Shown here in pieces: positions 1 through 63,009 of a stretch of 63,009 nucleotides of DNA. Position 1 is the stretch's first letter; every line of letters begins with the position of its first letter. The notes under the pieces are model-generated. The model worked only from the letters and a program-made list of their open reading frames with translations. It had not been told where the DNA came from and searched no databases. The position numbers were made by a program, and so were the translations under genes. The DNA is from Rhynchobatus australiae (taxonomy: Eukaryota), in NCBI GenBank assembly GCA_034780895.1, contig JAUZTB010000042.1, forward strand, positions 34,990,119 to 35,053,127. The letters run 5' to 3'.

Positions 1-1989
1 TCTGTACTAAGAAGGAAAAAGTAATCAATTGGGATTATCACTTTTGGCTTTCACTTGCTGGAAAGCTCATCTGCTTTTACGTACGTTGAGGATGGCCTCA
101 GCTGTAATGCCTTTCTGGATTGAATAATTCACGGTACATGCTCACATGAAAGTGATTTATTACAAGATGACCAGTACCCATTGAATGGCAGGAGGAACCG
201 TTTTCAGCATATCACTCTTACAAAATCAGCAATTTATATTTGATGTATAACTGCTGAGTAAGATGCAATGTTTTCACTTTGCCAGCTGTTTACCTCCACA
301 ACAACAATGTTTGAACCAATTTTGTTTCAGCACGATGATCATAGTATAAATTCAAGTATTATTCTTTACAATTTATTTTTAATACTTGTTGAATCTTTTT
401 CTCTTTGTTAATTTTTTTTGGATTATGCAGTGTGAAGGAGTTTAAAATAAATCTTTGCAGAAATAGGGTTGGTTGGATTATTGAAAGCTGGATTAAAGAT
501 TTATGTATTGCTTTTGCAAATCAAGTAATCTCAATACACTGAGGTTGAGCCTAAATTGAGATGACAGTTAAACCCTCTTACTGCAATTTTAAAATATTAC
601 CAAATCTAGGCTACGGCATTAAGGAATTGTTTCTAAAAACTATGAAGGATCAGAACAAACTGACATAAATGTAAAACAGTTTAAGTAATAATGATCTATT
701 ACTTGAATTGTAAAGATCTTAATAAATATAAATTCATATGTTTTATTACATGTAGCATGTTCCTGACATTATAATGTACAGGAGCCAAATACTATCTACA
801 GTAGCCATTGAGTAGGATTCCACTTGGTTTATTAAGATAAATTAAAGTTAGCTAGGCCCAGCAAAATTGCTTTGTTGAGAAGTTATTACACAATGTGTGT
901 TATGGGATAAATTGATTTTTTAATGTGTAATTTTTTTGGCTCTTTATGAGGNNNNNNNNNNNNNNNNNNNNNNNNNNNNNNNNNNNNNNNNNNNNNNNNN
1001 NNNNNNNNNNNNNNNNNNNNNNNNNNNNNNNNNNNNNNNNNNNNNNNNNNNGGCAATAACCCTTTTCTGTGAACTGCCTTTTCATTAGGCTGAGACCAGT
1101 ATTCCTTGCACCAAGTAAAGACTTAACCTGCGACATCTGGTCTGTTAAATGTGGTGGTACAAACTGGCATCCCTTAAATCCAATGCTGGTAATTAGCACA
1201 AATGCAGTTATAACATATATTCTGAGTGTTTGCATCACGGCCTGGTATAGTTAATGTACAACATGTATTTTAGTTTGTATTTGTAAAAACTTTTAAAATA
1301 TATCTTAAAATGGCTACTGTCAGTCTTGTGATAATTCACTGTCACGTGAGTTTGCAAAATGAGATATTCAACCAGGATGGCATTACAGTTGGGGCTGATC
1401 CTATTCCCAGCAGCTGTACCAGCAGATGAGGAGCTTTCCAGCAAGTAGGGGGCCAGAAGTGATAATATTAGCAAAGAGTTTCACAAATACAAGAATAAAG
1501 AGCAAACATTTTGGGAGGAGGGGGGCATTATTGAACAGGCAAATTCTGAAGGGTGTTTTAAAGATGAGGGTGGGAGGGGGAATTGTGGTAATGGCTCAGG
1601 AGAAAGTGGGGCTTCAGGAACAAGTCTGAGTCCTTGTCTGTCAAGCTTCTGGCTGCAGAGCTGAGAAGGTGGGCACAGTAGGCAGGGCCATAATCTGGAA
1701 CATAAATTTGCCTTTGGAGAGGCACATGCGCAAGTACTTAAGGTTATGTGGCAAATGTTCACGAGCATCCATAATCACATATCTCTTTCCGGACTTTTTA
1801 TTTGGGCTGCTGCCCTGTTTGTCCAACCTTGCAACACCCATGTTTCTTTTGCATGCAAGTGACAAGGCAGCTCAGATTACACTAAAGCCTGCTTTTTACA
1901 GATTGTATTCCAGCTTTGAAAAAATAATGCTAATGTATGTCAGTTTTTAGACTTTTGTAAAAGTTTCCATATAATTTGCAATGTTGCAG

Positions 1990-2268
1990 AGCCTGACAAA
2001 ATACAACATATCCGATGTCGACCCCAGAGCTCCACTGCAGTCTCCTGTTCCTGGACACACCCTGACTCAGACTACAATGGCTATGATGTTGAATGCTACC
2101 ACTATGACAAGAAGGAATTGGTATACTCGAGAAGAATCGAAAAGGGATTAGTTCAATACATCATTAAGGATCTAGAGCCAGACAAAAAATATCTAGTGGC
2201 TATAAAGGTCATCTCAGATAAAATGACCAGTGATGCTGTTGAGGACAGTGTTATTACCATGATTGACA
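1990..2268 (+). CDS. PTPRB: PTPRB/VE-PTP internal exon, fibronectin type III repeat
   Basis: ttgcag|AG CCT GAC AAA...ATT GAC A|gtaagt; 279 nt, phase 1-1. Translates PDKIQHIRCRPQSSTAVSCSWTHPDSDYNGYDVEC...VEDSVITMID, matching human PTPRB KPDKIQNLHCRPQNSTAIACSW...VEDSTITMID. Confidence 0.95.
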
Positions 2269-3288
2269 GTAAGTATTCACAGTCAAATTTTTAAAGACTT
2301 TTGTAAAAGTTATTGTCTGAAATTTTCTAAATTGGAAGCCAGTTTAATGACATAGTAGATTAGAAGCACCCTGTTAGAACAAAGTGGGTGAAATTTATCC
2401 TGGTCACCAATACTAAACAGGCATAACAGTATTAGTTGAAATAATAGTCGCTCCCTGGAATTTAGATCCACTGAACCAATTGTTGGAGAGCAAAGTTAAT
2501 TTAATCTTTTGTAGCAACAGAACAGAATTTCCATAACCATTCATTTCATCTTTCACAGAATCCACATGTGACAGCAGGATGACCTGAAATGTACGCAGCA
2601 AAGGCTAATTAGTGAACAGAAGAAACTNNNNNNNNNNCAATTTCTTTGCTGTTCTTGTCTGGAACTTTGGTAGTTCCCAGTATCAGAATCCCGCGAGACC
2701 TGCCCCAAGTATAAGCAGCTTTGGCTCCCAAACCTTTCATTGTCTGCTCTGTTTGTGTTACGGGGTCCCATGCTTCACTTTATTGCTTCGTTCCCTTCAA
2801 CAAAATAATTGCAGTCCTGAAAATTAATTGCCTCCTCCAGGCACTTTGCTGTTTTGCTTTTCTCAACACTAGGTTTGCCAACCANNNNNNNNNNNNNNNN
2901 NNNNNNNNNNNNNNNNNNNNNNNNNNNNNNNNNTCATTACAGTTGACCTGGTACATTGTAGTTATTGTGGTACCTAACAGTGTAATTGAGTTTTGTTAAA
3001 AACGAAACACACATACACGTTATGCCTTTCCTCAGGGACACATCTCAATTGATTCCAATTTAAACTATAAACAACAATCTATTCACTATTTCTTGTGGGA
3101 GGTTAAACAGAGGTGCTTTTTAATCTTAATCTTTTCTTTGTCGTATCTCACTCCAAGGTATTTAATCTCTGTAATAATGTTATCAGAAAATCATAACAAA
3201 TTAGTTTGGTGTAAGACATCATTAGTTTTACACCTTATGTAGATAAAGCTCACAACAAAAAAGTTAACCATGTATATTTTCCCCTCAG

Positions 3289-3438
3289 GCCCCCCTCCTC
3301 CACCGTCTCACATCAGAGTTGATAATAAAGCGGTCGTCATTACCAAATCCACCATACATTTCAATTTTAATTGTAGTTGGTTTAGCGATGTGAATGGAGC
3401 CATCAAGTACTTCACTGTGATAGTGTATGAATCAGAAA
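3289..3438 (+). CDS. PTPRB: PTPRB exon, membrane-proximal FN3-like domain, part 1
   Basis: cctcag|GC CCC CCT...TCA GAA A|gtaagt; 150 nt. PPPPPSHIRVDNKAVVITKSTIHFNFNCSWFSDVNGAIKYFTVIVYESE. Confidence 0.95.
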
Positions 3439-3849
3439 GTAAGTATTATTTGTTATGACTTACACAGGTAACTAATACTGGTGAACATAATTCGAGAAAA
3501 AGAAGGTGTCTAGATTGGCACCCTGGTCCACCAGTCAGAGCTCCTGGACGAAATCACAAACCCACGTTTCAAGATTTTAGATCCAGAGACCAACATTTTT
3601 GTGGTTTGGGGCAGGAAGGATGGAGCAGCAGACCTTTCCCTGACTGTTCACGTTGTACTTGCATGCTTTCTGTCCAGTGAGGCTGAATGAAAATTAAAGA
3701 TTTACTTCTTAACACAGAGTAACCGTGGTATAGAGGGTCAAAGCAAACAAGGCTATGAAACCTCAAACTGTATTTTAATGCGAAATTCTGCAATACTTCA
3801 TGTATTTTAACAAAGGATTATTTTGAATTTTTATTGACTTGAATTAGCT

Positions 3850-4215
3850 ATCGGGTGGCACAATGGCTCAGCAATTAGAACTGCTGCCTCATAGCTCCAG
3901 TGAAGATTCAGTCCTGTCCTCCATTGCCGTCTATGTGGAGTTTGCATGTTGTCCCTGTGACCATTAAGGTTTCCTCTGGGTGCTCTTTTTTTTTCCCCCT
4001 CCTGAATCCCAAAAGTGTGTGGGTTGGCAGGTGAATTGGCCATTATAAATGACCAAGTGTGTTTGTGAGTAGTAGAATCCGGTGGGAGTTGATGGGAATG
4101 TGGGGAGAATAAAATGAGATTAGTGAAGTATTACAGTAACTAGGTGCTAGATGGCACACACCCAATGGGTTGAAGGGCCTGTCTTGGTGCTCTATGATGC
4201 TTTCGGTGCTATGAC
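3850..4215 (+). mobile_element. tRNA-derived V-SINE (HE1-like) with CR1-type tail
   Basis: tRNA-like head (ggcacaatggctcagcaattag), V-domain tggagtttgcatgtt...ggtttcctctgggtgctc, tail gaagggcctgtcttggtgctctatga. Confidence 0.75.
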
Positions 4216-4859
4216 TCCTCATATATCCAACTGCAAAACGTTCACATCCATTTATTCATGTAACATGATTGGACACCATCCCCACACAACAACTTCCTCA
4301 CCAAATTATGATTGGTAAGAGATAAGAGAACTACCCGATTGTCTTGAAATTCCATTATTGCACTACTCACCTTCTTCCACTGTGGCTGGCAACTCTATTC
4401 CAACTCTGTTTTCTGTCCTGAAGCCAGCCAGCAACTATTCCACTAATTGGCCCCTGAATGAATTCTCTGACCTTATTCACTAGTTTATAACAGGGTACCT
4501 CATCTATTGCTATTGTCTGCTCTTTCTATTACATCCTCAAACAATTTAATGTGGTTGGCCAAGCAAGATGCCCTTTTGAAATCCATGCGGATGTTTCATT
4601 ATTACACTTCATCTCTGGATGTGCTTTGGGAGGAATCCCATTATTCAGTAGACATGTTCCATCCTCCTTAAACAGAGGTATTACATCTGCTGGTCCCCTG
4701 GCATTGCATCATTTTAAAATGAGTCATTCAATATCTGCAGTAATGCCTTGCTATTTTTATTCAAGATTATTTTAAAATGGATGGATGCAATCCTGCCAGA
4801 CCTAGGGTTTTATGCCCTTTGTGTTTGAATAAGATATCTTACGTTTAATATTCTCTTTT

Positions 4860-5327
4860 TTCCTTTTTAAATGCTCTGGGCCAGGAGATCCCAAAAGATG
4901 GCAGAGATATTACATTTTGGTGAGCAGATCTTAAGAAAATGCATCAGCTCACAGTTGTCTAGATTAAACTCCATCGGCCATTCTGCTGCCCACTTCACCA
5001 AAACATCAATATTATTGACATCAAAAGAATTACAGGTTTTACAGGGACTTCTGTTGCCAGAGGGCAGTGCTGTGCAGCAGGGGCAGTTTGGTGAAGGGCT
5101 TTTGTCTCACGAACGTTCAGTGTAAGGTTCATTCTCTCATACACTTTGGTGAACAAGTTGCTGATGGCCTGGAGCTCAGCCTTTGAGTGTGCACAGATAT
5201 GTAAGTTACATCTGCATAATAGTGGCTTGATAACTGAGGCTGGACTGGTCTTGGCTCTCAAGTGAAGGTAATGGTTTAATCCTTTAGATTGGCACCACTG
5301 CAGTCGGAGGCATGTTGGAGATGAGGA
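4860..5327 (-). mobile_element. RTE-clade LINE reverse transcriptase fragment
   Basis: Degenerate LRAKT...AHSKAELQAISNLFTKVYERMNLTLNVRETKALHQ, typical of the RTE RT region around and after YADD. Confidence 0.65.
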
Positions 5328-5519
5328 NNNNNNNNNNNNNNNNNNNNNNNNNNNNNNNNNNNNNNNNNNNNNNNNNNNNNNNNNNNNNNNNNNNNNNNNN
5401 NNNNNNNNNNNNNNNNNNNNNNNNNNNTTAAATGTACTTATTTCACTAATCATCTCATGATCCAATGTCAGGTGTACCTATTCCAGTAAATCTCAAAGCA
5501 AAGTAAGGCCTAGATAAGT

Positions 5520-5950
5520 ACGGCTTCAACAATTCTCAAGAAGCTCAACATCTTCTAGAACTGTATTGGCATCCATCAATTACTCTAAACATTTAGTGTT
5601 TCCACCACCGTGGTTGCAGTGTCTACAACCAACAGAAAGCTTTGCAGTTACTCAACTAGGCTCATCAACAGCACCTCACCAAACCCACGATCCTTACCTC
5701 CAGGAAGCACAAGGACTGCCGGCACACGGGAGCACCACCACCTGAAGGTTCCCCTCCAAACTGCACACCATCCTGACTTGGAAATGTGTTCCTTCATCAT
5801 GAGTGGGTCCAAATCCTCCCTATGCACAGCACTGTAGGAGCATCTTCAGTGGTCCAAGAAAGCAACTCATCACCACCTTCTTGAGGACAATAAGGCTAGG
5901 CCATAAAGTCTGGCCTAGCCATTGATGCCCATATCCCGAAAACTCAATGA
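5520..5950 (+). mobile_element. LINE 3' end (CR1/L2 group)
   Basis: Tail ...ctggcctagccattgatgcccatatccc is shared with SINE-like copies at ~12740-13070 and ~39830-40165. Confidence 0.45.
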
Positions 5951-6064
5951 AAGGAATAACAGTTCTGCCACTTCCCTGTCACTAGCTGTGGTATTCTTAA
6001 TTTCTCCTTTAATGGCCTTACACACATTCTAAGTGGTTTTTTTTATTTTTATTTTTGATTTTAT

Positions 6065-6245
6065 TTACAGCGTGGTGACAGGCCCTTCCGGCCCAACGTG
6101 TCCACGCCGCTCATTTTTTAACCCCCAAATTAACCTACCCGTATGTCTTTAGAATGTGGAAGGAAACTGGAGCACCCAGAGGAAACCCAAGCAGACACGG
6201 GAGAACATACAAACTCCTTACAGACAGCGACGGGAATCGAACCCT
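6065..6245 (-). mobile_element. V-SINE fragment
   Basis: Reverse V-domain ggaaactggagcacccagaggaaaccca...caaactccttacagacagcg, plus B-box gggaatcgaaccc. Confidence 0.75.
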
Positions 6246-6735
6246 GATTTTTATTGATGGCTGGCTTTTAATTGATGATTCCACAAAATACTTTTCTGTT
6301 TTTGTATAATTTAATTTTGTAGTTCTTCTTCATATTCTTAATTTTTTTTTAACTTCTCTCCTAATCTCTTTGTATTCTCTCTTGTGCGCCGATGTTGCCT
6401 ATACATAATGCAACTTTCCCTTACTCTCAATTGTTCCTTTCTAATCTTTATCCATATACGGATGCTCATGAGTGTTTAGTTTGTTCTTTCCTTTGTGGAA
6501 TATACATTTCCTTCACTCTGTAGATCACCATTTTAAGTTGTTATTCTACATTGTTGCCTGTATACAAAATTCAAATCTGCCCACAGTAAATGAGGTCAGA
6601 CATGCAAGCCACATTTGGATCCACAAAAGATATTACTGCTTCATACTGTGTTTTCATCGGGGACATATTCATAATGGTGTAATTGCTTTGTACAAGAGTG
6701 AGCAATATATTTTATTTCAATATTTCTGTTTTAAG

Positions 6736-6979
6736 GTACAGAAAATTCAAAGCCAGAGAAACACCATCCCTTGCCATCTTATCTGGAATACAAACAGAAC
6801 AATTCAGTCAGAAACTACCAGACAAATTACTTTTCAAGCAAATGTGCAGAAAATCCTGATGGCACATTCCAAAACTTTGAAATAAAAGTTGGAGCTCAAA
6901 TGGACAGACTGGGAGGGAAATGTGAGAAGGATCAGAAGACATTTTGTGATGGCCCTTTAAAATCCAGAACATCATACAG
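6736..6979 (+). CDS. PTPRB: PTPRB exon, membrane-proximal domain, part 2
   Basis: ttttaag|GT ACA GAA...TAC AG|gtgagg; 244 nt. HPLPSYLEYKQNNSVRNYQTNYFSSKCAENP...FCDGPLKSRTSYR. Confidence 0.95.
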
Positions 6980-7080
6980 GTGAGGTGCCTTCAAAGAAGA
7001 ACGCTCTATAAATTCTCACATAGTTTCATTGTTTTGAATTTTGCAACCATGCAAAACTAACATGTGGATTACTCTTTTAG

Positions 7081-7178
7081 AATCAGTGTGCGTGCCTTCA
7101 CTCAGCTGTTTGATGAAGATATGGGCAGTCCTTTATTTTCAGACACCTATTTCTCTTTGCCCATAACCACTGAGTCAG
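7081..7178 (+). CDS. PTPRB: PTPRB exon, extracellular juxtamembrane
   Basis: ttttag|A ATC AGT...GAG TCA G|gtaggt; 98 nt. ISVRAFTQLFDEDMGSPLFSDTYFSLPITTES. Confidence 0.95.
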
Positions 7179-7344
7179 GTAGGTGCTTGCTTGGACAAAC
7201 CAATGTGAATATCGTAGTGGGGAAAACATTAAACCTTGTCCTTGTATTATTTCAGCAGATCCTCGATAGATATTACACACATATTAAATAGATTCTAAGC
7301 TGAATGTTTCAACATGATGGCACAATTTTGTGTTCCATTTTTAG

Positions 7345-7450
7345 AGCCTCTCTTTGGTGTCGTAGAAGGAGCAAGTGCTGGTGTGTTCCTGATTGTTGTA
7401 CTCATTTCAGTCATGGCTGTAATAGTTTGTAGAAGAAAATTGAAGCCACT
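7345..7450 (+). CDS. PTPRB: PTPRB exon, transmembrane helix
   Basis: ttttag|AG CCT CTC...CCA CT|gtgagt; 106 nt. EPLFGVVEGASAGVFLIVVLISVMAVIVCRRKLKP: hydrophobic span followed by basic stop-transfer residues. Confidence 0.95.
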
Positions 7451-7574
7451 GTGAGTATTTTGGCATTTCTACTGAAAATTTATTATTTCAGGTTGATACA
7501 TTTCAGACTCAAGCTTTTACCATCCAAATACCATTAAAATCCTTTCATACTTGTACCATTTCAGACTAGATGAT

Positions 7575-9120
7575 AACTAACACTGTGACTTTATTTAAGA
7601 AGGGCAGCAAGGATAAGCTGGTGAGCCTTGCATCAGTGGTGGGAAAGTTGTTGGAACGAATTCTGAGAGACGGGATTTATTTGCATTTGGAAAGGCAAGG
7701 TCTGATTAAGGATAGATAGCATGGCTTTGTGCATGGGGAATCATGTCTCACAAGTTTTGTTTGAAGAGGGGAGTGCGAGAATTGGCGAGGCCAAGGTGGT
7801 GAACGTTGCCTTCATGGACCTTAGCACTGCCTTTGACAAGGTCCACATGGTAGGCTACTACAGAAAATTAGAACACGTGGGATCCTGGATGGAATAGCCA
7901 ATTGGATACAAGGTTGGCTTGATGGTCAAAGGCAAGGGGCAGTAGTGAAGGTTTGTTTTCAAATTGGAGGCCTGTGACCAGTGATGTGCTGCAGAGATCG
8001 GTGCTGTGTCCTCTGTTGTTTGTCATCTATATTCATCATTTGGTTGAGAGCATCAGTGGCATGATAAGTATGTTTGCAGATGACNNNNNNNNNNNNNNNN
8101 NNNNNNNNNNNNNNNNNNNNNNNNNNNNNNNNNNNNNNNNNNNNNNNNNNNNNNNNNNNNNNNNNNNNNNNNNNNNNNNNNNNNAGCATCAGTGGCATGA
8201 TAAGTATGTTTGCAGATGACATCAAATTTTGTGGTACAGTGGACAGTGAAGAAGGTTGTCTAAGGTAACAATAGGGTACAGAACAAGTGGGGAAAGTGGG
8301 CAAGGGAGTGGCTGATGAAATTTAACTCTGACAAGTGCGAAGTGATGCATTTTGGTTAGTTAAATCAGGTCAGGACATACATCGTGAATGACAGAACGGT
8401 GGGGAGTGTTGTAGAACAGCCAGACTTGTGTTGCATGTATGTAGCTCCCTGAAAATGGGAAAACCAGTTGCTAGGGTGGTGAGGAAGTTGTATGCCATGT
8501 TTGCCTTCATCAGCTGAGACATTGAGTATAAGAGTTTTGAATCACATTACAGTTGCATAAAATGTTAGTTGACCACACTTGGAGTATTGTGTGCAGGTCC
8601 GGTCACCACACTATAGGATGAAAATGATTAAGCTAGAAAGGGTGCAGAAAAGATTCACGAGAATGTTGCCTAGATTGGAGGGCTTAAGTTATTGAGAGAG
8701 ATTGGATAGATTTAGTCTGTCTTATCCAAAGTGAAGGAGGCTGAGAGGTGACATGATAGAGGTACATAAAATTATGAGAGGCATAGATAGGGTGGATAGC
8801 CAATGTCTGTTTCCCGTGGTATGGATGTCCTAAACGAGGGCGTAGGCTTAAGGAGAGAGGGAGGAAGCTTAAAGGGCATCTGATGGGTAAATCTTTCTCA
8901 CAAAGAGTAGTTGGTATCTGGAATGAGCTGCCAGAGAAGGTGGCAGAGCTAGGAACAGTGACGACATTTAAGCAACATCTGGACATGTACTTGAATGTGC
9001 AGGGCATAGACGAATATGGAATTAATGCAGGCAAGTGGGTTTAGTATAGGTGGGCACGGTGATCGGCGTAGACATGGTTGGCCTGTTTCTATGCTGTACA
9101 ACACTATGATTCTATGGTTT
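7575..9120 (+). mobile_element. 5'-truncated CR1 LINE (RT and 3' UTR)
   Basis: Decayed QHGFV...AFDKV...WRPVTSDVLQRSVLCPLLFVIYI...ISMFADDIKFCGTVDSEEG..., ending ggcctgtttctatgctgtacaacactatgattctatg. Confidence 0.9.
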
Positions 9121-9243
9121 TCTGCAGAATCTGGTACAAAGCTGGGGTTAGTCTGTCAAAGTAGTTTAGGCTTGTTAGGCAATGGCTACTTTGTCTGCTC
9201 CTAAACAAAAATGTGTTCACCTGCAATCTCTTTACAATTCCAG

Positions 9244-9318
9244 CAATACTGAGGCTAGAACACCATCAAAGCCGAAAGACAGGCCATCCTCTGTAAATGT
9301 CCCTCTTGTACAGGGAAG
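9244..9318 (+). CDS. PTPRB: PTPRB exon, cytoplasmic juxtamembrane
   Basis: ttccag|C AAT ACT...GGA AG|gtaaga; 75 nt, phase 2-2. NTEARTPSKPKDRPSSVNVPLVQG, compared with human DRPLSVHLNLGQKG. Confidence 0.85.
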
Positions 9319-9432
9319 GTAAGAACTGCTTCTGCATCTGCGTCTTGAGTTTTCTTGCTGCTAAGCAAAGACCATGTGAAATGAAAACCTCTCACTGGTC
9401 CTCTTTTTTTTCTTCTTCTTTCCCTTTTTCAG

Positions 9433-9450
9433 GAAGCCTCCAATCTCCAG
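9433..9450 (+). CDS. PTPRB: PTPRB 18-nt micro-exon
   Basis: Long pyrimidine tract + cag|GAAGCCTCCAATCTCCAG|gtttgt; phase 2-2. Encodes (R)KPPIS(R), filling the position of human GNRKTSC. Confidence 0.75.
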
Positions 9451-9555
9451 GTTTGTTTCACCACTATTTAACATTGACATCTGGAACACTGCACATTTAA
9501 TGAAAGTGTGATTAATTTTGTTTCTTACAAATCAACTCTATCAAATTCATTCCAG

Positions 9556-9637
9556 AGAAATTAAGGCCAACCAGTNNNNNNNNNNNNNTACCAAACTACA
9601 GGCAGATTCCAGTTATCTCCTGTCTGAGGAATACGAG
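9556..9637 (+). CDS. PTPRB: PTPRB exon, start of PTP domain (13 N inside, frame preserved)
   Basis: ttccag|A GAA ATT AAG GCC AAC CAG...TAC GAG|gtaaga; 82 nt. EIKANQxxxxxTKLQADSSYLLSEEYE. Confidence 0.9.
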
Positions 9638-9775
9638 GTAAGAGTCTAGCCTTAATCTATTTATGAGTTATATTTAGTACATTCAGTTGGCTTTGTGTGA
9701 TGAGAGGGAACCTCAGTGTATATATATAAAAATTATCCTTGACCTTGTTATACTGAGTTATTGCTTTCTCTTTGA

Positions 9776-9943
<168 letters not shown>

Positions 9944-10429
9944 TAATTTTTCCACTAGACTGCTGATGCTGTTGCGTGTTCTCTGACAAACTCTAATATA
10001 CGCGATTAACCACTTGATGGCTGAAATTTATTTTGTGCTGAGTAGGCTATGAGGGAAAATTTGACTTTGAGTGAGTGATGGCGTAGAACACCAAGAGCAG
10101 TTATCATCAGGAGTTATGAGGAGTGGGTGGTTGAATCATTATCAATATCTGAGCAGGCCTTGTGGGCAATTTCCTGTTAAGTAGTTGATTTATTCCAAAG
10201 TCTGTTTCTTGTTTTTTTTATATATAAAAATCTCCAGCAGTTGATTTATTACATAGAGCTACACAGAAGATGCACCACAGAAGCAGGCAACACTGTCCAA
10301 CTGGCCCATGTGTTTATGGAGGACTTGTGCTTCCTTCCTCATCTAATACTTTCAATTTAACCTTCTATTCCCTCATTGCTTACCTCGTCTCCCCTTAGGA
10401 TTTATCACGGATTTTAGTTCCATCATAAA

Positions 10430-10580
10430 TGAAAATCAAAAAACTGCCGATGCAGAAATCGGAAAAAGAAACAGAAAAAGCTGGAAATACTCAGCAGGAC
10501 TTCAACCTGAAGCATTATCGGTTTTTCTTACCACAGATGTTGCCTGACTTGCTAAGTATTTTCTGTTTTTATTTCTTGAT
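10430..10580. mobile_element. Collapsed palindromic Penelope-derived element
   Basis: gctggaaatactcagcagg ... cagatgttgcctgacttgctaagtattttc: inverted arms with a central deletion. Confidence 0.6.
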
Positions 10581-10759
10581 TCTACAACCAGATTTCATGC
10601 TTCCTTGGCGTGGTAAAGTTGAGCAGCTGATCCCATATGAAGTTTGAAATTGGCCCGCAGTATTGCATTTCCCACACAGAAGCATGCACTAAAACAGGCC
10701 TTTGTGGTTCCTGATGGAGGTGCATAAAGAGTTTGTAGCTACAGTGTCATTGCCAGGAT

Positions 10760-10900
10760 AAAAACAAGAAATGCTGGAAACACTCAGAAGATCAGGCAGC
10801 ATCTGTTGGGAGAGAAACAGTTAATGTTTCAGGTCCAGAACTCTTGATCAGGCTCCAGCATTTTCTATTTTCATTTCAGGTTTCCAGTATCTGCATTTTT
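10760..10900. mobile_element. Palindromic Penelope-derived element with degenerate hammerhead on the minus strand
   Basis: atgctggaaacactcagaagatcaggcagcatctg...tccagcattttc. Minus strand reads CTGATCA-AGAGTTCTGGACCT-GAAACATTAACTG. Confidence 0.65.
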
Positions 10901-11719
10901 AAAAAAAATTATTCACTGACTGCTGAGATGTGCATTAGATCTTAAATTACTCTCCCAAAGACAACCCTGGAGCCAAGGGAAAATGCAGCAGACAGGGGAC
11001 TTGGTGATGTGCTGATGCACAAGTAAACCACATGTAGTGGTGTCTATTGATCAAGTCCTGTGGCATGTGTAGCCTCTCACCACTATGAATGTGGGCTGGT
11101 CAGTGGTCCAGTGAAGGGAGAACAACTGCTGCAGTTTCCATAGTCCTGATCTTTGACAATTGAAGCTGGCAGTGTGCAAGATACCATCACAGTGCATTTC
11201 ACTGCCAGTCCTGGGTAATGTGCCACTTTGTTATCTGTGAGTGATCTGCGAAGGTCATAGGTTACCCAGAAAACCTCCAAATGATGTTAGTAAGGATGGA
11301 TACCTGCACTGTGCAACTTGAAGGCATTTGCTATGTGACAGAAGCCATAGAAACATTGCATGCATAAAGGTAAATGCTACATGGAAGTGCCCAGTCAGTT
11401 TTCCAATGGATTCTATTGTTCCTGAGGCAAATCACTTGTGTTCATACAGATACAATTTCAAGGTTTAGTTTCTTTTCTTTTGGTGTCTGTACTTCTGCTT
11501 CCAAGCCAGAAAATTGGCAGTTCGAATGTTTATTTTACAATAAAAATACTTTACTTCATAGAAAATATTTCCAAAGGAAAAAAATACACACAGTTCAGCC
11601 AAACACAGGAAGATTTTGTGCAATGTTGTATCATTGATTGAGCAACTTCNNNNNNNNNNNNNNNNNNNNNNNNNNNNNNNCAGGAGGTTTGGTGGGGAAT
11701 GATATTACACAGCATCCTT

Positions 11720-11990
11720 TCTCATAGTTCCTCTGCATAGGTTGTCCCTTGCTTGAGTGTGTCTCATGTCACATCTTCCTGGACCTTGCAGTGTGTTGGT
11801 CGGCTACACTCTGTTTTGGTTGTTTCCTTCGACCAGAAGACCAGCAGGTTTTGGGCGGGTCACAGAGCCTTTTTCACCAAAGGCAGTGGTCTCCCAGGCT
11901 CATTTGTGCTTCCTGGAAACACTCGTGTCTTGACCATACATTCTAGGTTTACACTCCGGTTCAACAGTTGGGAGTGTGTCGCAGTTTAAA
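11720..11990 (-). mobile_element. Possible L1/Tx1 ORF2 C-terminal remnant
   Basis: Degenerate VKKAL*PAQNLLVF...ECSRPTHCKVQE resembles Tx1-type ORF2 ends (from memory). Confidence 0.4.
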
Positions 11991-12289
11991 GGATATAATA
12001 GACAGAGTCCTCCTCTGTTCAAGTAGATCTGTGTAAACTTAACAGAAAAATATCTTTCAGCTCATTTTTAAATTTTGTTGATATAATAATTCATAATTGT
12101 GTGATGTTTGACATAAGTGATTGTATCTGATTTGCCCCCAATGGATGTAGTCATGAAGCATTTTAACATCTTGGGCTGCTGTCTTAATTATATGTTGAAC
12201 GTCTATGTGGTTTTTAAAGTATAATCAGAATGCAGGTACCAAACAATAGATTGGTTACTTTTCACAATTCTGTTATTGTTTTCTATTAG

Positions 12290-12366
12290 ATGACTCGACG
12301 CGGGTGAAATTAACATACATTGATGATGACCCCTGTTCAGACTACATTAATGCTAGCTATATCCCA
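12290..12366 (+). CDS. PTPRB: PTPRB exon, DYINA motif
   Basis: attag|AT GAC TCG...ATC CCA|gtaagt; 77 nt. YDSTRVKLTYIDDDPCSDYINASYIP. Confidence 0.97.
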
Positions 12367-12493
12367 GTAAGTTAGACAAGTACTTTGATATATTTATTTC
12401 ATATCATTCTGTTGCTTTCTGTGTTTGAATACCTTTTAGTTTTTGCTGATGTGTTTCTGAATGCATAAAGTAACTTGCTTTATACAATTTTAG

Positions 12494-12637
<144 letters not shown>

Positions 12638-13292
12638 TAATTAAATTTTCCCTTAGGAATCATTTGTATTACTTTCCAATAATTTTTTATGGCCATAGGT
12701 CTAGTATTGTCTTGAATGTATAGTGGAACTTGAGAGGGTAAAGCAGTATAATGGTACTGCTATTCAGCTCATAATCCAGAGAATATGACCTCAGATCCTA
12801 CAGTGGAAAAAGACTCTAGAAAATTTTTTTAAATTGGCATTTGTAAGTGATTATAAAGAATATTGTAAAATTCCAGCCAGAGAAGCGTACTAGTTTTCCT
12901 TACCTAATAGAGACCAAGGCCCTAAACCAATATGAATGATCTTTAACTGCTCTCTGCAGTAGTGCAATATGTCACTCAGTTGTGTCAAACAGAAGGCAGA
13001 TGTTCAATGCAACTAGGAATGAGCAACAAATGTTGGCCTTGCCCTCAATTTCTACCTCCCAAAAAGTAATGGCTTCATAATTTTCAATGGTTGCAGTAAA
13101 CCCCAAAGAAACTATAAATGTTTTTCTTGTGTCCAGTCTCTCGGGGTTCTGTCAAAATTATAACAAAAGAACCCCACGGAACTTCAAGGAGAGATTTTGA
13201 AGCCTTATTCATAAGCCCAACTTGTAACTGCTACATGTTTTCTGTGCATGGAAAACCTGGTGACCATTTGCTTTGTGTGCTCCCATCAATAG

Positions 13293-13427
<135 letters not shown>

Positions 13428-13604
13428 TAATTGTCTTGTCATTGAACTGTACATTTCAACCTTGTCTACAATGAGTTGTGAATGTATTTGTTTCCATGAT
13501 AGGACCAAGCTTCTTCCCAAGTTTGTGATCTTTACTCCACCTGTTCATTCACAGCACTTTGTGATTAAAGACTGGCAGCATCCCGAAGAAGTAAACTTTA
13601 AACC

Positions 13605-13970
13605 TTATTTATACAGCACAGTGACAGGCCCTTCGGCCTAATGAGTCCGTGCCGCCCAATTACACCCTTTTAACATACTTATCATGGCACAGGAGGTGTC
13701 CATTGGGCCCCATCAGATTCATACCAACTCTCAGCAGAGCAATCCCTTTTCCCCTCCTCTCCCTATAGCCTATTCTCCATCACCTGCCCTTTGATTGCTT
13801 TTGCCTTTAACCAACCAGCATGTTATTGGGATGAGAGAGAAATTTGGAGTATGTGACAGAAACCCATGCAGTCACAGCAAGAACATGGAATCTCCACATC
13901 GACAGCACCAGAGGTCAGGATCAGACCAAAGTTATTAGAGCTGCGAGGCAGTGGCACTAAGTTTTGCCCT
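13605..13970 (-). mobile_element. V-SINE fragments
   Basis: acaggcccttcggcc tail and gaaacccatgcagtcacag...gacagcaccagaggtcaggatc core in reverse orientation. Confidence 0.65.
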
Positions 13971-14285
13971 ACAGTGGCACCATGCCATTGTAATGAAGGA
14001 AAGGTAGTTACCATGTTGTGTACAAGTCTGAGTAATGTTAATGGGGGATACATATTGACCAGATCAGCAAGAATAATAACTTCATAATGGTGATGTAGAA
14101 GCATTTATAGTTACCTGTTAGTTTGATATTCAACATTTTGTCTAGAGTGTGAACCTGCTCAGGAACCTGAGCCTACCTTGTGCTCAGGTCTCCAACTCGG
14201 AGACAGCAGTATCATCAACTGAATGACAGCTGACACAAGGACCTGATTGTTAAATTCCTACTTTTTTAAAAAAATTATCATCTAG

Positions 14286-14477
<192 letters not shown>

Positions 14478-14934
14478 TGAACAAATAATTGCAGTGAAAA
14501 TACTTTGTAAATATTATAATGTTTGAACAACAGCCATGCCATTATTCAAATGTTGGTGGTTCAGATAAATTCTTAATATTGTGATTAAAACACATTGGTA
14601 GTGATGACTTCTCTCTTGCCCCTATTACCATTACGATCCAAAGGATGCCTTAATGATTGAATTCATCTAAGCATTTTATAACGATTATCAAATTGGCAAG
14701 CATCTACTCAGGGTGGAACATTTTTCCAGGATAGATGAGCAGAATTAGCAACAAGCTAACCCAAGTCAAACACATCACATTCATCTCCAGATTAAAACTG
14801 CATCATTTACTCTAACAATGAATCTTAATCTTAGCTTCAGCTATACCAGAATAATGAGATGGATTTTCCTTGGTATAATCCCTAGGGAATGTGTTTCTAT
14901 TTCTTGCACTCTCTCAGATTAAAATGACCAAAAA

Positions 14935-15275
14935 GAGGTACTGCAGCATTGTGGTTAATTTGCTGGACTGCCAGCCAAATTCTAGACCATTGATTCCAAG
15001 ATACAAATTTGAATTCCACCATAGCAACTGGGGAGTTTAATTCAACTACGTAAATCAATTAAAACAAAAAGCTCATCACAGTGACTGTGAGACTGCTGGA
15101 TCATCATTAAGCACATTAGTGAACCTACCTGGTTCACTAATGTACTTCAGGGGAGGAAATTTTGCATCTTTACTCAGTCTGGCCTGTGTGCAATTCCAAA
15201 TCCACCAAAATGGTTGACTTTTAATGATCTCTTCAGTTCAGGAACAGTTAGGAATCAGCACTAGACACATTCCAA
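14935..15275 (+). mobile_element. tRNA-like SINE of a second family (related copies ~12740-13070, ~39830-40165; reverse copies ~19620-19890, ~36570-36890)
   Basis: Shared core ggttcactaatgtacttcagggaggaaat...gtctggcctg...ggttgactt recurs in several copies. Confidence 0.55.
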
Positions 15276-15508
15276 GAACAATTTTATGCAGTGGGGNNNN
15301 NNNNNNNNNNNNNNNNNNNNNNNNNNNNNNNNNNNNNNNNNNNNNNNNNNNNNNNNNNNNNNNNNNNNNNNNNNNNNNNNNNNNNNNNNNNGTTTAATTT
15401 AAATGGTCAATGAGGTTAATAATGATACCAGCTAACAACTTCATCACTGATATTATTTACTAATAGGGGGTATTCAGTTCACCTTGGTATTTGCTGCTTA
15501 TTTTATGA

Positions 15509-15715
<207 letters not shown>

Positions 15716-17487
15716 TAACAGTATTGCTTTTTTAATACACTTGTGACACATTGTCTTGGCAACACAGACTTTGTTGTGGGCAGATTTTCTAGCCAGATAT
15801 CCTGGAGCAAATTTAGTGCACAGGCATTGCAGTTCTTGGTAATGAAAGTGGCAATATGTTGGATTTCTTTTTAACATAATAATTCACAATTCCAACAGCC
15901 AGTTTCTGTCCTTCAGACTGGAGAAGCACATTAGCTCTGGTTGCTGAAAATTGCAGCATACAAAGAAATGAACGGGGAAGTGGTATAATAGTGAAAAGAA
16001 CCACCTAGGATTATAGCTGCTCAGGCAATAATGTTATGCTTGCTACCCTATTATCTGTAGGGAACAGGAGCCTCCATATGCATTAATCCTCTCCTAGAGT
16101 AAACAATGTGGATCTGCTGAAATTAATTACAGTAACTAGAAAGACTATAAAGTAATCATGGTCCCTCCTCTCCTTACAAGTGAGATTTTTATTTTATTAT
16201 CTTGTTCTTCAATACCTTGTCCAAATGTCTCNNNNNNNNNNNNNNNNNNNNNNNNNNNNNNAAGAATCAAGAAATATGGTATGGGAAAAATTGTACATGT
16301 ACACATACATGTTTGTGCTAACTCTTTGCAACACAGCCTGACATCCAGTCACCTTGAACCTCCTTGCCATTGGATCAAGATTTCATTCTGTCAGCTCAAT
16401 GGGGTAGCTGAAGTATAACAGCTACCCCATACTAAATGTACACATGTAGCACTCCTCAGAAAGTGACGAAGTAAATCATCCTCAACCTTGGGGGTGCCAA
16501 AGCAGAGAAAATCAGTGCCAGGGTTCATGTGAATGGCCTTAGCATTCTAGTGCAGTGTAAGCTTTTCAGTATCCATGCACACTTACAAAGGAAATGCTTT
16601 TGATAGCAAAAGCGGGTGTATAAAAAGCTGCAGATCAATTAGCACAGAAGTTTGTGAGAATCTCAGTGACATCTGAACACCCTTCAGAAACTTAAACTCT
16701 TTAAGTGAATGCATTAAAGATAATTTCAGTAGTTTTCTTCATATAAACATTCACCTACAAGTAATCATTTGGACATCATACAGAAAATGATCCCATTGGT
16801 GTACTGCAAGCAGTATTGCTTGGCGTGCTTTGGAACAGGTATTACACCCACTAACTATGCTGATCACTTGAACAATACCCAGTTCAGGCCCATTCCAAAA
16901 CTACTTGCCACTTGACTACAAAGTCCAAAGCAGCAGTTTAAATAGACCCATGGAAGACTTCTACAAAAATGCTGCAGGCAGGTATTTTACATTTCCTTCA
17001 GTGTGCAGAAGAATTAATAGTCTTCGTATTAAAACTGCAAGCCATTGCCAGTCACTTTTTTCTCTCCCAGCCCTCCCCGCTCTGTGCACAGCCTTTGTAC
17101 CAGCATCTCAGATGTCAATCTGCATCTTTTCAATGCATGGCACTTTAGTCATGAATGACAGACTACACACCTGTCATTTGGTGAAAGAAAACCAATTGGC
17201 ACAGGTCTCTCGTTCATTTCCCTTCACTGCCATACAATTCAAATATCACACAAAGCTTCTAGCTGCCTTTGGTAAAAGCTTCCTATTCATCAGTTCAACA
17301 GTATTACAAAATGAGGGGCCCTGTTGCACATCATTCTGATACTTGTGTGTTCTTATGAGCTAGAAAGATGTGTGTCATATTTATCATGGTGGGTCCATTG
17401 CTAATTGGGATAATATCCCAAAGATATTATCCCATTATAAATAACCTCATAGCATAATGACATGCAGAAAAAGAAATCTCATTTTCA

Positions 17488-18815
17488 GAACATAGAACAG
17501 GCCCTTTAGCCCACAATGTTGTGCCAACGTAGCTATTCCCTCCTACCTACAGAATTCCCATATCCCTCTATCATGTGCCCATCCAAGCCCCTCTTAAAAG
17601 CCCCCAATGAATTTGCCTCCACCACCCTATCAGGCAACACATTCCANNNNNNNNNNNNNNNNNNNNNNNNNNNNNNNNNNNNNNNNNNNNNNNNNNNNNN
17701 NNNNNNNNNNNNNNNNNNNNNNNNNNNNNNNNNNNNNNNNNNNNNNGATTATGCCGGCTGCTTCACCAAGGCAGCGAGAGGTAAAGACAGAGTCCATGGA
17801 GGGGAGGCTGGTGTCCGTGATGCACTGGGCTGTGTCCACAACTCTCTGCAGTTTCTTACGGAAACAGGCCCTTTGGCCCAACTCATCCATGCTGACCCAG
17901 TGGTGTATGTGAGCTCGTCCCATTTGCCTCTAAACCTTTCCTATCCACGTACCTGTCCAAGTGTCTCTTAAATGTTGTTGTTGTACCCACCTCTACCACT
18001 TCCTCTGGCAGCTCGTTCCATTCACCCACTGCCCTCTGTGTGAAAAACTTGCCCCTCAGGTCCCTTTTAAATCTTTCCCCTCTCACCTTAAATCTATGCC
18101 CTCTAGTTCTGGACTCCCCTACCCTGGGGAAAAGACCATGACCATCTGTGGCCCTCATGATATTATAAACATCTGTAAAGTCACCCCTCAGCCTTCTACA
18201 CTCCAGGGAAAACAGTATGTGGGAGAGAGCGACAGGAAGTGTGTGAGAGGTCGAGAGAGTGTGAGGGAAAGAGTGCGAGAGAGAGAGAGTGAGGGAGGAG
18301 GTGAGTGTGGGATGGAGCTCTGATCTCAGTGCTCTAACCTTTCACTTGCCAGGGGCAGGTGTTGCTTGTGTGAGCCGTGGAAGAGGATTCAATGGAAATT
18401 TCAAAGTGGAAACAGAACATAGAACAGTACAGCACAGAACAGGCCCTTCGGCCCACAATGTTGTACTGACATAGCTATTCCCTCCTACCTACAGAATGCC
18501 AATATCCCTCCATTTTCCTCTCATTCATGTGCCCATCCAAGCCCCTCTTAAAAACCTCCCATTGAACTTGCCTCCACCACCCTATCAGGCAACACATTCC
18601 AGGCAGCCACCACTCTCTCAGTAAAAAACATACCCCTCACGTCTGTTCTGAACCTACCCCCTCTCACCTTAAGTGCATGCCCTCTGGTATTGCATCACTC
18701 GATAATGGGGAAAAGATATTGCTTGTCCACCCTATCCCCCTCATACACTTCCCACAGATCACCCCTCAGCCTCCACTGCTCCAGAGAAAAGAGCCCAAGT
18801 TTGTCCAGCCTCTCC
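17488..18815 (-). mobile_element. Cluster of CR1 3' ends with a Rex1/Babar fragment (17747-17860) and a GA-rich tract
   Basis: ORF 17883-18158 (-) LFPRVGESRTRGHRFKVRGERFKRDLRGKFFTQRAVGEWNELPEEVVE is the CR1 ORF2 C-terminus. RKKLQRVVDTAQCITDTSLPSMDS is Rex1-like. Repeated agaacaggcccttcggcccaca tails. Confidence 0.85.
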
Positions 18816-19307
18816 TGGGCTCTTTACTCTGGAGCAGAGCTTGAGGGTAAAATGTCCTCCGAAAAATGATAGAAACAGTAAAAAAAAATCTCCACAGATT
18901 TACTGTGTAACAGCAGTGCCCAGGAACCAGCTCAGAACTGCTCCTGCTCCATTTCCTGTTACAATTCAAGCTGTCAGACAGAGCAGAAAAGCTCCAATCA
19001 GAAAAAAAGGTGCATAGTCCAAGGCAATGCAAGGAGCATTGCAGAAGCAAAAGAATGGAATTATAAACACCAACCAGGAATCCATTGGAGTACAATTAAA
19101 CTTGCAATTTAATTACTAACAGTAAATACAACCCTCTTATTGCTGAAACAGTTGAATATTTAAGAAACAAGGACACAAACTGTAATGTTAAGTTGGAGAG
19201 GCTTTTAAATAACAAAATCTATGAATGAATTTGCAACATTTACTGATGTTAATGTCTCAATGCCAGCCTGTAAACATAACTCAGTGCTGCCTCTGTTTTT
19301 CTTTCAG

Positions 19308-19428
19308 TGTCAATATGCATATTTACACTTATGCACCAGGGATATTTTAAGGAGTAGAAAGCTACGAGGTGAACAAGAAAATCCATTGTTTCCCATATAT
19401 GAAAATGTAAATCCAGAGTATCACAGAG
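19308..19428 (+). CDS. PTPRB: PTPRB penultimate exon, with C-terminal YxN-hydrophobic motif (YENV)
   Basis: tttcag|TGT CAA TAT...CAC AGA G|gtatgc; 121 nt. CQYAYLHLCTRDILRSRKLRGEQENPLFPIYENVNPEYHR. Confidence 0.96.
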
Positions 19429-22379
19429 GTATGCAAATAATCCCTGCAGGTGAATTTTCCATGGAATATTCATAAACACTTCAATTCAAAAGCAGACTGT
19501 TTGTTTATAAAACTTTTACTGCATTGCATATTTATCAGAATTTGTGACTAAGGGCGAACTGTTAATTATTACAATTTCTAAATAAAACAAAATTGCTCAT
19601 GAGATATGGACATCATATCCCACTGGTTTCCCCAAGTCATTTCGAAAGTTAACTATATTGGTGGATGTGGAATTACATTGAAACCCAACTAATAAGACAG
19701 AGTTCCTTCCCTGAAGGAAATTACTGAAACAGATGGGTTTTTAATGACAACTTGGTGTTTTCATTGTCATTAATGCTGATTCTAGACTTTTAATCTCTAT
19801 TTAAATACCTCAGTTGCAGTTAGTGGGATTCAAGCTCATCTCTGGATCGATGGGGCCTCTGAAAACTAGTCCAGTAATGTAGTTACCGGACATTGAAACA
19901 ATATGGGCCGATTTAATGACTTGATGTTCATTTGATTAGCAAACAAAAATAGTTGTGCTCTCATTACATGTTATCGTGTACTCCATTGCCAGATACCTGA
20001 ACATTGCATTTTTGCCTTAGATATGGGTTTGATTCCAACCCATGTTACAGTGACAGAAGTTAAGTACTTATAAACAAGGCACATGAAATAACAAAATGTG
20101 GGCCCTGTGGGACTGCTCATTGATTGGTAGTTCTTCTTTCATATGGATGTTGAGGTAGAAAGGCTAATAATGTACAAAGCATTCTATTCATGAGTAAGGT
20201 AAACCTTAACCTGATCAGCCCATTCCTTCACTATTTACTTAGTTGATTCAGCACTTCTTTCATCCGTTATATGTTGAGAATTTCAGTTGTGGATATTTGT
20301 TTGAGTTTCTGAACTATCATCCAATTTTCCATTAAATTAATGACAGTAGAGATACCACAGAGGCAGGACTTTATTCTCCTCCCAGAGAGCAGATTTAATT
20401 ATCCCAGCACCTCTGCTGTTTTGAATTTGGCAGGTTTGTAGGGTGAGAGGGGTTAGTTCCAGAGAAAGGGACTGCACTAGAGTCATTTCTTAATGGCTTC
20501 TCATAATATAAATCCAACTCTTCTCTTTCCTTATTGCTGAGTTTATAGGGGAACCTACTAATAGTGATAAAGNNNNNNNNNNNNNNNNNNNNNNNNNNNN
20601 NNNNNNNNNNNNNNNNNNNNNNNNNNNNNNNNNNNNNNNNNNNNNNNNNNNNNNNNNNNNNNNNNNNNNNNNNNNNNNNNNNNNNNNNNNNNNNNNNNNN
20701 NNNNNNNNNNNNNNNNNNNNNNNNNNNNNNNNNNNNNNNNNNNNNNNNNNNNNNNNNNNNNNNNNNNNNNNNNNNNNNNNNNNNNNNNNNNNNNNNNNNN
20801 NNNNNNNNNNNNNNNNNNNNNNNNNNNNNNNNNNNNNNNNNNNNNNNNNNNNNNNNNNNNNNNNNNNNNNNNNNNNNNNNNNNNNNNNNNNNNNNNNNNN
20901 NNNNNNNNNNNNNNNNNNNNNNNNNNNNNNNNNNNNNNNNNNNNNNNNNNNNNNNNNNNNNNNNNNNNNNNNNNNNNNNNNNNNNNNNNNNNNNNNNNNN
21001 NNNNNNNNNNNNNNNNNNNNNNNNNNNNNNNNNNNNNNNNNNNNNNNNNNNNNNNNNNNNNNNNNNNNNNNNNNNNNNNNNNNNNNNNNNNNNNNNNNNN
21101 NNNNNNNNNNNNNNNNNNNNNNNNNNNNNNNNNNNNNNNNNNNNNNNNNNNNNNNNNNNNNNNNNNNNNNNNNNNNNNNNNNNNNNNNNNNNNNNNNNNN
21201 NNNNNNNNNNNNNNNNNNNNNNNNNNNNNNNNNNNNNNNNNNNNNNNNNNNNNNNNNNNNNNNNNNNNNNNNNNNNNNNNNNNNNNNNNNNNNNNNNNNC
21301 TCGTGCAAGGAAATATTTTGCATGGAGCCAGGCCAGAGGGCTGATTGTGTGTGAAAGGTCTTTGGTCCATCACATCACAGCAGTAGTCCATTTAGTCTAT
21401 TTTCCGATTTGGTCCAGTGGAATCAAAATACATATACTGACATCCAAGAAAGCAGTTACTGCTGCTATTTCTCACCCACAATTTTATCCAAAAGATTATT
21501 GGTGGTGTTCAGTACCCACTTGAAATCACTAGCCAGGATCCAGCTCTTGCTGTTGCTTTCTGTCAACTTTTGGTTTGGGCAAATACCACAACTTACATTG
21601 GATAATGCATCAGAATACTTCAGAGGAAGGAGCAATTAATAAAACAAGGCAAGATGGCAAGCAGACCCAGCACAACAGATTATGCAAAAACTCTTACTAA
21701 GCTTTCTAAAGGAGGAATGGGGAAAATAAAACAGGGGAATTACAAAAGGGATATTCAGATGCCAGAGGCACATTGGCTGAAAGTACAATCGCCGATATTG
21801 GAATAAAGGACATAGGAAATACTGATCAAACCCATGTTGGAAAATTGGAGCAGAGACAAAGCTGCAGGAGGAATATCAAGGGAAGGATAAGGAGTCTGAT
21901 TTGTAGACAGCCAGGATTTGATGCTTACTGAGTGCAGGGCTGTGAGTGAGTGAAAACTTTCTGAATGAGCTCCAATTGTGATTGGAGACAGAGTGCAGCA
22001 AGATGAGCATCAAGGAAAATTGATGCATAGATTAGAGCCAGTGATGTAAAGAACCTGGGACCAGTTAAGTTCCTTCACTTCGGTTCACAACAGGACTCTG
22101 GGATGTTNNNNNNNNNNNNNNNNNNNNNNNNNNNNNNNNNNNNNCAGTAACCAAACAGTTTCCACCCCCACCCCCCCCCCCTTGCAATGGTGGGATGCAC
22201 CTTGCCAGTGGCACTTAAATCTTATTGGGCATTGGACTGCCATGAACTAATGTACAGACTGATTCCTCCCCATTATGAGCAACTCAAATTTCTCAACCAT
22301 GATCAATAGTCAAGAATTTTGCTTGGCTGTCATGTAGCAATATAATTTCACAACAGGTTAACAGTTTATTGTGCAATGT

Positions 22380-25300
22380 GATAGAATTAATTAAAAACCT
22401 AATCTCGAAGGCACCCCTAGGTAACAGAGATCATGTAGTATTGAACATTCCATTTCAGGTTGAGAAAGAGAAGAATGGGCCCAAGGTTGATACTTTAAAC
22501 TTAAGGACAACTATGAGGGCATGGAACCAGACCTAGCTAAAATGAACTGGCAAATAAGGTTACAGGGACAGCCAAGATGTGGCGGCAGACATTTTAAGGG
22601 GGCTCTTTCAGACTACACAAAATAGATACATTCCAACAAGAAAGAAAAGTTCCAAGGGGAGGACCAAAAAAAGTTAATGATACTACCCAAACTTAAAGAA
22701 AATGCATAATATTTGTACAGAGACAGATGCCAGGGGAGATGAGTGGACAGAATGTTTAAAAGAAACAAATGAGGAATCAAAAGTTAGAGTAGATAAAGTT
22801 AGCATCAAATAAAAACAAACAGTAAGAATTTCTATGTTAATTTCATTGTAAAAAATAATGGAAAACATTAAATAGGTATTTTGCCAGTCCTCACTATAAG
22901 GAAACAAGTAATATCAGAAATAGCTGTAAATCAAGAATTGAAAAGGGGAGGGGGAAGCTCAGGAAAATTATAGATCACCAGGGCTGAGCAAATTATGGAG
23001 CTCTGGGCTCACTTGTCTCCANNNNNNNNNNNNNNNNNNNNNNNNNNNNNNNNNNNNNNNNNNNNNNNNNNNNNNNNNNNNNNNNNNNNNNNNNNNNNNN
23101 NNNNNNNNNNNNNNNNNNNNNGGCTCACTTGTCTCCAAGTCCTGTCATCCAAAAGGTCTTAAAAGAAGTGGCTAGCAAGATAATTGATGCATTTATTTTT
23201 AAATTTTCCAAAATTCCCTAGATTTGGGAAGATATTCCATTAGATCTGAAAATAACAAATGTACCCCCTCATTCAAAAGAAACGGGAGGAAGACAGAAAG
23301 CAAGAAACCATAGGCTGATTAGCTAAACCTGTATCATAGGGAAAATGTTAGAAGTTATTATTAAAGATGTCATAGGGTGCTTTGGAAGATTCAAGCAAGT
23401 TAAATACTATTTTGTGAATATGAAATCATGTCTGAACAATTTATTGGAATTCTTTGAAGTAATGTGTGTTGTGAATAAAGTGGAACTGATGGATGTGCTG
23501 TACATAGATATCCAAAAGCCATTAGATAAAACGCCACATCAAAGCTTATTACAGAAAATAAAAGCTGATGTTTTAGGAAATAACATATTTTCATGGAATG
23601 AAGAGAGGCTGGCTAACAGGCAGAGAGTAGACATAAGTACCGGTTGGCAAAGTGTAGTGTGTGATATACCACAGGACTCAGTGCTAGGGTCACAACTTGT
23701 TACAATTTATGTAAATGGTGCAAGTGATGACATGAAGAGTATAATGCTAAGTTTGCTGATGATGTGGAGTTAAGTAAGAAAGTGAAATGCGAAAAGAACA
23801 AAGAGGCTACAAAAAGGATATTGATGGCTTGAGCGAGCAGGCAAAGATATGTCAAATAGAGTATAATGTGGGGAAAGTGTGAACTTATCCAGTTCAGCAG
23901 GAAAAGCAAAGAACCATAAAAGAACCTCCTATATTGACAGTTTGCATGAGAACATAGATGGCATGGTTAGTAAGTTTGCAGATGACAAAATTGGTGGTAT
24001 AGTGGACAGTGAAGAAGGTTGTCGAAGGTTACAACAGGATCCAGTTCAACTGGGAAAGTGGGCCAAGGAATGGCAGAGAGAATTTAACATGGACAAGTGG
24101 GAAGTTCTTCATTTTGGGAAATTAAACCAGGGCAGGACTTGCACAGTAAATGGCAGGGCCCTGGAGAGTGTTATAGAACAGAGAGATCTAGAAGTGCAAG
24201 TACATAGTTCCCTGAAAGTGGCAACACAGGTAGACAAGGTGGTGAGGAAGGTATTTGGCACACTTGCCTTCATCGGTATGGGCACTGAGCATAAGAGTTG
24301 GGACATCATGTTACAGCTGTGCAAGACATTGGTGAGACCACACTTGGAGTATTATGTGCTGTTCTGCTTGCCTAGCTATAGGAAGGATGTCATTAAGCCA
24401 GAAAAGATGTGCAAAGATGTGGTGAAGACTGCAGAGATTGGATCGGCTGGGGCTTTTTTTACCCAGGAGTGTAGGAGGCTGAGAATTGACCTTATTGAGG
24501 TACATTAAAACCTCGAGGGACATAGATAAGGTAAATGGTCACAGTCTTTTCCCAGTGTAAGGGGGGGGGGGGGTCTAAAACTATAGGGCATAGATTTCAA
24601 GTGAGAAGAAAAAGATTTAAAGGGGACCTTGGGGGCAACTTTTTCCCCCACACAGAGGGTGGTGGGTGTATTGAATGAACTGCTAGAGGAAGTGGTAGAG
24701 ATGGGTACAATTACAATGCTTAAAAGACATTTAGACAGGTACACAGATAGGAAAAAGTAAAGGGATATGGGCCAAATGTAGGCAAATGGGACTAGCTCAG
24801 GTAAGCAAATTGGCTGACATGGACATGTTGGGCCAAAGGGCCTGTTTCTGTGCTGTATAACTCCATGACTGTTATCTAAACGTGGAGAGATGCAGAATTC
24901 AATGCAGAGGGATATAGGTGTCATATACAAGGATTCACAGAAGGGTAATATTGCAGGTAGGGCAAGTAATATGGTAAATTAGTAGAATGTTATCCTTTGT
25001 TGTTAGGGGAATTAAATATAAAAAGTGGAGGGTTGCGGTTATGCTTCAGTTATATACAGCATTTGTGAGACCTCATCAGAAGTACAGCATACAACATATC
25101 AGTGCTTCTTTAAGGAAGGATGTTAAAGTACAAGAAACAATTCAGAGGAAGTTTGGTTGACTAATACCAGGAAATGGGTGGGTTGTCGTGAGGAAATTTG
25201 GGTAGGCTTGGCTTGTATCCACTGGAATTTAGAAGAGCAAGACAGAACTTTATTTAAATAATCTTTAAAGGTCTTTCCCCTTCTGAGAGAGTCTCAAACA

Positions 25301-25600
25301 AGGAGGTCACTGTTTAATAATAAGCAGTTGTCATTTAAGACTGAGATGAACTGTTATTTTTTTTAAATCAGCGTATTGAGTGTCTTTGGAACTCTCTTCC
25401 TCAGAGTGATGGAAGAAGTGTCTTCTGACATTTTTAAGGCAGTAGTAGGTGGATATTTGCTAAGATGTGGGTGAAAGGTTAATTTGTGTAGATGGAAGTG
25501 TAGAGTTGAAATTGGAAAGCAATCATCCATGTCTTTACTACATGGCAGAAGAGGCTCGAGGGGCAAAATGGCCCACTCCTGTGCCTAATTCATATGTTTA
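22380..25600 (+). mobile_element. Old CR1 LINE interrupted by a younger CR1
   Basis: Decayed KSCLNNLLEFFE...DVLYIDIQKPLDKTPHQSLLQKIK...PQDSVLGSQL. The host resumes at ~24871 and ends at ggctcgaggggcaaaatggcccactcctgtgcctaattcatatgtt. Confidence 0.8.
23928..24870 (+). mobile_element. Younger 5'-truncated CR1 LINE
   Basis: ORF 23879-24508: SKFADDKIGGIVDSEEGC...KTLVRPHLEY; tail gggccaaagggcctgtttctgtgctgtataactccatgact. Confidence 0.9.
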
Positions 25601-26263
25601 CATGTTTGTTAGCTGACAAAAGCTTTTATCTTTTAGAAATTACATTAGCAGTGATAGATCAGAAAATTATTCACTATATAAAAGATTATAAACCTTCAAT
25701 CTGATGCAGCCTTGATATAGCATTAGTTCAGAAAATAATTGAAACTTGAGATTGCTTTCAATTGGATATCAGCAAAGGGCTGAAATTCAACAGAGAGTGT
25801 AGAAGAGATTTCCATTCAATAATAGAGTAAAAAGAAAAAACCTTGATTCTTCAACCAACACCCAAGATTAATATTATAGCAATGTCATTGCTATAGTTAA
25901 ATTAGCTGCCATGCCACCTACATTACAACAATAACTATTCTTCAGAATTATTGATTGCAAAGTACTCCACGGTTGCCTGAATTCATGAAAGCCACCATTT
26001 AAATCCAATAATTCCTTGGCACTCTCTTTCTATAATACAGAACTTCTTTACAATGGTTCTGTTGACATTTACATTTTGGAGCTGATTCCACAATATCAAT
26101 TCCAAAATAAAAGTTTACCACATTGAAACTATCACCTCTGCCCATGTTGGTTAAGGTAGGTTAAATTTTGCTAAACTTGCTGATGTGGAAGATTAAATAC
26201 ACAGACCATCCAACACCAAAGAATGAGATGGCCATTGATNNNNNNNNNNNNNNNNNNNNNNNN

Positions 26264-26289
26264 NCACGTGTTTATCAAGGCATTTTTGA
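26264..26289 (+). CDS. PTPRB: Probable PTPRB terminal coding exon (acceptor hidden in N gap)
   Basis: After the gap: nC ACG TGT TTA TCA AGG CAT TTT TGA = (D)TCLSRHF*, in the phase required by the previous exon and aligning with human DPVYSRH*. Followed by AT-rich, UTR-like sequence. Confidence 0.7.
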
Positions 26290-26730
26290 ATTTAATTTCT
26301 TGGGACACTCCCTCGGGGAGACTGCACTCCCTATGACCCAGAGCTGCTGTAACCCCTGAAGGTGGCATTCTTTGGTGCAGAGCCTGACATCAGGGAGGGG
26401 GGAAATGATGTGCTTTGTCTAAACATAGCAGCTAATCGTGGCATAACCAAGAAAGGATTTAGTATTTTATTTCACATCATGAAGTTTATTTCCCTTTATT
26501 TATCCCATAGACTTCCTCTTTGGAAGACACTGAAGAATGCAGAGAAACTGTCATCGGATGCAATGAACCTCATTTGCAGCACTGTTAAATATGCACTAAA
26601 TAAATACCAGGTCCTGGATTTCAACGTGTGTAATTTATTTGCCTGGTATTCCCTTTGGATATTATAATTTAAATGTATTAGATATTATTGTATATACATA
26701 TTTTAAATAAATATTTCTTATATATTTTTT
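26290..26730 (+). other. PTPRB: Putative PTPRB 3' UTR with polyadenylation signals
   Basis: AATAAA at 26599-26604 and 26706-26711, ATTTA motifs and T-rich downstream sequence. The true UTR end cannot be determined. Confidence 0.45.
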
Positions 26731-27029
26731 AAAATTGGTGGGATTATATATTTTGTATTACCTATAACAAAATGTATCACAAGAAAGAAAAAAGTAATCT
26801 GTATATAGTTCTGTTGCATTATTTTTATTTTTAAATATTAATATTCACAATGCAATATTCTGTGCAATCCAAATTGTTTTGTAAGTGGAGATTCAATATT
26901 GGGAAGGAATATTATAACTGTGCACTTGAAGGGTGATGTGCTGACACATGGGGTGCATTAGAAGAGTAATCACAGGAGGCTTTGACTATGTAACAATGGC
27001 AACAGACCTCATGTTAATATTTCCATAGG

Positions 27030-27325
27030 ATTAGTCCATTCTGCCCATCGAATCTATACCAGTTATCAAATCAATCCCATAAGTTCCATTGTCCCACTTT
27101 TCTCACATGCCCATCAACTGACCACCCACTACACCGGGTAATTTACAGTGGCCAATTAACTCACCATTTTTGGGATGTGGGAGGAAACCAGAGCACCAGA
27201 AGGAAACTAATTTATTCATAGGAAAAACGTACAAACTCCACACAGGCAGTACCCAAAATCAGGATCAAACCAAGATTGCTGGAGTTATAAGGAGCAGCAG
27301 CACTTCTCAGCTCTCTATTGTGCTG
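27030..27325 (-). mobile_element. V-SINE
   Basis: gggatgtgggaggaaaccagagcaccagaaggaaac...caaactccacacaggcag is the reverse V-domain. Confidence 0.7.
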
Positions 27326-28349
27326 CCTGTTTAAAATCAGTTCCAATAGTAGAGGAATTAAAAGATTCCCATTAGGTGTTAGTGCTAAGACTTGAACTGA
27401 CAATCTGGCACCCAGATCTACCTGCCTCATGTGCGATCAGCAACATCACCTCTCAAGTGTGTGGGGATGGTGATCTCCCGCCAGACAGGGTGGCAATGAG
27501 CACTGTTCCTCTACAAGAACCCTGTCGGCAGAGCACAAGAACCTCTCACTAATCTGCAAGCCTTAAGTGTCAACCTCATTTCTTGCCTGAAGTCACTCAT
27601 GAAAAAAGAAATCAGTTAAAAGAATTAAAAGAAAGCTTAAAAGAATTTTAATTTCCCCAAATTTGAATTTACTATTTTGTATAAAAACTCCATTGAAGGT
27701 TGTCTAACTAAGCATATCTCCTCCTAAGCTATAAATTAGTCTGTAGTTTCCCTGTAAGACATGCAGACAAGTATTGCATTGTTATTCAGCTACTTACTAA
27801 AAATAACTTTTTGTTATTATATCTATTTGAAATGAACCAATTTACCTTTAAATGAAAAGAAATTAGACCAAAGACTATTTTAAATTTTACAGTTATAATT
27901 TTCCTAAGAATAATTTTTTGATCAATTGAACGTTCCTATACTCTCTACTGNNNNNNNNNNNNNNNNNNNNNNNNNNNNNNNNNNNNNNNNNNNNNNNNNN
28001 NNNNNNNNNNNNNNNNNNNNNNNNNNNNNNNNNNNNNNNNNNNNNNNNNNCGATCTCCCAATATTTGCCTTTAGCCAAGAAATGGGGTTTCAAAGTTATG
28101 GATTCAATGATATCTTAATTTATCTTTAATTTATATGGACCTATGTCAATGGAATCTGCAGTCGGTTTTTATATGGACAATTAAATTACAACCTTAAAGA
28201 ATTTATTTGTTTGCACTCTCCTTTCTACTTCTACAACATTCAGGCACCCATAGGTTGCAGATTGGGTAGGGCTGATTATTGAATTCTCTATAGCCACCAC
28301 TAGTTGATGTTCTATATATCGAGTGATATAGCATTAAGGTGATGTGACA

Positions 28350-28795
28350 GACATCTTGAAAAGATCTGAGTTCCCAGTTTGACGAAAAGGAGAAAATGTG
28401 GGAGAGATTTCTAGATTATTTCCAGGGTTGAGGGATTTTAGCTACAACGAATTGAGAGAGGATTTGATGGAGCTAACTATGACTGGTTAGAGCGGTTCAG
28501 TGTTCCCATTAGTTACAGTTTCAGGTGCAGGGGACACAGATTTAAAACTGTGGATGCAAGGAAAAAGACTTCTTTAAAAATATATAGAAACTGTGATGTT
28601 CTGCTGTCTGTTGGGGTGGTGGAAACTTAATCATTAGAGCTTTAAAGATGAACCTGGCCAGACACTTGAGAGAGAATCATTTGCAGGGTTTAGGGAAAGG
28701 GGCAGAGAATGCAGCTGCTGGGTTTGGTCTTCAGGAAGCCAGCAGAGACTTGGTAGACTGAACTAGCCTCCTTTTGGGCTGTAACAATTCTTTGA
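28350..28795 (+). mobile_element. Highly decayed CR1 3' end
   Basis: Residual CR1 tail layout (ggggacacagatttaaa...gaactagcctccttttgggctgtaacaattct). Confidence 0.5.
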
Positions 28796-29344
28796 CATGA
28801 ACCCTCTTTCAGAAGAAAAGATGGAACTAACATCATCAGTTCTGTGTCAATTAAGGATGGTAGGTTAGAGCTTTTGAAATGTTGTAACATCTGGTGAAAC
28901 CTTGTGTACCGTTCAAAATTCAGGTATGCAGATTTTAATTCATGGAGTTCTAGTTTTAAATTTTGGCACTCAACAGACAGGGGATGAGCAGAATGCTCCT
29001 GGTTTCTGCCCACTGCATCAGATACAAGATCCAAGTCAGTCTTGAGGCAGCTCACTCACGGGACAGGAAATCAACTCATTTCTGGACTCTGTGCCTGGTG
29101 AGGATACAACCTGGTGGGATGGGCAGGTGTAGTTACCACATCCACTTGTAAAACATTCCAGCTACTGTGCAACAATAACTGGTTCAAAATTTCCTTGTGC
29201 AGTGTGTGCCATTTTCTTTAAGGACTTGTTAGTCCACTCACCATTAGTACAAGTGGGTGGAGTGAACGCATAGTGCACACAGACACAGTAATTTTAACCT
29301 CAAGAGTGGAAGTCTATCCTAATTGAAGAGGAATGAGAGGAGAG

Positions 29345-29875
29345 ATGAAAAACACTATAACATGCTGGAGGAACTCAGCAGGCCAGGCAGCATCCGTGGA
29401 TAAAAGCTGGCAGTCAACGTTTCAGGTCTGGACCCTTCTTCAGGGCTGAAGATCAGAAAAGGGGAACCCCAATAGATAGGAGGGAAAAGCAGAGCAGTGA
29501 TAGGTGGACAAAAGAGCAGAGGTGGGGTGGGCACAAGGTGGTCATAGGTAGATGCAGGTAAGAGATAGTGATAGGCAGGTACGGGGGAGGAGGGGAGAGC
29601 AGATCCACTGGGNNNNNNNNNNNNNNNNNNNNNNNNNNNNNNNNNNNNNNNNNNNNNNNNNNNNNNNNNNNNNNNNNNNNNNNNNNNNNNNNNNNNNNNN
29701 NNNNNNNNNNNNNNNNNAGGGTAGTAGAAAAAAAAAGACAGGCTGGGAAAGGGAAGAAAAAAGGTATGATGGGGGGTGGAGAAGGGGGGGGGGTGGGGAT
29801 TACCTAAAGTGGGAGAATTTAATGTTCATGCCGTTAGGCTGCAAGGTTCTAAGACGGAAAATGAGGTGCTGTTCA
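29345..29875 (-). mobile_element. Penelope-like element 3' end (pLTR) with minimal hammerhead ribozyme
   Basis: Minus strand encodes the GIY-YIG C-terminal EQHLIFRLRTLQPNGMNIKF, followed by a pyrimidine tract, the hammerhead at 29411-29448 and gatgctgcctggcctgctgagttcctccagca. Confidence 0.8.
29411..29448 (-). ncRNA. Minimal type-I hammerhead ribozyme motif
   Basis: Minus strand: CAGCC CUGAAGA A GGGUC CA GACCU GAAA CGU U GACUG. Stem I CAGCC/GACUG (one mismatch), intact core, stem II, palindromic ACGU stem III, GUU cleavage triplet. Confidence 0.7.
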
Positions 29876-30287
29876 GCTGCAATGTTTGATGACAATGAAT
29901 TCTAAGTTTGTGGATTTTCAACTGGAGTATTGTGATTCTTTTTTCATTAAATGCATTATTTGGAATCCTTTTAATAATGGTCTGTTGTCTGCCTTGCTCT
30001 GAGAGAAAGCTTGCCATTCCATCCCATAAAGACTCAAGGATCCTTTCACTCTGCCACAAGACCCTTGCCCCAAAGACAATTATTCTTTCCCTGTACCCCT
30101 CCACCCACCATCTGCCACAAGACTGACTGGGCACTTTGTGTCCAACATCCCCAATATACTTTAATGCTTTAAGCAGTCTCTACCTTCAATTTGGTACCAG
30201 TCAAGAACCCAATAGACTTACTTCCATAAACAGTAACTGTGCAGGCAGAAGCCTGTCCAAACTACTATAGCCTTATGTAACTAATGA

Positions 30288-30520
30288 AACTTCTACACTC
30301 AGAGGGTGGTGCGAGTGTGGAACGAGCTTCCAGCAGAAGCGGTAGATGTGGGTTCAATTGTAACATTTAAGAGAAGTTTGGAATAGGTACATGGATGGGA
30401 GGGGTTTGGAGGGATATGCGCTGGTGCAGGTAGATGGGACTGGGCAGAAGATCAGGTCAGCATGGACTTGATGGGCTGAAGGGCCTGTTTCTGTGTTGTA
30501 GTACTCTATGACTCTATAAT
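30288..30520 (+). mobile_element. CR1 3' end
   Basis: actcagagggtggtgcgagtgtggaacgagcttccag...gggctgaagggcctgtttctgtgttgtagtactctatgactcta. Confidence 0.85.
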
Positions 30521-30924
30521 ATTAGTGGGGAGAAATCAGTCTTCGGTAACCAGTACTAATTGCATGCAAGTGTATTGGTTTCTACCTTCACGTACTTGGC
30601 ATTCACTGAAATAAACTCTAACCCTGGATGGGGGCTGTATAACAGGAGTGAGACATAAGCAGAGCAACCACATATCTTTTCCACGCTTTTATCAATTCAA
30701 GCCCCAGGCCCTTTTNNNNCTGGGATGTATTTAATTTCAGCCAGCCAGCTGCCTATTAAAAATGAGCATGTGTAGAGGCAGCTGATCGGGTAAAATCCAC
30801 ATCTAATGGAGGAAAGGAGCAGGGAATAGGGGAAGAGCTGAGATGCTTCCTCTCAGACCTGGCAGACTATGTCTGGTGCATCTGGCCCACCAGGCAATGG
30901 GCCATGTTTATCACTGGGGCACAG

Positions 30925-31250
30925 AAACAAAAGAAATAGAAGGAATCAACTACTCCCCCCATTCATGTCGGCTCCACCATTCAACAGGTTCACAGCTGAA
31001 CCTCTGCCTCAGCACCGCTTTCCTATGTTAACCCCACATCCTTCAATTCTCTTTCTAGCCAAAAATGTATCCATCTGCGCCTTGAATAAGCTCAGCACCT
31101 GAAACTCCACAGCACTCTTGGGTAACGAATTCCAAAGATTCGCCAACCTCTGGGTGAAGAAATTCTTCTCATATCTGTCCTGAATGGCTGACTCATTATT
31201 TTGAGACTGTGGCCACTAATTCTAGACAAATAAACCAAAGGAAACATTAT
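30925..31250 (-). mobile_element. CR1 3' end
   Basis: Reverse tail: gctccaccattcaac...gaattccaaagattc...ctctgggtgaagaaattct. Confidence 0.7.
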
Positions 31251-31459
31251 ATTTCAGTGAGATTTCTAATTATGTTTAATAACTTGTTGTGTAGCATCTC
31301 TTCAAAAGGTCTTCTGAAATACATCACATAACAGAGTCACATTCATCTATTCTGTAACTTAACAGGTTTGTTAAACATGAGTCCCTTTCACAAATCCTTC
31401 ATCATTCTACCAATTCCTATAACTGTACAAGTGCCCGTTATCACCTGGATAATAGATTT

Positions 31460-31745
31460 GGGCAACACAGTGACACAGCCAATCCTCTGACCTCTGCTGC
31501 TGTCAGTGTGAAGTCTGCATGTTCTCCCTGTGATACAGTTTCCATCCAACAGACATGCAGACTGGTAGATTAATTGGCCACTGTAAATTATCCCTTGTGT
31601 ACAAGTTAACTGGCAGAATCTAAATGGGATGTTGGGAATGTGGGGCAATAAAATGGGATTGGCATAAATGGGTGCTTGATTGGTGGTGTGATACATTGGG
31701 CTGCAGGGTCTGTTTACATGCTGTATAACTCTGACTCCAGACTCC
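31460..31745 (+). mobile_element. V-SINE with CR1-type tail
   Basis: gtgtgaagtctgcatgttctccctgtga...ttaattggccactgtaaattatccct...gggtctgtttacatgctgtataactctgactc. Confidence 0.7.
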
Positions 31746-32199
31746 AGAATTTTTTCCTGACCTCTATACCCCAACGTTCTCACCCCTTGAATCAAGTTAA
31801 CCTGCAGTAGAGTTTAGCCTTGTTAGTGTTATAGTGACAAATTCCAAAGGGATATCTATATGTCCCAAGTTTGAACAATTGCATCTTGAGCAGGAAGATA
31901 CAGAGAAGCTTTGTACTTATCACCATTGTGTTGGTCCTCAAATTAGATCCGGCTTTTCTGTAGCAGGATCACACCGACGCCACTGAGACATTAATTCCAG
32001 TCAGCTCTAGGAAGAGAGCACATTGTCACGACTGTCAATTCTGCCCAGTGTATACAAGGGCTGACAGAAACAGGCGCTCAGTTCAGGGATTAATCATGCA
32101 ACTCTATCACCCCACATACAGGGTCCCAGTGTGACTTTATCAGATGATAAATCATTTAAAACAAATCAGTTTTGAATAAATTGCAAGATACAAGATAAA

Positions 32200-32600
32200 G
32201 CAGCACAGTAGCATAGCAGTTAGTGTGACGCTGTTACAGTGCCAACAATTGGGGTTCAATTCCCATCGTTGTCTGTAAGGAGTTTGTACATTCTCCCTGT
32301 GACTGCATGGGTTTCCTCCGGGTGCTCTGGTTTCCTCCCACATTCTAAAATCGTACGGGTCGGTTAACNNNNNNNNNNNNNNNNNNNNNNNNNNNNNNNN
32401 NNNNNNNNNNNNNNNNNNNNNNNNNNNNNNNNNNNNNNNNNNNNNNNNNNNNNNNNNNNNNNNNNNNNNNNNNNNNNNNNNNNNNNNNNNNNNNNNNNNN
32501 NNNNNNNNNNNNNNNNNNNNNNNNNNNNNNNNNNNNNNNNNNNNNNNNNNNNNNNNNNNNNNNNNNNNNNNNNNCATGCTGTATAAATAAAGTTTAAGGT
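32200..32600 (+). mobile_element. V-SINE (gap inside)
   Basis: gcagcacagtagcatagcagttag (A-box), ggggttcaattccc (B-box), V-domain gggtttcctccgggtgctctggtttcctcccacat. Confidence 0.8.
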
Positions 32601-35299
32601 TTAATAATCCTTCAGCAAGTGTTTGCCAATACTGTCAATCCCAACCTGCATTGAACAACCATGATCCAAGCTTCTAAGAAAACCATGTGTGTTCTGGAAG
32701 AATTATGTAGGTTGTAGATTTATGGCAATGGATTGTTGGCCAGACTATTAATCTCTTTCTGTCCTTGCATTTGAAATGTTGAAGGCCTCCTTATGCCTGT
32801 GGACTAGTGCTACAACTTTTGGTTGCTTGTAATCAGGCAACAGAAATGGACAGGTCTTCTCAATCATACCGGATCTACACCGAGTGGTGGGACCTACATT
32901 CGCCTGCAGGATCAGCCACCCAATTAGATCTGGCTCCTCAAGGCATCCAGTGGGCAGTCAACCAAATAATACATCCCACTCTTCTCACTAGCAGGACAAG
33001 CTGCTCATGGTCAGTTGCAGGTTCTGGCCCACAGAGTGGGCAAAACAAATACCAATATCGTTAAGTTGGCTCGCTCCTACAGACCTCACCCACTGCTTGA
33101 TCTGTGAGCCAGGCTGCTGCTTTGCCCGGCACAGGACATCACCACTCTGACAAGGTCGTAGTTCAGGGTAGGGATTGACCCCAGCTACTGTGATCACTGC
33201 TCTCTGGCACAACAGAATGTTGGAAGCCAGAGGGTCCTTCATTACCATTCTTATTCCCCACAGCCTGAACACCATTTTGCAGTGGCAAAGGAAAGTTTAG
33301 CTAGTACAGGGATTACTGGCAATGGTAGCTGAGCCTTGTCCAGAGACACCCACTGCTTCTTCTATTCAAGTTAATGGGGTACAAGCCTGTGTATGAACAT
33401 TACACAAAAAGATGTATTTCACTGTGTGTTTCGATGTACATGGGACTAATAAGGAGATCTTATATCTGATAAGAGGAACACTGGGAAGTGTGAGGTGACC
33501 AAACAGGAAGCAACTATTAATTAAGCCTTTGGATGTACTTGGAAAGTGGGCCTCATTTGATGCATAGTCAGTTCACTTGTCTGTGATATCTGTAAAAATA
33601 TTATTTTTGGGTGGGGGGGGAAGCAATGTATAGAACTATTTCCATTTTCTATAGCAATTTGACAGATTAGTGAGATTTTGTTTTCAACAGCAGACTGTTA
33701 CTAATCTCTCAGGGTTAAAGCCATAATAAGTTATAGGAAATACATCATGAGATTTTCAGCCCCAACTTGGAAGAGCATTTAATCATTATTTTCTTGCCAA
33801 ATCAAGAGGAAAATCAATATGCCAAACCCCTCCATTCCACCTACTCACCGTATGCTATTTTATATTGCAACATTGCCTGTACACTATTTTAAATACTCCC
33901 GCATTTTCCCCACAAAGAAATTACTTGATATTTGGATACCACAGGTACTCCTTAAATTTTCCTGTAAAGTCAATCTGAAATATTTTTGTTCCAATGCTCA
34001 TTTACTTGAATTACAAGCCGTCTCCAGAAATATGCACTCTTCATTGATGAAATACACTTCATGGTCTCAAGACATCCAGAAATGCTTTATTGCCAATAAA
34101 TTATTTTCAGAGTGCAGTCATTATTACATTGAAGGGAAATATAATAGCCAATTTGTGTAATGCAAGGACCTACAAGCAGAGAATCTCTTTTAGCAAGTGC
34201 TGGTGCAAGGATATATACCGTCCAATGCAGACACATTGTGTTGTGTTACAATTACAGAGAAAAAAAAAGCATTACATTTAAAATGGAAAAAATGCATCCC
34301 CAATCATTGGTTACAATTAATGTGTGCCAGAGGCATCATAGAACAGTGACCAGGACTAAAGAATAATGGTGAGATTGATTAGTGGTGGATTATTTCTGAA
34401 AGCAGTTTCTTTGGATTAGCAAAATTCCATGTGCTGCTTAATATTATGTTGCACCAGCAGAGGAAAAGAACAAAAATGGAGAGTTACTTAACTTCAGATA
34501 CCAGATTAAAGCAAAGGGTGAGGCAAGTATAGTATCACAGTGCATCCTTCCAGGGTTCTGGGGCAACCCAACTATAAAAACAGTGACATGGAGCTGTAGG
34601 TGATCAGATAACCATGAAGTAAAGTAAAATTGGCCAAAATGGACAATGTAAAACCATCCAGCTAGGAAAAGGAGAATGCATCTCTATCCATTAAAATAAG
34701 ATGCAAACCAGCCCTTAAAGTGAAAGTAAAATACCCAGTGATCAATTCCTCTTTGGACATTGAGTTTACTGGAGCAATCATTGTGATTAATTATGATCTA
34801 TTTGAAATTATTTCAGTTTTTGTTTTCTCATTTTAAAATAAAATTGGAGAAGTATTTGGAGAAGAGGAAAGGGGGGAGGTCAGGGTAGAGGAGGTTAGAA
34901 CAGTACAAACTGTTCCAGTTGAAATGCCATCTCCACTGATAGTGACATATGGGCCAAACTGCCTCCCACAGTGCTGCAAATCCTATGCTGTTTAGAAGTC
35001 AGTATTCCATCAGATTTTCACCCTCAACACCCAATTCTTAATTCTAAATAAAAAAAATCCTAAAAGCCGTCAGCATTGGCCTCATAAATGACTTACCTTC
35101 CAGACCTGGGAGATTTAAAGTTGGTGTTCAAGCCACTTATAAATTCTTCCAACAATGAAAAAACTTGTGCCAACTTGCAGCAAAATCTGGAATGTATCCA
35201 GCTTGGGCTAACATGTAGCAGAAAACATTTACACTTCATAAATGGCAGGTAATGATCATCCAAACAAAATATTTCCATTATCTCCCACTTACCTCATGC

Positions 35300-35795
35300 G
35301 AAGAAGGAGGCCATTCTGTCCAGCATGTCCAAGCTAGCCTAAGAAAAGATGTCCAGTTCTCCAGCTCTTGACACTTAGCCTTGGAGGTTAGACCACTGTG
35401 CAAAATACTTCTTAAATGCAATGAGGGTTTCTGGTTCCACCACTCTTTAAATTAAATTTCTAGACTCACCACCCTCTGGATGAAAAAAAGTCTTTCCCTC
35501 TCTTTTACTAATACTTTAAATATACCAATTAACTTTAATTCCAGCAATCACCTTGCCTATTGAGGGAACGAGATCCTTCCTGCCCTCTCTAATTAGGCTC
35601 CTCAATTAAATCTCCTTCACCCTCTGTTGCTCTATTTAAAAAAATAAGACAAACTCAGCCAATCTGATCATTCCTTTTAGCTAAAATTTTCAGTTTTGGC
35701 ATCAGCCTTGCATATCTCCTTTGTAACCTCTCTACTACATCATACCACATTCTTCCTGTAATGTAGGAACCAGAAATATTAGTAGTTCTGCTGTT
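35300..35795 (-). mobile_element. Decayed CR1 3' end
   Basis: Minus strand DVVERLQRRYARLMPKLK resembles CR1 LERVQRRFTRMIPGL; CR1-type tail follows. Confidence 0.6.
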
Positions 35796-38700
35796 TNNNN
35801 NNNNNNNNNNNNNNNNNNNNNNNNNNNNNNNNNNNNNNNNNNNNNNNNNNNNNNNNNNNNNNNNNNNNNNNNNNNNNNNNNNNNNNNNNNNNNNNNNNNN
35901 NNNNNNNNNNNNNNNNNNNNNNNNNNNNNNNNNNNNNNNNNNNNNNNNNNNNNNNNNNNNNNNNNNNNNNNNNNNNNNNNNNNNNNNNNNNNNNNNNNNN
36001 NNNNNNNNNNNNNNNNNNNNNNNNNNNNNNNNNNNNNNNNNNNNNNNNNNNNNNNNNNNNNNNNNNNNNNNNNNNNNNNNNNNNNNNNNNNNNNNNNNNN
36101 NNNNNNNNNNNNNNNNNNNNNNNNNNNNNNNNNNNNNNNNNNNNNNNNNNNNNNNNNNNNNNNNNNNNNNNNNNNNNNNNNNNNNNNNNNNNNNNNNNNN
36201 NNNNNNNNNNNNNNNNNNNNNNNNNNNNNNNNNNNNNNNNNNNNNNNNNNNNNNNNNNNNNNNNNNNNNNNNNNNNNNNNNNNNNNNNNNNNNNNNNNNN
36301 NNNNNNNNNNNNNNNNNNNNNNNNNNNNNNNNNNNNNNNNNNNNNNNNNNNNNNNNNNNNNNNNNNNNNNNNNNNNNNNNNNNNNNNNNNNNNNNNNNNN
36401 NNNNNNNNNNNNNNNNNNNNNNNNNNNNNNNNNNNNNNNNNNNNNNNNNNNNNNNNNNNNNNNNNNNNNNNNNNNNNNNNNNNNNATTATGGTTGCTCAT
36501 CTAAAGTTTCCTAAAAGCTGATAGGTCAATTCAACACATGTATAAAAATGCCCAACCCATTATTTATTAATAAGATCTGGGTATCACTGCAAAGGCCATC
36601 ATTTACATGTCCATCCCTATTTTCTCTTGAACTGATTGGCTAACTAAGCAATTTCTAAGAGAACTTTTGAATGTGGGTCAGGAGTCACAGATCAGCCTTC
36701 CCGGATAAAGACAACTGACTTCCTCTGTATCAGAATTCGGTAGTTTCACCAAACACCAGTGAAACCAGCTTGTTATTCAAACTTTATTTAATTAACTGAA
36801 TTTATATTCCCCAACTCTGCACTGAAATTGAACTTGTGTACCCAAGTCATTGTTACTGCTGGCTGAGTAACTTAACTATTGTTCTTCCGTACTAAGATTG
36901 TAACTCTTCCAACTGTGTAGGCAGAGAATTGTAGAATGAAGACAAAATGTCTTGAACATGGTGGAGGAGAGTCTCTTAGATATCTTGCAGAGTTAAGGGT
37001 TAATAATTGAACTTCCTTCTCCCATAGAGAAACTGAATTTCAAGATATACAGGATATCCTTGAAGTGTGATAAGAAGAAAGTGTGCTTTTAGTATCCAAT
37101 ACTTTTAGTATTCTTATGTATGAGAAATGCAAGTCAGTAATTAAGTCAGCTGGGGTGATTAAAGTATAACTTTGGTGACTGAGGTGGAGTGATCTGATAA
37201 ATGTAGGGCAGAAACATAATCATAATACAGAAAACAGGTTATGAACAGTTACATCAGAAAGTCTTGTTTAAAAGGGAAGTAGGTATGAAAGAAGGAACTA
37301 AAATTGTTTGCATGAACAGACAGTTTTCAACAGATTCAGGAACAGATGCATTTATAGGTCTTACCCATGATATAAGCCTTTGATGTAGACAAAATGTGCA
37401 GACAATGATTGTTATCAACAGGTCTTTTCAACTGAAATGCTTCTCTCTTTTTGAAAGACATTTGGACTATACATCAATATAACCTGTTCTGCGTGTTCCA
37501 AATGGCTTGTTCTTACTCAAACTGTTGTGTGAACCAGGAGAGCAGGGAGATAACGCTAATAGATGTTTGTGATAAAATNNNNNNNNNNNNNNNNNNNNNN
37601 NNNNNNNNNNNNNNNNNNNNNNNNNNNNNNNNNNNNNNNNNNNNNNNNNNNNNNNNNNNNNNNNNNNNNNNNNNNNNNATAAAATATTCACAAATAATTA
37701 CTCACGTTTTATTTTTGTGCTTGGCTGTTAGTGAAACAAAAACAAATCTTCACCTGCTGATTCAGAAAATGTCATTTCTTAAGACTCAGTATATAAAGCA
37801 ATGCTATTGATTTTCTCTCTTGCACACAATAAATATGCCTTTTGTTGCTCAGTGAATCAATTTCTTCATGGCCACAACTTGCTCCTTTTGAATTCTCGTT
37901 TGCAAAAAGTAACCCAATCTTCCCCTGTTAAAAACCTAGAAAACTTTATGCATAAGAATGAAAGTTAATTTTATTATTTGGAAGTAACAATGTTCAAAAT
38001 TTCGAACCCAATTCTTTTCTTTTCAGAACCTTCTAATAACAATCAATGAATTTTGTTGATGATATTACCGGGGAACATATCAGGTTCTACAGTGTGCTGG
38101 TGGCACTCAGCACTTTCACCGCTAACTCTCTGGACCCCTGTACCACCTGCCATTTATCATAGATTATAGAACATCCAGTGATGGGTGAGCAGGAATTCCT
38201 GTAGCTTAATATTGGGAATCTGAAGCCGTTGTCTATGATCTCCATCCCCTGGCAACAATTTCCAGAGAATTATCTAAAGCAGATTAAGATGATTCAGAAT
38301 CTTAGTGGTGAGGTACTCAACTCAACTTCTGAACACGTGCCCATGCCATTGGCAACCTGATCTCCACAACATCGATCAGCCTCAGCCATACCCTTGCTAC
38401 CTCTAAACTTGACTTTTCAAGACCTCTCTTAGCTCCCAACCCACCTACATTATAGTTTTGACTTCATCCAAAACATAAATGGTTGCATCAAAACTTTCAG
38501 CAGGTCTTGTTCACTCTTCAAATTCATGTTTTGTAATTTACTTTAGCTCTTCATCTGGTAATGGCATTCTATCTGTTTATAAATCCATCCATAGCTTGTC
38601 CATCCACCCCTATCAACCTTTGAGACTCAGTCCTCCATTAATTTTCATCTCTTGTGCGTCCCCCTGATTTTAACAGCCTCACAATCAGCTGCCTTAGCAC

Positions 38701-40409
38701 AAATTCGAGAAGTTGCTTGTTAAACTACTCCTACATTAATATGCTCCTTTAAACCTGTCTCTCTGGCCAAGTATTTGATCATCTTGTCTAATAACTTTTT
38801 TCTGTCACTGAAGTGTCAGAAGTATTTTTTCCACTAATTAGGCTTATTAAGCAGGTTGGGATATTTTGCTATATTAAAGGAAACATTTATAATGATCTAT
38901 TCACTTACCTTTTGTGCAAAATGGTGCTTAAAAGCAATTTTCATGCCAGATCAAGCTGGAAGATTTATGCACTAGAGGCAGAAGTATTTTACCATTTTGA
39001 AAGTAAAACTGTCCAAGATTTACACCTAGTTCTTTTCACAACCCTTTGGTAAGGATCCATACTCGCTCCCCATTGGTGATAACACCCGAGAACCAATCAG
39101 GTTCCACAAGTGTGCTTCCATGCACAATTCCCCTCAGTACCACTGACGTCTGCCCAGCTTCAATGGCACAGCTAATGACATCATAGATGGCACACTGATA
39201 ACTTCCTCCACTCTCTGTACATTTAAAGCATTTGGTTGAAACCTGGAAGCACCACTGTTTACACCACAGAAAAATGAAGAGCTCATTACACTGGATTCAG
39301 GAAACGGCAATGAAAGACTCTGCAGTGTCACACTGATGTTGTGCACACAGCAAATCCCAGCTCAATGGTCAGCATTGTGGAAAATTAACCAGTGTTGCTC
39401 CATTCAGTGATCGCATGTGCAGACTGCATGCTCTGTTCACTGTCCCCTAGATCAACATACACCTCATAGTAGCTCAAGGCTATTCACAGGACTGGAGTCA
39501 ATCAGTCCAATTCATCCTGACAGGAACTGTAACAGTTCAAAACCAATGCACAAATTTGTATGTTAAATGGCTTAGTACATTTTAAATGGCTTAGTAAATG
39601 GCTTAATACATTTTAGCCCAAATTCACAAATTTTCTTGGTAAATTGGAGAGGCCATTCGTGCTATACACCACGCATTCAGTCCACTAAATGAACTCTAGG
39701 CATGTATATGGGGGACTATGTGGGAGGGAAGGCTTAGAGCAGGATAAAATGTCATCACAATGTTGTGGACCGAAGGGCCTGGACTGTTCTGTAATGTTCT
39801 ATGTTCTGCATGTAATGATATGGTATATGTGGATGTAGTTGTTAAATTACTTGATGAATATCCAGGGACCCAAGTTAAAAGATCCAGAAGATCTAAGCAG
39901 CTGGGAGTTTTATATTTGCAACTAAATAAATCTGGAATTCAAAAAAAAACAGCTAGAATCTGTAATGACAGCCACAAAACTACCAGACTGTCATACAAAA
40001 AAAACATGTTTCATCAGGGTGGGAAATCTGCCAGCCTTACCTGACCTGTTCAGGACCCAGGAATGAGGTTGATCTTTAATTGTCCACTCAGTTCAGGGAC
40101 AACTAGAAATGGGAGACAAACGCTGGCCTTGCCAGTGGCGTTCACATCCTGTGAATGAATAAAAAAAATGTACAGATCATGCACAATTCCCATTGAGTTG
40201 TGTTTAGTTCGCACACAACTTGAGGATTGATAAAGCCCTTCTCAAAAATTGACTTTCAGCAGTTGTATTTTGTTCTGTTAATATCTGCTGGTTGGTCATG
40301 GAAAGACAATTTTATCTTCATGGGAAATCAATGAGGAGGGTTGTAGGGCCCAGGGAGAAAGAACAGCTCCCACCACACAAAATACATGGCTTTAGCAGTT
40401 TCTCAAAAC

Positions 40410-41070
40410 CAACCCAATCAAGTAGCCACGGCCAAGAAAGTGCAGCAGCACCTCTACTTCCTCGGGAGGCTAAAAAAATTTGGCATGTCCCCATTGAGCC
40501 CCACCAATTTTTAAATTATTGCACCATAGAAAACATCCTATCTGGATGCATTACAGCTTGGTATGGCAACTGCTTTTCCCAAGACTGCAAGAAACTGCAG
40601 AGCGTTGTGGACACAGCTCAGCACATCATGGAAACCAGCCTTCCCTCCATGGACGCTGTCTATATTTCTTGCTGCCACAGTATAGCAGCCAATATCATTG
40701 AAGACTCCACCCACCNNNNNNNNNNNNNNNNNNNNNNNNNNNNNNNNNNNNNNNNNNNNNNNNNNNNNNNNNNNNNNNNNNNNNNNNAGGCTCGAGGACA
40801 GCTTTTATCCTGCTATTATAAAACAATTGAAATGGTCCCCTAGTACGATAAGGTGGACTCTCGACCTCACAATCTACCTTGTTATGGCCTTGTATCTTAT
40901 TGTCTGCCTGCACTGAACTTTCTCTGTAACACTTTATTTTTCATTCTGTTATTGTTTTCCCTTGTACTACCCCAATGCACTACTGTAATGAAATGATCTG
41001 TATGGATGGCATGCAAAACAAAGTTGTTCACTGTACCTCGGTACATGTGACAATAATAAACAAATTTACC
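40410..41070 (+). mobile_element. Rex1/Babar LINE 3' end
   Basis: KKVQQHLYFLGRLKKFG...CTIENILSGCITAWYGNCFSQDCKKLQSVVDTAQHIMETSLPS; tail ttcactgtacctcggtacatgtgacaataataaac. Confidence 0.85.
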
Positions 41071-41704
41071 AGTTTAGCTAACTTTCAATTGTCAGCCATG
41101 GCCTGAATAGAGTCAAGGGTTCCTCTGCAAAAAACAATCAACTCTGTACATGACATTCACAGTACCAACTGGTCAGTCTTCACAAAACAAATGAGCCTTC
41201 TTCTTACTCTCTCTTTACTTAAATACACCCTAACCTCCCCCATTAGTGTTCCTTTTAAACAATATAACTATAATATTTTATGAAAAACAATCAGAATTCA
41301 TAATCTCCTCTGACCAATCATTAAACAAGATCTACAGTAACACCTCAACAGGCATATCTCTCATAACCCTTATGGAGATTATGACAATATGATCTAAAGT
41401 AGTACAGGTGACATAAGGAAATAAAACGTAGGCAGTGAGTTACTTTTCAAGAGCACAATGGATCTATATTAGAAATAAAGGAAGAGCAGGGAGTGGCATT
41501 GATTGCATATCCCTTTCAAAGAGCCAACACTGGCACCCTGAGCTCAATTGTCTTCTCATTGACTTTATCATCATGTGATTCTATGAAGCATTTCAAAGGT
41601 AAAAATGGTGTTCTGTTATTTAATCTTTATTACTCAGAATAAAAAGGCAGTTCTGCCCAAAATCCAATATTTCATGACATTATTGATCCACATCCATTAA
41701 CAAC

Positions 41705-41710
41705 TTTATT
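41705..41710 (-). terminator. KCNMB4: Candidate KCNMB4 polyadenylation signal
   Basis: AATAAA on the minus strand ~400 nt past the stop; a second one at 41626-41631. Confidence 0.5.
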
Positions 41711-42106
41711 TTTACATATTTACAAAGTACAGACTTTTTAAAAAGTTAGCAATAGTAAAGATTGTGGGAGCATTCACAAAATGGGGTTGCAGTAAACTAA
41801 CAATATATTCTGGGGAAACAGGATAATTGCAGGGAAAATAAACTGAAAAGGAAACAGTTAAAATCTATTAGACCTGCTGCTTTCATTTGTAATAATGCAG
41901 TGGAATCTTTAGGCCAAATTGCAAGCATTTATTTTCATCAATTCTTTAGTCTTCCAAGCAGCTCAAATCACAGTAAACTTTGTAAATTGTTGCTTGAGAT
42001 TAAAATCATTTCAGGTCTTTCTCATTAAAGATTTGCCTTTGAATGCAACGTTGATCATGTCACCACTGGAATGCTGCCTGATGGTCACTTCTCAGCGGTC
42101 TTCCCA

Positions 42107-42275
42107 CTAGGAGTACTTCATTTTCTGCAAGGCTTCTGCTCGAATAGCTAGACTCTTACCACAGACAGTCAGAAGCACAATCAGAACACCCACCAGCAGA
42201 GTCAGGAGGGGCCAGAGCACGCAGTGCAACAGAACGTTTTCGTCACGGGTCCTCTTCAAAAGCACATCATCAGGT
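42107..42275 (-). CDS. KCNMB4: KCNMB4 exon 3, TM2 and stop
   Basis: ttttacag|A CCT GAT GAT...TAC TCC TAG; 169 nt. [55 protein letters not shown]. Total CDS 633 nt = 210 aa, as in human. Confidence 0.96.
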
Positions 42276-42399
42276 CTGTAAAATGTCCCAAAGCTTTAAT
42301 GAACAACACACTTTGTTGAAGAAAGAATAAGCAAATTAAGGCTTCAATACTTTAGTGGGGGCAAATTGTTGCACACTTGATAGATTGGTTGTATATTTA

Positions 42400-42806
42400 A
42401 AGATAAAATAACATAAGATAATTATTTATTAGTCACATGTACATCAAAACACAAATGAAATATGTCTTTTTACGTTGCTAAGAATGTGCTGGGGGCAGCC
42501 CACAAGTGTCGCCAATCTTCCAGTGCCGACATAGCATGCCCACAGCTCCTAATCTGTACACCTTTGGAATGTGGGAGGAAACCGGAGCACCCGTAGAAAA
42601 CCCATGCAGACACAGGGAGGATGTACAAACTCCTTAGAGGCAGCAGCGGGAATTGAACCNNNNNNNNNNNNNNNNNNNNNNNNNNNNNNNNNNNNNNNNN
42701 NNNNNNNNNNNNNNNNNNNNNNNNNNNNNNNNNNNNNNNNNNNNNNNNNNNNNNNNNNNCGCTGGCGCTGTAATAGCATTAAGCTAACCGCTATGCTAAC
42801 GTGCCA
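42400..42806 (-). mobile_element. V-SINE with Rex1-like tail, ~125 nt from the KCNMB4 exon 3 acceptor
   Basis: Reverse V-domain, and tttattagtcacatgtacatc, the reverse complement of gatgtacatgtgactaataaa. Confidence 0.8.
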
Positions 42807-42909
42807 TTAAAGTATACTGCCTATGAAGCCCCCATATTCAGTTATTCCTGGATAAAACATCTTTTAAGTCCTAGTCAGTTTTTTTTAAAGTGACACCAAC
42901 CTACTAATG

Positions 42910-43200
42910 GAGACACAAGAGACTGCGGATGCTGGAACCTGGAGCAAAAAACAAACTGCTGGAGGAACTCAGCGGGGCAGGCAGCATTTAAGGAGGCACA
43001 GGGATGGTCAACATTTTGGGTTGAGATCCTGCACCAGCAAATGAGAGTGTCGTGGGAAGATAGCCAGTATAAAGAGGCGAGAGGTAGGAGCGAGACAGGG
43101 ACTGGTAGGTGATAGGTGGAACCAGGTGAAGTGGAGGATAATGGGCAGATGGTGGGAGGAGAAAGGGAAGGTTAGGGCAAGGGAGAAGAAGCCTGGAGGG
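42910..43200 (-). mobile_element. Penelope-like pLTR fragment with degenerate hammerhead
   Basis: gactgcggatgctggaacctggagcaa...gctggaggaactcagcggggcaggcagcat...ggtcaacattttgggttgagatcctgcaccag, followed by a purine-rich tract. Confidence 0.7.
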
Positions 43201-43499
43201 ATACTCATGTGGGTGGTAGGCAGATGGAACCTCCATAATGGCTCATTGCCTGGTCAGGGCTGTGGTCTCTGCAGAGTTTCTGTAATAACCAATCCCTGCA
43301 GCTGATGCCAGTTAAGGTGTCATCACAGGTAGAGTGGCAGCCTGTAGAAACAGTGCAAGGAAGGTATTCCAGTTGGGATTCCATCTCTTCTGTTAATTCA
43401 GTAACAATTCCATTCAATTACTCTTAATTAAATACAAGTGATAGGTTCCTAATGAAGCACAGCAAGATCTTTGCAAATTACTTTAGCAGCACAACCCTG

Positions 43500-43920
43500 T
43501 GGCTGCTGGAAATCCATAATAAAAATATAATCTGCTCTACACATGAATGTGTGGCCAGATACAGCACCAAGTCGATCTTTAAGTTTGCCTGACATCAGTG
43601 TTATTGGCCAGATCAACATCAATGATGAGACGGAGGACAGGCAAGAGATTGTGAATCTTATGTCATGGTTCCAGCCCTTGATGTCAGCAAGAGAGCAAAA
43701 GAAAGAGCTGGTCATTGACCCAAGGAAGTGGGTGGGGTTAGTGAATACAACCCTGTCCTTATTAACAGCTGCTGTAGAGGTGGTCGACACCTTTCTGTTG
43801 TTTTGTGCTTGTCACTGTATTTATAGTTGTATTTATTATTACTTGTTTACTCTGTGAGCTTCATGTGAGCAAAAAATTTCATTGCACCCTGGTGTATATG
43901 ACAATAAATTAATCTAAATC
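43500..43920 (+). mobile_element. Rex1/Babar RT fragment and tail
   Basis: Degenerate KF-D-ISVIGQININDETEDRQEIVNLMSW...KKELVIDPRK; tail tttcattgcaccctggtgtatatgacaataaa. Confidence 0.65.
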
Positions 43921-43929
43921 TGGATCAGA

Positions 43930-44100
43930 ATTTGAAATACTCAGCAAGTAAAGCAGCATTTATAGAGGCAGGGAAAGAGAGCAAAAGAGAGACAGATTCA
44001 GTTAAAGTTTCAGACTGATGATGAGATTAAAGACTACCAATCTGAAGCACTCTTTTTCCTCAGAAACTGGCTAAGCTGCTGGATGTTTCAGTATTTATAT
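43930..44100. mobile_element. Decayed palindromic Penelope-derived element
   Basis: gaaatactcagcaagtaaagcagcat ... ctgatga ... gctgctggatgtttcagtattt: inverted arms. Confidence 0.5.
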
Positions 44101-44657
44101 ATTTAATTTCCTGTAAAGCATTAATCATTGAGCATAGAGGGGTAAATGTGTTCATTGTTTAACTGCAAGCTATTTTCTCAAAATAATATGATTAAGGACC
44201 AGAGTTTTTTTTTAAGCAACCTTTGAGCACCAGGTTTGTCAAACTGTTTGCAGATATTGCAATCAGGTTGACTTTTCCACATTAAAACAAAGATCAATTA
44301 TGAATCCATCCACATAATCCTGAATAACCAACTGAGGAAAAAATGTCCCCATTTAACTGGTGATTTGTGTACCATCATTTTCATTACAAATTACAGCAAG
44401 GATTATAAAAAAGAGCTGCAGGTTTTTATTAAAGATTTTTTGCCAAAATTCCAGATAGATGCAGTGGGTTTATTATATTATTTTTGTACAACATCAAAAC
44501 AGTCGGTGGCCATTTTCATTTCCTCCACTCATGGAAATCAGACTATATCAGAATGAGAAGTGTAAATTATTTTTTCTGCTTGAATATTATTTTAACTGCA
44601 GGCACAGATGTAATCTTGATAAACCTTTATTCACTTGAAAGGTTTATTCATGTATAA

Positions 44658-44810
44658 AGGCAGCACGGTAGTGCAGTGGTTAGCATAATTCCCGCTGCTG
44701 TCTGTAAGGAGTTTGTACGTTCTCCCCTGACTACATGGGTTTCCTCTGCGTGCTTTGGCTTCCTCCCACATTCTAAAGATGTACGGATTAGTAGGTTAAC
44801 ATGGGTTAAC
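44658..44810 (+). mobile_element. V-SINE, truncated
   Basis: ggcagcacggtagtgcagtggttagc followed by the V-domain. Confidence 0.75.
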
Positions 44811-45404
44811 CTATTATACACATCTTTTCATAAAGATCAGGTTAATTATAAAGTTATTAGATAATGACATCTTTCTCCATTTAAGCACTTCTTAAAACCT
44901 TTTAGACTAATCTTTTCTAGCATTTATCCTTATATCTTACACAGCTTGCTGTCAAATTTGTTTGATATTGGTCAGAAAGCACCTTTGGGCATTTTACTTC
45001 ACTGAAAACTTCCATATAAATCTAAGCTGTTGCTTTGGATAGGTTTTCATTTTTTGCCACTTGGATGTTAAGCACCATCTCAGTATGCATGAACTCAGTA
45101 TAAAAAATCCAACTAAGGATTATACAGCCCTTACAGACCAGTAAATTTTGTTTTTTACACTTCAATGAAAGGAAAACAAAAAGTGGACTTGGTTACTGAT
45201 TTGTGAGCTGCTATACAAGATTTTCTGTTGTGATTCACTAGCTGATATTGAACAGGCATGCAGTAGAGACGAAAATCATTTCTATTGTATTTAAATGTTC
45301 ATATCGAAAAAATGTTAGAAATCACATTCAATTATTGTGCTGTAATCTAGGTTCAAGTCACATTATATATTCAATAAAAATTAATACATATTTTGTATAA
45401 AAAT

Positions 45405-45640
45405 GAAGTAAAAGCAGAAAAGGCTGAAATATTCAGAAGGTCAAGCACAAACACGGAGATGGAAAGAGAGTTAATGTTTCAGGTTGAAGACCATTTGTGG
45501 AACAATGGTTCTGATGATAGGTCTTTGACCTGAAATGTTTACTCTTGTTTCTTTCTCCACAGATGCTGCCCAACCTGCTGAATGCTTCCAGCATTTTCGG
45601 TTTTTAATTCAGATTGCCAGCATCTGCAGTTTTTTGATTT
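45405..45640. mobile_element. Palindromic Penelope-derived element with hammerhead motif
   Basis: Inverted arms. The plus arm (45507-45545) reads GGTT CTGATGA T AGGTC TTT GACCT GAAA TGT T TACTC. Confidence 0.75.
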
Positions 45641-45703
45641 TCCTCTATGCAAAATTGTTTCCTGTAGATGTGCTCAGTGATTTTTTTTAAAATGTCATCT
45701 TAC

Positions 45704-45831
45704 CTTCTTTGACGATTAATGTAGCAAATAAAAGACTGAGAGCCGATCTCTTCCTTCCAATAATCATGCCAACTCATAACATTTTCTGAGTTTTTCTGAT
45801 TGTCTCTCTCACAAGGGGGGATGTAGGAACA
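45704..45831 (-). CDS. KCNMB4: KCNMB4 exon 2
   Basis: ttttacag|TGT TCC TAC ATC...AGA AG|gtaaga; 128 nt. [42 protein letters not shown]. Confidence 0.96.
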
Positions 45832-46104
45832 CTGTAAAAGGACAACTCTGTTTTATCACATTGAGCTGGTACTGAGACACACACAAAATGAAAAGGATGC
45901 CACAAAAATAAGTAGCAGTTCAGTAAAGCTTTCATAATCCAACACCGACAGGACTTTGATAGTAGCTGACTGGCAGATTTTCTGGACTTTTGGATCTTAT
46001 TAATACCCCAGCAAACTTCTTCACTTTTTTTTAATATATTGTCACACTGTGACATAATAATTTTTTCAGTGTACCAGGTGAATTTAAAAAGAGCACAGGA
46101 AACA

Positions 46105-46850
46105 AAACCCACTGAGTTTAAAAGGAGTGTGGGAATGAGGCCCTTGGTGGGTTTATGAGGAGGGTGAAAATGGGGTCCCCAATGACCTTTTTTTATTAAG
46201 GAGTATGGGATTAGTTCATAAGAGCATGGGGCAAGCTACAGTGAGCTCACAAGGAGTGTGGGAACAGGCCCCAGTGAGTTTATAAGTAATGTGGCAACAG
46301 TCACCAGTGAGTTTATAGGGAGTGCAGGGAGCCAAATACCAATTATCTAAGTTATACTGTAAATCTAAATACTTTACAGTATTTTGTGAACCATAGTCTG
46401 TCACATTGGCACTGTTCCATTCTAGTCAGTTCAGTTGCCATGTCTGCTCAGTGAGTGGATCAACAATCCATCTTGCAATAAAAGAATACAATGATCACTT
46501 AGTACCAAAAATTCCAGATAGCAGTTCCCAACTTTAGCAGTTCCCAACTTCAGAAATCAACAGGTTAAAATAAAGAAGAGGAGAAAAAGTATCAAGGTGG
46601 AAGTTGAGAGCAGAGAGGGTTCTATGTAACATCTGGGTTTCAGTGTGCATGAGGAGTATACACCCAGAACATGCCTGTAGATGAGAAATCTGGAAATTCA
46701 AGAAGAATCATCATCCAACAGTCATAACACATATTAATGGCTGGAACAAGGAGGGTGGAATGGGCCCCGGTGGGTTCATAAGGAGTGTGGGAACAGGCCC
46801 CAGTGAGTTTATAAGGAATGTGGCATCGGTCACCAGTGAGCTTATAGGGA
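46105..46850. repeat. Degenerate ~33-bp minisatellite in two blocks (46105-46335 and 46755-46850)
   Basis: Unit approximately ccccagtgagtttataaggagtgtgggaacagg, about 6 + 3 copies. Confidence 0.8.
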
Positions 46851-47475
46851 ACAAGGTTTATACGCCAGAGAAAGGTTAATCTGCCTCACCTACGTGCAAC
46901 TTCCCGTCCATCATATAAAATTGTTTAAGTGATTCTGAGATGTTTGTCTTCATTCTGCTTGTCAATCTACACATAATGTTAATAGTTCTAATTTTCTTTC
47001 ACTTTCTTCTTTTAGTAGCTTGAACTTGCATCCTCCTGTCGTAACTCTAGAAATAATATTACTGATGTGCCTTTCCCACTGATCCACCATCACTTCTCAG
47101 ATATCTCCTGAGGTTTAGTTTCTCCAGCCTTTCCTTGGTCTTATTTGCACTGTATACTATCCTTGGATATTGCGTGTTGATATATCGTATTGGGTGTTTT
47201 GCTGCCATCCATAAATTACACGTACTAGGGCCACACTCCTTGGAAACTAGACGTCAAGGAATAAGATACACAGGGAATAAAGACGTCTAATGCAGAAAAA
47301 GAGCTTTTATTTTTTGGGGTGTCTACAGTGTAGGGTGAGAGGAGGCCCTTTAAAGGAGTGAACCCTTCATCACGTATGTGAATGAGAGACCTTCAATCAG
47401 CTCCCACAAACTGCAATTGATACAGTGTCGATTGTTGACTTGAACAATGAGATACTTGTTAGCAAAAAATTGGCA

Positions 47476-47760
47476 TGTTCAGGACACTTCCCAGTGTATG
47501 GTAATTTGCAGCTTGCTGTTGTTAATATTGAACAGTTCATTTGATAGTGATTTTGAACAGTTATGGTTTTAGCACAAACTGTGGCCCTCTGCACTGGCAG
47601 ATGGAGATAACAGTGAACATTGAGGAGTTGGTGGTGGGAGGAGGCAAAGTCATACTTTGGGATAATACAACAATGAGAGACATAGAAAAATAGGAATGGG
47701 GTAGGCCATTTGGCCCATTGAGCCTGCTCTATCGTTCAATATGACCATGACTGATCCTCT
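47476..47760 (+). repeat. Direct duplication, copy 1 (copy 2 at 49418-49688)
   Basis: Both copies share ttgaacagttcattt(g/c)atagtgattttgaacagtta...ttggtggtgg(g/a)aggaggcaaagtcatactttggga. Confidence 0.85.
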
Positions 47761-49629
47761 CTGAGGAGCTTGGTTGCAGATGGTTTCACTGAATGGTGAA
47801 CTGGCTTGAGGAATTACATAGCCTACTCATATCATTATACAAACACATGGCCTGTCCACCTCACCCACCCTTCTGAGGAAGCCAAATGATAACACCGATT
47901 TCCTGCATTGCAACAACTGTTTCATTCACCTGTTGAAAAACTGCATGAATTTACCAAGCTTCTGTAGCGATGGATCATCCTCAGGGTAATTGGACACAAT
48001 ACCACTGCAGCCAGAGGACAAATTTGTAATTGAATTGAATTTAGACATTACATATCAACAAGCAATTTTTTATACTTAAACACATTTTGGCCACACCATG
48101 TCACCAGCAGCAGATCGTAGAGAACACTGGTTGAGAGCTAGCAGTAGACATTAAAAAGGTTAGTAGTTATTCTTTCCAGGTGAAGACCTTATAAATGCTT
48201 TCGGTGGTACCCAAAACATTGTGTAAGTCAATAATTGTTCACTACTGTGTCATAAATAGGCATGACCAGGGCAGTCAGTGTCATTACCTGATATTTCAAA
48301 CAATATCAGTACTTGCAAATATATTGATCTTAAACATGAAATTTTACTGACTTTAGGACTACATGAAAATTATATTTTTAATTTCTTATCTAGCATGTTC
48401 CTCTTAGTACATTTTACTTCTGAAGCATCAAATCACACATGATAAGAGATCTGCTGTCATTTTTATTATTGTTGAGCTGAAATTAAAAGTCTAGGACTAA
48501 GGAATACTTGCATCTTGTTAAATGCAATGCACGTTGTCTGGTACTTGACCATACAGACCGGAAAAAAAACAGAGGATTTGACTGCTGATCTGAGCTGATT
48601 AATCTTGTCTGGGATGAAAGGAGGAAAGACATTAAAAATAAGAGCAAAATTTGCTGCTTCATTGCTACCTGGTTATCTATGCTGGAAACCCAGCATGGTG
48701 AGAATTGAGCATGAACTGGTTTGCTTGGATAAATCAGTTAACCACTCTTTCCTACAATCACAAATTAATGCTGCAATTAAGCAGGCCTGGTTGTGTCCAT
48801 GGAAACCTTAGAATGAATCAACACCTTTCGGAGAAAATTGAGAGAAAAACATTTTGTTCTTCAGGAAGCCACTGTGTTTACATTGTTGACTGCCTGGAGA
48901 AAATATTCTCCTCACTCTCATGTTTCTGTAAATGGGGAAGCCCTTTGAACTGAACAGAATAATTTTATAACCATATTCCTTCCCTGAGCATCTGTGGAGA
49001 TGTGCAGATAATGTAGGTCATTTTCTCTCCTTCAATTTTGTATTTTCTGGAAATGTTACAGAAGTCCCATCTGTATGTTTTATATTTTAGGATTAAGAGA
49101 TGCAGTTTACCAATTTAAAAAATGCTTCAAACCCAATCCATTTCATTCTTGTAGGGAAAGATACTCAGTATTACAAATTCAGTGAACCTTGACGCTAATG
49201 AACGCAACTATCAATAATGTGAGTTTTAAAAATATTTAATACATTAAGTTTCATTAGAATGCTTTAAAACAAATGAAATATTAAATTAATAGTTTTAATC
49301 CCCTGAAAGGTCAGACAGAGATAGATGCACCAATGTGTTGATACTTTATTCCCACAACCTTACAACTTCAGGCTGGACCAGGCAAAGCACATCTTTCTAG
49401 ACTAAAATTGCCGAAGGGTGTCAGGACACTTCTCAGCATGGAGCAACTTGCAACTTGCTAGTATTAATGCAGGAGCGTTGAACAGTTCATTTCATAGTGA
49501 TTTTGAACAGTTACATTTTTAGCACAAGCCCCTGGCTCTTTGCAATGGCAGACGGAGGTAACAAAGAAAACTAAGGAATTGGTGGTGGAAGGAGGCAAAG
49601 TCATACTTTGGGAAAACACAGAAAGGAAG

Positions 49630-49848
49630 AATGGGAACAGGATTCAGACAATTGCTCCACCATTCAACATAATCATGGTTGATCCTCTGTGACAATACCA
49701 TATTCTTGTTCTCTTCTATATCTCCTGGTGCAGTCTACCATCTTAACTTTATTCACAACCTGACCCCTACTTTCTATGTGATAGTTGCCCTAAGTGAAGA
49801 ATTTTTTTCCTCATCAGTCCTAAATGTCTTGTCCCAAATCCAGAGACT

Positions 49849-49893
<45 letters not shown>

Positions 49894-50170
49894 NNNNNNN
49901 NNNCTTGTCCCAAATCCAGAGACTGTGCCCGCCCCCCCCCCTCACTAAGGGCACTTAAGCCAGAGGAAGCATTCTCCTTGCTTTCAGTCAGTCAAGTCCT
50001 GTCAGAATTTTCAATTCAATCCCCTCTCATTCTTCTAAACGCTGGTGAATACAAACCTACTCAACCTACCCTCTCCTTATACAGTAGTCAAACCATCCCG
50101 CGAATCAGTCTGGTGTACCTTTGTTACACTCCACCTATGGCAAGATAAGGAGACCAAAACTGCAAACCGT
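49630..50170 (-). mobile_element. CR1 3' end
   Basis: Reverse CR1 tail: gctccaccattcaac...atcccctctcattcttctaaac...gataaggagaccaaaactgca. Confidence 0.7.
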
Positions 50171-50189
50171 ACCAAATCTTTTTATATTT

Positions 50190-50460
50190 AGTCATAGAGT
50201 CGACTCAGAAACCAACTCATCATTCATTCGTCCATCCCGACCAGCAAGCATCCACTTACATTAATCCTACACCAATCCCATTTCATTCTTCCCACATTCC
50301 CATCCACTCTTCCCAAATTCTACCGCTCACCTACACATTAAGCACAGTGGCCAATTAACCTACCAACCCAGACATCTTTTGGAATGAGCAGGAACCCGGA
50401 ACACTTGAAGTAAACCTATGCAGTCACAAGGAGAATGTGCAAACTCCACGCAGACAGGAT
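50190..50460 (-). mobile_element. V-SINE
   Basis: cagtggccaattaacctaccaaccc...gcagtcacaaggagaatgtgcaaactccac. Confidence 0.7.
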
Positions 50461-50651
50461 TATGAATCCTCTTAAACAGAAAACAAAAGAAAGACAGACA
50501 GCTGATTTCAATGGATTACTTCCAGCTTAAAAAAAGGTACATTTGTACAGATATGCATGTAGTAAAGTATATAACTCTGGGGTCTACTGTTTTCATACTT
50601 GAATTATGGAAACACTAACAAAATTAGAAAGAGGTAGAAGCTGAATCCCTA

Positions 50652-50950
50652 GGGCAGGCATGGTAGTGTAGCAGTTAGCATAATGTTATTACAGTGCCAG
50701 CAACCCGGGTTCTATTCTGGCCGCTGTCTGTAAGGAGTTTGTACGTTCTCTCTGTGTCTGCATGGGTTTCCTCTGGGTACTTCGGTTTCCTCCCACATTC
50801 CAAAGACATACGGATTAGGAAGTTGTGGGCATGCTATGTTGGTGCCAGAATCATGGCGACACTTGCGGGCTGCCCCCAGAACACCTTGCAAAAGATGCAT
50901 TTCACTGTGTGTTTCAATGTACATGTGACTAATAAAGAGATCTTATCTTA
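50652..50950 (+). mobile_element. Full-length V-SINE with Rex1-like tail
   Basis: A-box tggtagtgtagcagttagc, B-box gggttctattc, V-domain, tail gcatttcactgtgtgtttcaatgtacatgtgactaataaagagatcttatctta. Confidence 0.85.
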
Positions 50951-51479
50951 TCATTTGTTATCTCAAACAGTGACTACTCACAGCTGAAGGCCAGGAACAG
51001 AGTAAACGGAGAACACTTACTACAAAGGCAGAAAGAACACCCACGTGATCCTGATGTAGACTTAGTTTTTCCATATCTAGCCAATCTTGACAACTGACAG
51101 ACCTGACTCATACTAAATTATGGGCTCATAAATAGTTTGACCATCTATTAGCCAGGACTTCAGACAAAGTACATCTAAACTGACTCAATACAAAACCTTT
51201 AAAGCTATAGGAGCTGAGATTTTCTTGCATTGGATTGAAGTCAGATTCAATCCAGGTGAGTGCAAAAGCTTATAAGTAGTCAGGAAAGAGGGAATCTGTC
51301 AAATCAACATGTGCGATATACTTTGAGCTGCAGGTAAGTTAAGATGAACAAGGCTGTTCACCGGGCGAATATCTTACATTGCCTTCACAAAAAGAACCAA
51401 AGTTTCACTTACTAAAGCATTGATAAAATACTGTAAAAAACATCCTGGGGTGAAAATACCAGACACCAAACAATGAAAA

Positions 51480-52040
51480 GCTATAGGGATGGTAACTAAA
51501 GGTTGAGGTGGCATGCTTTGAGGGAGGCGAGGGAGGTGAGGGGAGACAATCCTTAGATCACAGGGAAACGTGTACGCAAAGCAGGTTGCTGACTGACAGG
51601 AAGGTCTACTGTCAAATTTAAAGCAGACAGAAGATAAATCGATAGTGTAAAATGTGTGCTGGAGCCTACAGTAGGATAGTTTGCAATAGGAAAAAAAACT
51701 GTGATATGGTTTGTAGATTAAGGAACTTATTTTAAAATTGATGCAGTAGCAGATAAAGGAGCAAGAATGGTTAACAAGAAAAATGGAAGAGAGTGGAGTG
51801 GCCTTAGAATGAGAAAGAATATCAGTGGTGCAGTTTTACTATGTAACTTGCAATGAGCAGATCCCATGAATCTGACGGGGAAAGCACTGGAGTAATTGAA
51901 TTTGGAGGTCAACAAAAGAACAATGAGGCCTTCAGCAACAGTGAGGGTAAGGCAAGAGTTGAAACCTGTTGCAAAATAGGAAGTGAACTTTGAAGCAAAA
52001 CGAAATTGAAAAGAAATTGAACAAGATGCCAGGGAGCTGG
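51480..52040 (-). mobile_element. Decayed L2-like LINE fragment (similar purine-rich remnant at ~21640-22060)
   Basis: Layout ggagtaattgaatttggaggtcaacaaaag...ttcagcaacag resembles reverse-strand L2 RT; heavily degenerate. Confidence 0.35.
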
Positions 52041-52054
52041 ATGTTGCAAACAGT

Positions 52055-52705
52055 TTTAGAGGCTGCAGAGGGTTGTAGAATCAGCCAGCTCCATCATGGG
52101 TACGACCTTCTTGACCACTGAGAACATCTTCAAGGGGTAGTGCCTCAAGAAGGCAGGATCCAACATTAAGGACTCTCAACATCCGGGACATGCCCTCTTC
52201 TCTTTACTATAATTTGGGAGGAGGTACAGAAGGCTGATCCACACTCAATGATTCAGGAACAGGTTCTTCCCCTCCGCCATCAGATTTCTGAATGATCCAT
52301 GAACACTACGCCATTATTCAGCTTATCTCAGTTTATTACATCTTCCCCCCTTCCCCCAGCTACCTACCTTCCCCCTCACCTATCACCTGCCTGTGTGAGC
52401 TCCTCCCCCTCCCCTCTTATTCTGGCTTCTGCCCGCCTCCTTTCCAGTCCTGAAGAGTCTTGGCCCGAAATGTCAACTGTTTATTTCCCTCCATGGATGC
52501 TGCCTGACCTGCTGAGTTCCTCCAGCACTTTATGTGTATTGTTCCAGATTCCAGCATCTGCAGAGTTTCTTACATCTCATTATTCCTTTTTTTAAACACT
52601 ATTTATTTCTGTAATTCAAAGATTTTTATGTCCTTGCACTGTACTGCCACAAAACAACAAATTTCACGTCCTATGTCAGTGATAATAAATCTAATTCTGA
52701 TAGCT
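52055..52705 (+). mobile_element. Rex1/Babar 3' end interrupted by a Penelope pLTR (52320-52570)
   Basis: gctgcagagggttgtag...cttcccctccgccatcagatttctgaatg (Rex1), then a pyrimidine tract with CAGTC CTGAAGA GTCTTGGCCC GAAA TGTC AACTG and gatgctgcctgacctgctgagttcctccagca, then the Rex1 tail ...gtcagtgataataaatctaattctga. Confidence 0.75.
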
Positions 52706-53094
52706 GAAGCCCAGAATAGCTCAGGTCTTGCCAATGGCAATGTGGGAGAAAAAGGTGCAACCATTCCTTGGCAGAGGTGGAAGTGCATCCAGACTAGAGC
52801 AGAGCCCTAAATGTAGAGAATACACTGGTGGAGGAGAATCCAGTGTTAAACATCTTGAGGAAAGCAAGGAGGAAGGTCAGGAGCAGTTGTATATGATAAA
52901 AGCAGTCACAAAATATGTTGATGGTTTTGGTTCCTGGGCAGTCCTACTGATGTAGCTAGACAGAGTAATCAAGAGGATTCAAAGATTAAATGAAAGAGGA
53001 GTGAACGAGGTCAATGTTATTTGGATAGAAGAGAAGATTGAATACAGGTTGTAGGTTGGAGGAGCGATTTTTTTATGAGAAGGACATATCTCGA

Positions 53095-54050
53095 TGAAAA
53101 ACACTATGATGCTGGAGGAACTCAACATGTCGGGCAGCATCCGTGGAGAAAAGCAGGTGGTCAATGTTTTGGGTCAGGACCCTTCTTCAGGAATGAAGAT
53201 AGGAAAAGGAGAAGCCCAATTATGGGATGGAAAAGTCATAGGTGGACCAAAGAGAGGAGGTAGGCCGGGCACAGGGTGGTGATAGGTAGATGCAGGCAAG
53301 AGATAGTGATAGGCAGGTGCAGAGGAGGAGGGGAGAGCAGATCCACCGGGGGATGGGTCAAAGGTAAGGAGGAAAAAAAAGGGTAGAAACAGAGGCCAGA
53401 AAAGGGAAGAAAAGAAGAGGCATGGTTNNNNNNNNNNNNNNNNNNNNNNNNNNNNNNNNNNNNNNNNNNNNNNNNNNNNNNNNNNNNNNNNNNNNNNNNN
53501 NNNNNNNNNNNNNNNNNNNNNNNNNNNGGCATGGTTGTGGGGTGGGGGGGGAATGGAGGGGGAGCTGCTGAGGAGAATACTTAAAGTGGAAAAATATGAT
53601 CATGCCATTAGGCTGCAAGGTTCCAAGATGGAAAATGAGGTGCTGTTCCTCCAGTTTGTGCTTGGACGTCTCCTGGCAGTAGAGGAGGCCGAGGACTGAC
53701 ATATCTGTGATGGAGTGGGAGAGGGAGCTGAAATGCCTGGCAACGGGGAGATGCAGATTGCAGTTGCAGATGGAGCGTAGGTGTTATGAGAAATGGTCAT
53801 CTAGTCTGCGTTTGCTCTCGCCAATGTAGAGGAGGCCACACTTGGTGCACTGAATGCAGTAGATGGAGGGAGGTGCAGGTAAGTCTCTGTCTCACCTGAA
53901 AGGACTGTTTGGGTCCCTGGATGGAGATGATGTAGGAGCAGGTGGTGTAGGAGCAGATGGTGCACCTATGGCAGGAGCAGTGGAAAATTCCTGGGGTGGG
54001 AGCAGGATGTCCATCAGAATCTTGGGATGCGCCCCTGATGTCAGAGTGCA
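53095..54050 (-). mobile_element. Penelope-like element fragment: GIY-YIG endonuclease plus pLTR with hammerhead remnant
   Basis: Frameshifted PGIFHCSCHRCTIC...IQGPKQSFQVRQRLTCTS...YCIQCTKCGLLYIGESKRRLDDHF...MSVLGLLYCQETSKHKLEEQHLIFHLGTLQPNGM. Hammerhead remnant CTGAAGA A GGGTC CT GACCC AAAA CATT GACC at ~53159-53194. Confidence 0.88.
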
Positions 54051-55180
54051 TAAGGTTGTGTAAGGATAATGTGATCTGATGAAAAAAAAACTGATTGGTA
54101 AAAACACTTCATTACATTTCTACAGTTTTTACATGGATTGGGATCAATTCTTTCGCCCTGCATACCAATGAGTAAAAATAAAATTTAATAGTTTAATGTT
54201 TAACAGATATTGAATAGTTTAGCCATCAGTTAAGCAAAGGAGAATGGTTTATGTTTTCCCAACATGGCATTTGCCAGTCCAGTCCTACGATGGGATTTTC
54301 ATCCAGAAGGCTAAGGATTGGGGTGGCTTCCCAAGAAAGTTCTCATAGGCATATCTGCTCAAGTGCAAACTTAAGCAGTCGATGTGTGTAATAACAGCAC
54401 TGCCAGGAGACTTGTGTCCATTATAGTTGTAGGATTTGCTTGCTCTATTATTTGGAAAAAAATCCCCTATGTGTGACATTATGTCTTCCACAGAAGATTA
54501 TATGGATTTACTGCAGACAAGATACTGTTCCTAATACAGTCCACTCACTGGAGACAGATTATCAATGCTATACACAGTTTGGTTGTCATATTTCCTGTAT
54601 TGCACATGTGGCTTCACTTCATCAAGTATTTCATAGACTGAAGGAATATTTAGAGTCTATGACGGGAAATGTGTAGATTAAATCTTTCTAGCCTTGGTTA
54701 AATCTCTACCCATGCTGTTCTATTCTTATTCCCTTTACTTACTTACAAGTATCTTGTGCAGAACTTTAAAAGCCCGTTCAAAATCTGCTCCATTTCCTTT
54801 CTCAGTGCATTTAATATGATCTCAAGGCACTCTAGGTAACTCAGAAGGAAGATGCATCATTTGATGAACTTTTTATTATGGGCCCCAGTTCTGCATAATT
54901 GACCAACATTGATATCTACCAGCAGAAAATGAAACAAGAAGTTGATTCATGACTATACAATTTCTATAGGTATACCTAAATTTCCTGGTAGAATCCATCT
55001 ATAATTTTAATGTATACTTTGTCCTTTCTTCTCAAGGAAACTTAATTAGTGGAATAATAATTAACAACTAACTTCTTTAATTTTCATGAACATTTGAGCT
55101 ACAGTAATGGAATGGGATGTGCTATTATTAGAGCTTCCCTGGTTTATGCCAACAGTTTGGTCAAGAGCTCGGGGTCAAGA

Positions 55181-55441
55181 GGGGCAGGCACAGTAGTGTA
55201 GCGGCTAGCATAACACTATTACAGTGCCAGCAACCCGGGTTCAATTCCAGCCACTGTCTGTAAGGAGTTTGTACGTTCTCCCCATGACTGCATGGGTTTC
55301 CTCCAGGTGCTTGTGTTTCCTCCCACATTCCAAAGATGTACGGGTTAGGAAGTAGTGGGCATGGTACCTCAGCGCCGGAAGCGTGGCGACACTTGTGGGC
55401 TGCCCCCAGAACATTCTAGGCAAAGATGCATTTCTTATCTT
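55181..55441 (+). mobile_element. V-SINE, same subfamily as 50652-50950, tail partly deleted
   Basis: A and B boxes, V-domain, gcgacacttgtgggctgcccccagaaca segment. Confidence 0.85.
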
Positions 55442-56499
55442 AAAGAGCCGGAGACTGGTAGAGGACTGAACGCCTGTTTGCTTCCTTACTAAACACTTAA
55501 GTTGGATGAAGTTCAGTAAAATTAGTGTTGTTGGGTTGCATTCATTTTTCACAAATAAACATAGTTCTCCTTTATTTGAGAGGCAGGATGGCAGAAGGAC
55601 AGAGAGGGTGGTAGAATGGAAGAAGGAAAAGAGTAAAAAGAGCAGGGAGAAGAGAAAAAGTGGCAGAGTGTACTGCAAGTAGTGGGAATGAAATTATGTC
55701 AGGCTGCGTGGTCATCCACTATTAAATTGTCTGCATTATAATATGTTTAAACCTTTTTAAAAAAATCACGAATCACAGACAAAACCTTTCCCCTCTTTAA
55801 ACAGCTACTAGAAAGGTGAAGCTTTTGAACTGAATTTCAGATATCACACAATGAATGCATATTGGCATACAGCACTCACTGACCAGTAAAATAAAACTTG
55901 AATGGTACGAGTTAATTGATATTGCTTTCTGATGGTAGTGATGCTGGTAACCCATCTGTGTGGTAGCTAAGATGCTTACCAATGAGTTAATGCAGATTAA
56001 TCATCTCAGCAGCTAGAGTTAAAACGCAGTGAGTCTTCTAGTAACTACTAAAAAATATGCTTTCTTGGTCTTCCTCTCTATTATGTAAAATTATTCTGAG
56101 TAAATCCATCACTGAGACAATAACATGAGGAAAGGGGCACAATTACAAGCACAATAAATCACCACAAATTATGAAATTTAACTTTAAATGCTGACTGTCC
56201 ACTGCCTCCCTCCAAAAAGTAGCTTCATGTAAGTCAATATTTGGTGAATTGAATGTTTAATAGAAGTTAACTTCATTTACAGGTAGCTTAAAGACAATTT
56301 TATTAAAAATCTGCAAAGCTACATAAATCCTACAAAAGCACTTGTATAACTTAATGCGATTTGTTTGTTCTGTACAATTTAAAGAATACACACATTACAT
56401 CTCAAATGTTCCTAAGTGCTGCAAATAATATGAATTATTCTGAAGTGCAATGACAGATGGTATAAACTTGGATGTAAATTTACTCATTGCAAGGTTGTA

Positions 56500-56770
56500 C
56501 AAGCACCAAATGGATGATTAACCAAATAGCAGGTTTTTGGGGATATTGATTGGCATACCAGAGAGGGGCAGGACTTTGGGCAATAACACTTCACTAAACT
56601 ACAGGAAGCAGTAGGAGACCTTGGATGAACATCCTTTCTGAAGGACAGCACCTCCAGCAACAACCCAGTACTTCAGCAGACAACTGTGTCCTGGCTTAAA
56701 TTATGTGCTCAGGTATAGCAGACCCACAACGATTAGACCAAATCCAACAATTCTACTGACAGAGTGTGCC
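56500..56770 (-). mobile_element. Decayed Deu-domain SINE
   Basis: ccttggatgaacatcctttctgaaggacagcacctccagca resembles the reverse Deu core. Confidence 0.5.
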
Positions 56771-58029
56771 GTGTGGCTCAGTTTAGACCATATTTAACTT
56801 TCCACTCTGGAAATGGCTGAGTTAATTATCAGTTTGTTCATAACCATTTCCCTGTAACCAGGGCATGAGGACGGAATACCCTCCCCCATTCAACGTAACT
56901 GAAAAAGACATTAAATTACAGCCCCAAACTACCCTATGAGGACTTTAAACATGATCTTCATTGATAAGATCCAAAGTTTCTCTGTTCCTTCAAAAACTTG
57001 TGGAGGGCAGTTCCACAGTCATCTTCAACACTGCAGTCTCTCTCTCAAATTTCCATCCAATACGATGTGAATCTACAAGGAGACTATCAGCAGGATATTT
57101 CATCTTAAGGTTAGCACCTTAACTCTATGGCTGTCTTCACCTGCTAACCATGTTTATGAGAGTGGATATTGAGAGTGGAGAGTGGCAACTCCAACACTTA
57201 AATTAGAATGTCAAGTTTAAGGTTATTATTCCAGTTTCCTAGTGACATGGTTTCATTTCACACGTGGATAGATTCTTTATTGACCTAACAATACAGTTGG
57301 GGCAAAAAAGGTTGATGGCAAATTTTCATGAACTACCAATCTTAACAGGTAATGATGATTTGCAATGATACACAATTCTCCAATAAGTTCAAAGTAAATG
57401 TATTAATGGATTTTTTTTTGTTTCTTACTCATGGAGTGACTGGAAACATTGAGAAAGGTACCCATCTCATGTACCACATTGAATAGTTATACAATTAGGC
57501 TATATAAAAGCAAATGACCCTTAAGAGAATCAATAGCATTGACGTGTTTGCCTCCAATTTACTGAGTGAAGTGTTACATGACATTTTGTAGCACAATTAA
57601 ATGTATGAACGACAGAAGGGTCAGTGCTTAACTTTTTTAAAAAGGAAGAGGCCTCATGTGTATTGAGTACTAGATAATTATACTTCATGCATACATTAAC
57701 TACCCCATCAANNNNNNNNNNNNNNNNNNNNNNNNNNNNNNNNNNNNNNNNNNNNNNNNNNNNNNNNNNNNNNNNNNNNNNNNNNNNNNNNNNNNNNNNN
57801 NNNNNNNNNNNNNNNNNNNNNNNNNNNNNNNNNNNNNNNNNNNNNNNNNNNNNNNNNNNNNNNNNNNNNNNNNNNNNNNNNNNNNNNNNNAAAGAAAAAC
57901 TTAAATGCATATTATGCCCTTCAGAATTGCAAGTCATGCTAATGTCCTTTTTGGCCAATGAAGTCAAATTGTAATGTAGAAGGTGCATGGTCAGTTTTTG
58001 ACGAGGCAATCTGTTTCGGTAACGATCGC

Positions 58030-58255
58030 TGAGGCTTAAATATTGGCCATAACAAGCCGGATAATCTCGCTGTATTAAAAAAAAACTTTCTTAGTTTATT
58101 TTACGTCAGTCTGAGGGTGCACATGGGGCTTTAGTTTAACATCTCATCTGAGTGACAGCACCCTCAACTGAAACGCACTCCCTCGGGATTGCTATTACAA
58201 GTCCGCCTTGAACTCAACACTTGATTCAGAGGTCAGAATGCTCCCTCCAAGACAT
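58030..58255 (-). mobile_element. Deu-domain SINE (SacSINE/AmnSINE superfamily)
   Basis: ttttacgtcagtctgagggtgcacatggggctttagtttaacatctcatctgagtgacagcacc is the reverse of the Deu core GTGCCGTCTTTCGGATGAGACGTTAAACCGAGG (recalled consensus). Confidence 0.65.
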
Positions 58256-58530
58256 GGGCACATATCTGTATTGCAGTTTTCCCCGGTAAGGTAACTGCTG
58301 CAGTTTGTAGTTACAGATTGATTAATTTCAATTAAGTTTTCGAGGATTTATTTTTAAAAAGCCTAAAGCTTACTGTGTTATAAGTGCAAGAAATGTATTT
58401 AAAGGTAAAAAAATAACACTTAGCGCAACTTACCGACTACTTGGATAAATGTGTTTAAATGCATTATCAAGGGCGATATTCTAAGCTCATTTCACAGCTT
58501 TTTCTATGTCACGGCAACAAGACACTTTAC

Positions 58531-58866
58531 CTTGGGATTCAAAAGGAGTTGTTGTTCGTCGTAATGAAGCAGCGCTCTGCTGTTTGATTGGGAATTGTTG
58601 ACGAAGATCTGGAGACAAGGATAGAGCGACGTCCCTTTGCAATCTGCCCCACATGTAAAAGTGCACTCAGACATCTCCCCGATCTGCCGCAACGACACAA
58701 CGGTGCAGTTTGCAGCCTTGCACTGCATGTTGTTCAGNNNNNNNNNNNNNNNNNNNNNNNNNNNNNNNNNNNNNNNNNNNNNNNNNNNNNNNNNNNNNNN
58801 NNNNNNNNNNNNNNNNNNNNNNNNNNNNNNNNNNNNNNNNNNNNAAGCGACTCTGACCTTCGCCAT
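58531..58866 (-). CDS. KCNMB4: KCNMB4 coding exon 1 (BK channel beta-4); TM1 masked by 107 N
   Basis: ATG at 58866; MAKVRVA-[36 X][69 protein letters not shown]|gtaaag; 336 nt, colinear with human residues 1-112. Confidence 0.95.
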
Positions 58867-59114
58867 GAAGATACCCACTCGGTGTGAGGAATTAATAGAT
58901 GCTTCTCAGTGCATCCAAACGCGGTCTTCACTGTCCCAAACTTCTGACAGTTACACAATTCAGCTTCGGCGGCAGGCGGGTGAAAGTACTAAATAACTAA
59001 CTTGTTCTGCGAGCCTTGTTTTAACTGTAAACTGCAGCCCAAACGCGCGGCTTGTATTCGCGGTGACCCAGAGCGGCTGAAAGCCCGGCAGCTACATCTG
59101 GATTAGGTAAGCCT

Positions 59115-59225
59115 CTTATATAGAAATAGAACACGGCTCCAGGAGGCTGCTGTTTACGAACTGGTCTGGTAAGTCCCATATCTGCACCCGTCACTCACCC
59201 AGATTGGGCTGGCAGGCGGGGGGTG
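59115..59225 (-). promoter_or_regulatory. KCNMB4: Candidate KCNMB4 core promoter
   Basis: Minus-strand TATATAAG (59115-59122), CCAAT (59203-59207) and GGCGGG GC-box (~59215-59220) in canonical order ~250-350 nt upstream of the ATG. CpG density is visibly raised from ~58500 onward. Confidence 0.5.
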
Positions 59226-59310
59226 TGTCTATCTAATATTTTGTATCCCCCTTAGGGAGAGCTAGGTGGTTTTTTAAAGGATTCGCGCTCGGTTAGCAGA
59301 GTGACACAAA

Positions 59311-60453
59311 ACAACGTACTGGAAGGCTAAGATTGACCGTCTAACTTAAATGCATTGCTGCGGCGAAGAGTTCTTAAGATGGTTATAGGCGCAATTTACA
59401 GTTTAAAATCCCACAATTCTTCTTTGAAGCTGGATTCTGGCACTTGAACAATTCAGGGAATTCCATCTCCCTAAGGACTTCAGCTCGGGCAAGTGATTTT
59501 CCAACAATACCAGGTGCCTCAACAAAACCACATTTTAACATCCATTCATTCCACCCCGAATTCAAGTCCCACTGTCCACTACGTTGAAACGCTCGGCTCA
59601 TTAAATGCCAAAGAAAGGCATCAAATTTACATATTATTTCATTCGAATCACTTTGCCAAGAAGTAATTGGACAATATAATGTTAATGATGCATTCATCTG
59701 TATATTTTTAAACTAAAAATAAGGATCATGCTTAGTTTTAAATAAGTATGTCAAATTTCCTGAACGAGAGGTGTCACTCCAAAAGGAGAGTCTGGAGCAG
59801 GGCGATTTGCAAAGTTATGTACTGCCACCGGAAATTTCTGAAAAATAAAACTGTGGGTGCTGGAAATCTGAAATGAAAACAGGAAATGCTGGAAATACTC
59901 GGGTCAGGCAGCATGTGTGGAAAGAGAAACAATTAGCGTTTCAGGTCCGGGACCCTTCCCTTGAACCGTTCTAACCAAGGGGTTCGGACCTAACCGTTAA
60001 CTATTTCTCTTTCCACAGATGCTGCCTAACGGGAATTTTCTGGTCACGTTTGACTTTCTTTCTCCCTCCCTCCTACGAGAGTACAGCGAAGTCGAGGCAG
60101 TAACTGTATCTTTATTTTATGAATGGGAGATTATTGTGAAGCGACCCGGGGTCAGAGAGCACCGAGAAGCAACCAATGCCAGATCCTCTGCCGGTTAGTG
60201 TTAACCTGCAGCTACCAACTTTCCACAACGTGAGCCCGTCCCATTTACATCGTTGTCAAAGAACAAGGCTCACTCATTTATTATTCACGTCCCAAAATAC
60301 AGAATTCCCTGGATTGTTCAAATGACAGTTTAATCTAGCTGCAAAGAATAATTGTGGGACGTTAAACTATAAATTGTACCCATAACCATTTTAAGGACTC
60401 TTCGCCGCAGCAATTAAGTTCAGTCAATCAATCTTGGCCTTCCAATACGTTGT
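59311..60453. repeat. ~150-bp inverted repeat pair (59311-59463 and 60302-60453)
   Basis: acaacgtactggaaggctaagattga...tgctgcggcgaagagttcttaagatggttat...tcccacaatt...cagggaattc is matched in reverse complement by 60302-60453. Confidence 0.9.
59845..60040. mobile_element. Palindromic Penelope-derived element
   Basis: ggcagcatgtgtggaaagagaaac...cgtttcaggtccgggaccct | aggggttcggacctaaccgttaactatttctctttccacagatgctgcc. Confidence 0.75.
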
Positions 60454-60611
60454 CTTGCAAGCTTTAAATGTTGCCAGGTCAGAGTGCTTTACCCTAAATG
60501 TCTTTGCCCTAAACGATAAATTACATCGTTAGATTTAGTCACTTAAATCAATGAACTGTAGAAAACTTTTTTTTAAGTTTCCAAAGCAGAGAGGGGAGTG
60601 CCGTTTAAGAA

Positions 60612-60795
60612 TTGAAAATACTCAGCAGACCCGGCAGCGTCTGTGGAGAGAGAAACAGAGTTAGCGTTTGGAGTCAGTGCCCCTTTCGTCAGATCCTCCT
60701 GAGGAAAGATCACGGACCTGAAACAACGAGAGGTGCTGTCGGAGTTGCCGAGTATTTCCAGCATTGTTTTAATTTCAGGTGTCCGGCGGCTGTAG
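60612..60795. mobile_element. Palindromic Penelope-derived element with hammerhead cores on both strands
   Basis: Minus arm CTGACGA AAGGGGCACTGACTC CAAACGC; plus arm CTGAGGA AAGATCACGGACCT GAAAC (60699-60724). Confidence 0.75.
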
Positions 60796-63009
60796 AACTG
60801 TATTGGAGTGAGATGTGTTGACGAAAGAATCTCCCGGTTCACTGCAGAGGATCCCATCGGTTTGTCCAGCGCCTACTGGTTCAATTCACCGCGATCGCCC
60901 GGGACGCTATACGTCTGAGTTTATGCCAAATAAGTTTGCTCAGAAACTCCAGCCCTGAGTCATACCATTTCGCCACGGTGGCAACTTTTAATCGCCCGTG
61001 GGCTGTAACGCAAAACACGGTGCAATGCGAACTTCTGATCAGCGGACAAACCTACGTTTAGACAACTTAAGGCAGCTGCTCTGTTGCTCTAATCAGCGAG
61101 CAACATCTTAATGGGCCGTGGGTCCTGTTGTGTTTGATGGCTGTATTCCACGAATCCAAGTTATTCCCGGAACCACAGACCCATAATACTCCGGCCCTTG
61201 CTTATGCATACAATCAATTCTAATAAGTGACATTTACTTCATAATTTTCTAAATTACCAGNNNNNNNNNNNNNNNNNNNNNNNNNNNNNNNNNNNNNNNN
61301 NNNNNNNNNNNNNNNNNNNNNNNNNNNNNNNNNNNNNNNNNNNNNNNNNNNNNNNNNNNNNNNNNNNNNNNNNNNNNNNNNNNNNNNNNNNNNNNNNNNN
61401 NNNNNNNNNNNNNNNNNNNNNNNNNNNNNNNNNNNNNNNNNNNNNNNNNNNNNNNNNNNNNNNNNNNNNNNNNNNNNNNNNNNNNNNNNNNNNNNNNNNN
61501 NNNNNNNNNNNNNNNNNNNNNNNNNNNNNNNNNNNNNNNNNNNNNNNNNNNNNNNNNNNNNNNNNNNNNNNNNNNNNNNNNNNNNNNNNNNNNNNNNNNN
61601 NNNNNNNNNNNNNNNNNNNNNNNNNNNNNNNNNNNNNNNNNNNNNNNNNNNNNNNNNNNNNNNNNNNNNNNNNNNNNNNNNNNNNNNNNNNNNNNNNNNN
61701 NNNNNNNNNNNNNNNNNNNNNNNNNNNNNNNNNNNNNNNNNNNNNNNNNNNNNNNNNNNNNNNNNNNNNNNNNNNNNNNNNNNNNNNNNNNNNNNNNNNN
61801 NNNNNNNNNNNNNNNNNNNNNNNNNNNNNNNNNNNNNNNNNNNNNNNNNNNNNNNNNNNNNNNNNNNNNNNNNNNNNNNNNNNNNNNNNNNNNNNNNNNN
61901 NNNNNNNNNNNNNNNNNNNNNNNNNNNNNNNNNNNNNNNNNNNNNNNNNNNNNNNNNNNNNNNNNNNNNNNNNNNNNNNNNNNNNNNNNNNNNNNNNNNN
62001 NNNNNNNNNNNNNNNNNNNNNNNNNNNNNNNATCAATCATGGTCTCGCACATTGCCAAGGAAACGGGGTCAGGATACAAGCGGGAGGGATTGTTCCATCA
62101 GCTCTCTCACCTTCCTTTGAGGATAGCGTCCTGTTAAGACTGGTGAGATTCAAGCTTAATTTAAACATTTCCCAATCTTCAGTTCATGTTGTAATTAATG
62201 TAATGAAATCCCCTGCCACTCCACCGAAATAAGGCGAAGACTTGGCTATATACATTAGTCAGCGTTTTGTAAAAGGAGCCTAAACCAATTATGAGAGACG
62301 GGGGCCGAGTAAGAAGAAGGGAGAGAATCAGGGCACAACTCAGCTGATTAGTCGTCGACTCCGATTTTGAGTGCTGTAAATTTTTTTTAAAAAGTTTTTG
62401 TAAACCCATCCCGCTGTACAAGCAGAATATTTTAAAACACACTTAAAGTGTCATTACTGAACAATATAGCACAAACACGTTACAATAAATCCAGATTTGT
62501 TTAGACTCCGGTGGCGTCAACGTATTTGGTTGGGTCTACAGCCGCAAACAGTGGTTTCAGAAAACAGTCAAAATATTACGGCATTGGTTTAATTACATCA
62601 TTGACAACTTAAAACAATCTCTCTCTAAAGGGGAGAATAGCCCCACTGGCTTATACTTAGAGTGGATGGTCTGTCCACCGTCCCGGGAGTTTGCCGAACC
62701 TAAACCAGGCGCCATTCTTCTTTGAAATCTGCTCACCACGTTTCTTCGTGTAACAGATCCTGATGTCTGGTGCGGTGACTCAACACCACTCTGTCACAGG
62801 CAACTGGGAATGGGCGAGGATTGTTGGCTTTACCAGCGGAACCTGTGCCCGCATAAATACAACTCCCAGCTGTATATTCTGGAGTACAAGAATGTTAGAT
62901 AGGTCCAATACTGACAACATTGTCTATCTGTGTCCACTTAACAATTACATAACGGACCAGAGAGAGGACTTCAAATTTACCTAGGAAGCCCTGGGGGGGG
63001 GGGGGGGGG

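Follow-up and report, generated by a model that had tools for sequence, protein, structure and literature searches.

The 63-kb window analysed here is a 63,009-nucleotide stretch of vertebrate DNA from the genome of Rhynchobatus australiae. Of seven open reading frame (ORF) pieces, one was named confidently by Pfam, and a PDB search with the ORF at 43531-43857 returned no match. The minus strand carries a KCNMB4-like exon at 58528-58737 (E 1.5e-30); a fibronectin III exon, which may belong to a receptor phosphatase such as PTPRB, lies within 1920-2294 (+). Besides the Penelope-type sequences that are the subject of this work, the window holds a second dispersed repeat family of SINE-like size, with copies that are 75-88% identical (6124-6252, 27145-27250, 32203-32368, 42401-42659, 44687-44800, 50241-50457, 50652-50963 and 55182-55434). 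Decayed LINE-like reverse-transcriptase fragments, which we take to be CR1-like, are found at 8027-9019, 17858-18212, 23327-24870 and 30288-30513. A small hairpin with 22-nt arms of 95% complementarity (18776-18837) is located within a repeat and gave a weak, below-threshold match to mir-26 in an Rfam scan.

Six loci in the window are each composed of two opposed arms that resemble a Penelope terminus and are arranged head-to-head (6/6). So as to avoid circularity, these were sought with a hidden Markov model (HMM) trained on four long Penelope termini only, with all palindrome arms excluded. With this model, 11 of the 12 arms are recovered (E<=0.021) and the reversed window yields no match at E<=5; the twelfth arm, 44034-44110, is recovered by an HMM built from the arms themselves (E 1.4e-5). 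The palindromes are a real feature, and both the six short elements with inverted Penelope-like arms proposed in a preliminary description of this DNA and their link to Penelope are borne out by these searches. Arm-to-arm complementarity exceeds that of all 1000 shuffles for 45402-45642, 59841-60028 and 60612-60795, and is marginal for the remaining three copies (matched by 19, 40 and 50 of 1000 shuffles). Whole insertions span 140-240 bp and contain neither an ORF nor a second direct pLTR. A very decayed arm-like stretch is also seen at 42045-42100 (+; E 0.4-0.8), and 42232-42280 (-) contains a strict hammerhead-core match at 42273 that is not accompanied by a convincing stem II. When prokaryotic genomes were searched for copies that had strayed there, 11 loci came up, all confined to 19-30 nt around the seed and regarded as chance matches.

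The focal palindrome, 45402-45642 (+), carries its tail on the right and folds as one long hairpin (-92 kcal/mol, z -7.5, computed as RNA). Its left part, 45402-45503 (-), is an inverted, tail-less arm with a decayed hammerhead that keeps two of six CUGANGA positions and all four of GAAA. A 4-nt spacer at 45504-45507 (no strand assigned) forms the junction between two stem I 5' strands, at a C3-to-C3 distance of 10 nt. To its right is a minimal type I hammerhead (45508-45543, +) with its core at 45511-45517, GAAA at 45532-45535 and a stem II in which 45519-45523 pair with 45527-45531. The preliminary description had singled out this arm, from 45511, as the best motif with a perfect stem II, and both the position and the 5-bp stem are confirmed. 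The predicted cut falls 3' of 45539, and the adjacent stem I pair is a U-U mismatch. Next comes the main part of the sense arm (45544-45610, +), which shares homology with Penelope termini, and a 32-nt tail present on the sense arm only completes the element (45611-45642, +). This tail agrees with the other tails at 16/19 positions, as against a non-significant 9/19 for the partner arm. The sense arm also contains two pyrimidine tracts ending in CAG that resemble splice acceptors, at 45545-45566 and 45595-45612 (+). An ATG follows the first tract. The second falls on the tail boundary and is seen again in two sister termini, at 52539-52548 (+) and in the one at 42916; in Drosophila Penelope, an intron ends at hammerhead stem I (PMC4209133).

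The other five copies are preserved to varying degrees. The copy at 59841-60028 (-) has its tail on the left, 7 nt between cores and a right arm that is about 45 nt short, and it too folds as one long hairpin (z -6.9). At 60612-60795 (+), the tail is on the right, 6 nt separate the cores and about 18 nt have been lost from the right arm. The copy at 10431-10577 (-), with its tail on the left, is missing its centre along with the hammerhead core, and its junction coincides with a 5-nt word common to both arm positions in other copies. An asymmetric copy is found at 10757-10899 (+), where the left arm reaches the core and the right arm consists of the last ~50 nt plus the tail. The most decayed copy, 43932-44110 (no strand assigned), still has two detectable arms (E 3e-5 and 1.4e-5), but its centre is indistinct and no tail was detected in it by local or in-register tests.

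Four longer Penelope termini in the window provide the context for these arms. The element at 53093-53990 (-), with an approximate 5' end, is 5'-truncated and without a tail, and contains a broken GIY-YIG endonuclease, a Cys-rich linker, a pyrimidine-rich UTR and a hammerhead. Its endonuclease has a CxxC motif and scores a Pfam E of 0.008, below the curated cut-off; three proteins match it at 63%, and a PDB search with this piece found no match. A second 5'-truncated element of the same subfamily, 29345-29875 (-), retains an intact core at 29443. Two further termini were absent from the preliminary description: 52344-52575 (+), with a UTR, a hammerhead remnant and a tail, and 42916-43200 (-), with a UTR, a decayed hammerhead and a tail. 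Locally, the arms are 76-78% identical to the long termini by BLAST. The earlier statement that the arms resemble the termini at 29345 and 53095 holds as far as homology is concerned; the arms are members of a sister subfamily rather than copies of those termini, as a tree of eight arms and the four long termini splits the two sets at 97/96 and leaves the arms as an unresolved star. Four of the twelve arms, lacking a core or aligning poorly, were omitted from this tree. The identity matrix has the long termini misaligned across the hammerhead and underestimates how similar they are to the arms; the division into subfamilies is therefore based on the re-aligned tree together with diagnostic positions, such as 45584-45586.

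A CX2-5CxxC linker upstream of the GIY-YIG domain, a criterion of the Neptune/Nematis clade (PMC8557442), is found in the 53093 element only. The arm subfamily is probably of Neptune type as well, an assignment extended from the sister subfamily because only the latter has an ORF here. By the same route the palindromes would be assigned to the Penelope-like (EN+) elements, as their pLTRs are homologous to a terminus attached to a GIY-YIG (CCHH) endonuclease. The two subfamilies differ in form: every one of the six arm-subfamily loci is a short palindrome lacking an ORF, whereas no sister terminus out of four has an inverted partner (Fisher p 0.005, for loci that are not independent draws). The window contains no ORF-linked or unpaired member of the arm subfamily.

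Penelope-type loci of both kinds appear clustered, at 10431-10899, 42916-45642, 52344-53990 and 59841-60795. Gaps of 1.5 kb or less account for 3/5 of those between palindromic copies (p 0.013) and 5/9 when the long termini are included (p 0.017), under a threshold picked post hoc. Such clustering could reflect local hopping, targeting near the element's own copies, or uneven survival. The palindromic copies at 59841 and 60612 are situated 1-2 kb 5' of the KCNMB4-like exon (58528-58737, -).

The junction between arms lies just 5' of stem I in three of the six copies, with 10, 7 and 6 nt between cores. Its position varies by no more than 4 nt among these three, and their centre sequences differ. 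In a fourth copy (10757-10899), one arm ends at this same junction and the other has no hammerhead; this copy and 10431-10577 are joined asymmetrically. The proposal of a recurring, short and ORF-less family with a preferred junction is supported. That the arms join just 5' of the core, and that each strand carries a hammerhead remnant, is true of those three copies; it does not extend to 10431-10577, which has lost its centre, or to 10757-10899, where it applies to one arm only, and no copy has two intact cores.

A tail of 30-odd nt is present on one side in five of the six copies, with 12-16 in-register matches over 19 positions, as opposed to 6-9/19 for the four partner arms that reach the tail boundary. 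A looser local test detects four of the five tails at 1-2/1000 and misses the fifth (60612, 13/19). In the same test two partner zones are ambiguous: tail sequence may continue into the partner arm of 10431-10577 (34/47 columns, gapped), and the zone beyond the left arm of 60612 scores 15/1000. Two tail-less arms end 20-45 nt early, and the tail-less outer ends vary between copies. Measured from stem II, the two outer ends are about 92 and 123 nt away. The elements are therefore polar and not MITE-like, their ends being unequal.

A probable 14-bp target-site duplication (TSD) flanks the copy at 59841-60028 (59827-59840 and 60029-60042, both +). Its two halves are identical at 12/14 positions, a similarity reached by 1 of 800 null comparisons, for ends that were set by eye after the repeat had been noticed. 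Neither this duplication nor the one-sided tail figured in the preliminary description. For the other five copies, the best flanking repeats are no better than chance (equalled by 112-449 of 800 null comparisons). A check of all six copies revealed no fixed short TSD, the 14-bp duplication at one of them being the sole candidate; old copies could have lost a 2-bp TSD. Around the terminus at 52.4 kb there is a 14-nt direct repeat identical at 13/14 positions (52330-52343 and 52564-52577), which may overlap the tail and so could instead be microhomology. Similar words of 13-14 nt occur near the ends of the 53-kb element (53088-53101 and about 54074-54086), and the left one may not be a TSD, as it is partly common to the 29345 terminus.

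The majority consensus of eight arms is a complete minimal type I hammerhead, composed of the core, an extra base, a 5-bp stem II, GAAA, a two-base helix III, UH and a short stem I, a layout already described for such ribozymes (PMC4209133). The consensus thus has the CUGANGA, GAAA and UH elements and the stems on which the original ribozyme proposal depended. Individual copies are degenerate, as had been noted at the outset: the full core is kept in only one of ten scored arms, which is itself mismatched next to the cut, and on both strands in none of the six copies. Intact cores in both polarities are a property of the consensus, whose core stands on either strand by symmetry, and of no single copy. 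None of the nine matches at E<=10 in an Rfam scan of the window was a hammerhead, and the long termini were missed too. Over six arms, 75% of stem cells are paired compared with 72.9% after shuffling (148/500 as high); covariation among the same six arms is equalled by 113/500 shuffles, and slid controls are 12.5-54% paired. In the folding model, the stem II probability of the best arm alone is 0.86-0.93 and drops to 0.0 in the whole element, which suggests that pairing between the arms would remove stem II. For a single consensus arm the value is only ~0.05, and the model does not show a lone arm folding as a ribozyme. These copies are ribozyme fossils, without any indication here of a present-day function.

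The homology, head-to-head layout, one-sided tail, single TSD, consensus hammerhead and decay are best explained if the loci are old, dead insertions of one Penelope-like subfamily, with the palindrome most likely formed at each insertion (a probability of roughly 0.55). Each insertion would have been reduced to an inverted pLTR without a tail followed by a pLTR with one. A dimeric reverse transcriptase-endonuclease would nick both DNA strands about 14 bp apart, and each nick would prime reverse transcription of the element RNA from either of two adjacent internal sites, of which one yields a tail and the other does not. Each cDNA would then be extended as far as an RNA 5' end located just upstream of stem I of the hammerhead, where the two would be joined; fold-back priming, in which one cDNA is folded back, would lead to the same product. 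The template RNA is expected to have been uncleaved, because sequence 5' of the cut site was copied, with the ribozyme travelling in the pLTR as a passenger. Nicking of both strands, a pair of internal start sites and an uncleaved substrate are taken by analogy from in vitro work on another clade (PMC11167929), to which we add the proposal of twin priming and of an RNA 5' end at the junction. In that work, the Poseidon enzyme of Anolis (PAc) nicks and extends both strands, copies uncleaved RNA and uses two reverse-transcription start sites that bracket the tail, 111-118 nt past stem II/ORF start (PMC11167929).

Formation at insertion is favoured by the tail on one arm in 5/6 copies, as in inverted-pLTR insertions (PMC3846280, PMC8557442), and by the ~92/123 nt from stem II to the ends, which is close to the Anolis distance of 111-118 nt (PMC11167929). 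The 14-bp duplication at one copy, the centres of 10, 7 and 6 nt and the variable tail-less ends are likewise in keeping with it, as are the attachment of sister termini to a GIY-YIG endonuclease with a CxxC motif and Cys-rich linker and the previous report of close, opposite-strand minimal hammerhead pairs (PMC4209133). Against it, those published pairs lie 100-700 bp apart and so are wider (PMC4209133), a TSD is seen in only 1/6 copies, the partner arm of 10431-10577 may reach into the tail, and the zone left of 60612 scores 15/1000. Moreover, the 6/6 palindromes of the arm subfamily with no ORF-linked member are what a copied master would predict. PMC3846280 favours self-priming on an antisense template rather than twin priming. 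A quartet test on the six decayed copies found six sites grouping arms by copy, two to four by side and three in the third way, a split that fits either model.

An anatomy almost identical to that expected from formation at insertion would also result from master copying or from recombination between direct pLTRs. In the first of these, one or a few short palindromic loci would give rise to hairpin RNA, which a Penelope reverse transcriptase would copy in trans from the tail onwards, breaking off at the far arm. What is viable in the original idea is contained in this account, which is tentatively retained as a less probable one. All six subfamily loci are palindromic and ORF-less, the junction is constant within 4 nt in three copies with a fourth having one arm that ends there, and the one-sided tail, TSD and variable far end fit equally well; furthermore, pLTRs alone can mobilise sequence in trans (PMC3846280), and short non-autonomous Penelope elements are known in butterflies (PMC6685494). 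The centres, however, are unlike in length and sequence, neither tree nor quartets group left against right arms, and the RNA would be a ~100-bp duplex, presumably an unlikely template and a substrate for RNAi; inverted Penelope copies do give siRNAs (PMC3681739). That such a hairpin-RNA family of MITE size, with two outward hammerheads and abundant at six copies per 63 kb, itself transposed through a Neptune-type reverse transcriptase in trans in this vertebrate lineage is similarly a doubtful prospect. Rather unlikely, too, is that a parent of the form [inverted pLTR][pLTR]-ORF-[pLTR+tail] lost its ORF by recombination between the direct pLTRs, with TSD, tail and junction retained. Such a parent, whose inverted pLTR is shorter and lacks a tail and which comes with a TSD, has been described, and solo pLTRs have been ascribed to recombination or deletion (PMC3846280), but all six loci must then have recombined between repeats of ~130 bp, and the window contains no such parent.

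MITEs are short, non-coding elements with inverted arms, and the small size, inverted arms, lack of an ORF and several copies seen here agree with the preliminary description of the family as MITE-shaped. Derivation from a DNA transposon, with the arms as terminal inverted repeats, is nonetheless very improbable: the arms are retrotransposon termini, their far ends vary, the single TSD found measures 14 bp with none that is short and fixed, and the tail on one arm already contradicts it by making the ends unequal. The MITE label is withdrawn on these grounds of polar ends, retrotransposon-derived arms and target sites. The retrozyme-like label fares no better, and an ambisense, viroid-like retrozyme with both strands transcribed, self-cleaving and circularising is equally remote, even with a consensus core that is intact on either strand by symmetry and with retrozymes reported to be pLTR-derived (bioRxiv 10.64898/2026.07.22.740005). 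A retrozyme consists of head-to-tail repeats in which two or more ribozymes have the same sense (PMC7229834, bioRxiv 10.64898/2026.07.22.740005), and minimal hammerheads need a same-sense partner (PMC4209133). Here, each strand has one ribozyme beside its own antisense copy, so that a monomer cannot be cut out. None of 14 TRF rows is a tandem array of the arm, the nearest same-sense hammerhead pair (59971, 60699) belongs to two separate decayed copies, 0/6 copies have two intact cores, and stem II falls from 0.86-0.93 to 0.0 in the modelled whole element. The palindromes share with animal non-LTR retrozymes a short, non-coding form, a type I hammerhead and a relation to pLTRs, and differ from those that release circles in being dispersed head-to-head pairs (PMC7229834).

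The closest known relatives in structure are Pen2/Pen2a of Adineta vaga, in which pLTRs are joined head-to-head at their 5' ends and the inverted copy is shorter (PMC3846280). These conform to the general scheme for Penelope-like elements (PLEs), where a shorter, tail-less pLTR is inverted head-to-head, a tail stands at the far end and the TSD is long (PMC3846280, PMC8557442); TSDs of 8-10 bp have been reported for Penelope (PMC3846280). The one-end tail of 30-40 nt is common to the palindromes, Pen2/Pen2a and this scheme, and the probable 14-bp TSD at one palindrome would fit the long, variable TSD of the latter two (PMC3846280, PMC8557442). Unlike Pen2/Pen2a, the elements here total 140-240 bp and have no ORF and no second direct pLTR. 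Their hammerheads resemble those of metazoan PLEs in the minimal type I core, the extra unpaired base before stem II, the palindromic two-base helix III, the short stem I and the opposite-strand pairing (PMC4209133). They depart from these in the 6-10 nt between cores, compared with ~100-700 bp, and in a stem II that often opens with A-U or G-U rather than G-C (PMC4209133). As in Anolis PAc, the hammerhead is followed ~100 nt downstream by two end positions with the tail between them; the Anolis enzyme differs in being of the Poseidon clade, active and demonstrated in vitro, and no description of short palindromic products was found for it in the available portions of that report (PMC11167929).

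The components and the way they are arranged are already known, opposite-strand pairs of minimal hammerheads among them (PMC4209133), and the copies look like decayed Penelope leftovers rather than a new ribozyme-driven element. The short, ORF-less palindrome with a close junction was not found described as a family in the literature searched, which covered a minority of subscription papers, and the available portions of PMC5753468 and PMC8455134 contain nothing on a short palindromic form. The remaining surprise is why the arm subfamily occurs only as short palindromes. The origin of inverted Penelope ends has been named as an open task (PMC8557442). Abundant minimal insertions with a preferred, ribozyme-adjacent junction would map the template's 5' end, and would separate twin priming, fold-back priming and master copying by genome data alone.
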